A DNA stretch of 64,000 nt. It comes from Rhizophagus irregularis. Taxonomy: Eukaryota. The first letter of the stretch is position 1; the number at the start of each line of letters is the position of its first letter. This document shows positions 1-64,000 of the stretch, piece after piece. The translations under genes and the position numbers were made by a program. The notes beneath the pieces were generated by a model. It had not been told where the DNA came from and searched no databases. It saw only the letters and a list, made by a program, of their open reading frames with translations. Location: positions 5,332,001 to 5,396,000 of the forward strand of contig NC_089433.1 of the NCBI RefSeq assembly GCF_026210795.1. The letters run 5' to 3'.

Positions 1-3000
1 AAGCTGATAACTAGATAACAATACGTAATTTCTAATATTTTTTTTTTTCACAGTTTAATAAATAAAGTTATTAAATCTTTGAATAAAAAGTCGATTTAAT
101 GATTTAATGATAGTTAATGTTTAGTGCTTCTTAAAAATTGTTAATTAAACAAATATATTAAGCGAAGAAAATATATTTTGAAGCGTTGAAATAATGATTG
201 GATGTTGAATGTTGGATGGTAATTTTTCTATAGTTTAAGATTTAAACTCATTAGTAAACGACAAAAAAAAAAAATAATTAACGAAATGTTTAAATTGAAA
301 CCACACCAGCAATTTCATTTCACGTGATTATCTGGCCAGATTTATTGTAATAATTGCGTTATAGAAATTTACTATACGTGAAAAAATAAAATTTCGTCGA
401 TCTTTATGTATACGAAAAAAAAAAATAAAAATTGGATATAGATTCATAAAAAAGTCTTGAACGTTTCGATCATTAATTAGAAAACCTTTGAAGTAGCTAA
501 TAAAATTCAAAAGTTCCTTTCCTAGGTAAACGATATTAATTAGGCATAAATTAAACATGTATTATTTGCTTGTTTTGTAATCAAATATTTTTATTTTTTC
601 CAGAAATGGCGGGAGATGCTCATTAAATTATTAGTGAATCAGAAATTTATTACGATAACTGTTAAAAGTATTTATGAAAGAATACTAAAATGTTACAAAA
701 TATTATCTGATATAAAAATTCTCTTTGGTTTATGAAGCTGACTTTAGGTTTGCTCAACTTTCGAGCATTGCTAAAAAAAATAATGATTGACTGAATCAGA
801 AACACACTGTTCACTATTTTCGGACTACTGATAAAATCACTACTGACTCTCGGTCATCAAAGTAATTCTAATTGGCCGCCCTTTTTAAAAAATAAATATT
901 ATCTTAAATTTTATTTTCATGTGACTTCGCCATATCGCTACTTGTTCCACCTTCATCAGAAATTTTTTAATCAAATAGGAAAAAACGCTATGTTCATAAT
1001 TTTACTGGATCAGCGAATATTTGATTTTCATTTGAGATATCACAAAAGCGTTGGATAAAATTTGTTAAAATTTTCAATTTTAGCGGTCTTTATTTATGAA
1101 AGGGTAATAAAAAAAAACAGATCAATGAGAACTATTAAAGTCAGAAATTCAGGAAAAAAAAAATCACACACCTTGGGTATATGGCCTAATATAATCTGAT
1201 TAATCTCGTCCACGTGATATTATCAAAATTAGACGTCATCACCAACAAAATTTGCTTTTCGATGGCACTATGGCATTGAATCATTTAAAATGTGGCGTTT
1301 TGTATTTCACATACCGAAAAAAATTCAAATCCCCAGAATACTTAGTAAAAATGGAGGGTGACTCGAGACGCCAAGTGGATAATATTTTACTATGATTACG
1401 TGAATGGAAAATTTTGTTGTGAAGATATAAAACTATAATAACTATTATATAGATGACACAGTATCATGTGTTTTAATTTTTACGAAATATTGGGGACGCA
1501 GCCCGTCGTACATGTCGTTTCAACCGCAATGAAAACCGCCTATTCATAAATTTTATAACAAAATGCGCAGCTTTCCAAGCCTGTTCATATATTTCTTTTT
1601 CAGTCCATGAAAGAGCGAAGTAAAGATGTCTTTCCAGAATTCTTCTTCAATATTTCTCACCGGCAATCCTTCATACACATTTTCGCAAATATTAATGAAT
1701 AAAGTAAACTATCTTTTTCTGAGCATTGAGAAGAAAAAAGATGAATGTGTTGGAACGAAATAAAAAAAATTCAAATACGAAAATTAACGTTAATATTTAC
1801 GTAAGAAAACTTCATTATAAAATAATAAACTAGACTAATATGTCGAACTACACATATTATGCTGCGTGGAATTATATATTTTTATGATAGTACTTAGTAT
1901 TGTTTTATAACCCGTATATTAACGTTAATATATTAACTGATTGTTACATAATAGATATTGCGTCAGTCATACTAAAAAGTATAACTAAACTGTAAAACTT
2001 ATTAAAGATTTACATGATTGCAAATATATTTGATATTTACTGTAGCTGATAAAAAAAAATATCAATTATTTAGCCATTAACAAAAAAATATCAGTCCGTC
2101 AAATCAGCATGACGGATAATCATTGTTCAGTCGATTCATATCATTTGAAAAGGGAGGGAAAACTTTTTCCGTTAATAAAAATATTTAATAATTGTAAATA
2201 ATAACAAAATTCGTTCGATTGTATTACATAAGAGTACTCGAAAAATTCTGGGATACAACTTCTATGGCGAAAAAACTACTTTTGCAAAATAATAATAGAA
2301 AAAATAAAAGCATATCATTGTGATTTAAAATCACTAAAAAAGGAAATACAAAAAAAAATTACAAAAGATGTTATTGTTTCATCTTTTAAAGAAGTGTGTA
2401 ATCTATTTGTTAATGGGATTATAATATTTTCATATTGTCGTACAAAAAAAAAATTATGAAAATTATCGGGATAATCACTTTAAAAGTATATGGAGTAATC
2501 AATTATGCAACAAAAAAGAAAAAAATCCTTGGCAATATTAAAAGGCAATACTGTAAAGGGAAGGTATGACATCATTTTTTTTGGCGGTCAAGTGATAAAA
2601 TTTCATTTATTTCGTTTAATAACCTAAATATGGTTTCAATCAATAACTGATCATAACATATACATACAGTACATACACATGCATATTTTTCTTCTGTACA
2701 GGAATTTAAATAATTTTGATAAAAAATTTAGTTATTTAAATTTACGAAAACTGATAAACCGTATGATTATGTATGTATTATTGGCTAATTAGATGTATCG
2801 TCTGTAATAAATGTTACATCTTATGCATCGTATATTCAGTTAAGAAATTAGAATAATAAGATCGGTTATACACGACATAAAATTTCTGGAATCCAAATTT
2901 CCGGAAAGTAAACGGTTATCGAATTCCGCTCTTCCATCTAATCTATCATTACAAATTCGTTATTACAAATGAAAATGTTTGCATTGTTTAATATTTTATG

Positions 3001-3282
3001 CATATTTTTTTTATACAAAAAAAATAACGACAATAAGTTTTAATTTTAACGAACAATAAACTTTTATTTGATTTTATCTTTTAAATATAAATCTCGAATT
3101 ATATAAATAAGCCATCTTCTCTTTCCCTCATGTACATACAAAATTATCATATTTTGCTTCATATACTTACAATCATATCATAAAATTATCATACTTTGCA
3201 TATCATACATTTATTTATTCTGCATTCTACGTCTTAAAAAATTCAATTTTTAAACAACAAAATCTTAAAATAATCACTCATC

Positions 3283-3616
3283 ATGTGGCAAAGATTTTTG
3301 GGAGCTTCTTCAGTTGTCGCAGTTGTCGCAACAAATTCTTCAAGAGCCATTCAACCACAGGATAATCATAATATTAATAATGTTAAAAAGTAAGTTATAT
3401 TTATATATAGTTCAAACCGTCGTTTTTATACAGTATGAAATTTATAATTAATAATGAATTTATTTTCTTTATAGAGTAAATTGTTATGATAATCATTATA
3501 ATAATCGTTCTCATTATCATTTTGCGTTCTCAAGATATGGTCAATCTCAACATACAAACAATACTAAATCAAAAAAAACAAAATATGGCAAACGATTTGT
3601 AAAAAACTACTTATAA
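3283..3616 (+). CDS. Putative small 2-exon protein (~82 aa, MWQRFLGASSVVAVVATNSS...KRFVKNYL), function unknown
   Basis: ATG 3283; donor GTAAGT 3390; acceptor TAG ending 3474; the spliced frame stays open to TAA 3614-3616. No recognised domain. Confidence 0.45.
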
Positions 3617-4164
3617 TTTTTTTTTTTTTTTTGATATTTTGGGACATTTTATTACGTTTTAATTTTTTATTTCTTTGACACTTCCTTTTTGTAACATAAA
3701 AAATTTCTTTCTTTTTTTTCTTTATCTTTTTTTTTTTTTTTTGGAAAAAAAAATTAGATGAAGTGTTATATTTGTAATGCAATTTAAATAAAAAAAAAAT
3801 CATTTCATATATAGTATTTTTTTTCTGTCGGTTTACCAAATTAATTTTTGTCTTTAAAAAAAAGTAAAAAAAATTCTAAGTCCAGAAAGTAAACGATAAA
3901 CTACCAATCACATTCAATGGATCGACGCTCATTACTAAAAGGTCAAACACTTTTTTTTTGAAACAGTTAATAGTAAACATAAAGCGGGAGGGAGCTCTCA
4001 TTTTTTCACTATAAAAAAATTTATTTAAAAATTAATTTATAAAAATTTTTGAATGTTTCTGAAATTTTATACGTTTTTTTTTCCTTTATTTAGTTTTGAA
4101 GAAAATTACCAAAGTAACCAACCCCAAAGTCAACGTACATACATACATTGTGTTAATAAAGTAC

Positions 4165-4269
4165 ATATCTAATACAAAATTTGAACATATAGATTTTAGT
4201 ACTATATTACACGAGATTCAAATTAGCTTAGGTCTTCTATAGTATATGTTCAAATTTTGTATTAGATAT
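4165..4269. repeat. 27-bp perfect inverted repeat around a 51-bp spacer (tiny MITE-like foldback)
   Basis: ATATCTAATACAAAATTTGAACATATA 4165-4191 and its reverse complement 4243-4269. Confidence 0.8.
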
Positions 4270-4887
4270 CACTCTCACAATCCCCTAGTCACCTGACCTA
4301 TCGCAACACGCTTTTGCTTTCATTTATAACCTCTTCATCTTTCTTTTAATACTTTACCCGTTGATACCCCATTCAATTTATTAAAAGTTATAACCTTGTC
4401 ATCCTTCGGACCCCGTAAACTTTCCTTGTATCTTGAGTTTGTTCGTATTTCGACTTGTCAGATACCTTGTTGTTTGGCTTCGTCTTGTGGATCCTCCGAG
4501 ACCTTCTTTACCTATAAGCTCATCTTGACTTTTCAATTGTAATCTTGTAATCCTTTTCCTAACTCATCTTCCATCCCTGATTTGTATATCGCGTTCATCA
4601 TATCATTTTCGTTTTTAAAGTATATTAAGATATATTTCAATTTGTTGATTCTAATCACTTTTTTGAAAAAGCCTCCGTATTTCTTGTTGTACTATCACAA
4701 TTTCACCATCCGTTATCTCATTTCCTATAGAAATTTGTTTACATGCTTGCCAACAAAATTTTTTATTTATCTCCTGTGGCGTTCGTTAACTTAGAATCAA
4801 ACATCCGGAAAAAATACTGACGACCGTTCTTGTTAATTGTGATATTGGCCCCTCCTCGCTTATAATTTCTTCATAGATTAATGTGAA

Positions 4888-7653
4888 TTTATTTATTTTA
4901 TTTATTTTATTACTAAAAGAGTGGCAGAACCCAGGCTATTACAAATAGAAGGAGAAAGATTTCGAAAAACTTAAGACTAATATATGTGCATAGACCTTTG
5001 TTCGTCATCCCCTACGGGACCTCACTCTTCGATCTGTACTATTTGATAAAGTAGGACTACGCTAATAAATCAAATGTGAACCAATCAAAAAAAAACTAAA
5101 CTAAAAAAAAAGAGAAGTTAATTGATCCATATTTTTCTTTTGGCCGAGGCCACCACCTGTAAATACTGTCATAGGCGGAATGGTTAACACTATTCTTATT
5201 GTATATACTATCATACTAAATAAAAAAGAAACATAAGAAATAGACAACGTCTATACAAAAAATTGATTCCAAAATAATGAAAAAAAAAACTATATATAGA
5301 TAAAAAAAAGGAACATTAAAAGGATGATTTGGACGATCCCGCCTGCTCAGAATCAAGAGCTAGAGGAGAATCTAGACGGGAGCGTTTATATATATCATGA
5401 GATCTGTGAATATTACTAAAGGTATGATCAGCTCGTTTTAAAGGACGAGTTTCAATTTCCTTGGTGTCATCAGACGTGTACGGTTCACTATCAAACGTTT
5501 TATATGGGTATTCGAACGGAGAACGCGTGGTATTACGCTTTAAAGATAGAGGAGCGGATACACCTGGATAGTTGATCAAAAAAGAATCCATTTCCGATTG
5601 TAAAAGTTTCTTCTTTTGTTTACTTTTCTTTTTCTGGTATTTCGAAAGGGTAGGACGTTGAGGGTTCGACATATCATAATGAAAATCATTATTCCATTGA
5701 GTTAAATCCACCGCTTGACGTTGTCGATATAACACATGGTTAGAACTAGTGCCATGATATCGGGCCAAAGTTTGAATTCGAGCGGCTTCTTCTAATTGAA
5801 GCTTCTTGATATTAAGTGAACGTTCTTCTTGATGTTGTTGATAACGAAGTTTAGTAGCCTGATTTTCGGCATAGAGTTCATCCATTCTAGCGTTAAATTT
5901 AGTGGCCTCAGCTTTTTCAAGGCGTTCATCACGGGTATTTAAATCCAATTGATACATATAAGTAAACCATTCCCTAGAACCAGGGACAATAAAAGAACCA
6001 AAATTATCATAAATAGGATCAGGCGGTATGATATCCCGATATTTAATAGAAATAAACATATCCGGAGTAGGATTATAAGGAGCGACCGTATATAATAAAT
6101 CATCATTAGAAGCCGGAATTAGAGTCGACTCTGTGACATTAGAAGTATTCCTTGTAGTCCTTAATTCCTTGGACGTGTTCGTATTGGCGCTAAAATAATG
6201 CGGAATGGTGAAGTTATAATCCTTTTGTTTGGGGATATCAGCAGTTTTCTTATAATGTAAGTGTCTGAGAGGAGCCGTAAATTTTTGAGATGGTAAAAAA
6301 AGAAATCGTCCTTTTTTAGCTGCAGCCAGTTTCGTCGATGTACTGGAAACAGCACCTGGTTTAATAACTTCTTGTGATAAAATACGACGACAAGAGCGTT
6401 CGAATCTGACTTGTTGCTTTTTAGCTGTCCTCGAATTTGGACTTGGAGTTGAACGGAAGTTATTCATAAGTTTGTGGTAAATGTGAGTACGTCCAGGGTT
6501 GATTTTACGATTCGAATTACAAACAATATATCTAAAATTATAAGAAATCCCCGTTCTTGTAGAGAAAATAGATTTTGATTCTTTTTTTATCCATCGGTCA
6601 AATGTCAATTTAGCGTGAAGCTCTTTGTTCTGAGGGTGGATCTTAGGTGTGAAATCACCATTATCATTTCGTATAAAAGTTAACCCATCTGGATATTTCT
6701 TAAAAAAGTGTAAACCGCATCCGTATCTATTATTAGACATAACTATAGGAGAAGGAACCTCACAACATCGAGGTGGAAGAGATAAGCCTTTCGACTCAAT
6801 TCTGTGGTCGCAAGAAATAAAGATACCAAAATGAAATCTGTATCTTTTATACGAAAAATTGAAAAAAGTTTTCGTTATTGTATTCTTATTGTTGATTTTG
6901 TATTCACGTGATTTGATAAACGTGATTCTATCTAATAATTTTTGGCGTAGCATATTGAAATATTTATGTTGGATACGGCGTGGAATAACTCTTTGTGAAG
7001 AAAAAAAATGCTGAAGACCTTTGCTAATTTGATATTTGGCGTTCGGTAGTGCACTTGTGGAATGATACTCAATAGGGGTAGTTGACATGAGATAATCATT
7101 TGTGTGTATCTTTAAATGAAGCTGATTGGTGTCCAAATGGTGATCAACAATCTCAAAAAAGAAACTTTTTGAACGTCTAAATTCATAGATCTTGTTATAA
7201 CCGGATTTGTATATTCGGGTCACGTGAAATTTTTTGAAGGAAATGAGAAAAGAATTATTTTCACACGAAGGTGGTGAAAGACGTAAAGGAGTGTGGACTG
7301 GTATAGTCAAGAGTGAAGTATCCTGTAGTTGTATATTTGTGCCTAAAACATTATTTTCAGCAAGTCCATCTTCAGCAATATTACTTCTGATATTGGAAAT
7401 AGCGTCCAACTGGCTATAAGATTTCAGAGACTCATATGAAACCGAGGAAAAATCTATCTCGATAAAGTTTGAAGAAGTCATATCCCTAATATATGGGTAT
7501 TAATAAGAACAAAACCTCGTATTGTGACCGAGGCGCCCTACAGGGCCTCTTAACCCTTTGGGTGTTTCAAATAGAAACTAAAAAAAACCTTGCGTTAAAT
7601 TACTGCGGAAAACTAACAAAAATAAAAAAGGGGAAAGAGTTTTTTTTCAGTTC
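4888..7653 (-). mobile_element. Retroposed (TPRT-type) insertion with 16-bp TSD and (TAAA/TAAAA)n tail, carrying one long ORF
   Basis: CATAGATTAATGTGAA at 4872-4887 and 7654-7669. The minus-strand 3' end is an ATAAAATAAAT-type tail at ~4888-4911. The 3' UTR is colinear with that of the LINE fragment at 8360-8570. Confidence 0.85.
5316..7481 (-). CDS. 721-aa intronless protein of unknown function inside the retroposed element
   Basis: Long uninterrupted ORF, less AT-rich than flanks. Basic middle part, possible Cys/His cluster (CDH...CC...CGLH), coiled-coil-like C-terminal part. No RT (YxDD) or endonuclease motif seen. Confidence 0.8.
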   Translation of the reverse strand: MTSSNFIEIDFSSVSYESLKSYSQLDAISNIRSNIAEDGLAENNVLGTNIQLQDTSLLTIPVHTPLRLSPPSCENNSFLISFKKFHVTRIYKSGYNKIYEFRRSKSFFFEIVDHHLDTNQLHLKIHTNDYLMSTTPIEYHSTSALPNAKYQISKGLQHFFSSQRVIPRRIQHKYFNMLRQKLLDRITFIKSREYKINNKNTITKTFFNFSYKRYRFHFGIFISCDHRIESKGLSLPPRCCEVPSPIVMSNNRYGCGLHFFKKYPDGLTFIRNDNGDFTPKIHPQNKELHAKLTFDRWIKKESKSIFSTRTGISYNFRYIVCNSNRKINPGRTHIYHKLMNNFRSTPSPNSRTAKKQQVRFERSCRRILSQEVIKPGAVSSTSTKLAAAKKGRFLFLPSQKFTAPLRHLHYKKTADIPKQKDYNFTIPHYFSANTNTSKELRTTRNTSNVTESTLIPASNDDLLYTVAPYNPTPDMFISIKYRDIIPPDPIYDNFGSFIVPGSREWFTYMYQLDLNTRDERLEKAEATKFNARMDELYAENQATKLRYQQHQEERSLNIKKLQLEEAARIQTLARYHGTSSNHVLYRQRQAVDLTQWNNDFHYDMSNPQRPTLSKYQKKKSKQKKKLLQSEMDSFLINYPGVSAPLSLKRNTTRSPFEYPYKTFDSEPYTSDDTKEIETRPLKRADHTFSNIHRSHDIYKRSRLDSPLALDSEQAGSSKSSF

Positions 7654-7889
7654 CATAGATTAATGTGAAGCGAAGTTTAGCCTATATTTATTGATGCTCA
7701 TTTTCTCCACGTGACCTATACTTCTCAAAATTTTCTTCATCCAAGGAAAATCGTAAAATGCACCATCACGTGATCTTTCAGCATAACTAATTTCCGGCAA
7801 TTTCATTGTTTCCTGGACTCGAAAACCGATGTCAGAAATTTTATTAACAAACATTTATTAACATTTATAAAATTTTTTTGTTAATTTTT

Positions 7890-8570
7890 TTTACTCATTT
7901 ATATTCCTAATGAACTTTTGGCACCTTTTCAAGCGGCTATTAAATCAAAGAAGCGCATTAAACGTTTGTTATTATCATTCGTTCATTATTTACATGTTGA
8001 AATTTACAACATCATTTGGAAAACACGCAGCTCAAAATTCAAAGAATGGAAATCCTCCAACAATATATCTAAAAAGACCTTCCAAAACTACCAACGTAGG
8101 CAAACACATAATTCGCTACCCTTGAGGGATCATTCACGACGACAACTTACACAATCGTCTTGGCAGTATCGATGTCCGTATAGCGATGATAGACGCATCC
8201 TTGACATTACCGTCGTGTGGATTTATTTTACTTCTTCGAATTTCTTTCACAATTTACCGAGGTATCATTAGCTAGACTTTTCTGTTTTTATAGATATTTC
8301 TTCTTTAATTAATTCTTCTCGGTATGCTTTCCTCTATTTTTACTTTAGCTTCTAATTCCTTTGTTCGTTCACTGCTATGGCGACTATGTCTCCATTAGTC
8401 AGTTCGTTCTAACGAAGAGTGGGTCCGCCTGTTGGATTTTGTACGTCTAGTTTAGCTGTGTACTTATATTGTGTCTTGTAGTCATAACGAGTCTGTAACT
8501 AAACGATGTATTCACCTCTTATAAGTAAAAAATAAAAAATAAAAAATAAAAAATAAAAAATAAAAAAAAA
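7890..8570 (+). mobile_element. 5'-truncated LINE: ORF2 C-terminus, 3' UTR and (TAAAAAA)n tail
   Basis: IPNELLAPF...IYNIIWKTRSSKFKEWK resembles the IWxxR C-terminal region of non-LTR ORF2; stop at 8271; tail repeats 8526-8570. No TSD found. Confidence 0.7.
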
Positions 8571-9000
8571 GTTACGTTAACCATTTTGATTATCCTGTGT
8601 ATCCGAATTTTTCCGATTTTTACACCTTTTACTTGAAAAATTTTTTTCTTACCTGAGCTATCTTTAACTTTCTTGTTAGATAAACTCGTGTCTATTTTCT
8701 TCTTCTTTGAATTTTCCGGTCCGGTAATAATTTTAATTTCTTCCTCTTTCTCTAAATTTATTCGTTCTTTGACTGTTACATCATCAATGTTCCTATTTTC
8801 CAATTTTGTAATTTCCGCTTCCATAACCTTTTTACTTTCTACTAATTTTGTCATTTGTACTACTTGATGCATTAAAAATTCATCTTTCTCTTGCACTCTT
8901 TTCAATACTATTATTTTTATTCCTTGTCGGTTACCTCAGTTTTCAATTTTCTTCCAGCTCACGTGATTTTATATCATTGCTGCGCTCGCTTTGGGTAGAC
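8571..9000 (-). pseudogene. Lys/Glu-rich ORF fragment, possibly the 5' end (ORF1) of another non-LTR element, cut by the LINE tail
   Basis: ORF 8519-8905 runs directly into the neighbouring tail. Composition only, no motif. Confidence 0.3.
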
Positions 9001-9614
9001 GAAGAATACATTCAAAATTTTATTTATATTATATGGTTTGAAATTATTGAATAGTACGCAACACACAAAGATCAGCAATCATATGATAATACATTACCAA
9101 TCAAAATGTATAATTTATATATATATATATAAGAATCGAACACATTAAAAAGAATTTGAATAATTTATAAAATAATAAATAAAGTAAAAAAAGAATTAAT
9201 TGGTTACCCTTAACTTTATTTATGATTGTTTGTAAATAATATTTGCGAAAATATAAAATCTATATATAAAATGGATTTAATAATTTTTCGCATATGCTAT
9301 TCGTTCAAAAGATTTATTACCCGTAAATTTGTACAATGCAAATTTTTTTTTTTTTTTAGAAAGTTCTATTTTAAACTTTAATTATTTATAAAACTTCGTG
9401 TGTAATAATAAATAATATGCATGTTTAATTGCAACGTTATTTAATTTGTTGATTAACGTACACCCGAAAGATTCCGTAATCCGAAAAAAATTTTGTTACA
9501 CAATGCAACGTTATATAATTTGTTAATTAATGCACATCCAAAAAATTCCGTATACTTACTTTTTTGTCGTATTCTTTAGTATCTATTAATCTGAATTCAT
9601 TTGTAATTTAAAAA

Positions 9615-12600
9615 ATGAATTTTTTTATCAAGAAGTTATTTAAGTCATTACATATTAAGAAATGTAAAATATGTGAAATATGTGAATATGCATGTCATGC
9701 AATGTATTTTCAGCGAAATTTCAAAAATTGGACTAGTGGTAATAGTGATATTGATAAATTTATTCAAAATAATCAGCTATCAGTTCACAAAGATAATGAA
9801 ATATCACATGTGTTAGAATGGATATCTTATGATAGATTGTATAATATTAAATATATTGCAAAAGATGAATTTGGCGAAATATATCGAGCAAATTGGATTG
9901 ATGGAAATATAAAAAGTTATGTGAGTGTTACATATCAAAATTGTGTTACATATCAAAATTGGGAAAGACATAATAAACATATGGTTGTAGTTCTAAAAAG
10001 TTTAAATAATTTAAAAAATATTACAACTGAAATTGAAAATGAGGTATAATGAATTTATTAATAAAATTTTGAAGTTTTTAATTTTTACTAATATATTTAC
10101 ATTTGTAGATCTATAAACCTTATGGCATAACTCAGAATCCAGCAACAAAAAATTATATCATGGTTTTGAATTATAATAAATGTAAAAAGTGTGATACTAT
10201 ATGTAATGCAATACTCTTTAAACATAAATTCATAGATTGGACTAGTGGTAGTAATGATATTGATAAATTTATTCAAAATATCCAGCTATCAGTTCACAAT
10301 TATTATGAAATGTCACATGTATTAGAATGGATACCTTATGATAGATTGTATGATATTAAATATATTTCAAAAGATGAATTTGGCAAAATATATCAAGCAA
10401 ATTGGATTGATGGATATATAGTTATTAGGGATTATAAAACACAAAATTTGATAAGATATAATCGAAATATGTTTGTAGTTCTAAAAAGATTGAATAATTT
10501 AAAGAATATTACAACTGAAATTAAAAGTGAGGTATAATGAATTTATTAATAAAATTCTGAAGTTTTTAATTTTTACTAATATATTCATGTTTGTAGAATT
10601 ACTATAAACCTTATGGCATAACTCAGGATCCAGAAACAAAAAATTATATCATGGTTTTGAATAATATTAAATGTAAAAAGTGTAATAGAATATGTAATGC
10701 AATACACTTTCAACATAAATTCATAGATTGGACTAGTGGTAATAATGATATTGATAAATTTATTCAAGATACTCAGCTATCAGAACATACTTTTTATTGG
10801 GTAACAAATGCATTGGAATGGATACCTTATGATAAAATGTATAATATTAAATATATTTCAAAAGATGAATTTGGCGAAATATATAGAGCAAATTGGATTG
10901 ATGGATATATATACAATTGGAATAATACAAATAAAAATTGGATGAGAAAATATCAAAATATGTTTGTAGTTCTAAAAAGATTAAATAATTTAAAGAATAT
11001 TACAACTGAAATTGAAAATAAGGTATGATGAATTTATTAATAAAATTTAAAGTTTTTAATTTTTACTAATATATTTATGTTTATAATAGTATTACTGTAA
11101 ACCTTATGGCATAACTCAAGATCCAGAAACAAAAAATTATATCATAGTTTTGAAAAATATTAAATGTAAAAAGTGTAATGGTATATGTAAAGCAATACAC
11201 TTTCAACATAAATTCATAGATTGGACTAGTGGTAATAATGATATTGATAAATTTATTCAAGATACTCAGCTATCAGTTCATAATAATATAAATATTAAAG
11301 TATCACAAGCATTAGAATGGATACCTTATGATAGATTTTATGATATTAAATATATTTCAAAAGATAAATTTGGCGAAATATATAGAGCAAATTGGATTGA
11401 TGGAGAAATAGAGTATTGGGATAATGGAAATTGGAAAAGATATAATCAAAATATGTTTGTAGTTCTAAAAAGTTTAAATAATTTAAAGAATATTACAAAT
11501 GAAATTGAAAATGAGGTATAATGAATTTATTAATAAAATTTTGAAGTTTCTAATTTTTACTAATATATTTACATTTGTAGGTCTATAAACCTTATGGCAT
11601 ATCTCAGGATCCAAAAACAAAAAATTATATTTTGGTTTTGAATTATAAATGTAAAAAGTGTAATAGAATATGTAATGCAATACACTTTCAACATAAATTC
11701 ATAGATTGGACTAGTGGTAATAATGATATTGATAAATTTATTCAAGATACCCAGCTATCAGAACATACTGATTTGGTAAACAATGCATTAGAATGGATAC
11801 CTTATGATAGATTGATTTATATTACAAAAGATGAATTTGGCAAAATATATCAAGCAAATTGGATTGATGGAGAAATAGAGTATTGGGATAATGGAAATTG
11901 GAAAAGAAATAATCTAAATATTTTTGTAGTTTTAAGAAGTTTAAATAATTTAAAGAATATTACAACTGAAATTGAAAATGAGGTATGATGAATTTATTTA
12001 ATAAAATTTGAAGTTTTTAATTTTTACTAATATATTGTACATTTGTAGGTCTATAAACCTTGTGGCATAACTCAAGATCCAGAAACAAAAAATTATATCA
12101 TGGTTTTGAATTATGAATGTAACGAATGTGATGATATATGTAATGCAATACACTTTCAACATAAATTCATAGATTGGACTAGTGGTAATAATGATATTGA
12201 TAAATTTATTCAAGATACCCAGCTATCAGAACATACTGATTTGGTAAACAATGCATTAGAATGGATACCTTATGATAGATTGTATAATATTGTAAAAGAT
12301 GAATTTGGCAAAATATATCAAGCAAATTGGATTGATGGAGAAATAGAGTATTGGGATAATGGAAATTGGAAAAGATATAATCTAAATATTTTTGTAGGTT
12401 TAAGAAGTTTAAATAATTTAAAGAATATTACAATTGAAATTGAAAATGAGGTATGATGAATTTATTTAATAAAATTTGAAGTTTTTAATTTTCACAAATA
12501 TATTTACATTTGTAGGTCAATAAACCTTGTGGCATAACTCAAGATCCAGAAACAAAAAATTATATCATGGTTTTGAATTACTATAAATGTAAAAAATGTA

Positions 12601-14690
12601 ATGGTATATGTAATGCAATACACTTTCAACATAAATTCATAGATTGGACTAGTGGTAATAATGATATTGATAAATTTATTCAAGATACCCAGCTATCAGT
12701 TCACAAAGATATTGAAATATCACATGCATTGGAATGGATACCTTATGATAGATTGTATAATATTGTAAAAGATGAATTTGGCAAAATATATCAAGCAAAT
12801 TGGATTGATGGAGAAATAGAGTATTGGGATAATGGAAATTGGAAAAGATATAATCAACATATGTTTGTAGTTCTAGGAAGTTTAAATAACTTAAAGAATA
12901 TTACAACTGAAATTGAAAATGGGGTATAATAAATTTATTAATAAAATTTTGAAGTTTTTAATTTTACTAATATATTTATATTTGTAGGTCTATAAACCTT
13001 GTGGCATAACTCAGGATCCAGAAACGAAAAATTATATCATGGTTTTTAATAATAATAAATGCAAAAAGTGTAATAGAATATGTATTGCAATACACTTTCA
13101 ACATAAATTCATAGATTGGACTAGTGATAATAATAATATTGATAAATTTATTCAAGATACCCAACTATCAGTTCATAATAAAATTGAAATATCACAAGCA
13201 TTAGAATGGGTACCTCATGATAGATTTTATAATATTAATTATATTGCAAAAGGCGGATTTGGCAAAGTGTATAGAGCAAATTGGATTGATGGAAATCTAA
13301 TTAATTGGGATAATGAAAATCAAAATTGGATGAGATATAATCAAAATATGTTTGTAGCTCTAAAAAGTTTGAATAATTCAAAAAATGTTCCATTAGAATT
13401 TATGAATGAGGTATAATATGATTAATTATTTACTATTATTATACCTAAATTATTAATTTTACTATATTTTTTCTTTTGTATAGATTATATTGCATAATAA
13501 AGGAGGCATAGATAATGATTTTATTGTTAGATTTTATGGAATAACTCAAGATCCAGAGACAAAAAATTATATGATGGTTTTAGATTATGCAGAAGGTGGG
13601 AGTTTACGAAATTATTTAGATAAAGAATATAATAAGCATAATTGGGATAAAAAGATTGTTTATTTACGATATATTATAGATGGACTTAAATGTATTCATG
13701 AAAAGGAATTAGTTCACCGAGATTTGCATATTGGAAATATATTAAAGTTTAAAAATAAAACTGCTATAACTGATATGGGATTATGTAAACCTGCAAATTA
13801 TAATGCATTAGAAAATACAAATAATAATATATATGGTGTTTTGCCTTATATTGCTCCTGAGATTTTAAGAGGACAAAATTATTCTAAAGCTGCTGATATT
13901 TATAGTTATGGTATAATTATGTATGAAGTAATTTCCGGATTACCTCCATATTATCATTTAAGCCATGATAATAATTTAGCAATCAAAATTTGTCAAGGTC
14001 TTAGACCAAGGTTTAGCATTGAAGTACCACAATTAATTGTGCAATTAATTAAAAGATGCTTAGATGCCAATCCATTAAATCGACCAATAGCAAAAGAAAT
14101 TAATAGTATTTTATACATATGGAAATATATTTCAACTAATGAACAAAGCAAAATATTACAAGCACAAATTAATAAAATAAACAAATATTCATTAGATAGC
14201 TGCATAACTCCAATTAACTTAGGAATATCAAATAATACACATTCAGGAGCTATTTATACAAGTAGGTTACTTGATTTTAATAGTCTTCCTGAACCAAAAA
14301 ATTCAGACGATTATTATGAGCAATATGATAATATTATAAGCAAGGAATTTTCAGGTATTATTAATTGTTTTATTATCTTAAATATAAATCAGGTTTAAAT
14401 ATACTAATAAACTTTTATTAAATAGATTCTTTACAAATCGATATATCTCAATTAAATAATACACATTCAGGAGCTATTTATACAAGTAGGTTACTTGATT
14501 TTAATAGTCTTCCTGAACCAAAAAATTCAGACGATTATTATGAGCAATATGATAATATTATAAGCAAGGAATTTTCAGGTATTATTAATTGTTTTATTAT
14601 CTTAAATATAAATCAGGTTTAAATATACTAATAAACTTTTATTAAATAGATTCTTTACAAATCGATATATCTCAATTAAATATTAATTAA
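9615..14690 (+). CDS. TKL protein kinase with 8 tandem N-lobe modules (gene A)
   Basis: Exons 9615-10043, 10109-10531, 10597-11022, 11090-11515, 11581-11982, 12049-12450, 12516-12923, 12988-13410, 13484-14354, 14426-14578, 14650-14690; all GT-AG and frame-compatible. Final module has KGGFGKV and VALK; C-lobe has HRDLHIGN, DMG, APE. Confidence 0.9.
14230..14682 (+). repeat. 224-bp tandem duplication of exon end + intron + next exon start
   Basis: TCAGGTATT at 14351 and 14575; copies identical by eye; absent from paralog gene B. Confidence 0.9.
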
Positions 14691-16099
14691 GATGCAAGAT
14701 TTCAATTTAATTATTTGTATTCAATATATTATTTTATTTTTTTTTTTTTAGGTGCAAAAAAACGAATATAACATTATTATATACTGATATTACTATGTTT
14801 TTTTGTAAATCATTACAATTTAAAATTCTGTTTAACATAGATTTCTTAACATTGACGTTAAAATACAGTATTTTGAAATTAGAGTCAGTGAGAATTGCGC
14901 TAAATAGGATTTAAATTTTAACGACCATTTTTTTTTAAATTATATATTTATTTTATATTTGTTAGTTAAATAAAATTTTCAAATTTAAGCAATTATAAGA
15001 TGTTTGGCTTATCATTTTTCAAGTTCAATTCACAATTGTAATAAAAAAGAGAAAGAAATTTTTTTTGATTCTGTCCTGGTAAACTGGCGAATATCCATCA
15101 CTCCTCTGAAATAGATTTAATTATATAGTGAGCGATTTCAACTTCATAATTGTACAAGATCAGCCCCAAAGAAACTGCAGACATAGCCACCTGGTCACAT
15201 GTCAACGTTCAAAATTAAATAAACAAGATCAGAACGATCCTAAGGATAAAATATACAAGGTTAGAACAAATAATCAAATGAAAGATGAAGAAAAAACAAC
15301 TGGTTAGTTGCTATAAAGTGTAATGAAAATAGATTCTGAAATTCTAAAAAACCTAAAACATAATCATTTACTAGGGTACCAATGTTGAAAACCTATAAAA
15401 AAAAATGGTTATAAGGAACTGTAGCAATAAAAAAAGAAAACGAATATATTAAAAAAAGCTTACCTCTAGGAATATAAAAAGAATAGGAAAGGACGTTAAA
15501 AAATTATCCATATTTGATGAACAATCAGGTAGTATCACCAGAGTTACTATTCCACCCGGGTTAAAACTAGATATATTCAAAATTAGTAAGATACTATTGG
15601 AATTTGGATACATTGAGTGAACTTATTTTTAAAAGTATATTTATATTTTATTAAATTATTGAAATTATTGAAAAATAGTATTTATACAAATAGATACACA
15701 GAGTTACCAATTCTATTAACATTGCATTATCCACTTTTATTACATCTTGATCAAAAGAGCAAATTTCTAAATTTTGACAAGAAATGTTTTTTTTTTTTTT
15801 TTTTTGAAAAAAAAAATAATAATTGTCTAACAGCTTTATCCATCATTAATGGTAAATTAAAAAATAAAAATATTTGTTATAATATTTTAAACTAAATTCT
15901 GAAGTTTATATACACAATAACCAAAGTTCACCAAACCTATTTAGAAACTTTACTCAGCTAAATAACAGACTGTTTGCTCAAACTCTAAAAATATAAACTT
16001 GTATTTGATTACGTAATGTTATTATCAAATACTCAACAGATGTAGAAACAATTTCATTAATAGAGAAAATAGAAGACACCTTCGATTACGCTTGCTAAG

Positions 16100-16740
16100 T
16101 AGTATTTATTAAAATATTTTGTCAAATTTAATATATGGTAATATACGTTAGCGATAGTAGTAATTATTTTTTTTTTTCATTTTTAGTTGATGATTTCAAT
16201 AATTCAAATTATACTAGTAAATCTAAAACAAGCAGTTAAATTAAAAGTAATTATTTATTTTATTACTTATATACTATTACTTAATTTATTTTTGAATATT
16301 AACCTATTTCTTAATTTTGAGTCTTAGTAAAAGTTTTAAAAGTATTTAAAACCCTGGATATAAATTCTATATTTGTTGCAGAAAATTTTATTAAATATAC
16401 TATAATACTAATCAAAAAAAAATGTTTAACATTCAAAATAATCATAAAAGGATAGGAAATTATGCAACTGCAGATTAAATGACAAAACATTGATATTGAT
16501 GGTATTAAAATGAACGAATTTTAAACATTAATGTCTTTATATTGATTTCAACCAACACAGTATTTGGTTTGATGAAATTTATATATCTTTTACAAATTAT
16601 ATATTTTGGAATTATTTAAACACTAAGGAAATTTCTTAGTTTGTAATTTAAATAATTTTCTTATATTCATAAATCTATTAAATATGTAAATATATAAATT
16701 ATTAACAGAATTATCTCATTATAAAATATGTTTAATGTAA
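16100..16740 (+). pseudogene. Relic 3' exons/UTR of a kinase paralogous to the gene at 22205
   Basis: Colinear similarity to ~23880-24560 (TTTTAGTTGATGATT...TCAAATTA...CTAGTA.ATCTAAAACAAG; AAAGGATAGGAAA...TGCAACT); splice sites decayed. Confidence 0.75.
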
Positions 16741-17107
16741 TTAATGCGTATTGTTTAAATAAAGTCGTCAACTGAAGTCTAATAATTTTAATTAAAAAAA
16801 TAACTTTTGTTCTATTTTTAATAAAAATGTTTTAAATATTTATCTAATAGAATGTAACAATAATAAACTACTTCATTACAGTTACATATTAAAAAATTCT
16901 TCAAAGGATTATTTTATTATATTTGTACATTTCTAACTTAAAAACCTCCAAAATAAAAATTAGGTACTTAACAAACTAAATATACCAAATTAAAAAAATG
17001 AAATAAAAGTTAGTGTTATTCAAATCAATGAAATAACCGACAGTCTTTTACATATTTCTTATCATAGGCAGTAAAGTTACATAATTTAACTAGTAATTAT
17101 TACTAAT

Positions 17108-17421
17108 TAGTCTAATCTCGATATAAAAACGAACTCACAATGTAACAAATTCTCAACTTACCGAACTTTTTCTTAAAAAGCCAGTTTCATATTATTTAAA
17201 AAAATCTCAATATACCGATTTTCATATAAAGCTTGATATAACAGTGATATAACATTTACCGAACTTTATGATTTACTGTTTATAAAGTATATAAAAAATT
17301 CTCGAACTGTGATCACGTGGTTTAAATTTCATATTCTTAATCACGTGACAGATTTACTTGAAGCTCGGTATATAAAAAACTTATGAACCATGAGTTCAGT
17401 CGGTATATCGAGATTTGACTG
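17108..17421. mobile_element. Tc1/mariner(pogo)-type MITE
   Basis: Imperfect TIRs TAGTCTAATCTCGATATA / TATATCGAGATTTGACTG followed by TA. Confidence 0.6.
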
Positions 17422-19182
17422 TATCCAAATATAAAATTTTCTCACTAAAAGTATGAATCTCATTAATAATACAAAAGATTTAAAAATTTCTACTATCTTA
17501 TATTTAATTACAAATGTGATATCTAACAAAAATTTTACATTTTTCCATTTTTCGAAATATTTTTATAAAAAGTTCTAGATTATTACTAGCCGCAACCTGT
17601 TGCGTTATGATCTTATAATATTAACATATTTTTTTTATTTTAAGTAAGAAAAAAAATATATTTATTCTAACTAAAAAAAATCAAAGTATATTTATTCAAT
17701 AAAAAAGTATTTTATTTCCGATCAAAACCTAAGAGGTGAAAAACGAAAAAAAAGAAAAAAAAATTAGTAAAATAATTAAAATAATAAGAAAAAAAATTAT
17801 TAAAATAAAAATCATACTTACTGTAGGATTGCAGACTTGCAGTGTTAGTGCGTCAGTCTAACCTGTGAATTTTCTTCCTTTTCTTTAGTTGTTTTAATCT
17901 ATAAAAACGAATTATTAAAGTAAATTGTTAATATTATTAGTAAAATTAACCATGTAGTAAGCAAGTTAATGTAAATGAGTACCTAGACTGGGTTTAGTGA
18001 AATTTATTTTTTCTATGGATTCTAGGAAATAAAAAATAATTGTACGTTAAAGGTCCAATCACTGATCTAGATCTAAGCCTAAAAGACGAAATAAATAATA
18101 ACGATAATATCTATATATAAAAAAAAAATTACATAAAAACATATTTGTATAGATTATTATAAAGAGAAAAAAACCAGGATGAAAAATATTGAAAATTTAA
18201 AAAATTTTTATTAAATCTCGGTTTTAAAAAATAAAAAAAAAATATTAAATATTATAAGAATCCGGTCTAAACAAAAAGAAACCAAAAAAAATATTAAAAA
18301 AAATGATCCAGTCTAAAAAAAAACTGAAAAAAAGATCCAGTCCCAAAAAAAGGAGACCAAAAAAAAATATTATTAAAAAAAAAAAAAGATATAGTCTAAA
18401 AAGGCCGAAAAAAAATATTATTAAATAAAAAAAAGATCCAGTCTAACTGAAAAAAAATCCACATTCGGATAGTTACGGTAATCGATCTGCTGGCAGCAGA
18501 TTGAAAGGGTGGGTGGGAATGGCCAAAAATGAAACATTATTAGTAAAACAAATTAAGTTTTTTTCGTTAATTAGCAAAAAAAACTATTTGATTAAACTTT
18601 CATTAACCGGAACTGTATTAGTGATCAGATTGGCCATCGAATGTACACATGACCCACTAATAATTATGGAATAGATCAGCCGCAGATGTGCTGTTTAGCT
18701 CATATTAAAAGTTATTAAAAAAGATTTTTGTGAACCATCCGGATGAATTTCCTTATTGCACTTTTCTAAAAATGATTCTTTTTATTAAAAATGCAATTTT
18801 TATAATATATGATATTTTGCTTTATAAACAGAAATATTCTTATTCTTTATTATTTGTTAAATAGTATAACCATTAATTAATGGCTTAAGTGCCTAATAGT
18901 TTATTAAAAAGATATCGATGCAACTTTAATACCAAATGGTTGTGGCTGAATATTTTGAAATGATGATTCCTCCCTATTGTTATTGATTAAAAAAAATATA
19001 ATTTAAAATAAGAATACTACTAATATTAAAAAAATAATATTATTTAAAACCTGTTGCGGCCTATTGTTATTGACAAAAAAAAAAATATAATTTTTTAATA
19101 AAAATCGGCGTGCCCATTGTTATCGGGACAAAAAATAAAAAAAAAATTTAATTGCAGTTTATTTTAAAAAAATTGACCATAT

Positions 19183-20489
19183 CAGAATTTAATATAGGCT
19201 CTTATATTTTTGCGAAATGAACTTGATTCAAAACTTGATGAAGTATATAAATCTAGAAAATATGATGGTAGTTCAAGTAGAGGTAGTAAACTGACTTTAC
19301 TACCAGCACAGCACATTGCGAAAGATGGAAAAGTTTGGCTGCTATTATGGTTTCTTTCGTCTATCCAAAATTTAGCACCACAATGAGTGCAAATCTGACT
19401 AATCCTTCCCAGTAGTGCTTCGATCCGTGCACGGATAAAACCGCGGTATCCGGATATCCGAAAAAAAAAATAGCTATCCGGATACCGCGGTTTTATCCGG
19501 ATAAAATATCCGGATAGAAAATATCCGGTTTGAACCGTTATCCGGATAAAAAAAATTATAAAATATTTTTTTTAATCATTTAAATTACCTTATTTATTGA
19601 AATTATTATCTATTAAATTACCATTTGTTAAAATCATAATCTATCTTACTAAAATTACTAGTAGAATATTCAATGGTCGGTAGTAATTCAGGCCATCTAT
19701 AATGCCAGCCCGAATTTTGTGAATTGATATTTGTCAAGAGGCAGCAGTATCCGGCCCAGCTTAACAAAATTTGGGATTTTTGTAATTTTGGCCGCCATTA
19801 TATGTTTGGCCCAAATTACTGTTGATCCATGATTTAAAAAAAAAGATTTTTTCTAATAGTTAGGCTGAATTGATTAATTTTATGTTACAAAATGGTATAT
19901 AAATATAATAAAAATAATTAATTTATGCCTAATCTTCCATTATTTTACGATTTTAATGTGCTTTTTATATTTATAATAATGTATTTATTGCGAAATTTTA
20001 CGTTTCTCAAATTTTCAAAAAATTGACATAATTCAGGCAAAATTCGTAGTGCCGGCCGAAATTAAAATTTTATTTTATTTAAAATTAATAAAATGTCACT
20101 AATTTCGTTAAAAATATTAAGTCAAAATTTAATTAAGTTAATGCCACTGATATTATTTGTTAAGATCGATCAATGAAAAAAATTATTTATATATAATCTT
20201 ATCCGGGTTTCGGTTTCTATCCGGATATATCCGGATTTATATCCGAACCGGATAATCCGGATAAAACCCGGATAATTTTTTTAATTTATCCGGATAACGG
20301 TTTCTACCCGGATCGAAGCACTACTTCCCAGGTCATGATGCTCTATGTTAATATACTGCCTATCTATAAGGCTTATACCCAATTTATGTTTGGTCTTTTT
20401 TTGCCTCTTTTCATAGTGATAATGTGCTTGTCTTTAATTATGTAATCTCTTTTTACGTTGTTCAGGTGCTTCACCTTCAAATATTTCCT
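19183..20489 (-). pseudogene. Helitron RepHel N-terminal (Cys-rich) fragment, split by a hAT MITE
   Basis: Removing 19413-20331 gives HDLGRISQICTHCGAKFWIDE...PSFAMCCAGSKVSL...FRKNIRAY, the typical RepHel N-terminal pattern; one in-frame stop upstream. Confidence 0.8.
19413..20323. mobile_element. hAT-type MITE
   Basis: TIR TAGTGCTTCGATCC / GGATCGAAGCACTA; 8-bp TSD CTTCCCAG at 19405-19412 and 20324-20331; many subterminal TATCCGGATA motifs. Confidence 0.92.
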
Positions 20490-22204
20490 GGAAAAAGACA
20501 TAGATTTTAGTATTAACGATATTAATAATATTACACATTATATTTGTAGAAATTGTATTTTTATTTTTACATAAAAAAAGTATCATAGTAACATCATTAT
20601 ATATAAATTTTCTTTATTAGCATTAATATTATAGTTAATAATAAAAAAACAATATTTAAATAAGTATTATTATATAGTCATATTAATTAAATGTATTTCA
20701 TTTTAGTTATATAGATTCAAATAAAGAAACAATATATTTATTTCAATTATTTCGCGGAAATGATCTTGTAGTAAAAAAAAAATCCTAAATTTACCAATAA
20801 GAAAAAAAGAAACAAAAAAAAGGTGCTTACCGTTGCCTGCAGAACCGATCCGATCACCCGATCCAAACCTAAATGGTGAAAAATTCGGTTGGAAAAAAAA
20901 GTCAAACTGAAAAAAGAAAAAGTGAAAAAAAATTTTTCGGATTGGAAAAAAAGCCAAAGCCAACCCGAGAAAAGAAAAATGTTTAAAGAATTCGAAAAAA
21001 AAAACCGAAAAAAAAAATTGGGAAAGAGAAAAATCGGTTGAAAAAAGAAACCGAAAGGTAAAAAGAAAGAAAAAATAAAAAGAAAAAAAGAAAAAAAACC
21101 AAAAAAAAATTTGGGGGAAATAAGAAGGATAAACAAAGAAATTGGTTAGAAAAAAGGGAAATTTCTGAAAGAAAGGAATCCGAAAAAAAAAATAAGTATT
21201 GAAAAAAAATTCTGAATAATTCGGTCTAAAAAGATCGAAATTTTTTTTTTTAAAAAAAAATAATATAAAAAAAAATCGGTCTTAAAAGGCCGAAACAATA
21301 GGATTATTTAATAAAAAAAAAATTTATTCTGTTTGGGAAAAAAAATTAAACCTAAATGGAAAAAGAATGAGAAAAACAAATTTTTCGATTTGAAGCTAAA
21401 AAAATATTTGAAAAAAAAATCGAAAATAATCAACAAAAAAATTTCCGATTAACGTTAACTGTTAAGGTAAAAATCTCATTAACTGAAATTGGATTAAATA
21501 GATCAGGTGGAGGCATGTCACGATTGTCACGGGTTTTAATTATATGGAATGGGATTTTAAGTTACATAATTCTAATTATTTATACGGAGACTAATCCAAA
21601 CGTCAGACTAGTTATATAGATTTAGAAGTTTCAATTAATTGTCTATAAATCCTCTTAAATTTTAGTATTCATAACAAATAGATTCGATTTTCTCTTTTTT
21701 TGGACATTTTTTTTGATTTTTTTAGAAAAATATTAATCAAAAAAAAAATAAGCGACAGAAAAAAAACAGGAAGTTTTAAGAAATAAATATATTTTTTTCT
21801 CGTAGACGATCATACGCCTTAAGTATCTGTTTATGTTGATCAAATACAAAACCTCTTCGTATGATGATAGTCATGATACGATTATGACCCTAAGAATGAG
21901 TTCAAGATTTGTTATACAAAAATTTCTACAATACAAAAATATTTATTTTAAGCAATTTTTTTTAAAAAAGTTTCTATTTTAAAACTTTTATATTATTTTT
22001 AAAACTTCGTGTGTAAAAATAAATATGCATGTTCATTGATGCGCCAGATGCGGTGATGCAGTGTCACTCTGTCATGTGGTATATCAATAGAAATTCAGCC
22101 GTTACACCATCAATTTGTATATAATTTGTATAACTTCGGTTTATTTGGTTTTTTTTTGCACCCCGTTTAAACAAATTCATATAAAAAAACATTCTATAAT
22201 CATT

Positions 22205-24140
22205 ATGTCTACCATTCGAATGAAACAAGTTAGTCAAGCAATTAATAGAGCATGGGCATCACTTGATTATAATACTCACGGAGGCTTACATGCTACATAT
22301 GAATATATACGACAAACAATTCTTAATGATAGCTCTCTTACAGATGATGAAAAAACTGAAGCAATAAGAGAAAGTAATAAAGATTATGACCGAGATAAGA
22401 TTAGATGTAATATAGGAACAAGAAGAATTTGTGAAAATTGTAATCAAAAATGTTTGGCTACATTATATTGCGAATATTGTGTTCAAAATTATTTAAAAGC
22501 AAGATTTTCAAATTGGACGTCTGGAAGTAATGATATTGACAACTTAATACAAAAATGTCAATTGGAAACTCATGAACCGGCAATGATAGTAGAATGGATC
22601 CCATATAATAATTTACAAAATATTAAACATCTAACTAAAGGGGGATTCTCTGATATTTATACAGCAAATTGGATTGACGGATATTATATTGAATGGGATA
22701 CTAAAAAGCAACAATTAACAAGATTCGGAACTCAGCATGTAGCACTTAAAGAATTAGTAAATGTTGAAGGTGCAAGTCAAATTTGGTTTGAAGAGGTTTG
22801 TAATCTAATGACTTTTATTTAAACTTTTTTTAATTATTATCAATAAATTTAAAATATACTTCCATAGGCCAAATCTCATTTAAATATAAGCAATAAATAT
22901 CCAAGAATTGTCAAGTGTTGTGGTTTAACTCAAAATCCATCAAATGGAAATTATATGCTTGTATTAAATTGGAGGGATGCAAATTTAAGAGAATATTTAC
23001 AACGAAATCATAGTCGACTTACGTGGAAAGAAAGAATTAAAATCGTTTTTTCAATAATTGATGCGCTTCGTTGGATTCATAAAGAGAATTCGATTCATAG
23101 AGATTTGCATTCTGGAAATGTATTATATTCACAATATGCAGATTCTTGGTGTATTAGTGATCTTGGATTTTGTGGTCCTGCAGATAAATCATCAAAAAGT
23201 ATATATGGAAATCTTCCTTACATAGCGCCCGAAGTTATTTCTGGAAGAAAGTATTCTTTTGCATCTGATATTTATAGTATTGGTATACTTATGTGGGAAA
23301 TTTCGTCTGGACAACTTCCTTTTTGTAATTATGAACATGATTATAACCTTGCAATGAACATAGTTAATGGCGTAAGACCAAGAATAGTACCAGGAACTCC
23401 CTTAGAATATGAAAATTTAATTAAACAATGTTGGGATGCTGATTCACTAAAAAGACCTAACATTAATACACTTTTGTATGAAATTAGTGAAATTAATGCA
23501 TCATTTCAAAATGTGTCAAATGAATCACAAGCAAATAATAATTTAAACAAAAGTAACTTAGAAAAAAATTATACTAGTAAAATGTTATTTACAAGTAAAG
23601 TCCATCAATTTGAAAATTTTCCTGAACCAAGGAATGCGACAAAAGGTATAATTACATTATATATTTATTGGATTTTTATCAATGTTATTTTTATTAATAT
23701 TATTTCCTTAATTATACAATATGATAACAGAAGAACAAGAAGGTAACGCCAATTTAATGGGTTTATCTAAAATTGATCTATTAATAAATTGATTTGTTTA
23801 TTATAATAACTTAAAATATTACTTATTTATAACAGCATTTTATAGTAAATCGTATGACTTAAACATTCCTGATAACTGTAAGTATTTTTTAAAATATTTC
23901 GTCAAATTTTAATGTATGTTAATATTTATTAATAATATTTTTTCATTTTTTCCCATTTTTAGTTGATGATTCCAACTCAAATTACGCTAGTACATCTAAA
24001 ACAAGTAGAAAATTAAAAGGTAGTCATTTATTTTATATATTATTTGATTTATTTGATGTATTAATCTAATTTCTTAATTTTAGGATTTAGTAAAAGATTG
24101 TCTAAAATATTTAAACCCCTGAATCTAAATTCAAAAAATG
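22205..24140 (+). CDS. TKL protein kinase with a single N-lobe (gene C); last exon uncertain
   Basis: Exons 22205-22795, 22868-23645, 23731-23742, 23836-23877, 23963-24019, 24084-24140. Motifs CENC..CEYC, WTSG, KGGFS, VALK, HRDLHSGN, DLG, APE. The next acceptor (~24220) reads TG, not AG. Confidence 0.88.
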
Positions 24141-24811
24141 GTAAGTAAATATACAGTATTAATGCATTTTATATTGTTAGTACAAGCGTTTTATTAAATA
24201 TAATTTAAAAAAAAAAATTGATATTCAAAAATGATTAAATGATTATAAAGGGATAGGAAACAATGCAACTACAGGCTGAATGACGTAAATTGATATTGAT
24301 ATTAGGTGAGATATTTTTTTATATTAATATCTTTATATTGATTTCACTTCATAATTAAATTAAAGTTTTAATGAGTAATTATAATTAGTTTGTTTATTAC
24401 TTTACAGATTATATGTCTCATTTTATTTTGGAATTTTTTTAAACACTAAGACTAGAGTACAGTATAAAGAAATCTCTTAGTTTGTAATTTAAATAATTCT
24501 CCTATATTTATATAAATTTAAAATTATTAATATATAAATTATCAACTTATCTCAGTTTAAATAACATAATGTAAATGGTATATTTATGATATCTAACAAA
24601 TATTTTGTATTTTATCCTCAATTGAAATATCTTTTATAAAACATTCTAGATTATTATTTAGGAGTTTCAACTTTCAATTAATTGCCTGTAAGTCCTCTTA
24701 AATTTAGTAGTATTAATAATTCAAAAAGGAAAATTTTAAGATATAAGAAATAAAATTATGTCAAGTGCGAACGCTTTTTAGTATTAATTTATGTAGATCA
24801 AATACAAAATC

Positions 24812-27800
24812 TATTCGTTCAAAAGATTTGTTACCCAAAAATTCGTACAATGCAAATTTTTTTTTTAGAAGTTCTATTTTAAACTTTAATTATTTATAAT
24901 ACTTCGTGTGTAATAATAAATAATATGCATGTTCAATTGCAATGTTACATAATTTGTTGATTAGCGTACGCCCGAAAGATTCCGTAATCCGAAAAAAATT
25001 TTGTTACACAATGCAACGTTACATAATTTGTTTACCCAAAAAATTCCGTATACTTACTTTTTTGTCGTATTCTTTAGTATCTATTAATCTGAATTCATTT
25101 GTAATTTTAAAAAAAAAGTCAATGGATTTTTTTATCAAGAAGCTATTTAAGTCATCACATATTAAGAAATGTAAAAAATGTAAATATGCATGTCATGCAA
25201 TGTATTTTCAGCGAAATTTCAAAAATTGGACTAGTGGTAATAATATTATTGATAAATTTATTCAAAATACTCAGCTATCAGAACATACTTATTGGGTAGA
25301 AAATGCATTAGAATGGATACCTTATGATAGATTGTATGATATTAGATATACTGCAAAAGATGAATTTGGAAAAGTGAATAGAGCAAATTGGATTGATGGA
25401 TATCTAACTAATTGGGATAATGAAAATCAAAATTGGACGAGAGTAAACCAAAATATGTTTGTGGTTCTAAAAAGTTTAAATAATTTAAAGAATATTACAA
25501 CTGAAATTGAAAATGAGGTATAATGAATTTATTAATAAAATTTTGAAGTTTTTAATTTTTACTAATATATTTATATTTGTAGGTCTATAATAAACCTTGT
25601 GGTATAACTCAAGATCCAGAAACAAAAAATTATATCATGGTTTTGAATTATAATAAATGTAAAAAGTGTAATAGTATATGTAATGCAATACACTTTCAAC
25701 ATAAATTCATAGATTGGACTAGTGGTAATAATGATATTGATAAATTTATTCAAGATACCCAGCTATCAGAACATACTGATTATATTGTAAAAAATGCATT
25801 AGAATGGATACCTTATGATAGATTGTATGATATTAAATATATTTCAAAAGATGAATTTGGCAAAATATATCAAGCAAATTGGATTGATGGAGAAATAAAG
25901 TATTGGTATAATGGAAATTGGGAAAGATATAATCAAAATATGTTTGTAGTTCTAAAAAGTTTAAATAATTTAAAAAATATTACAATTGAAATTGAAAATG
26001 AGGTATAATAAATTTATTAATAATTTTTGAAGTTTTTAATTTTTTATTAATATATTCATGTTTGTAGAATTACTCTAAACCTTATGGCATAACTCAGGAT
26101 CCAGAAACGAAAAATTATATCATGGTTTTGAATAATATTAAATGTAAAAAGTGTAATAGTATATGTAATGCAATACACTTTCAACATAAATTCATAGATT
26201 GGACTAGTGGTAATAATGATATTGATAAATTTATTCAAGATACTCAGCTATCAGTTCATAATAATATAAATATTATAGTATCACAAGCATTAGAATGGAT
26301 ACCTTATGATAGATTTTATGATATTAAATATATTTCAAAAGATAAATTTGGCGAAATATATAGAGCAAATTGGATTGATGGAGAAATAGAGTATTGGGAT
26401 AATGGAAATTGGAAAAGATATAATCAAAATATGTTTGTAGTTCTAAAAAGTTTAAATAATTTAAAGAATATTACAACTGAAATTGAAAATGAGGTATAAT
26501 GAATTTATTAATAAAATTTTGAAGTTTTTAATTTTTACTAATATATTTATATTTGTAGGTCTATAATAAACCTTGTGGTATAACTCAGGATCCAGAAACA
26601 AAAAATTATATCATGGTTTTGAATTATAATAAATGTAAAAAGTGTAATAGTATATGTGATGCAATACACTTTCAACATAAATTCATAGATTGGACTAGTG
26701 GTAATAATGATATTGATAAATTTATTCAAGATACCCAGTTATCAGAACATACTGATTATACTGATTATAGGATAAAAAAGATAAAAAATGCAATAGAATG
26801 GATACCTTATGATAGATTGTATATTGCAAAAGATGAATTTGGCAAAATATATCAAGCAAATTGGATTGATGGAGAAATAGAGTATTGGGATAATGGAAAT
26901 TGGAAAAGATACAATCAAAATATATTTGTAGTTCTAAAAAGTTTAAATAATTTAAAGAATATTACAACTGAAATTGAAAATGAGGTATAATGAATTTATT
27001 AATAAAATTTTGAAGTTTTTAATTTTTACTAATATATTCATGTTTGTAGGTCTATAAACCTTATGGCATAACTCAGGATCCAGAAACAAAAAATTATATC
27101 ATAGTTTTGAATAATTATAAATGTAAAAAGTGTAATAGTATATGTAATGCAATACACTTTCAACACAAATTCATAGATTGGACTAGTGGTAATAATGATA
27201 TTGATAAATTTATTCAAGATACCCAGTTATCAGAACATACTGATTATACTGATTATAGGATAAAAAAGATAAAAAATGCAATAGAATGGATACCTTATGA
27301 TAGATTGTATATTGCAAAAGATGAATTTTGCAAAATATATCAAGCAAATTGGATTGATGGAGAAATAGAGTATTGGGATAATGGAAATTGGAAAAGATAT
27401 AATCAAAATATATTTGTAGTTCTAAAAAGTTTAAATAATTTAAAGAATATTACAACTGAAATTGAAAATGAGGTATAATGAATTTATTAATAAAATTTTG
27501 AAGTTTTTAATTTTTACTAATATATTTATATTTGTAGGTTTATAAACCTTATGGCATAACTCAGGATCCAGAAACAAAAAATTATATCATGGTTTTGAAT
27601 AATAATAAATGTAAAAAGTGTAATAGAATATGTAATTTAATACACTTTCAACACAAATTCATAGATTGGACTAGTGGTAATAATGATATTGATAAATTTA
27701 TTCAAGATAGCCAGCTATCAGTTCATAATAATATTGAAGTATCACATGCATTAGAATGGATACCTTATGATAGATTGTATGATATTAAATATATTGCAAA

Positions 27801-29970
27801 AGGCGGGTTTGGCAAAGTGTATAGAGCAAATTGGATTGATGGAAATCTAATTAATTGGGATAATGAAAATCAAAATTGGATAAGATATAATCGAAATATG
27901 TTTGTAGCTCTTAAAAGTTTGGATAATTCAAAAAATGTTCCATTGGAATTTATGAATGAGGTATAATTTGATTAATTTAATCTATTGTTTATTATTATAA
28001 TACTTAAATTGTTAATTTTACTAGTATATTCTGTATTTTTTTTTTTATATAGATTATGTCGCATAATAAAGGAGGAATAGATAATAATTTTATTGTTAGA
28101 TTTTATGGAATAACTCAAGATCCAGAGACAAAAAATTATATGATGGTTTTAAATTATGCAGAAGATGGAAGTTTACGAAATTATTTAGATAAAGAATATA
28201 ATAAGCTTAATTGGGATAAAAAGATTGTTCATTTACGATATATTATAGATGGACTTAAATGTATTCATGAAAAGGAATTAGTTCACCGAGATTTGCATAT
28301 TGGAAATATATTAAAGTTTAAACATAAAATTGCTATAACTGATATGGGATTATGTAAACCTGCAAATTATAAAACATTAGAAAATACAAATAATAATATA
28401 TATGGTGTTTTGCCTTATGTAGCTCCTGAAATTTTAAGAGGACAAGGTTATACCAAAGCTGCTGATATTTATAGTTATGGTATAATTATGTATGAAGTAA
28501 TTTCCGGATTACCTCCATATTGTGATTTAAACCATGATAATAATTTAGCGATCAAAATTTGTCAAGGTCTTAGACCAAGGTTTAGCATTAAAGTACCACA
28601 ATTAATTGTGCAATTAATTAAAAGATGCTTAGATGCCAATCCATTAAATCGACCAATAGCAAAAGAAATTAATAGTACTTTATACATATGGAAAAATATT
28701 TCAAGTAATGAACAAAGCAAAGAATTACAAGTACAAATTGAGGAAGCGGGTGAAATAAACGAATATTCATTAGATAGCTGCATAACTTCAATTAACTTAG
28801 GAATATCATATAACACACATTCAGAAGCTATTTATACAAGTAGGTTACTCGATTTTAATAATCTTCCTGAACCAAAAAATTCAGACGATTATTATGAGCA
28901 AAATGATAATATTATAAGCAAGGAATTTTCAGGTATTATTAATAATTTTGTTATTTTAAAATATAAATCAGTTTTAAATATACTAATAACTTTTTATTAA
29001 ATAGAATCTTTACAAATCGATATATCTCAATTAAATATTAATTAAGATGTAAGATTTTAATTTAGTTATTTGTATTCAATATATTATATTATTTTTTTTT
29101 TAGGTGCAAAAAACGAATATAACATTATTATATACTGATATTACTATTTTTTCTTTCGAGAACATGCAAATCATTACAATTTAAAATTCTGTTTAACATA
29201 GATTTTCTTAACATTGACGTTAAAATAGTACAGTATTTTGAAATTAGAATTAGTGAGAATTGCGCTAAATAAGATTTAAATTTTAATGACCATTTTTTTT
29301 AAATTATATATTTACTTATTTTATATTTGTTAGTTAAATAAAATTTTCAAATTTGAGCAATTATAAGATGTTTGGCCTGTCATATTCCAAGTTCAATTTA
29401 CAATTGTAATAATATACAAAGAGAAAGAAATTTTTTTTGATTCTGTCCTGGTAAACTGGCGAATATCCATCACTCTCTGAAATCGATTTAATTATATAGT
29501 GAGCGATTTCAACTTCATAATTGTACAAGATCAGCCCCAAAGAAACTGCAGACATAGCCACCTGGTCGCATGTTAATATTCAAAATTAAATAAATAAGAT
29601 CAGAACGAAACTAAAGATAAAATATACAAGGCTAGAACAAATAACCGAATGAAAGATGAAAGAAAAAAACAACTGGTTAGTTGCTATAAAGTGTAAAGAA
29701 AATAGATTCTGAAATTCTAAAAAACCTAAAATTTACCATTTACTGGGGTACCAAAGTTGAAACCCTATAAAAAAGAAAATGGTTGTAAGGAACTGTAGCA
29801 AATAAAAAAAGAAAACGAATATATTAAAAAAAGCTTACTTCTAGGAATATAAAAAGAAGAATAGGAAAGGCTCATAAAAAATTATCCATATTTGATGAAC
29901 AATCAGGTAGTATCGCCAGAGTCGGTTAAAACTAGATATATTCAAAATTAGTAAGATACTGTTGGAATTA
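24812..29970 (+). repeat. Segmental duplicate of ~9297-15600 (upstream region, repeat kinase and ~0.9 kb downstream)
   Basis: CTATTCGTTCAAAAGATTT at ~9297 and ~24811; downstream 14690-15600 matches 29045-29970. Confidence 0.88.
25122..29045 (+). CDS. TKL protein kinase with 6 tandem N-lobe modules (gene B, paralog of gene A)
   Basis: Exons 25122-25517, 25583-26002, 26068-26493, 26559-26984, 27050-27472, 27538-27960, 28053-28932, 29005-29045; frame-compatible; catalytic motifs intact. Confidence 0.9.
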
Positions 29971-32900
29971 ATTTACTATAAAATAATTAAATAAAACTGA
30001 ACAATACTAAACAAATATAAAAAGAAGTAATAAATTAAAAGTATGAAAAATCAATTTTACATAAGTATTTCATAACAATGATAAATAAATATTACTAAGT
30101 TATTATTACAATTTCTAATTTTAAGATATTGTCTCACTTATTTCTAAGCTTATTTGTTTTAAATAAAACAAGCCTTTGGAGATTAAGTAATTTATAGGTG
30201 TAGAATTGTTTTTAATTTTTAAACGTAAATTTCAGGGCAGTATTGTGGCAAGTAGCATTAATACTGCTGTTTATACATAAAAAAATTAAGAAGCACTATT
30301 TTAAATTATGCGATTTGGAGTAACATTTTTCTCCTGATCCACAAATGACTTAAAACTAGTACTATCAATTAATATGTTTAGTATACTTGAATAAAGAATA
30401 AGAAATTAAGTATCTAGAAAATAAAGCATTATCAAATATTGATGATTTTATTACAATTGTATAAACTAATGACAGTATACTAGGAAACCGTCAGAAGTCC
30501 CGAAAAAAAGATAAAATTAAAATTTGCGATTTCATTGGATGACGTCATGTGAGGAACAAGAATTCACTTTTTCATAATGCGTAGACATATACAGTCCTTC
30601 ATTCCGATCCGGACAGTTAACCTATATGTATAATTACAAAATAAATCACTCGGATTTCTTTTTAGAAAATTCTTGCAATGAAATATAGTAATTTAATATG
30701 AAGAGGGCTATTTGTTTGCAATAAAATACAATAATATAAAAATAATTTTATAATCATTTCAAGAGAATTAGAAATTACTATATAAACAGTTTATACCATC
30801 ATTTATTATAATCTTTGTAAACTTATTCTAATTGGGAAATAAATCATTATAAAAATACACCTGACATTATGTTACATAAAAGAATTTAAATGTGATATAT
30901 ATATATAGATTTAAATATTAGATTTATGATTAAAGGTAATTAAATGTATAACAATCTGGATTTACAAATATAAATAAATTGATATACCACAATTGTAATA
31001 CTAATAATAGAGATAATAATAATATTATAAGTATCATTTTTTTTCCAAAAAGATTTGATAATATAAATAAAAGAATTACTGTATAATTTATTATTAATTA
31101 TAAATGAAAAAAAATAAGGAATATAACTTAATTTGTAAAACAATAAGATACTAAAAATTTAGAAAAATAATTTACTATTAATAATAACCTACCTCTTATA
31201 GAATTATATAAAAATTAAAAATTATTCCAGCTAAAAATATTTTTAAACTAGTATTAATTCGGTTTATAATTTATAATAATATTTCTGATTTATTCATCAA
31301 TTATTATATAGTATAATATTGAAGATAAATTAGTTATAAAGAGGTTTTAGTTTTTAGTCTTTTTTTAATGAATTTTTTATCATTTCTCACACAGTCTTTC
31401 ACCATCTTTTATTATATTCTACTGTCATTTCTTATTATATTTTTTATTAATAATTTTTTTTAAAAATCATTACAAAAATGTTAATAATTATTGAATGGAA
31501 CGATCCAAACCTCATTGACAAATTATCAAGTAACAAAACATGTCATTTTTTCAATGATAGTCTATGAACTATCCTTGAAAATTTTACAGAAATTGAGAAG
31601 ATACAACCCAATATAATATAAAATATTTTTATATGGATGCAGAAAGTCCATTTCAACTCTACATTAATTTGTTTAATTACTTTACCGAACGTAGTCTAGA
31701 CAAGTGAATTAAACTATTAGTTTTAAACCTACTTGCTCGAAATACCTTATTATTTATTAACCTCATTATGGCAATTTATTCTAAAAAAATAACTACAACC
31801 ATATTTACATAAATTCATGATACAATAGTTTTATTTATTGTGGGTCAAATGACTATGACGAGTTTATAGAGAATAGTTGAATACTGTCTTAAAGGAAATA
31901 AGAATATTCCAGGTTCTGGGTAAACAAGAGAAATTTTTTCATATGGAGAAAAAACTTTTCAAAAGTAATACTTACAACTATAATTTAAGAATGTATATTC
32001 ATTAACCAACAATAAATACTACTATGACAATCCATAAAGAGGGATATATGTAGAAGTCATCTTTATATAAAATTACGGATGTATTTAGCAATCCAAAATA
32101 TAGACAACTCATCTGCTCAAATATAATATTATACAATAATCAGGTTAAAATGAATCATTTTATAATTAATATTGAGTAATAAATTTCAACCATTCTGCCA
32201 ATATACTTATTTCTTTAATTATTTCAAACATTTTAAAAGTTATGACACTCATAGCAAATAGGGTGTTCGCTGCAAATGGCTTTGTGGCGACACCAACAAT
32301 GCAGGACAAAATGGACTGCGCTAAAACGTGGTTACAAAATCTCACGAGAATTTTACTGGGAAACGAGGAGGAGTTTAATAAAAAAATACAAAAATACCAA
32401 ACACTATTTTAATAAGATAGTTTTTGTGGTGTGGTGGTATTTTCAAACTAAACACTTAAAAAAAATGAAACTCATCTGGAACACAATATACTATTATATC
32501 AAAATGATACTGTAAACAAATTTATAAGCAATGAATAAAATATTGTTTAATTAATATTTGATTAATAATATTAAGATAATAATTAAATTTATATAATATT
32601 AATATTATAATAATAATAATTTTTTATAATTCTATTTTATAATCTAAACAAAGTTTATTAGATATTATATGTAGTAATATATGTAATATACTATTTATTT
32701 ATTTATTTATTTTTTTGAAAATAATTAAAAAGCAATTATATTGTTATGAATTTTTAGATAAAAAAAATTTATAATTTGAAATATTTTATTGTTTATAATA
32801 ATATTAATGAGTGATCTAATTACATTTTAATAATTTATTCTACATTTTATTTCTATATTATTATTAAAAGTTAATCATAATTGGTAATTAGTACTATTTT

Positions 32901-33021
32901 TAGAAACAATAAAATTTTTTTTTGTAACTCTAATTATGATCAGTTACTGCATAACCGCCACTCTTACTTTGAATTGCATAAAATTTTCATAAAATAAAAA
33001 TTGCCTTTTTAATCAGCAAAA

Positions 33022-34464
33022 ATGATTTCTAATATTATAAAATGTTTTCATAAGGGTGTTATTCCATCTCAATTTGCTACTCGATTTCTTCAATTATCAA
33101 AATTTAACTCAAAACCTAATTACAAAGTTCAATCATTATATTCAAGATACCATACAATATCCTTTCCTAATAAATATGAAAAATGGAAATCAACTTACTT
33201 TATCAAAAAAAAAAGATGGCCACCAATACAAAATTATTTGCATTATAATAATTGTGAATATAATAATACAAGCAAGTTGTTTAATATCATTCTATATGGA
33301 TGTGGTTTAATCATTCCATATGGAAGTTTAATATATTTGGCTCAGTCTTATAAGCAGCATAATATTAAAATCTTGGAAAAAGAAATACTAAAAGAGGTTG
33401 TATTACCAGATGGTTATATTTCCCGACCTGAAGTTATTGAACAAATCAAAAAAATTTTTCAGCCAGATAATGATCATTCATATTATCATGTTATTTATGG
33501 TGAAGTTGGAACTGGAAAAACAACATTAGTTAAAAAAGCAATCAAAGAAGTTGGAAAAGGTGTAATATATATTGACATTGGAGAATTTGAACGAGATCAA
33601 AGTGAGTTATTTATTATTTATTTTGTCGTTGATCACTATTTTTGATTTTAATTTTATAAATGAAATAGGTATGACTTTGAATTCTTTAAAGCATATTGCT
33701 GAAATGTATAAAGCAAAGTATAATAAACCTCCAGTTATTATTTATGATAATGTTGAATATTTAATTCATAACAATCCAGAAATTCTTGATATCTTACAGG
33801 ATGATGCAAAGGATAGTGCTGACAACAGAAAGTACATTGCAGTGTTTGTTGCCAATGAAGCAAATGTTATAATGAGAATGGGATGTAAGTACTGAAATCT
33901 ATTTCTTTTTGTACTTTTAAAATATACTTATATAATGCAATTTTTATTTAAGCTCGTAGTTCTTGGTCATGTGCATCAGTGATGGAAATTGGCAACTTTA
34001 ATGAAAAAGAATCAATGGAATATTTAACTAAGAAACGCAATATCAATGAAGTAGATGCAAAAAAATTATATGAATTAGTTGATAGTAATTTTTTAGACCT
34101 TTATGCTGCAGCAGATGAGTTTCTTGATACAAAATCTTTCGAAGGTAGGAATTAGTTTTATTATCAATTCGCGTCAGTCAAATAGAATCATTCTTACCAA
34201 CTTTTTTTCATAGATATTAAAAAGGGAATAACAAAAGAAATCGAAAGAAAATCTATTATAAAATACAAATATCATGAAGTAAGAAATAAAATTTTAAAGG
34301 CTTTATTAGAATGTAAAAAGTTTAGAGTTATGGATTTTTTTGATAATTATGAAGATGCTGGTAATTTCTTATATTTTGACATATTTGCATATCATCCAGA
34401 AAGTGATAATATAACATTTCAGTATGAATGGTATATTAGAGAAAATGCTAGTGAATTCAGGTAA
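33022..34464 (+). CDS. P-loop (AAA-like) ATPase domain protein with basic N-terminus and one hydrophobic segment
   Basis: Exons 33022-33601, 33669-33884, 33953-34144, 34214-34464 join in frame; Walker A GEVGTGKT, Walker B-like VIIYDN. Confidence 0.85.
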
Positions 34465-37400
34465 TAAGTATATACTTATGGATAATAAAAAGGTTTATTT
34501 TTAACTATATTTCTAAATTCAAAAACAAATTACATCATTTAAAAATATAATAAGATATTGACGAAGTTAATCCTTAGATAATTTGAATAAATTTTTTAAA
34601 TAAATCGTTCATATAATTAGAGCTTCTCTTATATTATATCCTGGTTTGAGGGCCATCAATTCTTGGGTCTGAATATGAAAGTAAAAACGGTAATTAATGC
34701 AGGTATATGGCATGCCGAGTTGGACAAAATTATTTGACGTGGAAGATATCATCAGATGTTTGGATTTTTTAACTAATTATGTATAATGATTTTATTATTC
34801 TAGGTTAGCTATTTGTTATTTATGGGATTAACGAATGATTAAACGTGAACAGATAAAAGATAATACGAATATCACTCTCATGTTACCTAATTACACTTTG
34901 TTTATCGGTTCATGTTTGTTGTTTGTATATGTCATTTGTCCTTCGTTTAGCAAGTAATCAGACGTAGAGTAGATAACATATTTATCTTTTCATGCGTATA
35001 ACTTTTGTCTGTGGGTTCTTATTTTTCGGCTTTGAACTTTTCTTTGAACACTTTTATTTATTAAAACTTACAGTTATACTAATGCATCATATCTAAACTA
35101 AAACTTGCATATTGACCGGTTGTTGTCTAACTTTTCTTTAAAGAATGTGTTTTGCGCTCTGTTATAAAATTTTCAACCTATTAACATATAATATTCATCA
35201 ATTTTCAAATAGAAATCTTTGGGAAGAAACTAAGTGGAATAAGGAAATGTTAGAGTAATAAGAAAAATATACTTTTTATTTACAAATGATAAGAGAAATA
35301 AATATTTTTTAAACTAGTACTAACATATTTCTTTCCTTTTTTTTTATTCCAGGAACGGTTTGCGACGTTAGTATAGAATACAAATTGGTGTGAGGGAGAA
35401 AGTTTGCTTTCGTTTCTTTGAATTAATATAAATCACATCCTGCCCTTTTACGATATTTTGTAATTTAAAAAGTGCTTTGATTTATTCTTAAAAGAAAGTA
35501 ATGAGTTGATAATAATTAATAGCTAAAAAAAAACAAAAAAAAATTTCTCCTTACCTTTGTTTTGAAGTAAAGCATCTAGAAGTACTGAAAGTATTTAAGA
35601 TAAGATAAATAATTTTTCTTTTTTTTTTAAAAAAAAAGATAAGTAAAATAAAATAGAATAAATAAAGTATAAATTATAGCTTCAATGTTTCGGGCACTTA
35701 CTGCGGAAATTGAAAATTTGAAAATTTTTATCTTGAAAATTGAAAATATATTAGTAAAATCGAAATAATTTTTTAATGAGTAACTCACCTGATACAATTA
35801 GTAATCAAATGATGTCATTATCTGATTGTTTTGTTTAGTTAAAATCAAAGTTCGACAATATAAATACAGTAAAACATATAGTATATATATAGATGTACAG
35901 TATATAAAATAACATTTTAAAATATATAAATAATAAGACCAATAATAAACGAAAAACTTTAAAAATATTTGGAATATTTATTTGATTTATTAAATCTGAT
36001 CATTTACTTCTTTTTGTGCTTCCAAGTAAAAAGCCGCTTTTTTACATAAGTAAACAAGCATGTGAAATTGCCGAACGTATATTACTAAATTCCTTTGTAA
36101 TAAATATTTTCATTTTTACCGACCTAAAATAATATCACCAGAATTATTTTTTAATATTAAAAAAAAAAAAGATATTCGATAGAAAATTGATAGAAAAATT
36201 CATAATTTTATTTATATTCACTAGAAACATTTGGTAAACCCAATTTCTACGTTACATTTTTCCAAGAATTTTCATTTTTTTTTTTATTAAAGATAAAAAT
36301 AAGTACTCATGTATATATGTATATGTTGCAAAAAAAAAATAAACTTTATTTGTCTTTATTTGTATATAAAAATTTTTTTCTTCGTGAAAAAAAATTGTTT
36401 ATTTCTTGTATTACAGTTTACATTTAAATATATTCAACAAAAAAGTATAAAAAAAAGTATGCGTTGTTATTTGTAGATCACAAAAATATAGTATCAACCC
36501 ATGTCCGTTAATTTTATCGAGGGGTCAAATATGGACAGATAAACATCAAGCATTATGTCTTATGACATACGCATTATCTCCTATGAAGAATAATGTATAC
36601 AATTTAAAACAAAGAAATTGCTATTTTAATTTATGTTACAATGCATGTTATTAAATTATGTTGGGTCCGTAAACACAAGTCATAAGGTATAAACAAGTAA
36701 AAAATATTTGAAACATTTTGTCCACTCCTGCTTGCCATAAATGTATTAATATTTGTAACAACCCGTGTTACAGATTATTATAAAAATATGTCGATTACTC
36801 AATCTAACTAATACAATCGGTTGATCATTTACCCATTAATATTATTGAATTTTTTAATTTGGTCTTTATGAATAACTTTTTGTCAATTCTATGAACAAAC
36901 CTGAAATAGTATTGATTTTAATTGGTTCAAAATAGCAAAATAGTTATTTTATAATAAACTACTATAATTTACTATTATTTCTATCGGGCTGAATCCGTGT
37001 GACTCAATTCGTATTTGTCATGTTTTTGTACAATTGATATATGAACGATAATTTTTCTCATAAAAATAGATTTTTAGAATTTTTCTCAAAAAAAAAAAAA
37101 AAAAAAAAAATATCTTAACGAAATATTATATTAAAATGCGTTTATCGATCTAACGTCTCACTTTTGACGGTTTGCTAATTAAAAGAATACTTTCCTTTAA
37201 GGACCTTAATCTTATTACGCTATATAACTACCCAACAGAGATAAAAAGAACGCTATAATAACGTCCTCCATGGTCTGAAACAAACGACTTCGCAGTTCCG
37301 TTATCTTCACAATTCCATCATCCTTGCGGCTCCAATTTTAACAACTTGAAATCGAAGAAACAAATTTAAGGCGAGTACTTCCGTTGTTTGGTACTACTCG

Positions 37401-38732
37401 CTTTACGGGCGTGCGTTGTTTTTTGGTGTTACAACATAGGGGTTTATGTGCTCGTAGTACGTACCATATGCTACTGGCTAATAGCGGTCTACTAGTGCAC
37501 TAGGAGATAGCGACTGATGACGCCAAATAGGTGGTCCTACAAGCTGACTCATATGGGAGGGCAAGCCGTGGTGCCCATGGAAGTGACACATATCTCTATG
37601 TTGTGAGCATACTTGATTATGATATATGCTAATCGTAATGTAACCATGTTTTTTTTAGATTTTAGAATTTGTAATTACAAAATGTGAAGAATTTTCTTAA
37701 ATTGGATGATTACAGAGAAAAATACCAGGTTATTACGATGAAAATTAAGAATCAGGTAAATTTTTGAGTATACTATGTATATTTAGGGTCAATTTTAATG
37801 TTTGCTTTCATTTTTAGATGGGTGGCGATCGTTCTTTTTATTGTTCTTTATATCAGTTGTAAATTCAAAGTAAATAAACTACTATAGTATCTTTTTTTTT
37901 TCTTTGAGAAAAAATAAAAAATAAATAGTCGAATAATTATATTTAAATATGGAGAATTTTAAATTCTAATGAAGACTAATATCTTTATTTAAGTAAAATG
38001 ATTTTGAAATAATCGTAAATAAATACAAACACTTTATACAGTAATTAATCCATTTATTGGAATAATATATCGTTTTATATTTTAAATAATTAAAGAATAA
38101 CCTTTTAAAATCAAATTTTCAAATGTTATCAATGATATCGAATGTTATAGTTATATCGTTATAAGATGTAAATAATTTAACTTTTCCAAAATATTACCAT
38201 TACAATTAGTTTGTTCGTCGAAACAATAAAAAGCATTTTTGAAATGACATAATGCTACATTATAAATTATTGTTTGTAGGGTAGAAATATCATCTTTTTT
38301 GTTGATTTGATATAAAACTCTTATACATATTATTTTCCATTCGCCTTCAAATTTTCACACATTAAATAACAAAAAATCTCGAAAGATATAAAGTCCGTCC
38401 TTAAATCAAACGAATCAAATAAATTATCAAAAAAGTTTTTACACAATGAACTATACGGGTTTTAGTACCGATATTTTAAATTATTGGATTCTAATTATGG
38501 TATACAGCAGTTTACCGAAAATTACAGTCATATTCCTGATTACCGATCATCCGGACGGGCTTAATCGCAGAAATCTTATGGAATTCCACGACGATCTATG
38601 TCTAGTTGGGACCGGATGATCGACAATTCTCCGGAGCGACCACGACAACTGGATAAATAATAGTTATTCGGCTCGAAGTGCCGAATAAGTGATTTATCCG
38701 GTATCACGTGATTTGCAGATTTATAATAATTT

Positions 38733-39582
38733 CTAGGGGTGTGGGGGGTCCAACTGGTTGGTTACACAATATAATATACAATAAGTCTAATAAATCAAAA
38801 CTGTCCTCCATATAAATTCATATACGTTATTAGTAAATTACGATGATCGGTGAACAAAATACCCCTGCAATTAAAAAAACCAGCCACCCAATTATGTCAT
38901 CCTTGAAACGTGATCATCTTTACATCTGTTTTGTCGCGTCCAAGTACTTTAAATAATGTTTGGACCTTCTCTGAGAAGAAAAAAACAACATCGGCAGTTT
39001 TATTTTAGTATTTATGATGAATAAATCAATATTTAGAAGTCTAAAACAAGTAAAACAAGTTTATTTATTACAAGAAAACGTTATTTATATAGACTTTTAA
39101 TTTATAATAACTTTTAAACCTTTTTTTTTTAAAAAAAAACTGAAAAAAATATTGTCTATAGTAAATGTCTACAATAAATAGTTGTATGCAGTTTTCACTA
39201 ATAAAAGAGAATGTATTTAATAAAATTTTAATATAAAAGTGATATTTATTGTTAAAAACATATTTTTCATTGTTTTTTAAAAAAATTTTTTTAATACATA
39301 TTTCGAAATAATAGTTTTTCTAATAAGCTATATTAAAACTTTGACCTGAGAAACCCAATAACGCTCTAATAGTCATGAAAATTTGCCAATATATGACTCT
39401 TACCAACACTAATCTACTCTCGAACATCGGCTTTTAGAAACGTTGTGCGTCAAAAGTTTTAGGCTTGGAATGTTGTCTTGGATATATTAAAATAATAAAA
39501 TTCAGGGGTGACGGTAGTGGGACAGTTTGGTAATACGAAATTATATTGTGTAACCAACCAGTTGGACCCCCCACACCCCTAG
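38733..39582. mobile_element. MITE with ~43-bp perfect TIRs, superfamily uncertain
   Basis: CTAGGGGTGTGGGGGGTCCAACTGGTTGGTTACACAATATAAT and its reverse complement. ATAATTT on both sides (38726-38732, 39583-39589) may be a 7-bp TSD. Confidence 0.88.
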
Positions 39583-41539
39583 ATAATTTTTCATTCTAAA
39601 GAATCACGTGATACCGGATAAATATTTTCCTGTAGCAATATGTTTTAATCATTCTTAAAAAATCATCAAAACTTTTAATTAATTTATTTCATATAATTGG
39701 ATTCATTAATAAATGAATTAGCTAAATTAGTAAGTAACATTGGTCGAATAAAATATTTTTTTTTTTGTTCTTCAAAATCATTAATTTCAGCATTATGACA
39801 AAATGATAAATAAATTTTGTATATCACTTTTAGTTTGATATTTTAATAATCGTAATTTTCTTTTACTTGATTTTTAAATTAAGAAAGATATCTAATGCCT
39901 AAATAGCCTAATGTATTAATTTGAAGAATATCATTTTAAAGAAAATAATATATTTGAATTTTATCCATTTATTTGGATGAATATTTCAATTGTATTTTGG
40001 AAGTTTCATTTTTTTCTTTAAACAAAACAAAAAAGAGTCAAGTGAAACAAGTTAATCTTTGGGTATCACGTGAGGTAAAAATTAACATGAAATAAAACAT
40101 GGGCGTATTAGAAATGATCTGTAGGTGTACATTTTTGACACAAAATCTTTCAACATTTTATTTGATTACGTGTTCGTATAATTAATGAATGGAATTTAAT
40201 AGGATATAAAATTAACTAATTGCTCATATTGTTTTTATGCTAAAATGATACATTTTCAAAATTCAAGAACGAGGGTGACCGAGTCACTCCAGACTCCCCT
40301 TCCTAGGCTTTTTTTTTTATTTTTCACTTATTTTTCACTTATTTTTCACTTATTTTATTTTTTTTTCATTTTTACTTTATTTCCTTTTGTTTTTTCTGAT
40401 TCCTTAAACATGGATAACAAATAATAATAACGTGTTAGATTATAACTAAATAATCAATATTACCGATAAAAAAAAATTGATATGATTACTAATTGATCTT
40501 TATTCTAGCAAAACAAAGTTAAATAATTGATGGTGTCATTATTATATTTATAATATTTGGAACTGATGGTTTTTATAAACTGAATTGATTTTTACGTCTG
40601 CCTAAAGGTATTTTATAGGTAGCTTTATTTTGGCCTTTTACTTGATAAATTAAATTCTACTAATTAAAATTTATCATATCGGCTGATTGGAAAAATCAAG
40701 CCAATTAATATTTAAGCTCAGTTGATGGGTTCATTATATAACTGATTGGTTACTTATCGTCATTAGCATATAAAATTATGGGGGGCTTTTCTGATCAGCC
40801 GATATGTTAAATAAAATTTAAAATTATTATGAGTTTTGGCTTATAAATCACTTAACTAAAATTTAAATTCTACTTATTAAAATTTATTAAATAAAATTAA
40901 AATTATTACTTAACTAAAATTTATAATATTTAAAAAAGAATAAATTACAGCCACCTAACCGCAAGAAGAAAGCATCAACTATATACAGTACATGTGGCTG
41001 CAATTTAATCCAAAATCCGAAGTGAAACTCTGGTTGAAACTTAAGAACATGGCCAAAATTATTTAGTAATTCTGGTCATATTTGTAGTCCGTCCAGAATT
41101 ATAAATCACGTTCCTGTGATAGAATTTTGTGATACACGAATGTTACACAAAATTCATAATGCGGAATGTATAGTGCTGGCCAGACAATTTCGGCCTGAAT
41201 TTCAACTTTTGGCGGGTTCCAGTTTCGGGAATGACTGGCCAAACCCAATTATGCTGAAATTAATGAGTATTAGTCACATGTATAAACAACTAGGTAGCTT
41301 CAAAGCTGAAAAAATATAAATTTCAGTAAAGTATTATTTTTATTTATTCAGTTTATTATGTGGTTTTGCTGCGCAACAATGAGACGGATGTGCAAATTTG
41401 TTTGTTATACAGTACATGTAATGATGCAATGCTACTTGTGATCCACATAATGCATTTTGCATTACCATACTAATAAAAGTGTTTTAATATTAATTAAAAT
41501 AAAAGATATTTATCTTTTTCAGTTAGGAAAAACATATTA

Positions 41540-42755
41540 ATGGCTTACAGTGATGATAAAGGTAAATCAAATATAGCAAGAACACTTAATACAATTAGAA
41601 TTCACAAAATTTTTTAACCAATTTGCAATATAATAAAACCAGTTTCCAGTAGTATTGAAGAATTTGAAGAAAGTGGCACTGAAAAATTTGTAGGAAGTAG
41701 TATTGAGAAATTAGAAGGAAGTAGTACCAAAGAATCTAAAGGTATATCAAACAAGCTGAAATATTAAATTTTATTTGTAAATAATTCAACTTATGTAATA
41801 TACATATATAATTTAAACTAACTATATTAATTTAAACTAACTATATTATATAAAATTATATAAAATAATTGTTTCATTTAATGATTAATAATAATACTAT
41901 AGTTAGTAAGTTATCAGTTAATTAAATTTTAGTTTTTTACTTTACTTATTTACGTAATATAGCTAAATTTTTTGTTTAAATAACTATTTAATAATTGACT
42001 GTATTACAGATGGTAAATTACAATATGCATTATATATATCATATCTGTTTAATATTCTATATAACTCAACTAATTATATTTTTAATATAAATAACTAGAT
42101 TGTAAGTGATGCATTTAATTTACAGTAAATACTTTGTATTATGTTTATATTTAACTAATTAATTAATAATATTACAGGGTGTAAGTTATATTTATATTTC
42201 TACTATTATTTATTATATAATTTAAACTGACTAAATTCTTTATTTAAAAAATTATTTTGTAATTTCTTTTAGTTGTTAAGTTATAAGTTATTTATTTAAT
42301 TTTATTATTACTTATTGTTATAATATTTACATATCATTTAAATTATCTAATTTCTTTATTTAAAAAATTATTAAATAATGTAGAGAGTAAGTTATTTATT
42401 TAATTCTATTATTACTTATTGTTATAATATCTAATTACTTTATTTAATAGATGGTAAGTTATTTATTTAATTCTATTATTACGCATTTATATAATACTAT
42501 AATTTGAACCAACTAAATTCTTTATTTAAAAAATTATTTAATAATATAGAGTGTAAGTTATTTATTTAATTCTATTATTAATTGTCATTATAATATTTAA
42601 ATTCTTTATTTATAAAATTATTTATAGGGGGTAAGTTATTTATTTATTTAATTCTATTATTACTTATTTAGTATATATATAATGTTTACATATATTTAAA
42701 CTGACTAAATTCTTTATTTAAAAAATTATTTTGTAATTTATTTTAGATGGTAAGT
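41540..42755 (+). pseudogene. Probable gene 5' part with an array of 3-nt microexons, truncated downstream
   Basis: Exons 41540-41561 and 41643-41741 (MAYSDDKVSSSIEEFEESG...), then about ten AG|NNN|GTAA sites between 41903 and 42749. Confidence 0.6.
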
Positions 42756-42810
42756 CATAAACCAGTTATTTATTAATTCTATTATTACTTATTTATATAA
42801 TATTTACATA

Positions 42811-43070
42811 TACAGTAGGCGATCGCTTTGAAATCCTGTTTCTTGTTCGGTTGGGGATAAGTAGGTGAAAATATAAGTAGGATGAAAAATATGTAGATGA
42901 AATAGATGATGTAAGGAAATAAGTAGGTGAAATAGGTGGTATAAGTAGGTAAAAATGGTGATATAAGTAGGTAAAAATATAAATAGGTGATTTAGATTAT
43001 GAAATAAGTAGGATATAAGTAGGTAAAAATATAAATAGGTGATTTAGATTATGAGATAAGTAGGTGAGCC
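42811..43070. repeat. TE-end-like sequence with ATAAGTAGG(T) subterminal repeats
   Basis: Starts TA|CAGTAGG; repeated ATAAGTAGG/AAATAGGTG motif with a short tandem duplication. Confidence 0.55.
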
Positions 43071-44123
43071 AGAACTGGCATTTTCATACTACTATACTGC
43101 AACGTCATTCTGATCTAGATTCAAGTCTAAATAAAAAATTAATATATTATAAAATTTGAAAAAAATTAGTTTATAAAAAAAAAACTATATTAGTAAAAAA
43201 AAATGGTGAAAAAAAAAATCAGTTTTAAGTGAATTTAAAAATTAAAACTATTCTCATATAAATTTATTTTTAAATAAAGATGGTGTTTTTATTCTTTTAA
43301 TGATTATTTGTTTGAACCATAAAAAAATTTTTTTTATAATGAGATGTTATTTCTGACCAAAAATTCTATTTTTGTATTACATAACCATCCGGTTTAGTGA
43401 AAAAAAATATACCTGAATTATTAATTTACAATTTACATAATTTTCATAATAAATTGAATTTTTTCTTTTCTAACGAATTTTTCTGACAATCTCTCATTAT
43501 ATTATTTCATCATTAATATTTTAAATTACGAAAAATTTTAACAATTAAAATAGTCATATCATAAACTATTCAATTTATTTTTGAACTTTTGATGGCATCG
43601 TACATCTATTAATATTAAAAAGCCTATCAATCATAAAATTTTAAGATATGATTAAAATGATGCTCTCACGGAATTAATTATCAATTTTTAAATTAGACGA
43701 AGGTTTCGAACTATAAAATTTAGCCAATTATGATCCGCTTATATAATCCAATTTTCAAATTTTTTGCAGATTATGGCGTAAATAGAAGTAGTATTTCATG
43801 TATTCCATTTAGCCATTTTTGTAAAAAATCAACATTATTAATAAATACGGTAACAAGTTTTTTCACTCTTTCACAAATTTACTAAGTTATAAAATATAAA
43901 CATAACAGATAAATGAAAAAAAAAATGAATTTTGGTTACAGTTTTATGTTTAAAATCTTTATTTATATAGAATATTCTTAAATATAAAATCTGTTAAATC
44001 TATATGTACTATATATTATAAAAATTTATAAAGTATAAATGAAAAAAAATAGGAGTAAACTAACTTCAATACACGAATTAATATTTAAACTATTTAACTT
44101 TAACTTTCACATAAAAAGAAACT

Positions 44124-46011
44124 TCATTCAATATTATCTTCACCATCTTGACAAATTTCATTTAGCTCTATAAAAAAAACAATAAATTAGATATAGAATA
44201 TCAATAAAATTACAAATAATAATAACTTACCTAATTCACTTAATTGAACATCTAAGCATTCTGAAACTGTATATTATGAATTTATAGTATTTAAATGTTA
44301 GTAAATTTAAATAAAATAATTATAATAATAAAGGGAATACTTACTTGGATTTGCTGATGTTGATTGAGCAGTATAACTAGTATCTATTAAATCATAAAAT
44401 AACATTAATAATGTAAAATGGATTATTTGATAAAACAAAATAAAATTTAATTACCTGAACTGAATTGAAAAGATGATAAACCTGAAGAATTTACTGGTTT
44501 TGGAAGATTTTTGAAATTTAAAAGTCTACTAGTATAAACTGCTTGTGGATGCGTTTTGAAGCTTTTGGATTTATCTTCATTTGACCTGTTTTTGAATTTT
44601 TCCTTTCTAATTTTATCACATTCTTTGATTTGAAAATAAATTTCACCATTTTGACCTTTGGCACCATTATACCATCCATTTAGTGTTTGATACAACTCTT
44701 TAGTGGTTGGTCTATTTTTTATTTCAGCATCCCAACATTTTACCATCAAATCTGCAAGTAACTTTGGTATGTCTTTAGAAATTGTTGGTCTAAGTCCTTT
44801 ACATATTTTAATAGCTAAAAATTCATTGTGAGGAATATCATTAAAAGGAATTTCTTCAGAAAGAAATTCGTTCATTATTATCCCAAATGAGTAAATATCT
44901 GCTGCTTTTGTATATTGTTGTCCACGTAAAACTTCTGGTGCCATATATGGTAATACTCCATAAATTCCTTCTTCTTTAACTGTTTGCTTTATATTTGCTG
45001 GTTGACACATTCCTAAATCACTTATATATGAAGAACTATAAGCTATTAATATATTGCCTGAATGAAAATCTTTGTGAACTTTTTCAGCATTATGAATATC
45101 TAAAAGTCCTCTTGCAATTTGTTGTAATTTATAAATTTTTGAATTATAATTTATATAATTTTCAGATTTATTTAAATAATTTCTCAAATTTCCATCTTCA
45201 CAATATTCTATAACCATCATATAATCTTTATTATTTGGATCTTGAGTAATTCCAAAACATTGAATAATATCTACAAGATGAATCTGAAGATGAGATTTAA
45301 TCTAATTATCATAAAAAAGGAAAAATTTTATTAATAACTGAAATAAATGCAAATAACAAACTTTATATACAAGAAAAAGTAAGTTTAAATTACCTCATTT
45401 AAAAAATCTGAACATATATCAGAAGAATTATTCAAACTTTTTAATGCATATTTATTATTCTTGAATCTAGACCATTTTTGATTTTCAATATCCCAAGTAC
45501 AAATATATCCTTCAGGCCATTCAGCTGAATAAATCTTACCAAAACCACCTTCCGCAATATAAGTGATATTTTGAAATTTTTCAAAAGGTATCCATTCAAG
45601 ATATTTTTTATGATATACAGCATTAAGTTGTGATTGCTGTATAAATTCATCAATATCTTTATTTCCACTAGTCCAATTTTTAAAGTTATCTTTAAATCTT
45701 TTAGCATTACACGATTGACACCAATCTTCTCCAGTGCCAGGTTCTTTACATTCTCCACATATTCCATATGCTTGTTTTCTTTTTTCTAAATCTCCTATAT
45801 AAACTACTCTTTCATCTACATTTTCTGATTCAATAGTTGAATCAATAGTAGGAATTGTAACATGGCGCTTTTAATAGACAATAAATTATTAATATTTTTA
45901 ACTACAAAAATTCAATAAAATAATTTATAATTATTAAAAATATTAAATTGCTATTACCAGATATTTATTATAATCAGTACTCACCCATAAATTTTTTGGG
46001 GTTTCATCCAT
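44124..46011 (-). CDS. TKL protein kinase, single N-lobe (gene D)
   Basis: ATG 46011; exon ~45867-45394 (CGEC..WCQSC, WTSGN, EGGFGKI, YALK); exon 45301-44455 (HKDFHSGN, DLG, APE); three short 3' exons; TGA 44124-44126. First donor ambiguous. Confidence 0.88.
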
Positions 46012-47309
46012 ATTAATTGAGCTGTGGTTTATAATTTTAATTTTAGTTAATATAAATAAATAACTACGTTACTCAAAAATAAATTTCAGAATTATTATGG
46101 CAAAAGAAAAAATTATAAATTGAACGAAGTGCGCTTGCTTATTTGTATTACTTATTTGTACTACTATTGTATACAAAAATTACTATTTTTGTAACAAAGA
46201 AAATTCGTAAGCAGCTGATCATCATCTAACCCGAAATGGTTAAAATGAAAAATGCGAAGTAAAATTATTTTCGGTAATGTAGATCATATAATTTTTTTTT
46301 CTGTATTTTCAAGAAAATAAATAGCAATAAGTCTATAATAGAAAATCATTGCCAAATTATATATCAAAAATAAATTAGTTTGGAATAAACATTTTAATTA
46401 ATATATTTTTAATTAACGAAAATCAAGGTTACAGATTATAGTTCGCACATACAGTAAGCTTTTTTTGTCTCTACGCTAGGAAGATAAATAATAATATCGT
46501 ATGATTGGTTTAAATGAACCTTGTCTAGTAAATATGATAAATGAAAGAAATGTAAGGCATTCCGTATGGAGAAGATAATATTATGAAGATGATCAAACAT
46601 TGAAGGATCGAAATTTTATTGTATATACGTAAATCAATAATAATCTTGAAAAGTTTTATTATGCAATTTTAAATTGAGTAAATTTTAAAACAAAAAGAAA
46701 ATTTATTTATCTTTTATCTTAGTAAATGATATTTATTTAATTATGTATTAAGAGATATATTTTTTGAAAGGAGACCACATTTTCCATATTACCTTTGCAC
46801 TAATCTTACTAATCTTTGATGAGGCGTAAAAAAATTGAGAATGAATAAAGTGTGAAAATTATGGTCAAGTAGTAAATAACTCTTATATTAACAAATCCAT
46901 TTCTACGATAAAAATATTAATAAATGTTTTTAAAAAGGACAATCTAAGTATCTAACGGACTACAGGTTTCATGAAGATAAATACATCATATTTTGAATAT
47001 TGTATTTTTAAGTTCGAAAATTATTATTTATTTTTTATGTATTAAAAAATAAATTCCATTTTCCTTTGTTGCTCTTATTACTATTTTAATTAACATTAAT
47101 ATTTATCTCCTCCAATCTATTTAAATATTATTAACTATACTATTATCATTTAATATTTATATTTGTTTCTAATGGAGTAAGAGGGAGATTAGTTGTTATG
47201 TTAGCTGACATTTCTGTTTTCTTATCGTTATGGTAATATGTAAAAAAAAATTAAGATTTGAAAACACACAAGTGCATGTGTACCAAGCCTATAATTATAA
47301 AGCATTGTC

Positions 47310-47505
47310 GGAACATTTCCTGAATGCCATTTTCCTGAATATATCTTTTCCCGAAGTCAATTACCCAAATACTAATTTCCCAAACTGGACCCTTTCTGAA
47401 AAATACAATTTCCGAATCCATATTTCCCAAACTCCAATTTCTTGAAATCTATTTCCCGAATCCTGAATCTCAAATATCTCGAATCCCAATATCCTGAATC
47501 CTAAT
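47310..47505. repeat. Degenerate short tandem repeat (TTTCCYGAA-like), likely TE subterminal
   Basis: Recurring tttcctgaat/tttcccgaa/tttcccaaa units every ~15 bp. Confidence 0.6.
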
Positions 47506-47910
47506 AATAACCCAAGCATAAATCAACCGGAAAGAATGATCTAGATTTTAAGTACTAAGTCAAAATTTGTTATCATGAAATGAAGAGAGTTGAAAGTGTT
47601 TAAGAAAGTTAATCATCAATTCAAATATTAATCATTTTATAAATTGTCAAGAAAAATAATGAATAAACTAAGTAAATTTAATTGAATAAAATCCCATCAT
47701 TTTTATCAAAAATGATTCTTTACAGCTGATGTTTTTTGATATTTATTTTTTTTTTTGCATTATTCTTAACAATAATTGAGTATTTTAAATTAAATCTAAT
47801 ACACAATGTAAATTTAATTTTCTGGTTATATTTTATGCTTTGAAGTAAATATTTAATACAGTAATATAGTTTAGACATAGATAGATATACTTCTATACTT
47901 CTATGCAAAG

Positions 47911-48250
47911 GTCACAAATGTTCATTATGTCCGTCCGGCACGTACTCTTAAACAGCACGCACTTCGGACTTAAAATGGTTTCCGTTTCCTAGTAGTCGCT
48001 GAATTCTGTAATTATACTACAATACAACATATTTAATAAAGGAAAAAAATTTTTGTAAAATTTTTCTGGCAGGAAATAAAATATTATTTGATAAAATTTC
48101 CAGAAAAATCGTCCAAATTTACGTTATTAGTCCGAAGTGTAACGAAGGACTATATATTATTCGTATCGGTTTCACAAATGTCCTGTTGTCCGTCCGGCAC
48201 GTGATGATGTACAATGCTTCGGACTTGATAACGGTTTCCGTTTCCTAGTG
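47911..48250 (-). mobile_element. Two direct copies of a CACTA-like terminus
   Basis: ~85-bp diverged copies at 47911-47994 and 48170-48250, ending GGTTTCCGTTTCCTAGT(A/G), i.e. (C/T)ACTAGGAAAC on the minus strand. Confidence 0.5.
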
Positions 48251-49429
48251 TTAAGTATGATATGCTAAATATTGGTACTATGTCGTATAATAATTATACC
48301 CCTGATCCATCCACATTAAGGTAATTTTAGCAGGTGTTATATGATAAAAAAAGGAACATTTATTATATTTTTAATATCATATTTATTAATTTATGATGAA
48401 ATTTTTTCTTTTGTTGGAAAGCATAACATAAGAAATATATTAACAACGATGTAAAAATAAAATAAAAAATTTAATAAAAAGAAAATTATAATAATGTACT
48501 GTAGGTTAGAAATTTTAAATAATATTTAAAAACGAGATTTTATTTAACATCTTACAACATCATACAATAATTCAGGATGTTAATAATGAAAAATATGTAA
48601 AGATAATCTTAAAGTATTTATCAAGAAATTGACTTATTAGCAGGGAAGCTGCCATTCGATTTTATTTCGTTATAGTAAGAACTATTTAAAAGAGGAAACT
48701 AAATAGTAAGCTTTATTTACTAATAAATTCATGTAAAATTTTCGTGATTATGTATTTATTAGGGCACTTGGTTAATAACGATACAAAATTGATTAAGCAA
48801 GTTCTAACGTCAATCGGCACATTTCAACTCCGATTTTGTCCTACATAAGTCATGCTTAATGCAACCATAATTTACCAATCAATAATGCCAAACGTGAATA
48901 TGTCACAAAAAAAATTTTTTTCATTTGTTATAAAATTTAAAGAGTTTACTTTAGAGGAAGTCACCATTCCAGCTCATATTTTAGGTAACTTTACACCAAT
49001 TATTCGCTTAGATTAATAAAATAATATTTAAAAAAAAAGAAAATAAAAAATTTTTTTTTTTTTGGCTTATAAAACTATACCTAAGTAATGTAACACCGTT
49101 TTATAATGTATTTTTAGGGCATTTATATTACAACAAAACTTTTTTAAACTTGTGCAGAAGCAACAGTATTTAATATAAAAATGTCCAACAAAAGATTAAT
49201 TATAGATTGCAGATCATTTTGTATAACTGAGTGGCGGCAATTAAGGTTTTATTGGATAAAAATAATGTTTTGTTTTTTCTTGAATGCTTTTATTGTAGTA
49301 TAACTTGTTATTAATAAAAGAAATAAACAATATTAAAAAAATATTATACTAATCATTTAGATAAAAAAAATCATCTATGTAATTTAAAAATTATAATTTA
49401 TTAATTTTCAATTTAACTAATTTTATTTT

Positions 49430-50850
49430 TACTAAATAAAAATATATATTTATCCTAACTAAAAAGTCATGCAAAACATGTTTTTTCAAATAAAAAAAAT
49501 CATTTATTTGATTATATTACTTGAAAGAACAAAAAAAATTTTAGCAAAAAAATACGATAATTAGGAAAATAATTATTATTAAAAATAAGAATCAGAAAAA
49601 AAGGCGCTAACCATAACGGCGTAATGCCATAGTGTTAATCTGATCACTGACCTAGATTCAAGTCTAAAAACTAAATAAACAATAATATACTTATATAACA
49701 ATAATTTTAAAAAAATATATGGAAAAATTATATAAAAAGAATATAGTATAGATTATAAAGGAAATTAAAAATATTTGAAAAATAATTTTGGTTTTAGAAA
49801 AAACAACCCCAAAAAGGAAAGGGTGAGCCAGAAAACCTGAAAAATTTTGTTTTTTAAAAGAAAAAATTAAAAAATTAAAAAAAAAATCAGTTTAAAAAAA
49901 AACTGAAAAAAAATATCAAAAAAGAAATTGGTTAAAAAAACAAATAAAAAAAATGGATTGAAATAATTAGTAATTACAAGTTTCAAATTAGCTAAATCTT
50001 ATTTAATGTAGGCTTCAATATAAATTTAATAGAAAATAGATACTTTGTTATATATATATATGGTGAATACGGGTTTAATTACAATGTAATTGGTACAGAC
50101 GTACAGTACTAATAAAGTCTGTGTTAAAAAAAAAAAAATATTAAGGGTAAAAAGTATTAGTAAGAAAAAAATCCTAAATTTACAATAAGAAAAAAAGAAA
50201 CAAAAAAAAGGTGCTTACCGTTGCCTGCAGCACCGATCTGATCACCCGATCCAAACCTAATGGTGAAAAATTTGGTTTGAAAAAAAAAGCCAACCCGAAA
50301 AAAGAAAAGGTGAAAAAATTTTTTCAGATTGGAAAAAAGCCAAAGCCAACCTGAAAAAAGAAAAAGGTTTAAAGAATTCGAAAAAAACTGAAAAAAAAAT
50401 TTACGAGAAGGGACAAAAGAAAAATAGGGAACCGAAAAGGAAAAGGAAAGAAAAAATAAAAAAAAACTTGAAAAGAAAAAGAAAAAAAAATTGGGGGAAA
50501 AATAAAGAAAGAAATCGGTCTAAAAAAAAAATCAAAAAAATAATATAAGTTATTTAATAAAAAAAAAATAATAATAATAATTTTTCGGTTTTGGAATCTA
50601 AATGGAGAAAAAATGAAAAAAAAAACAAAAAAAAAGAAAGAGGAAAAAAAATGAAAAATTTTTAAAAAAAGAAAAAAAAAGGAAAAGAAAAAGGTGTTTC
50701 GAAAGAGAAATGACAAAATTTGAAAAAAAGAAAAAACCAAAGAAATTGAAAAAAAAAATAAATATTTGAAAAAAAAAAATTCCGATTAATTAGATGTACA
50801 ACATGACTTGCCAATCAATCGGGTCTTAACTATAAAAATACGAATCAGCC
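49430..50850 (-). mobile_element. Degraded relative of the Helitron at 17586-21620
   Basis: 50165-50500 closely matches 20775-21130 (GGTGCTTACCGTTGCCTGCAG...GATCACCCGATCCAAACCTAA); 49440-49670 resembles 17655-18085. Ends not resolved. Confidence 0.7.
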
Positions 50851-51102
50851 AATTATTTTTGTAAATTTTTTTTGATTTTTTTTAACAAAAAAAAAATGTT
50901 TTTACGAAAAAGAGAAAAAAGAGAGAAAGGTAAATCAAAAATGGAAAGACATTTCCATTTTTAATTTTATAAATTTTTTTTTTATTTTTTTAACAAAAAA
51001 AAAAATGATTTTTTTACGTAAAGAGAAAAAGGTAAACCAAAAAATGGGAAGTTATTTCCTTTTCAATCAAAAAAAAAATCCAAAAAACGTTAGTTTCGCT
51101 AT

Positions 51103-53310
51103 TTTTTTTTTTTTTTTTTTAAGGTTCAACTCATATATTTATTAATTTTAGAATAAAGATACAAAACGCGAGTTACAAAAATAAAGCTCTAGCTAACTAG
51201 TTACTAAATAGTTGTGGGGGGATAAGAATTAATTGCTCTACGAGACGATCTAAATCCCACTGCCGACCCATAAACAACTTTCACCCATCTACCTGATGGA
51301 CTACTGGAAGACGTATCAACCTTAATAGCGTTTATAAACTACACTAACACCTACTGCACCTTTAATTAACTACACTACTACTAATAAATTAAAAATTCTA
51401 TAAACATAATAACAAAGAGCTACGCTATTATAGTACACAACAATTATAGTAATCAATTATTTTTCCTCCATATCTAATGTAATTAACTAATCCTTCTGTA
51501 TCATTATATTTTTTATCTGTAGGAGGTTTTTTTGTTGTTATACATTTTTCTTTACCATATTGTTCTTTTAAAACATTTTTTGTAAGTCCTAATGCGATAT
51601 TAATTTCATGATAGACAGAACATCGTTCATTCCAAAAATCTCTAATTAAATCGAAAGAAATTTTCCGGAAATTATATAAAATTTCCTTTGTTTTTTTATA
51701 ATTTTTTAATTTTCCATTAATAAATTTACATAAACTTAAAGGAATTATTCCTTTTATTATATCAATACTTGTAAAAAAATCTTCTCTAATTGAATTATCC
51801 CAAATAAAAGGTAAATCTGGCAAATCAATATCTTCTACATATAATGCTTGATTTTCTATTTGATCATTAATACTATCAATTAAAATTTGTTTTATCTGTT
51901 GAATTAATATAAAATTGTCTTCTGATCTTTGGTTACATGTCCAAACATGATTAAATTCTTCTTTTCTATATTACATATTGGACAAAAACGATCTTTAAAA
52001 ATTGAAAAACATGATTTTTTAATATGTTCTATTGTAGGTATTTCTTCAATAAGAAATTGAATCTTTTTTCGCTTTAACTTAGATTCATAAAAATCTGTAT
52101 GCATAGTACCTTGATCTCCTTGTAGCAGATAAAATGTAATTTCCCAATCTACTTGTAGTTTTCGATATTTATAATTTCGATTAAGATTTAAAAATTGTTC
52201 CAGATTAAAAATATTTGTATATATTTTTAAAAATTTTCTTAAACTTAATTCTATTGGTACACCATTCCAATTAGGAAAAAATTTAATTAATGATAGTGAC
52301 GTTGTTTTAATATTGATTCCTAAATGTTGTATGTAATTATATTTATCTTTCAAATGTTGATTAAATATCGAAAAATTAAGATCATTTTCCTGAACAAGTA
52401 AGATATTAACATCTAATGATAATGTTTTAACAATTTCAAAAATTATAATCCACATATAATTATGGTGTTTTAATTTAAAAATTTGTCGACTTGTTAATGA
52501 AAAAAAATTATTAATTCTATAATTATTATATGTTTCTATTAACGATTTATCTTTTGTAAGAATAGTTATTCTACTATTATCTGGTAATATAATTATAGAA
52601 CATAATAGTGCTAAAATTGATCTAATATAAATGTCGAATTCAAATCAAATGTACTAAAACCAAAAATTGATTCAGCTTTATCTGTGCCTATGTTTTTTGC
52701 TGATCCATCTATATAAGTTAAAAATTGTTTAACGATAGTATTAATCTTTGAGAATATAATAAATCTGATTTATTTAAAGATAGATCTATATATTTATCAA
52801 TTATATTAACATTTTGATTCTGAAAATTCATTATAAACCTTGAGTCCATAACTTTGATAATATTGTGGATTTAAATTTAATTGTTGATTTATTTCCATTA
52901 TCTGAAAAATATCTACGTATTGAGTTTTTGGTAGAACTAATGTTTTATTTTTTTCAAATTTATCTGTAAAATTTTTTGTTTTTTCTCCTACTAAAAACAT
53001 ATTAGATGTTTTAAGCTTTAATAACCATTTTTTTGATTCACGAGTATCATTTGCAAAATTACAACCAGAACAAGTTTGAACTTCCATATAAATACTTTGT
53101 TTATCACTTGTAACAATATAATGTCTAATAATATATTCTTCTCCCTTTTTTTCTTCATCAAAAATTCTTCCTATTTGTAATCCATTATTCCAAAACATTA
53201 TAAATTGTTTTTTCTTAGATTCATTTGGCGAAATTAATTCGTAACCTTTTAAATTATTAATTATATTACTTTACCGATAACGTGGTTTCAATAAATTCGT
53301 ATATTTATCT
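51103..53310 (-). mobile_element. 5'-truncated, frameshifted LINE (RNase H-like and Cys-rich C-terminal ORF2 remnants) with poly(A) tail and TSD
   Basis: T-run 51102-51120; 20-bp TSD with one mismatch AAAAACGTTA(G/A)TTTCGCTAT at 51083-51102 and 53311-53330; YIDGS near 52710, CPIC, FWNER. Confidence 0.88.
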
Positions 53311-54290
53311 AAAAACGTTAATTTCGCTATACTAACATTATATAAAATTAGTTGAGACTTTTTCATCCAAATTTGGACTTATGGTTAGATTAAATGCAAA
53401 ATCTAATCCATAAAAATGCACAAATTTTCACAAATTTTCATTTTAACAATGATTGTCAATGATCTAATGCATTCCAGGATATGATCAACATTTCGGTACA
53501 AAAAAATCTATCGAATTATTTGATATGAGGGTTAACTATGGCACATTCATACAATCATACCATAAAATTTTCCTTGAAAAATACAATCTAGATTTTTCTG
53601 ATAGGATTTTACCATTGGGTTATCTTCTGAATCATCATCACTAGGCAGTTTCATCATCATATCTATGCATGTATAAGAATAAATAAATTTATGGCAATGA
53701 TCACACGTTAAAAAATTTAAAATTTAATTTTTTACCAAAATCAGCATTTTCTTTTGTTCACAATTATCGACATAACCATTATCAATACTTGAAGGAGAAT
53801 CTGTGGAATCTTGCTTTCTACCTGAACATCAATCTTTCCACATCAATCTGTCCACATCCACTTAACTTTGCTATTGCCAATTTCACATGAAAAAGTATGA
53901 GAAGACCATATTATTCAAAATTGTAATCTATTTTTGAAACCGAAGACTTCAAAACTTACTGTCCGGTGGCGGCGTAACCAAATGCTCTAGTTGGTGATTT
54001 AAATTGAAAAGTCGAAGCCGATACCTAAAAAAAGAAATATAAAAAAATATTAATAATAATATTTCTTTTTTTTAAAAAAAAAAGTTTCTAAAGTTCGAAC
54101 GAAACTTTTGAAACTTACCGATACCTAAAAAAGAGAAAAAAAATATTAGAAAAATTTGGTTTTTTAAAAAACAAAGTTTCGAAAAAACGAAAATTTTGAA
54201 ACTTACCGATCCAAAGTGAAGGGTCAAAGCCGATACTTAAAAAAAAGTGAAAAAAAAGCATTAGAAAAAATTATTCAATTATTCTTTGCA

Positions 54291-54475
54291 TTGAGGAGGT
54301 CACCGTCAGATGACAGTCGTGATAGTCTCCCCATTTTTATTGCACTTCCAGTATCATCCGTCGTCTGATGACAGGCACGAACGTGTGGGATACCCGCCAG
54401 GAGGCAGGATTATGTACGTTGAGGAGGTCACTGTCAGATGACAGTCGTGAATCGTGATGGTCTCCCCATTTTTTT
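54291..54475. repeat. Direct repeat at the break point of the helicase relic
   Basis: TTGAGGAGGTCACYGTCAGATGACAGTCGTGA...TCTCCCCATTTTT at ~54291 and ~54419. Confidence 0.7.
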
Positions 54476-55800
54476 GCTTTTAAGAAATCCGATAGAACTA
54501 ATTTTATTACCAGAACAATTACGAACTAATGAAATGATAACTATTTTTGTTTCTTCACCCTGAAAGTTATCAACAGTCCTTAAAGTAACTCGTTGATTTA
54601 ATGGTTTTGAAGTATTATTTTCTTCTCTCTCCATATAAGCAATATTTTCTGCATCTCTCTCATCAATTTCAATGGAAAATGATTTAGATAAAGCATCCTT
54701 GATTTTGATCAATTGTCCTGAATAAGGAGTAAGCACTGCTATATCTTCATATTTAGTATATCCATTTTTAACAAAATATTTAACCATTTCTACAACCATT
54801 TTAACTTCATGCATATTTACATGAGATTGTATCCCAGAATCACCAAAACTATCTTCTGGGTGATTATAATCAATAAAATATACTTTATGCTGAGCTCCAC
54901 ATATATTTGGATATTTAGCAGTGTTTTTTCCATCTATTAAATCTTCATAAATTGTACGTCTGATTAAATCAGAAATTTCATTTCTCATACGTCTCTGAAT
55001 TAACAGTCGAGTTCTTTCAATTGTAATTGCATTATTACCATCAACAAATCTTTCAAATAATGATTTATCTAATTGATAATATTCTCCTATTTGTAATTCC
55101 ATACTAAGAGAATATGTTGAAACATTAGGTCGAAGTTGATTGTGATCCCCTATTAATATTAAATGTTGAGTAGAAGGAGTTAACGCACTAAGAATATGAG
55201 CTTCTAAACTTCACCAGCTTCTTCACAAATAATGATTTTAAGATCAATATATCTAATTAAATTTTGTAATTTAGCAGCACCACTTGTTGTCATACTAATA
55301 ACATCACTATTTGATAATATTTAACGACGCGCTTCATCATAAATATCATTCAACTCTTGACGACATCCTTCATGCACAGTTTGTAAATTCAATAATATTT
55401 CTTCATCAAGTTCTGCATGCCAATAATCATGAAGTATTTGTCATTCTTTTTTTGATATTTTCCAAATTGGACAATCCTCTAATAATTCATTCAAAAAACG
55501 ATCAGAGTGTGATTTTTCATAATTTTTTACAAATTGTAATTCTTCATTGATAAATTCATCATCATCTGAATCCGTTTTTTCATTATTTAACCAATGATCT
55601 TTTCTCTCTTCGATCTTTCTAATATCTTCTCCAATCAACCATTTTTCAAATTCGTGCATCTTCCTTCCTTGAACCTTAATAAATTTATTCTGAGATTCTT
55701 CAGTTTTTTTCTTTATTACTATCTTGAAAGCCTTTATCATCAGTTTGTTCGTCATCACCGAATAAGAAAACTATATTTTTTTTCACAAAGCTTTTGACCA
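54470..55800 (-). pseudogene. ZNFX1/UPF1-like SF1 helicase relic
   Basis: GMTTSGAAK, ICEEAGEV (frameshift at ~55207), LIGDHNQLRP, SLFER, QRRM, LTPY, TVDNFQGEE; premature stop at 55441; truncated at both ends. Confidence 0.85.
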
Positions 55801-56679
55801 GTCGAATTCTTAATAATAATATATTATTAATCTAGATTTACTGTATTTTTATCTATAATTTGTAAAATTTTCCCTAAAATATACAATAAGGGATAAACTA
55901 ATCCTGGACGTATGATATACATCCCCGAAATTAACTAAAATAGGATTTTAGAATCCAATTTAGTAACACAAACATGCGCGCATTTTTTTTCTGAATTATT
56001 ATTTACAAATGATTTTTATGCCTTTACATTTGACAGCCACCAAAAATGGTAAAAGCCTGATTTTAAATTTTATTGTTTAACGACAAAAAAAAAAGAATTT
56101 TTTTTTATACATATATAGAATTTTTTTAAAAATATATGCATTTGTGTATATATATGTATTTTTTTTCAGAAGCTTGGCACTGAACTAGAATAAAAAATCA
56201 GCTTAACTTTTTTTTTAGTTTGGCCTATTTCTGAAATTTTCCAAAGATCAAAATTCTTTTATTGTTTGGCATTGTCCAGTTATTATGAGAACAATTATGT
56301 GAATAATTTATTATTATCACGTGATTACGATGATTACAGGTTACAATATACTTATACTATAGGCGTAAATAATAAAATTGTTGTTTTTCTTAACAAGATC
56401 TTTTTTTAATATTGTTCACACACCTCAACTTCAAAATTTCCTAGAAAAATTGATGCATAATTTACGAAAAAAGTATGTGAACGTTCTCTATTGAAACAAT
56501 AAGAACCAATTTAATTTCTTGAAGTGGAATTCTCTTTGTTGCATTTCTTTCCGCTCATGCCATTCCACAGGTCCCTATAAATTAACATTTCTTGTGGGAC
56601 ATCTATAAATTAAAAGGGATGGTTAGCTTTTGCTAAGTACTCTACTTAAAAATTTCGTCCCGCCATCTGGTAGGTGACG

Positions 56680-57775
56680 TGAGGCAGTATCCTTCTAAAG
56701 TATCAAGTAACATAATGAAGCAGTCCGGATCTTCTTCCTATATATTAGTGTCGATATTTTCACCGTCCGTTCCTGAAAACTGCACAATAAAAGGTATAGC
56801 TACAAGTATCTGTTTGAAAGAACTTACAAAAACACAGCTTTAGGTTATTGTGTCCTTTCGCTGACATCTCTCCTGGACACACAAAGATTTGTTATCATCC
56901 AGAAATTTTGAAAACAGAGAAGGACGTTCACAGTAAAACTGTGGCCACGAAGCGCTTCCAGTTCTCTGAATCCAAAAGTCCTCAATGAAAACAAATCATT
57001 GCATGAAAGAAGTTGAGGAAGGCACATAACTATTCCTCATTGCGGAACAGTAGACCTCAACACTGAGAAGATCTTATCCGTATCTCTCAGCCAGGTCCGT
57101 CAGTTAACAGAGTTATCATAGTTAGACCTGCCAGCTCGCAAGGTTGCCATAACTTCCTTGATCATTGCATCCACTTGTTCACCTTCACCAGAAAGAGGCA
57201 GGCAAAGCCCACTCTCTTTAGCTTTACGAAAAATGGTTCGACATACCTCTATATTAGATAAAAATGGAGGTCCGGAAGAGGGATGACGAGAAATAATGTG
57301 ACGTTGCAGTCGTTGCACCAGTTATTAGAAGTCACGTGATTCCGCGTAAAGTTTTTTCCGATAACAAATTGTTTTTCGGGTGCCAACGAGTGCTAAAGGT
57401 TTGTTGAATGGGTTCTTGAGACAAACTACCATATCTTCAAGACGGTGAATTTGAACCTGATGACTTATATTCAGGTACCTTAACCAAGGCTTCACTTTTA
57501 AAGTTAAAGATATAACCTTGAGGTGGGTTCTCGTACGATGGGCTCCAGTCATCTATTTGCAACTCTTTAAAGCCGTTAAACCCGAGATAATTCTTTCTAT
57601 TTTAAAGTCAGGAAAGAAGAGATAAAATTCAATTATTTATTTATTTATTTATTTTGAGGAGTATAATACAAAATTTATAAAATGGTTCTTGATAATTACG
57701 AAAATTATTGGTTTAATTTCTTCAAGAGCGCTAAAGTGAACATCATAAACTTTCGGGTTTGGAGTTAGCGTCATC
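56680..57775 (-). pseudogene. GC-richer degraded coding-like region of unknown origin
   Basis: ORFs 57325-57552 and 57100-57318 share a frame and are separated by stops; 56845-57027 follows in another frame. No motif recognised. Confidence 0.3.
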
Positions 57776-59295
57776 TTTTTTTTGTTAGGAGGGTTTAGAA
57801 CTCGGAAACAACATTTCCTATCTGTATTTTTTGTTAGGAGAGTTTAAACTCGGAAACAACAGACAGTTGTTTCCCGTCTGTTAGAAGCTTTTTTTGTAAG
57901 AGTTTTTTTATTAGGTAGTGTCTTTTTTGTTAGGAAGGTGTCCCCTTTTTATATTATTTTTCTTATCACGCGATATGTCTACATGTGAGAGTTTGATATA
58001 TGAGTCATCTTTACTCTGATTTAGAGAAATTAGATATCATATGACTCTGACGAAGGTGATCTCGATAAAAAAAACTATTGCGTCTTGCGTCACGTAGTAA
58101 GTTTGTTTTTTTTAAAAAAAAGTAAAAAAAAAATAGTTTAAACAATAATCATTTTTGCCTTAAATAATTTTAAATAAAGCGGAGAGTCAAATATGGACTG
58201 CTTAGAAATACAAATATGCATGATGATCGCATGATCAATATAATCAATAGCAAAAATTTAATGTAAGAAAGTTTATTATCAAAATATAGAGGTTGGGAAC
58301 AACCAAATAAATAAAAACAATAATAATGCGAATAGTAACTAAGTCTTTTTTTTTATTAGTGTTAATAATTAATAATTCATAAGTAATAAAAAAAAATTCA
58401 ACGAAATTTTGGATGACGTCACCCAACAAAGAATTTTAGTTTGAAAAAAAAAAATCCATAAAAATTTCAGAAAAAAATTTCGGTCTATTACAACCTATCG
58501 TAAATAATTTAGGATAGAACTATAAAAAAAAAAAATTTTTTTCTCATAATTAGTCATTTATAAATTAATTTAGATCGTTAGATATTCGGTTGCAGAAAAA
58601 TGAATATTAGAAATTTTATATATAATATTTTTATATTGGGTATAAATAGGTTAAGTATTTACACTGATAAGAGTTATAGGATTTTTTTATGTCATGTATT
58701 TAGTGTAGATACTTTATTGATGCGATGTAAATTTTTATGATTAATCGATTTTTCGATTATCATAATACGCACCTGTACGTATTATATGTAAAATATTCTA
58801 TTTTTACTTTACTTTGGATAAATTTATACTTAGTTTTTTTATTCATATGAATAATTATATTTAACTTTTAACAACCTATAATTATACCACTGATTTTATC
58901 ATTATTACTGTATATACTACATAAATTGAATGATTTCCTGCCAAGATGGAAAGAGGATAAAATTATTACCGTATTGAAAAGCTTGAGGCTAATAAAAAGA
59001 ATCGACATGTAAATATAATAAGCTTCGAAAATATATTATGTTATGGACACGAGTTTTCACTTGTTAAAGTTTAAAAACATAAATAAGTACAAATGATGCG
59101 CTATAATTATAACGAAAAACACATTTTGTAATTGAACATAATTTGTTAGTCCAAACTTATTTTAATATGCCTCATTCACTACGAATATTGTAAATCATAA
59201 ATATAATTATTACTAAAACATTATACAATGAATTGAACATCTACAAGGAAAAAAATAAAATAATAAGAAGTATTTATTTGTAATAAGGTTTAATA

Positions 59296-61185
59296 TTAAT
59301 CTTTCTTATTATATGTATAACAAATATTCAAGAGAGTATGTGTTTTATGTGTATGAGCATATGGTATGAATGAAAAATCACCAATATTTAAGTCCTGATC
59401 TTTGAAAAAATAATTTTGCCAATTCTCCTTCACCATCATCATCGCTGATATATCACCAATATTATACGGATGTGATATAACATTGGTATATTGGAAATAT
59501 CCAGATGGGTCTACAACCTTTTCAGCCATCGAAATCTTCTTTTGTGCATCAATCAACATCCCGTGACGAACCCTACCATCATATTCCATGATATGCGCAC
59601 CAAATACCTCCTTAAACCAATCGATCGATGTCATTATGTGAATTGTATCATTTCCTGAACAGGCGCGAAGCATCTTATGAAAATCGTGCACATAAAAGTA
59701 ATCGCAAATATTACTCCAAGACATTATCCATGGATCTAATTGACGAATGGAGACAAGCAATGCAGAATTATCATTGGTAACAGGTTGAAAATGTAGATAA
59801 ATTTCAATCTTTCCAGCTTGTCCCTCAAGTGGTGATAACCAATTGCAAACTTTTATAATCGCATTTTCAAGGAAGTTGTAAATTGCATTCAAAAAGCTGA
59901 TTTCTTTACGTTGATTCTTAGATAAAATGGTGTCCATTGGCATCATTTGGAGCATGAATTCATTTGAAGAATGTGGTAAAATTCCGTTATTACAATTGAA
60001 CATTGTAATGCTTGCGATTAGATTTTTTGGTGGTTGATCATCCATAAGGGGGAACTCACCAGTAAGAATATGACGTGCAACTTGTACACGATCTCGTGGC
60101 TCAACAAGATTAGCAACAATAAAAAATACATTATCTTCTGAAATAAAAGTTTTTGTCCAGAGTTTATGCGCTTCTTGGTGAGATTTTGGTGATCTGATAG
60201 ACTTATTCCAATGAGAGATTAGAGATCTGACTTTTGGATGAAGCTCCTTTTTTGTTGGGTTAGGTGGACCATCATTAGGTGCATCTCCGAATTGTAAGAC
60301 ACTTTTGACGGCCTTCTCAAAGTATTTTAAAGTCTCCATTGTCCATACAGAAGAGAACCACACTTCTATTATTGATCGAATTGGAACTTTTTTCACCATC
60401 ATTTCTTTAATCACATTAGTTTTTGCTACCGCATAAACAGATCCTTCATACCCAATGAATTTATTTGGTTGTTCAATAAAATTCATATTCTGAGTAATTT
60501 CAGCTTGTAAAAGTAAATCCAAATCTACAAAACCGACAGCAATATGAACCTTGCCTTGGTCATATGTTAAACTTAGCTTTGACATGCTACTAAAGCTTTG
60601 AGCGGCCACATCTTTACCCCCTAGATATTGAGATTTCATTTTTCCGGTAAAAATATCACCAATTTTTCTTGGAGTTGTGAGAAAATTTATGAGAACTTCA
60701 GAAAATTCATTCCATCTATTCATAATATATTTCGGGTCAGGTTCGTCAGGATCATGGTCTATGAATCTTCCGATAAGTTGAAGATATTCTATTGATGATT
60801 GAGCAGAATTAAGGAATTGAATATGCATCTTTTCATGTGGATATTTAATGGCATATTCTTGTTCAAAATCAGGTACATTGAAATTTTCTACAACATCATC
60901 AGAGATCAAATCCGATATAAATTCACGCATTTCAGATGAAGATGAACTTGTTGGTATGATGAGCTCGGTTCCAACTGTTCCACACACCTTTCTATGCTCT
61001 TTCCAGTCTTTTTTCTGACATTTTTTAGAACAATAATATATTTGATTACAATTTGTACATTTGTTCTTGGAAGGTTTCAAGCATACGTTACATATATTTT
61101 TCACAGGAACTTTATTAAGTTTTCCACTTTTAAAATAGTATATAAAGAAAAAAAGGAAGAAAAGTGAAAACAAAATGAACATCAT
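59296..61185 (-). CDS. MYND-type zinc finger protein, 629 aa, intronless, hydrophobic N-terminus
   Basis: CNVC...CTNC...YYCSKKCQKKDWKEHRKVC matches zf-MYND; the long C-terminal domain is not recognised. Confidence 0.88.
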   Translation of the reverse strand: MMFILFSLFFLFFFIYYFKSGKLNKVPVKNICNVCLKPSKNKCTNCNQIYYCSKKCQKKDWKEHRKVCGTVGTELIIPTSSSSSEMREFISDLISDDVVENFNVPDFEQEYAIKYPHEKMHIQFLNSAQSSIEYLQLIGRFIDHDPDEPDPKYIMNRWNEFSEVLINFLTTPRKIGDIFTGKMKSQYLGGKDVAAQSFSSMSKLSLTYDQGKVHIAVGFVDLDLLLQAEITQNMNFIEQPNKFIGYEGSVYAVAKTNVIKEMMVKKVPIRSIIEVWFSSVWTMETLKYFEKAVKSVLQFGDAPNDGPPNPTKKELHPKVRSLISHWNKSIRSPKSHQEAHKLWTKTFISEDNVFFIVANLVEPRDRVQVARHILTGEFPLMDDQPPKNLIASITMFNCNNGILPHSSNEFMLQMMPMDTILSKNQRKEISFLNAIYNFLENAIIKVCNWLSPLEGQAGKIEIYLHFQPVTNDNSALLVSIRQLDPWIMSWSNICDYFYVHDFHKMLRACSGNDTIHIMTSIDWFKEVFGAHIMEYDGRVRHGMLIDAQKKISMAEKVVDPSGYFQYTNVISHPYNIGDISAMMMVKENWQNYFFKDQDLNIGDFSFIPYAHTHKTHTLLNICYTYNKKD

Positions 61186-62744
61186 GTCTGATTTATAAGC
61201 AAAATAAACAAATTAATTGAGCTTAAATAACACTGTATGTTACACATCCATACAAGCTCAAAAAAAAAAAAAGACCAGTTAATAACTGGTTTATAAGTAA
61301 TATTAGGACAAATTAAATTGATCATTTTTAAAAAAAGTTTAACCGGGAAATTATTAACATATTTAATTGATATATAGGGTATATTGTATAGGTTTTGCCA
61401 TAAAAATCGCTTTATTGTTTCCGAGATAGGAAATTTTATTGGACCATAGAACTATGGACTAACTTTATTGGTCACGTAAATAGGAGTAATTAGGCAATAA
61501 AAAGTACTTTCAAGGTAGAAAAAAGGTATTATTCAAATACTTGATTCGGCACAAAAAACACGCTATTTTTATAATTTTATTTCTATGTATACTAACACAC
61601 TATTTTCATAATATTTTGAATATTCGTTTAATAATGCATTTTTTTACGATCACCGATCACGTGATATTGCAATATACAAAATTTAAACGGCACGATTTCA
61701 TAAATTATAAAATGTATGAATAAGATATATTGTAAACAAAATCAATATATAATATAACCGTTATTTCGATTAGATAATCTTGCATAAAATGAAAATGAAT
61801 TTATCTATTATATAATTTGATCAAAATTTAAGAAGTTTTAAGCAATTCAATACCGATATACATACTGTATTTGTTTTTTTTAAAAAAAAATCCTAATATA
61901 TAATAAATCCGACATGATTTTACCTATTAGCGATAGTCGATAGATTTAAAATATGATGTCGATTGTATTTAGCTGTAAAATCTTACTTGCTACATTTTCT
62001 TTATAGATCCAATTTATAAATTTAGAAAAGTTTTAAATTAAATAATATTGTACTCTCAAATATGCACAAAATTTTTAGGAAATATGCAAAAAAAACATTA
62101 ATGTTAAAATTAAATATTAATATAACCATTTGTTTATTGTCATTCTATTGGAACGAAAATATTTATTATTTACAGTACATGCGTATAATTTTTTATTTCT
62201 AGTTCGTACAAATTCTCGACTAGCGATCATCCATACAGTACATGGCTTAGACATCGTGAATTTCATGAGATTTCACAGTTAAATGCAGCAATTATGTAAT
62301 GTGTATTTATAATATTCATAATGTACTATATAATTATTATGAATAATATGCAGCAAATATCCGCTACATCAAAATAACCGTAAATTTATTGAATCAAGAA
62401 TTCTGTTAATGAATAAAATACAAAAAAAAGAAATTAACATGTATGAAAAAACCATACATCAGTGACTCATTTAGCAGATAATAAATAACTACTTTACGTC
62501 CGTGCGACTATCGCTAGTGTAAATTCGTGAAAGTTATATTTATCGCTGTTTCAAATTAGTGCGAGTGTGCGACCCCCTGTATGTCATCCCTTAAGGAAAT
62601 CGGTTTTCACAAATCTGGAAATTCCTGAATTTCCTGGATAAATAAGTAGAGAAGGGTCAATTATTAGCGATCTCCGAAGGAATTCCTACAAAAATTCAAA
62701 TATTTTCCTATGTGCGAGTTTTAAAATTGTGTATCACTCATATA

Positions 62745-63214
62745 AGTGTTCCGAAAGGGTCGGGTCAAACCCGGGTTGTTGACCCGACTCGTATTTAGGG
62801 GTCGGGTTGGGGTCGCATGATTTGATGACCCGACCCGTAGATTCGTGTTATACCTTTATTTTGATTTTTTGACCCGGCGACCCGAATCTTTTTATTATAT
62901 TTTTAACTAAAAATTTAAATTTTTTTATATTACAGCTGTTTTCATAAGACCTGGGACAAAATAAAATTTTCAAATCAAACTATCAAATCAGGATCACGTG
63001 CCCAGCTAAAAATACCATCGGCGAATCGGGTTCAAAAATTTAGTTTGTCCCAGGTCTTATGAAAACAGCTGTAAATACAACTTGACGGGTCGAACCCGGG
63101 TTATCCGAGTCAGACTATAATCAGGTCAAGTCGAATCCGAGTCGTTACTTTTACACTCGGGTCGAGTTCTAATACACCTCAAAATCCGACCCGACTCGAC
63201 CCCTTCGGAACACT
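62745..63214. mobile_element. hAT-like MITE with GACCCG subterminal repeats
   Basis: TIR AGTGTTCCGAA(A/G)GGGTCG / CGACCCCTTCGGAACACT; no clean TSD. Confidence 0.75.
62933..63071. mobile_element. Tc1/mariner-type MITE, 139 bp
   Basis: 28-bp perfect TIR CAGCTGTTTTCATAAGACCTGGGACAAA, TA on both sides. Confidence 0.9.
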
Positions 63215-63733
63215 AAGTGAGTGTGTCATATTTTCAAGTGAATCTACTTAAATAACTGAAATTTCCCAAGATTTCCTCTGGTAATCACACGCTTCTCTGC
63301 ATAGTTATTCAAGAAAATTCCAGATTCTCCAGATTGTGTAAACAGTGGATGACGCACAGGGGTCGCACTACGCACTAATTTGAAAACAGCGATAAATAAA
63401 TTTTCTTCTTTTATTTTATAACAATGAAATTGGCTAAATTAAAAAGTGTATTTGAAAACATCATCACTTTTTGTTAAAAAACACAATATAATATTTCACA
63501 ATAATTAATTGTAACGATTAAATATTTTTTAAGAAAAAACGAAAAGTCCCAGATTATCAATTTTGAGGTGATACAAAAAATAGTAAACTATTTTTATCAT
63601 GGGATAAAGTTTTATTTGTTGGCTACAATTGGCACATGATTGAATGACACCATTAAATATGAATACAATTGCGTAATTAAACAATTGATTCAATCTGATC
63701 CCTTACAAATTTTTTTCGTTATAAACATAAAAC

Positions 63734-64000
63734 ATGTCGATTTCTGGCACACAGATTTTATTATGGTGTTTGGTTCGAGGAGGATCCGTTTTTAACATTA
63801 CTATAGAAAGGAATAATCGAGTTTCTGATCTCAAAAAAGCTATCAAAAATAAGAAACCAAATGATTTTGCTAATGTCGATGCAGATAGACTCACGTTATG
63901 GATGCTTAAAAACACTGTTAATATTAACGAGATTCAAAGCCTATTTCTTCAAGATAACGAGAATGACCAAAATATAGTTTTATTAAAGGATATGCGAAAA
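63734..64000 (+). CDS. Crinkler (CRN)-type N-terminal domain protein, runs off the window
   Basis: MSISGTQILLWCLVRGGSVFNITIERNNRVSDLKKAIKNKKPNDFANVDADRLTLW matches the CRN N-terminal ubiquitin-like pattern. Confidence 0.85.
   Translation, partial: MSISGTQILLWCLVRGGSVFNITIERNNRVSDLKKAIKNKKPNDFANVDADRLTLWMLKNTVNINEIQSLFLQDNENDQNIVLLKDMRK

Follow-up and report, generated by a model that had tools for sequence, protein, structure and literature searches.

A tandem array of predicted kinase N-lobe modules ahead of a TKL kinase domain in Rhizophagus irregularis

A gene of Rhizophagus irregularis, here called G1, contains eight open exon units (9615-13410), all of them in phase 0 and with GT-AG introns, which precede an intact TKL kinase C-lobe. 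The repeat upstream of the catalytic domain is apparently undescribed and, according to the predicted models, consists only of the kinase N-lobe; we give a probability of about one half to the reading that it acts as a variable protein-binding array regulating the terminal kinase. Positions refer to the window, that is, the whole stretch of 64,000 nucleotides that was analysed.

Gene architecture and the paralog

The exons of G1, and its paralog G2, are the following:

9615..10043, + strand: G1 exon 1; ATG, basic N-terminus and module 1 from the Cys knuckle to alphaC (KDEFG)
10109..10531, + strand: G1 exon 2; beta4-beta5 of module 1, then module 2 up to alphaC (KDEFG); phase 0-0
10597..11022, + strand: G1 exon 3; module 3 (KDEFG), Lys at the alphaC Glu column
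11090..11515, + strand: G1 exon 4; module 4 (KDKFG), 98% DNA identity with G2 exon 3
11581..11982, + strand: G1 exon 5; module 5 (KDEFG), Arg at the beta3 Lys
12049..12450, + strand: G1 exon 6; module 6 (KDEFG), Arg at the beta3 Lys
12516..12923, + strand: G1 exon 7; module 7 (KDEFG), beta3 Lys and alphaC Glu both replaced by Gly
12988..13410, + strand: G1 exon 8; catalytic N-lobe with KGGFG, VALK and the alphaC Glu
13484..14354, + strand: G1 exon 9; alphaC-beta4 loop, beta4-beta5, kinase C-lobe (HRD, DMG, APE) and C-tail
14426..14578, + strand: G1 exon 10; in-frame, 51 codons, phase 1, from the C-tail tandem duplication
14650..14690, + strand: G1 exon 11; carries the stop codon
25122..29045, + strand: G2; paralog of G1 with one catalytic and five degenerate modules, six in all; predicted length 1144 aa

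The product of G1 is a predicted cytoplasmic protein of 1467 aa, and all the exons could be assigned to modules, C-lobe or tail. Exons 1 to 8 have lengths that are multiples of 3 and are not interrupted by stops; the module exons measure around 420 nt each, the introns between them 64-67 nt and the intron preceding the C-lobe exon 73 nt, with a tandem period of around 468 bp over 7.1 copies. This bears out an earlier note on this DNA, which had described units of about 470-490 bp, all open and in phase 0, with KD(E/K)FG in seven of them: modules 1 to 7 carry KDEFG or KDKFG and module 8 carries KGGFG, and it is only the eighth, as claimed there, that continues into a catalytic C-lobe with HRD, DMG and APE. 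Some details had to be amended. The array does occupy 9615..13410, but the gene runs on to 14690 via three more exons, among them exon 10, which was created by a perfect 224-bp tandem duplication of the C-tail (14227-14674). The cysteines, given in the note as CxxC-xxC, are present, but their spacing is C-x2-C-x3-C, and there is also a conserved His in QLSxH. The beta3 Lys is missing in modules 5 to 7 and the alphaC Glu in modules 3 and 7.

No stops were observed in the module exons (0/14), versus around 20 expected under neutral drift. Furthermore, the distinct gaps within exons are all multiples of 3 (8/8), compared with 1/5 in the introns and 5/14 in the 3' flank. Nevertheless, these features are no proof of a separate function for the modules, because an open frame and a foldable N-terminus would be required anyway for making the downstream kinase.

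Regarding the terminal domain, exon 9 matched PF00069 with 124.7 bits and PF07714 with 124.3 bits, over the curated cut-off (Pkinase E=5.6e-36), and the motifs of the domain are complete (KGGFG, VALK, EFMNE, HRDLHIGN, DMG, YIAPE). It is a predicted TKL protein kinase and belongs to the expanded TKL (PF07714) kinases of AM fungi, an expansion reported in PMC4219462, PMC6123716, PMC8647823 and PMC10234402. The G1 product has no transmembrane segment, its highest 19-residue hydropathy being 0.87, within the C-lobe, so that the label of receptor kinase, proposed in the note, is not supported in the membrane sense. Among 120 relatives, 4 have a 19-residue hydropathy above 1.6.

G1 and G2 share one segmental duplication (around 9297-15604 versus 24811-29969), with a divergence of 4.8% in the catalytic exon and of 5.6% and 7.1% in the flanks. 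The 215 codons compared in the catalytic exon show 20 amino-acid versus 4 synonymous differences, and this exon is weakly constrained between the two genes. The G2 product matches the NCBI protein P0004, annotated in R. irregularis (identical in 1105/1105 residues compared), and the public gene model, itself a prediction, takes in every exon in order. Among the annotated proteins of at least 509 aa none was above 88% to the G1 kinase, and no G1 allele was found among them. The window also holds two single-module kinases (22091-23746 and 44447-45870), which share the phase-0 intron site after alphaC and have the Cys/WTSGN N-terminal extension in common with the terminal kinase of G1.

Predicted fold and selective loss of catalytic features

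The upstream module is predicted to adopt a kinase N-lobe fold, preceded by a Cys/His knuckle and a pair of helices. The AlphaFold2 model of P0004 had a mean pLDDT of 79.5 and a pTM of 0.50, and every module in it showed one and the same set of elements; a two-module model reached 89.1 and 0.71 respectively. Compared with kinase N-lobes, the two-module model matched mouse RIP3 best (Z 10.3, rmsd 2.4, 74 aligned), in a fold search that barely reached model residues 1-50, where the Cys knuckle and the WTSGN helices lie; RIPK2 and EGFR were hit over around 100 columns. In a module, the predicted Cys3-His knuckle and the pair of WTSGN helices are followed by beta1-beta2, then by a variable hairpin and beta3, and finally by alphaC, which is short, and beta4-beta5. 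The predicted model of the upstream module thus has the five-stranded sheet and the alphaC of an N-lobe, the latter shortened. The structure prediction suggested by the earlier note, run on P0004 and on two modules, thus gives an N-lobe fold in the predicted models, and its idea of an N-lobe repurposed as a non-catalytic repeat is supported by the kept predicted fold (AlphaFold2 and fold matches) and by the recurrence of the layout across Glomeromycotina. However, these are not the whole N-lobes that it described, since the segment from the alphaC Glu to beta4 has 4-5 residues in the upstream modules of G1 versus 17 in module 8.

The relatives show which features were lost. A GGFG-like loop is found in 4/462 upstream versus 62/78 terminal modules, the beta3 Ala in 23/462 versus 67/78 and the alphaC Glu in 249/462 versus 75/78, and the median length of the alphaC-beta4 segment is 7 residues upstream versus 16 in the terminal modules. 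The structural residues stay: each of the three Cys is kept in 436-447 of the 462 upstream modules, the His in 416 and the Trp of the EW motif in 460, a retention equal to that of the terminal modules. As judged from these alignments the loss is selective, the missing parts being the Gly-rich loop and the greater share of the alphaC-beta4 segment. The putative Cys3-His knuckle, whose residues are conserved in 90-97% of the 462 modules, likely binds zinc. The upstream module would be unable to form an ATP site, because it has no C-lobe, Gly-rich loop or alphaC-beta4 anchor.

Pfam gave no family match for the module exons, apart from a sub-threshold HIN at E=0.1, and for five G1 and two G2 exons it gave only kinase families, with no NACHT or NB-ARC. 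The module profile found only weak kinase matches in the PDB by sequence (best E=0.084), and the clusters retrieved from the ESM Atlas were all Mucoromycota kinase-like ones, with none named as anything other than a kinase. Within the open full-text literature, no description of repeated N-lobes in AM fungi was found.

Occurrence, recombination and selection

The layout was found in annotated proteins of three orders (Rhizophagus, Acaulospora, Ambispora), and soil contigs contain matching exon units with 50-60% identity. At least four lineages have long arrays, and the module counts among relatives range from 1 to 13. P0212 of Diversispora was not accepted as the same architecture, because it repeats an intact Gly-rich loop, and was left out of the counts. 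In the module tree the modules cluster by lineage, alongside their own terminal module, and a single clade of upstream modules was rejected (delta lnL 146.6, 27 modules). This phylogeny rejects a single origin for the upstream modules, which would have arisen several times in the subphylum.

The modules also recombine at the DNA level. An incompatibility test for recombination among them gave p=0.0005, and there are mosaic exons, such as exon 7 of G1, whose segments are each nearest to different modules; as regards recombination, the analogy with fungal NLR repeats drawn in the earlier note is well founded. Upstream modules are 67% identical within a protein versus 54% between proteins. Nevertheless, the locus of the relative P0003 is not hypervariable, since its eight modules keep number and order in 5/5 records, with 96-100% identity per module. 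Three pairs with 100% identical C-lobes were checked as a possible case of allelic variation in module counts, and annotation is the likelier source, because the differences trace to near-identical modules that are missing or shortened.

Overall omega among the modules of the window was 0.85, not different from 1, and at the family-conserved columns it was 0.22 (2dL 17.8 versus omega=1). The omega=1 fit of the low-conservation column class apparently did not converge, and this fit was not used. The signal of positive selection weakened from 2dL 36.9 with one tree for 136 columns to 2dL 14.7 for 109 gap-distant columns, with p=0.0007 for one tree versus p=0.058 (2dL 5.7) when the three segments were given separate trees. 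Diversifying selection is borderline when recombination is allowed for. Variation among modules gathers in a few loops, and the conserved framework makes up more of the module than the variable part does.

Proposed role, rival explanations and known systems

We infer that the unit arose by a tandem duplication in which the Cys knuckle of one kinase copy became attached to the hinge, where beta5 ends, of the copy before it. The C-lobe would have been lost in this step and the phase-0 intron after alphaC, ancestral in the family, retained; the unit would then have been multiplied and shuffled through gene conversion and unequal crossing-over. In the protein-binding reading, the conserved framework would display the variable loops and mimic the surface that the N-lobe has in kinases of this family. 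Docking of a partner, be it a microbial effector, a non-self protein or a regulator of kinases, would then lead to clustering or release of the terminal kinase. Diversity would come mainly from reshuffling at the DNA level and not from exon skipping. A bolder version, which we consider unlikely, is that AM fungi repeatedly turned the kinase N-lobe into a recombining decoy repeat. The proteins would then form a class of intracellular immune or non-self receptors, whose variable bait N-lobes capture proteins aimed at kinases (their source being endobacteria, mycoparasites, the host plant or foreign nuclei) and activate the attached kinase.

In the main rival reading, the array might instead be a tolerated by-product of neutral duplication churn in a huge and weakly constrained kinase family, where selection merely holds the frame open and the extension folded for the terminal kinase and the unmaintained catalytic features decay. 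This is possible though somewhat improbable. An overall omega of 0.85, the weak constraint on the kinase exon between G1 and G2 and the spread of 1 to 13 modules among relatives would all fit it, the other in-frame exon duplication of G1, located at its 3' end and unrelated to the array, indicates that such units arise easily, and the kinase genes are reported to be high-copy and enriched in CG methylation (PMC8647823). However, Cys, His and Trp are held as well upstream as in the terminal modules, long arrays appear in at least four lineages, the order of eight modules is constant in the five P0003 records and there is a residual signal of omega >1 in the loops. It is quite unlikely, in our view, that the array has mainly a structural or autoregulatory function, serving as spacer, as self-association surface or as cis-inhibitor like the JAK pseudokinase, that it senses no outside ligand and that its loop variation is incidental. 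The two-module pTM of 0.71 suggests some preferred packing, and the conserved framework exceeds the variable part; the top Foldseek rows are tandem-domain kinases, JAK and EGFR-KDD, which reflect two N-lobes per chain and not a common function. Against it, the pTM of the whole protein is just 0.50, module number spreads widely from paralog to paralog and the variation is focused in few loops.

Exon skipping, by which the symmetric exons would yield many isoforms, is very unlikely. The eight exons are all phase 0-0 and the frame would survive any skip, an argument put forward in the note. It is weak, however, because both single-module kinases of the window (22091-23746 and 44447-45870) carry the intron after alphaC at this very phase-0 position. 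Since the ancestral intron lies at a phase-0 site, internal tandem duplication produces symmetric exons automatically, and this symmetry is therefore no evidence for skipping. In addition, introns of 64-67 nt flank exons of around 420 nt, the predicted public G2 model has all exons in order, and skipping is reported to be comparatively low in fungi (PMC6142364). It is still harder to believe that the array is untranslated or an assembly artefact, with expression limited to the last module and the C-lobe. Our searches did give no long annotated protein for G1, but stops and frameshifts are absent, many assemblies and soil contigs share the architecture, and no Met start lies near the domain start of module 8 except inside the repeated beta5 strand. 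Moreover, the eight copies are mosaic and differ from one another (75-95% DNA identity), which argues against an assembly artefact.

The arrays define a recognisable subclass among the approximately 2,500 kinase genes of R. irregularis (2,533 according to PMC10234402), whose repeat is not covered by any Pfam family and has several origins; in databases the array proteins are named just kinase-like or hypothetical. Probably, a kinase N-lobe can survive as a repeat unit without its C-lobe, and isolated modules and module swaps offer a handle on whether the kinase expansion serves recognition or is neutral churn.

Among known systems, plant tandem kinase proteins (RPG1, WTK1-4) and JAK pseudokinase-kinase pairs likewise combine a degenerate kinase-derived unit with an active kinase and arose by repeated duplication, and for the plant proteins a decoy or regulator model has been proposed (PMC8761531). 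However, each has one whole extra kinase-like domain, whereas here there are up to about a dozen trimmed N-lobes with a Cys/His extension; G1 has a single C-lobe and its upstream units stop at beta5, so it does not contain two complete kinase-like domains. The repeats of fungal NLRs (WD, ANK, TPR) share with the modules a high internal identity, shuffling and variable sites on a conserved frame, as reported for the Podospora NWD repeats, shuffled within and between genes (PMC4986451). Nevertheless, G1 has no NACHT or NB-ARC domain, it is the effector domain itself that gave rise to the repeat, the signal of positive selection is borderline and one related locus (P0003) showed no repeat-number polymorphism.

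The KIND domain, a non-catalytic kinase C-lobe domain of Spire and PTPN13 that is usually single, is likewise a lone kinase lobe reused as an interaction module. In contrast, the lobe reused here is the N-lobe, which occurs in tandem arrays and is still joined to its parent kinase.

Gene models of the two array genes

The gene G1, whose seven degenerate N-lobe modules precede a catalytic one, contains a tandem array with a period of around 468 bp (7.1 copies, 87% matches). Its paralog G2 and the single-module kinases used for comparison are also in the window:

9615 to 13410, + strand: G1 exons 1-8, eight open phase-0 exons
13484-14354, + strand: G1 exon 9
14426-14578, + strand: G1 exon 10
14650-14690, + strand: G1 exon 11
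25122-29045, + strand: G2, six modules, 1144 aa predicted
25159-27967: second tandem array, part of G2
22091-23746, + strand: ordinary single-module TKL kinase with a WTSG extension
44447-45870, - strand: ordinary single-module TKL kinase with a WTSG extension

The G1 model is a single 4404-nt frame of 1467 aa with GT-AG in 10 of its 10 introns, and at the module-exon borders a conserved GT donor follows alphaC, the AG acceptor lying 64-67 nt further on. This agrees with the open, phase-0 exon plus intron units of around 470-490 bp reported in the earlier note. G1 and G2 lie within one segmental duplication, both flanks included. The G2 translation matched P0004, an NCBI Rhizophagus irregularis protein from a 3.8-Mb contig, at 1105 of the 1105 residues compared; therefore an outside gene model, itself a prediction and not transcript evidence, splices G2 identically.

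At the 3'-end of G1 (14227-14674) we found a perfect 224-bp tandem duplication that is not present in G2. It contributes an in-frame phase-1 exon of 51 codons and is of very recent origin unless it arose as an assembly artefact. An in-frame 18-bp tandem duplication in exon 1 (9925-9961) lengthens the variable beta2-beta3 hairpin.

Trimmed N-lobes and their relatives

The module runs C-x2-C-x3-C, helix, WTSGN, helix ending in QLSxH, variable loop, LEWIPY, beta1-beta2, variable hairpin, beta3, alphaC, intron and beta4-beta5; judging from their conservation, its three Cys and the His may bind zinc. In the AlphaFold2 model of P0004 (65 aligned relatives, mean pLDDT 79.5, pTM 0.50) these elements recur in every module, with an alphaC of 9-10 residues or fewer upstream and 16 in the catalytic module. 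A predicted two-module stretch (pLDDT 89.1, pTM 0.71) matched RIP3 (Z 10.3, rmsd 2.4, 74 aligned), PTK7 (Z 10.2) and MLKL (Z 9.9), where matches within 1 Z are tied and the first 50 residues of the model are hardly covered; Foldseek matched it to RIPK2 and EGFR. The structure prediction proposed beforehand thus gave kinase N-lobes as best matches, and the module is predicted to have this fold. However, the modules are not the whole N-lobes that the earlier note had described. The upstream ones are trimmed, the segment from the alphaC Glu to beta4 having 4-5 residues in G1 against 17 in the catalytic module. The loop reads KDEFG or KDKFG in 7 of the 7 upstream copies, as had been noted, and the beta3 Lys is missing from modules 5-7. 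No hydrophobic segment was found in the predicted G1 protein, which makes a cytoplasmic location most likely.

Of 2574 candidates for a match to G1 exon 4, 512 were longer proteins. Those listed, 120 in number, all belong to R. irregularis, R. clarus or R. diaphanus and had 3-13 module matches each, counts that include fragments and come from a search biased to long arrays.

Features kept in 462 upstream and 78 terminal modules (near-full-length only; G1, G2 and P0004 left out)
Feature: upstream; terminal
Three Cys: 442/462, 436/462, 447/462; 73/78, 71/78, 71/78
His: 416/462; 65/78
EW Trp: 460/462; 76/78
GGFG-like loop: 4/462; 62/78
beta3 Ala: 23/462; 67/78
beta3 Lys: 394/462; 76/78
alphaC Glu: 249/462; 75/78
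alphaC-beta4 median length: 7 residues; 16 residues

The upstream modules have selectively lost catalytic features and retained framework residues. Similarly, among 265 sequences, 99 of the 103 modules that lead into a C-lobe had a Gly-rich loop, compared with 48 of the 842 others, some of which are last modules of truncated gene models; close kinase relatives with one, two or three modules obey the same rule.

Searching 1.84 billion representatives with a profile returned 3128 matches at E<=0.001. Among the 150 listed we checked the source of 27: 21 were from Rhizophagus, 4 from Acaulospora morrowiae, 1 from Ambispora leptoticha and 1 from Diversispora epigaea, the last not being counted as this architecture because its loops are intact. 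Rhizophagus belongs to Glomerales, Acaulospora to Diversisporales and Ambispora to Archaeosporales. Related exons (identity 50-60%) occurred in seven soil or other metagenome contigs, and in the contigs L001 and L003 three to four such units follow one another, their loops degenerate and their introns in the matching position. The N-lobe-repeat kinase is a real architecture and is widespread in arbuscular mycorrhizal fungi. Searches of the openly accessible full-text literature returned no description of N-lobe repeats, so that the architecture is apparently undescribed so far.

In one Rhizophagus subgroup (P0128, P0146, P0167) the upstream modules have no Cys knuckle, which is therefore dispensable in some arrays. 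A related single-module kinase, P0316 (identity 47%), carries the label of the endosymbiont GvMRE; ligands or targets might come from bacterial endosymbionts that have kinases of the fungal type.

Origins, recombination and selection

A tree was built from 154 modules of 22 hand-picked proteins, and in it upstream modules clustered with the terminal modules of their own lineage. Support was 97 for Ambispora, 99 for Acaulospora, 99 for the three-Cys Rhizophagus group including G1 and 85 for the four-Cys Rhizophagus group, which contains a Cys-less subgroup. Forcing 18 upstream modules into a single clade (27 modules, 9 proteins) cost 146.6 log-likelihood units and was rejected by all tests, run on fast trees with 2000 replicates, a number that the program rates too low for AU; a single origin was thus discarded. 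Because of this grouping and this rejection, either the repeat would have arisen at least four times or the terminal module would continually regenerate it.

The modules have also recombined. Among the window's modules, compatibility between neighbouring informative sites exceeded that seen after shuffling (63 sites, p=0.0005). There are mosaic exons as well: in G1 exon 7, one segment has its closest match in G2 exon 6, and the segment after it is identical to G1 exon 6.

Regarding selection, omega among the window's modules was 0.85 overall, not different from 1, and 0.22 in the 44 columns conserved in other proteins; the changes are concentrated in the loop before LEW and the beta2-beta3 hairpin. 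The dN/dS comparison that the earlier note called for gave a positive-selection class with one tree (2dL 36.9 in 136 columns; 14.7, p=0.0007, in 109 gap-distant columns), but with three segment trees the signal became borderline (2dL 5.7, p=0.058). In 215 codons of the kinase exon, 20 of the codon differences between G1 and G2 change the amino acid and 4 are synonymous, and all 5 records of the 8-module relative P0003 agree in the number and the order of their modules; both observations count against a strongly tuned receptor. As to an allele of G1, no protein of at least 509 aa matched its kinase above 88%.

Possible roles of the array

We give a probability of around 0.5 to the reading that the upstream modules form a non-catalytic array that would bind partners and control the terminal kinase. 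Its boldest form, in which the array would act as an immune or non-self decoy, is rather doubtful. The main rival, tentative but a serious one, is that the array is a tolerated by-product of duplication. We found no stops in the 14 module exons, where around 20 were expected from a parsimony minimum of 240 substitutions, 8.4% of neutral changes being stops in this AT-rich sequence (Poisson P around 2e-9, gene conversion ignored). Furthermore, comparison of the 12 internal exons showed 8 distinct gaps, each a multiple of 3, which held for 1 of 5 gaps in the introns and 5 of 14 in the 3' flank. Both results show selection for read-through, but the downstream kinase would demand such selection anyway. 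That the array is untranslated is very improbable, and a structural or autoinhibitory role is unlikely.

Isoforms made by exon skipping are only slightly less improbable than an untranslated array. The earlier note had argued from the symmetric exons that any subset could be skipped, which is a weak argument: both single-module kinases of the window have the same phase-0 intron after alphaC, and any internal tandem duplication carrying it gives symmetric exons, so symmetry is uninformative on skipping. Exon skipping is comparatively rare in fungi, according to passages of PMC6142364.

The KIND domain, a C-lobe alone, is the closest conceptual counterpart of the N-lobe module. The terminal kinase of G1 belongs to the TKL expansion known in arbuscular mycorrhizal fungi from sections of PMC4219462, PMC6123716, PMC8647823, PMC10234402 and PMC11736945. 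The analogies drawn previously hold in part: a degenerate kinase-derived unit is paired with an active kinase as in plant tandem kinases (excerpts of PMC8761531) and modules are shuffled as in fungal NLR repeats (excerpts of PMC4986451), although G1 lacks the defining features of both systems.

Other ORFs were seen in the window:

5316-7499 and 51428-53270, - strand: long ORFs and ORF fragments, transposon-like by eye
33013-33645, + strand: ORF of 210 aa with the P-loop motif GEVGTGKT
54434-55210, - strand: ORF of 258 aa, which we take to resemble the C-terminal part of a superfamily 1 helicase
59296-61212, - strand: ORF of 638 aa, its Cys motif presumably MYND-like

Follow-up and report, generated by a model that had tools for sequence, protein, structure and literature searches.

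An array of three-nucleotide exons in the window

We asked whether a run of ten triplets, each set between intron-like sequences, in a 64,000-nucleotide stretch of Rhizophagus irregularis DNA (the window) is a genuine array of microexons and, if so, what kind of gene it belongs to. The window is AT-rich (GC content 0.19–0.34) and holds several kinase genes with introns and repeated N-terminal units. The kinase gene at 9612–14398 has about seven tandem exon-intron units and that at 24924–29000 about six (period 468–491 nt); each unit encodes a CxxC and kinase-N-lobe-like repeat, and a full kinase domain follows. Two minus-strand regions, a 727-amino-acid open frame at 5316–7499 and several frames at 51428–53270, have the look of retroelement remnants.

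The array-bearing copy lies on the plus strand. Exon 1 (41540–41561) has an ATG start and ends in phase 1, and it is homologous to the first exon of a related metagenomic locus (L026) and of gene models. Exon 2 (41643–41741) is open in a single frame and in phase 1 at both ends; it encodes an acidic 24-nt repeat, and Rhizophagus kinase models have a homologous N-terminus. Both phase-1 exons that the original prediction placed before the array are therefore present. They are followed by a 161-nt intron (41742–41902), which lacks a CTC triplet unit that L026 and paralog RNA have at this point.

All ten predicted triplets were found exactly where they had been placed. Microexon 1 (TTA, 41903–41905) is supported by the motif scan and by paralog RNA; microexons 2 (ATG, 42010–42012), 3 (ATT, 42099–42101) and 4 (GGT, 42178–42180) are supported by both and by alignment with L026. 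Microexon 5 (TTG, 42273–42275) has a TT donor in the window copy and a GT donor in most paralog reads. Microexon 6 (AGA, 42384–42386) was again recovered by the motif scan and in paralog RNA, and microexons 7 (ATG, 42451–42453), 8 (AGT, 42550–42552), 9 (GGG, 42628–42630) and 10 (ATG, 42747–42749) by the motif scan. The nine introns between them measure 104, 86, 76, 92, 108, 64, 96, 75 and 116 nt, in agreement with the claimed units of 64–116 bp separated by 3 nt. The fifth donor indeed reads TTAAGT, while the other nine of the ten units follow the pattern YAG-NNN-GTAAG/GTAAA. The CTAA/CTGAC branch-like motif, claimed for every unit, was present in seven of the nine introns by regular expression and absent from 42553–42627; in the first intron between microexons, GCTAAA was seen by eye.

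Could such an array arise by chance? The YAG-NNN-GTAA(G/A) motif occurs nine times in the window copy, whereas first-order Markov simulations of 41741–42810 (5000 runs) never contained it more than twice (no motif in 4744 runs, one in 247 and two in 9). The microexon array is thus not a product of chance and is real. Searches of 41500–42800 for YAG-donor spacings of 1, 2, 4, 5, 6 or 7 nt gave zero matches. Among donor-like sites preceded by a YAG at up to 12 nt, the gap was 3 nt in 9/9 cases in the window, 7/7 in L026, 29/30 in L029 and 4/4 in L008 (the last two being further homologous loci), and in all four arrays this spacing holds while the intron lengths vary. We found no second cluster in the window, where the motif otherwise occurs in isolation (five times on the plus and four on the minus strand), and no Rfam match at the gathering score in 40500–44500.

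Because both leading exons finish in phase 1, each triplet completes one codon with its first two bases and opens another with its third. When all exons are joined, the frame predicted to run without a stop and to end in VNDWFENEWD was reproduced, as was the TAG created by skipping the fifth exon. By itself the open frame is weak evidence, because 54% of random orders of the window's ten triplets are also free of stops. Since the triplets straddle two codons, a skip usually writes a new residue: single skips gave a residue or stop absent from those lost in six of eight internal cases in the window, which bears out the claim that skipping rewrites neighbouring codons, and in 13 of 27 in L029. 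The idea of a peptide built one codon per exon survives in part; the microexons are in frame, but they straddle codons, and the front of a kinase is a more likely product than a stand-alone peptide.

Triplets in paralog RNA and in homologous arrays

We then asked whether the triplets are retained in spliced RNA. The region 41200–43000 was compared with about a quarter of each of two polyA runs (X22 and X23), chosen by species label, and with two contig sets (X7 and X10) whose status as RNA is a guess. From X22 and X23, 348 and 445 reads matched, mostly 85–95% alike to the window. Only 9 of the 348 and 2 of the 445 were at least 99% alike to the window locus, so the reads come from paralogs, for which the RNA depth over exon 2 was about 24–44 per direction. 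Among the 24 rows of loose read ends listed (of 160), at least three run onward from the end of exon 2 without an intron. One read group carries four other triplets and then window triplets 2–6 in order (18 reads with an agreement of 0.95 in X22, 21 reads with 0.96 in X23). Another (X22, 17 reads, agreement 0.81) reads CTC, window triplets 1–5 in order and then different triplets. The occurrence of triplet strings directly after exon 2 in polyA reads indicates that the 3-nt exons of this family are spliced, and the prediction of in-frame microexons is thereby borne out in paralog RNA, with strings that differ between copies. The base at 42276, the first of the defective fifth donor, was mostly G in the reads (10/12 and 6/9 in X23, 2/2 and 2/2 in X22). 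In the same RNA the acidic exon 41643–41741 is itself tandemly repeated, with a joint from 41741 to 41653 in 13 reads per run.

Partly spliced molecules were seen as well. An X10 contig has an exon-1-like start and five triplets, including window triplets 3–5, and then continues into array intron from 42277; mixed strings from X22 and X23 (agreement 0.5–0.58) likewise stop at an array-type donor. Such partly spliced paralog molecules argue against an intronless source. Another view would make the locus a non-coding AT-rich minisatellite, or a set of nested, stwintron-like introns removed whole. Tandem Repeats Finder does report a 166-nt period at 42284–42612, and the spliced reads derive from paralogs rather than from the window locus. 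Nevertheless, paralog mRNA keeps the triplets in genomic order, which contradicts this view for the family, and the 3-nt spacing is constant despite varying intron lengths; we regard it as extremely improbable.

A more serious question is whether triplet skipping yields many isoforms per gene, each skip writing a new residue. Symmetric 3-nt exons would preserve the frame (784 of the 1024 subsets of the window triplets are stop-free and encode 683 peptides), the skips described above often alter residues, some loose ends are mixed (agreement 0.5–0.81), and alternative splicing has been reported for Tuber nank genes in two reviews (PMC4986451, PMC10197012). However, the mixed groups may be mixed paralogs; agreement ranged from 0.5 to 0.96 overall, and the paralogs are inseparable in these reads. 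Moreover, one read group agrees at 0.95–0.96 over 30 letters, or about nine triplets, which speaks against frequent skipping in the paralog concerned. In L029, stops are avoided between neighbouring triplets (0/28, with 2.4 expected) and not clearly between the pairs brought together by skips (1/27, 4/26 and 2/25, near expectation). Splice-level generation of diversity is therefore rather unlikely in our judgement. Instead, the short introns would probably be recognised by intron definition, with a main mRNA carrying the triplets in order and skips as minor products.

How are such arrays conserved? A metagenome scan for two adjacent intron-triplet units, with a pattern that fixed the ATT and GGT triplets and their splice sites, returned 40 loci: three AT-rich homologous arrays (L008, L026 and L029, with up to 29 triplets), ten unrelated arrays, two short-period repeats (L010 and L033), one irregular locus (L038), seven with three motif matches only and 17 with none. 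The conservation of ATT and GGT in the three homologous loci follows from the pattern by construction. In L026, exon 1 is followed by an additional 27-nt exon, then by the acidic exon and, up to the end of the contig, by seven triplets; the locus is 76% alike to the window over 876 columns and has the same layout, with 5′ introns that pair one to one with those of the window and with the CTC unit in place. Between the window and L026, 23 of 24 donor, 12 of 12 acceptor and 269 of 313 intron-body columns agree; against the more distant L008 the figures are 17 of 18, 8 of 9 and 152 of 217. The splice signals are thus better conserved than the rest of the repeat in both comparisons, although two of the triplets, together with their splice sites, had been set by the search pattern. 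In L029 there are 29 triplets, and one unit has lost its acceptor. In an assumed phase 1, all 28 of its junctions are stop-free, which 3.4% of shuffles match (P = 0.034). No relative was found in the viral contigs searched, and the genome contigs searched returned 13 bacterial kinases at 21–27% identity.

The triplets themselves differ between copies. The most similar intron pairs are 0.86–0.91 alike, while their flanking triplets are 0.22–0.59 alike (gap-free identity, which is inflated in AT-rich DNA); introns with a mean similarity of 0.91 have flanking triplets that are 0.30 and 0.59 alike. This supports the predicted contrast of similar intron bodies and different triplets, and the likeness of the intron bodies makes the unit look duplicated, as had been proposed. 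The pattern fits duplication of an intron-plus-triplet unit in which the triplet changes faster, as judged from sequence comparison. The start of the string, D-W-F/W, recurs in three RNA strings that were chosen independently of the search pattern; past this shared start the window peptide is acidic, whereas that of L029 is basic and aromatic. Units would very probably be gained and lost by tandem duplication and unequal exchange, leaving an older 5′ part (D-W-F/W) and a fast-changing 3′ part.

One may ask whether the encoded segment matters at all, or whether an intron-plus-3-base unit expands selfishly within a functionally neutral linker, with selection for an open frame only. The strings are very different between paralogs, the window copy has decayed (see below), and the near-background divergence of the triplets could reflect mutational saturation or loose constraint. 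Yet neutrality does not predict triplets that are more divergent than their flanking introns, and both the recurrent D-W-F/W start and the recurrence of unrelated arrays beside kinase, HET and GTPase-like genes speak against a neutral linker, which we consider unlikely.

A putative kinase host gene and the state of the window copy

To which gene does the array belong? In our reading, to which we give a probability of about two in three, the window carries a gene that is likely broken, from a family that likely belongs to Rhizophagus. The family's run of 3-nt exons, which is spliced in related copies, would code for a variable segment placed after an acidic N-terminus and ahead of a tyrosine-kinase-like domain. 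Relatives of exon 2 bear the species names Rhizophagus irregularis or R. diaphanus. Searches with exon 2 led to gene models P0001 and P0002, which contain intron read-through; three of the four matches of one search were set aside as unrelated repeats. The acidic exon of L026 matched 12 Rhizophagus proteins, three with a kinase family; none of the other nine has an assigned family, and most of them run out into intron sequence. A search with residues 1–100 of P0008 gave seven matches, six of them kinases. Exon 2 is 61–65% identical to P0007, P0008 and P0016, the first 57 residues of P0007 correspond to the three exons of L026, and the acidic start is present in four of seven aligned kinase models.

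The kinase-joined models are predictions. Pfam confirmed PF07714 in related models, and relatives carry PF07714/PF00069 or no family. The G-loop, Lys, HxD, DLG and APE elements are intact in six of eight models, the HxD segment being missing from P0018 and P0024. By sequence, the solved kinases closest to P0008 are an EGFR-labelled chain, CTR1, ZAK/MLT and TAK1; its AlphaFold model is unusable (pLDDT 37). None of the kinase models read has the triplet-coded D-W-F/W segment, and no contig or read among the DNA and RNA examined carries both array and kinase. The models POG74106.1, CAB4433711.1, PKY28853.1 and RGB27391.1 lack the D-W-F/W segment, and the window copy lacks a kinase exon. On the simplest reading, gene predictors jumped over the array; the link between array and kinase is an inferred one. 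The idea that the read-through before the kinase in the models derives from an array-type intron found no support, its motif having 0 matches on the plus strand in the window introns. Residues 1–38 of the partial kinase model P0019 look like array triplets in another frame and are left out of the evidence here.

Could the genes instead encode short, kinase-free proteins with an acidic head and a tail that varies and is either Trp/Arg-rich or acidic, the models' joins to a kinase being prediction errors? The nine of 12 acidic-exon matches without a kinase family would agree with this, as would the region 3′ of the L029 array, where a short sequence closed by stops in each of the three frames (by eye) stands in place of a kinase, and the lack of a plus-strand kinase after the window array. 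Against it, P0007, P0008, P0013 and P0016, under two species names, all place the acidic segment in front of kinases of one subfamily, and P0017, P0018 and P0019 have unrecognisable sequence directly before the kinase of the same subfamily, as expected if an array hides the N-terminus. Kinase-free proteins are therefore improbable, and in intact paralogs of the proposed kinase family we would expect, with good confidence, the array to lead into the kinase exon.

The window copy itself appears to be damaged. Its last intron (42750–42812) is truncated and ends abruptly at TA|CAGT, where paralog reads go on with intron sequence (joint 42812 to 42694). Unrelated, repeat-rich sequence interrupts the gene from 42813 to 43180, by insertion or rearrangement. 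The original prediction placed TE-like sequence at 42811: the intron does break at 42812, and 43110–43179 is the one part of the sequence after the break that recurs (at 49647–49715, 76%), but no inverted partner exists in the window, and the TE is putative. There is no plus-strand kinase in the 21 kb after 42812. We rejected a kinase at 44447–45870 as the 3′ part of the gene, because it is on the minus strand and about 41–43% identical to P0007/P0008. The TT donor would force skipping of the fifth exon and hence a stop. With this donor, the break and no kinase behind it, the copy looks decayed, as had been suspected; it is probably a pseudogene, with an assembly error at 42276 possible, and we hold it to be most probably non-functional.

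According to PMC6123716 and PMC8647823, the chief family to have expanded in R. irregularis is that of the PF07714 kinases, which lies close to TEs. The window copy resembles them in that its exon 2 matches their acidic N-terminus, and its setting fits the high-copy, TE-adjacent and strain-variable context of these families. If the link is true, an unannotated variable segment is present in part of the kinase expansion of arbuscular mycorrhizal fungi, and the N-termini in databases are wrong because gene models skip the array. By analogy with the microexons of Tuber nank NLRs, the variable segment may set the partner or ligand specificity of the kinase. A bolder version, in which the kinases of this subfamily carry a hidden combinatorial recognition module of 10–30 codon-straddling exons, skips write residues that no contiguous codon in the gene encodes, and a largely clonal symbiont thereby makes kinase specificities by splicing for self/non-self or partner sensing, is quite unlikely.

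Comparison with known systems

Finally, we asked how this array relates to known systems of very small exons. Schistosoma micro-exon genes (MEGs) contain runs of symmetric microexons of 6–36 nt, and skipping can vary their products, which are secreted proteins with a signal peptide. The Rhizophagus array differs in its 3-nt exons, in an acidic start that by inspection has no hydrophobic leader, and in a host that is likely an intracellular kinase.

The ten unrelated arrays from the metagenome scan have a GC content of 0.38–0.48, are likely fungal and comprise 7–40 triplets, with L003 and L016 being one and the same. L004, L016, L021 and L009 resemble the window in having tandem, near-identical introns, 3-nt spacing, variable triplets and adjoining signalling or cell-death domains, and differ in intron sequence and GC content. 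At L004:7381–10587 and L016:47–1252, runs of 40 and 16 exons join a Ser/Thr kinase exon in phase 0 (PF00069 in L004), so that here the exons are whole codons; the L004 string is open in the phase-0 frame only and largely hydrophobic. L009 has about 25 three-base exons (854–2609, minus strand) downstream of a GTPase-like gene that is apparently present twice in the locus. In L021, five 3-nt units lie directly before a HET-domain gene (948–1787, minus strand), with arrays near 1850–2110 and 6870–8205, the second, longer one about 5 kb upstream of the HET gene. Further 3-nt arrays of 7–34 units occur in L006, L012, L023, L024 and L032. The Rhizophagus array brings Glomeromycota into a pattern of 3-nt exon arrays otherwise seen in ascomycete NLR and HET genes, and suggests that fungi have repeatedly diversified signalling proteins in this manner. 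It also offers a natural test bed for how the spliceosome handles 10–30 consecutive 3-nt exons. The phase-1 register is unusual because skipping can create new residues.

Stwintrons (PMC8469720) resemble the array in being closely abutting U2 introns in fungi. In a stwintron an internal intron splits a splice element and every intervening base is lost, while the bases between the array introns stay in paralog mRNA. The closest parallel is provided by Tuber melanosporum: the reviews PMC4986451 and PMC10197012, citing Iotti et al. 2012, attribute the diversification of its nank NLRs to alternative splicing of microexons of one codon (3 bp). No report of such arrays in Glomeromycota appeared among the titles and abstract openings searched; subscription journals and the text and supplements of Iotti 2012 may bear on novelty. 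So far as these searches reach, the novelty lies in a kinase host, in exons that straddle codons and in the lineage, while codon-sized arrays themselves are already published for Tuber nank. On the evidence of those reviews, the two systems share consecutive 3-nt exons, an expanded fungal family of signalling type (NACHT-ankyrin genes in Tuber), a proposed role in protein diversification and triplets kept in spliced mRNA, as seen here in paralog reads. They differ in the host, a putative PF07714 kinase of Glomeromycota rather than an ascomycete NLR, and probably in the phase-1, codon-straddling register; alternative splicing, reported for Tuber, is putative here. The Rhizophagus array thus works like the nank arrays described in these sources, and its host is not a nank gene.
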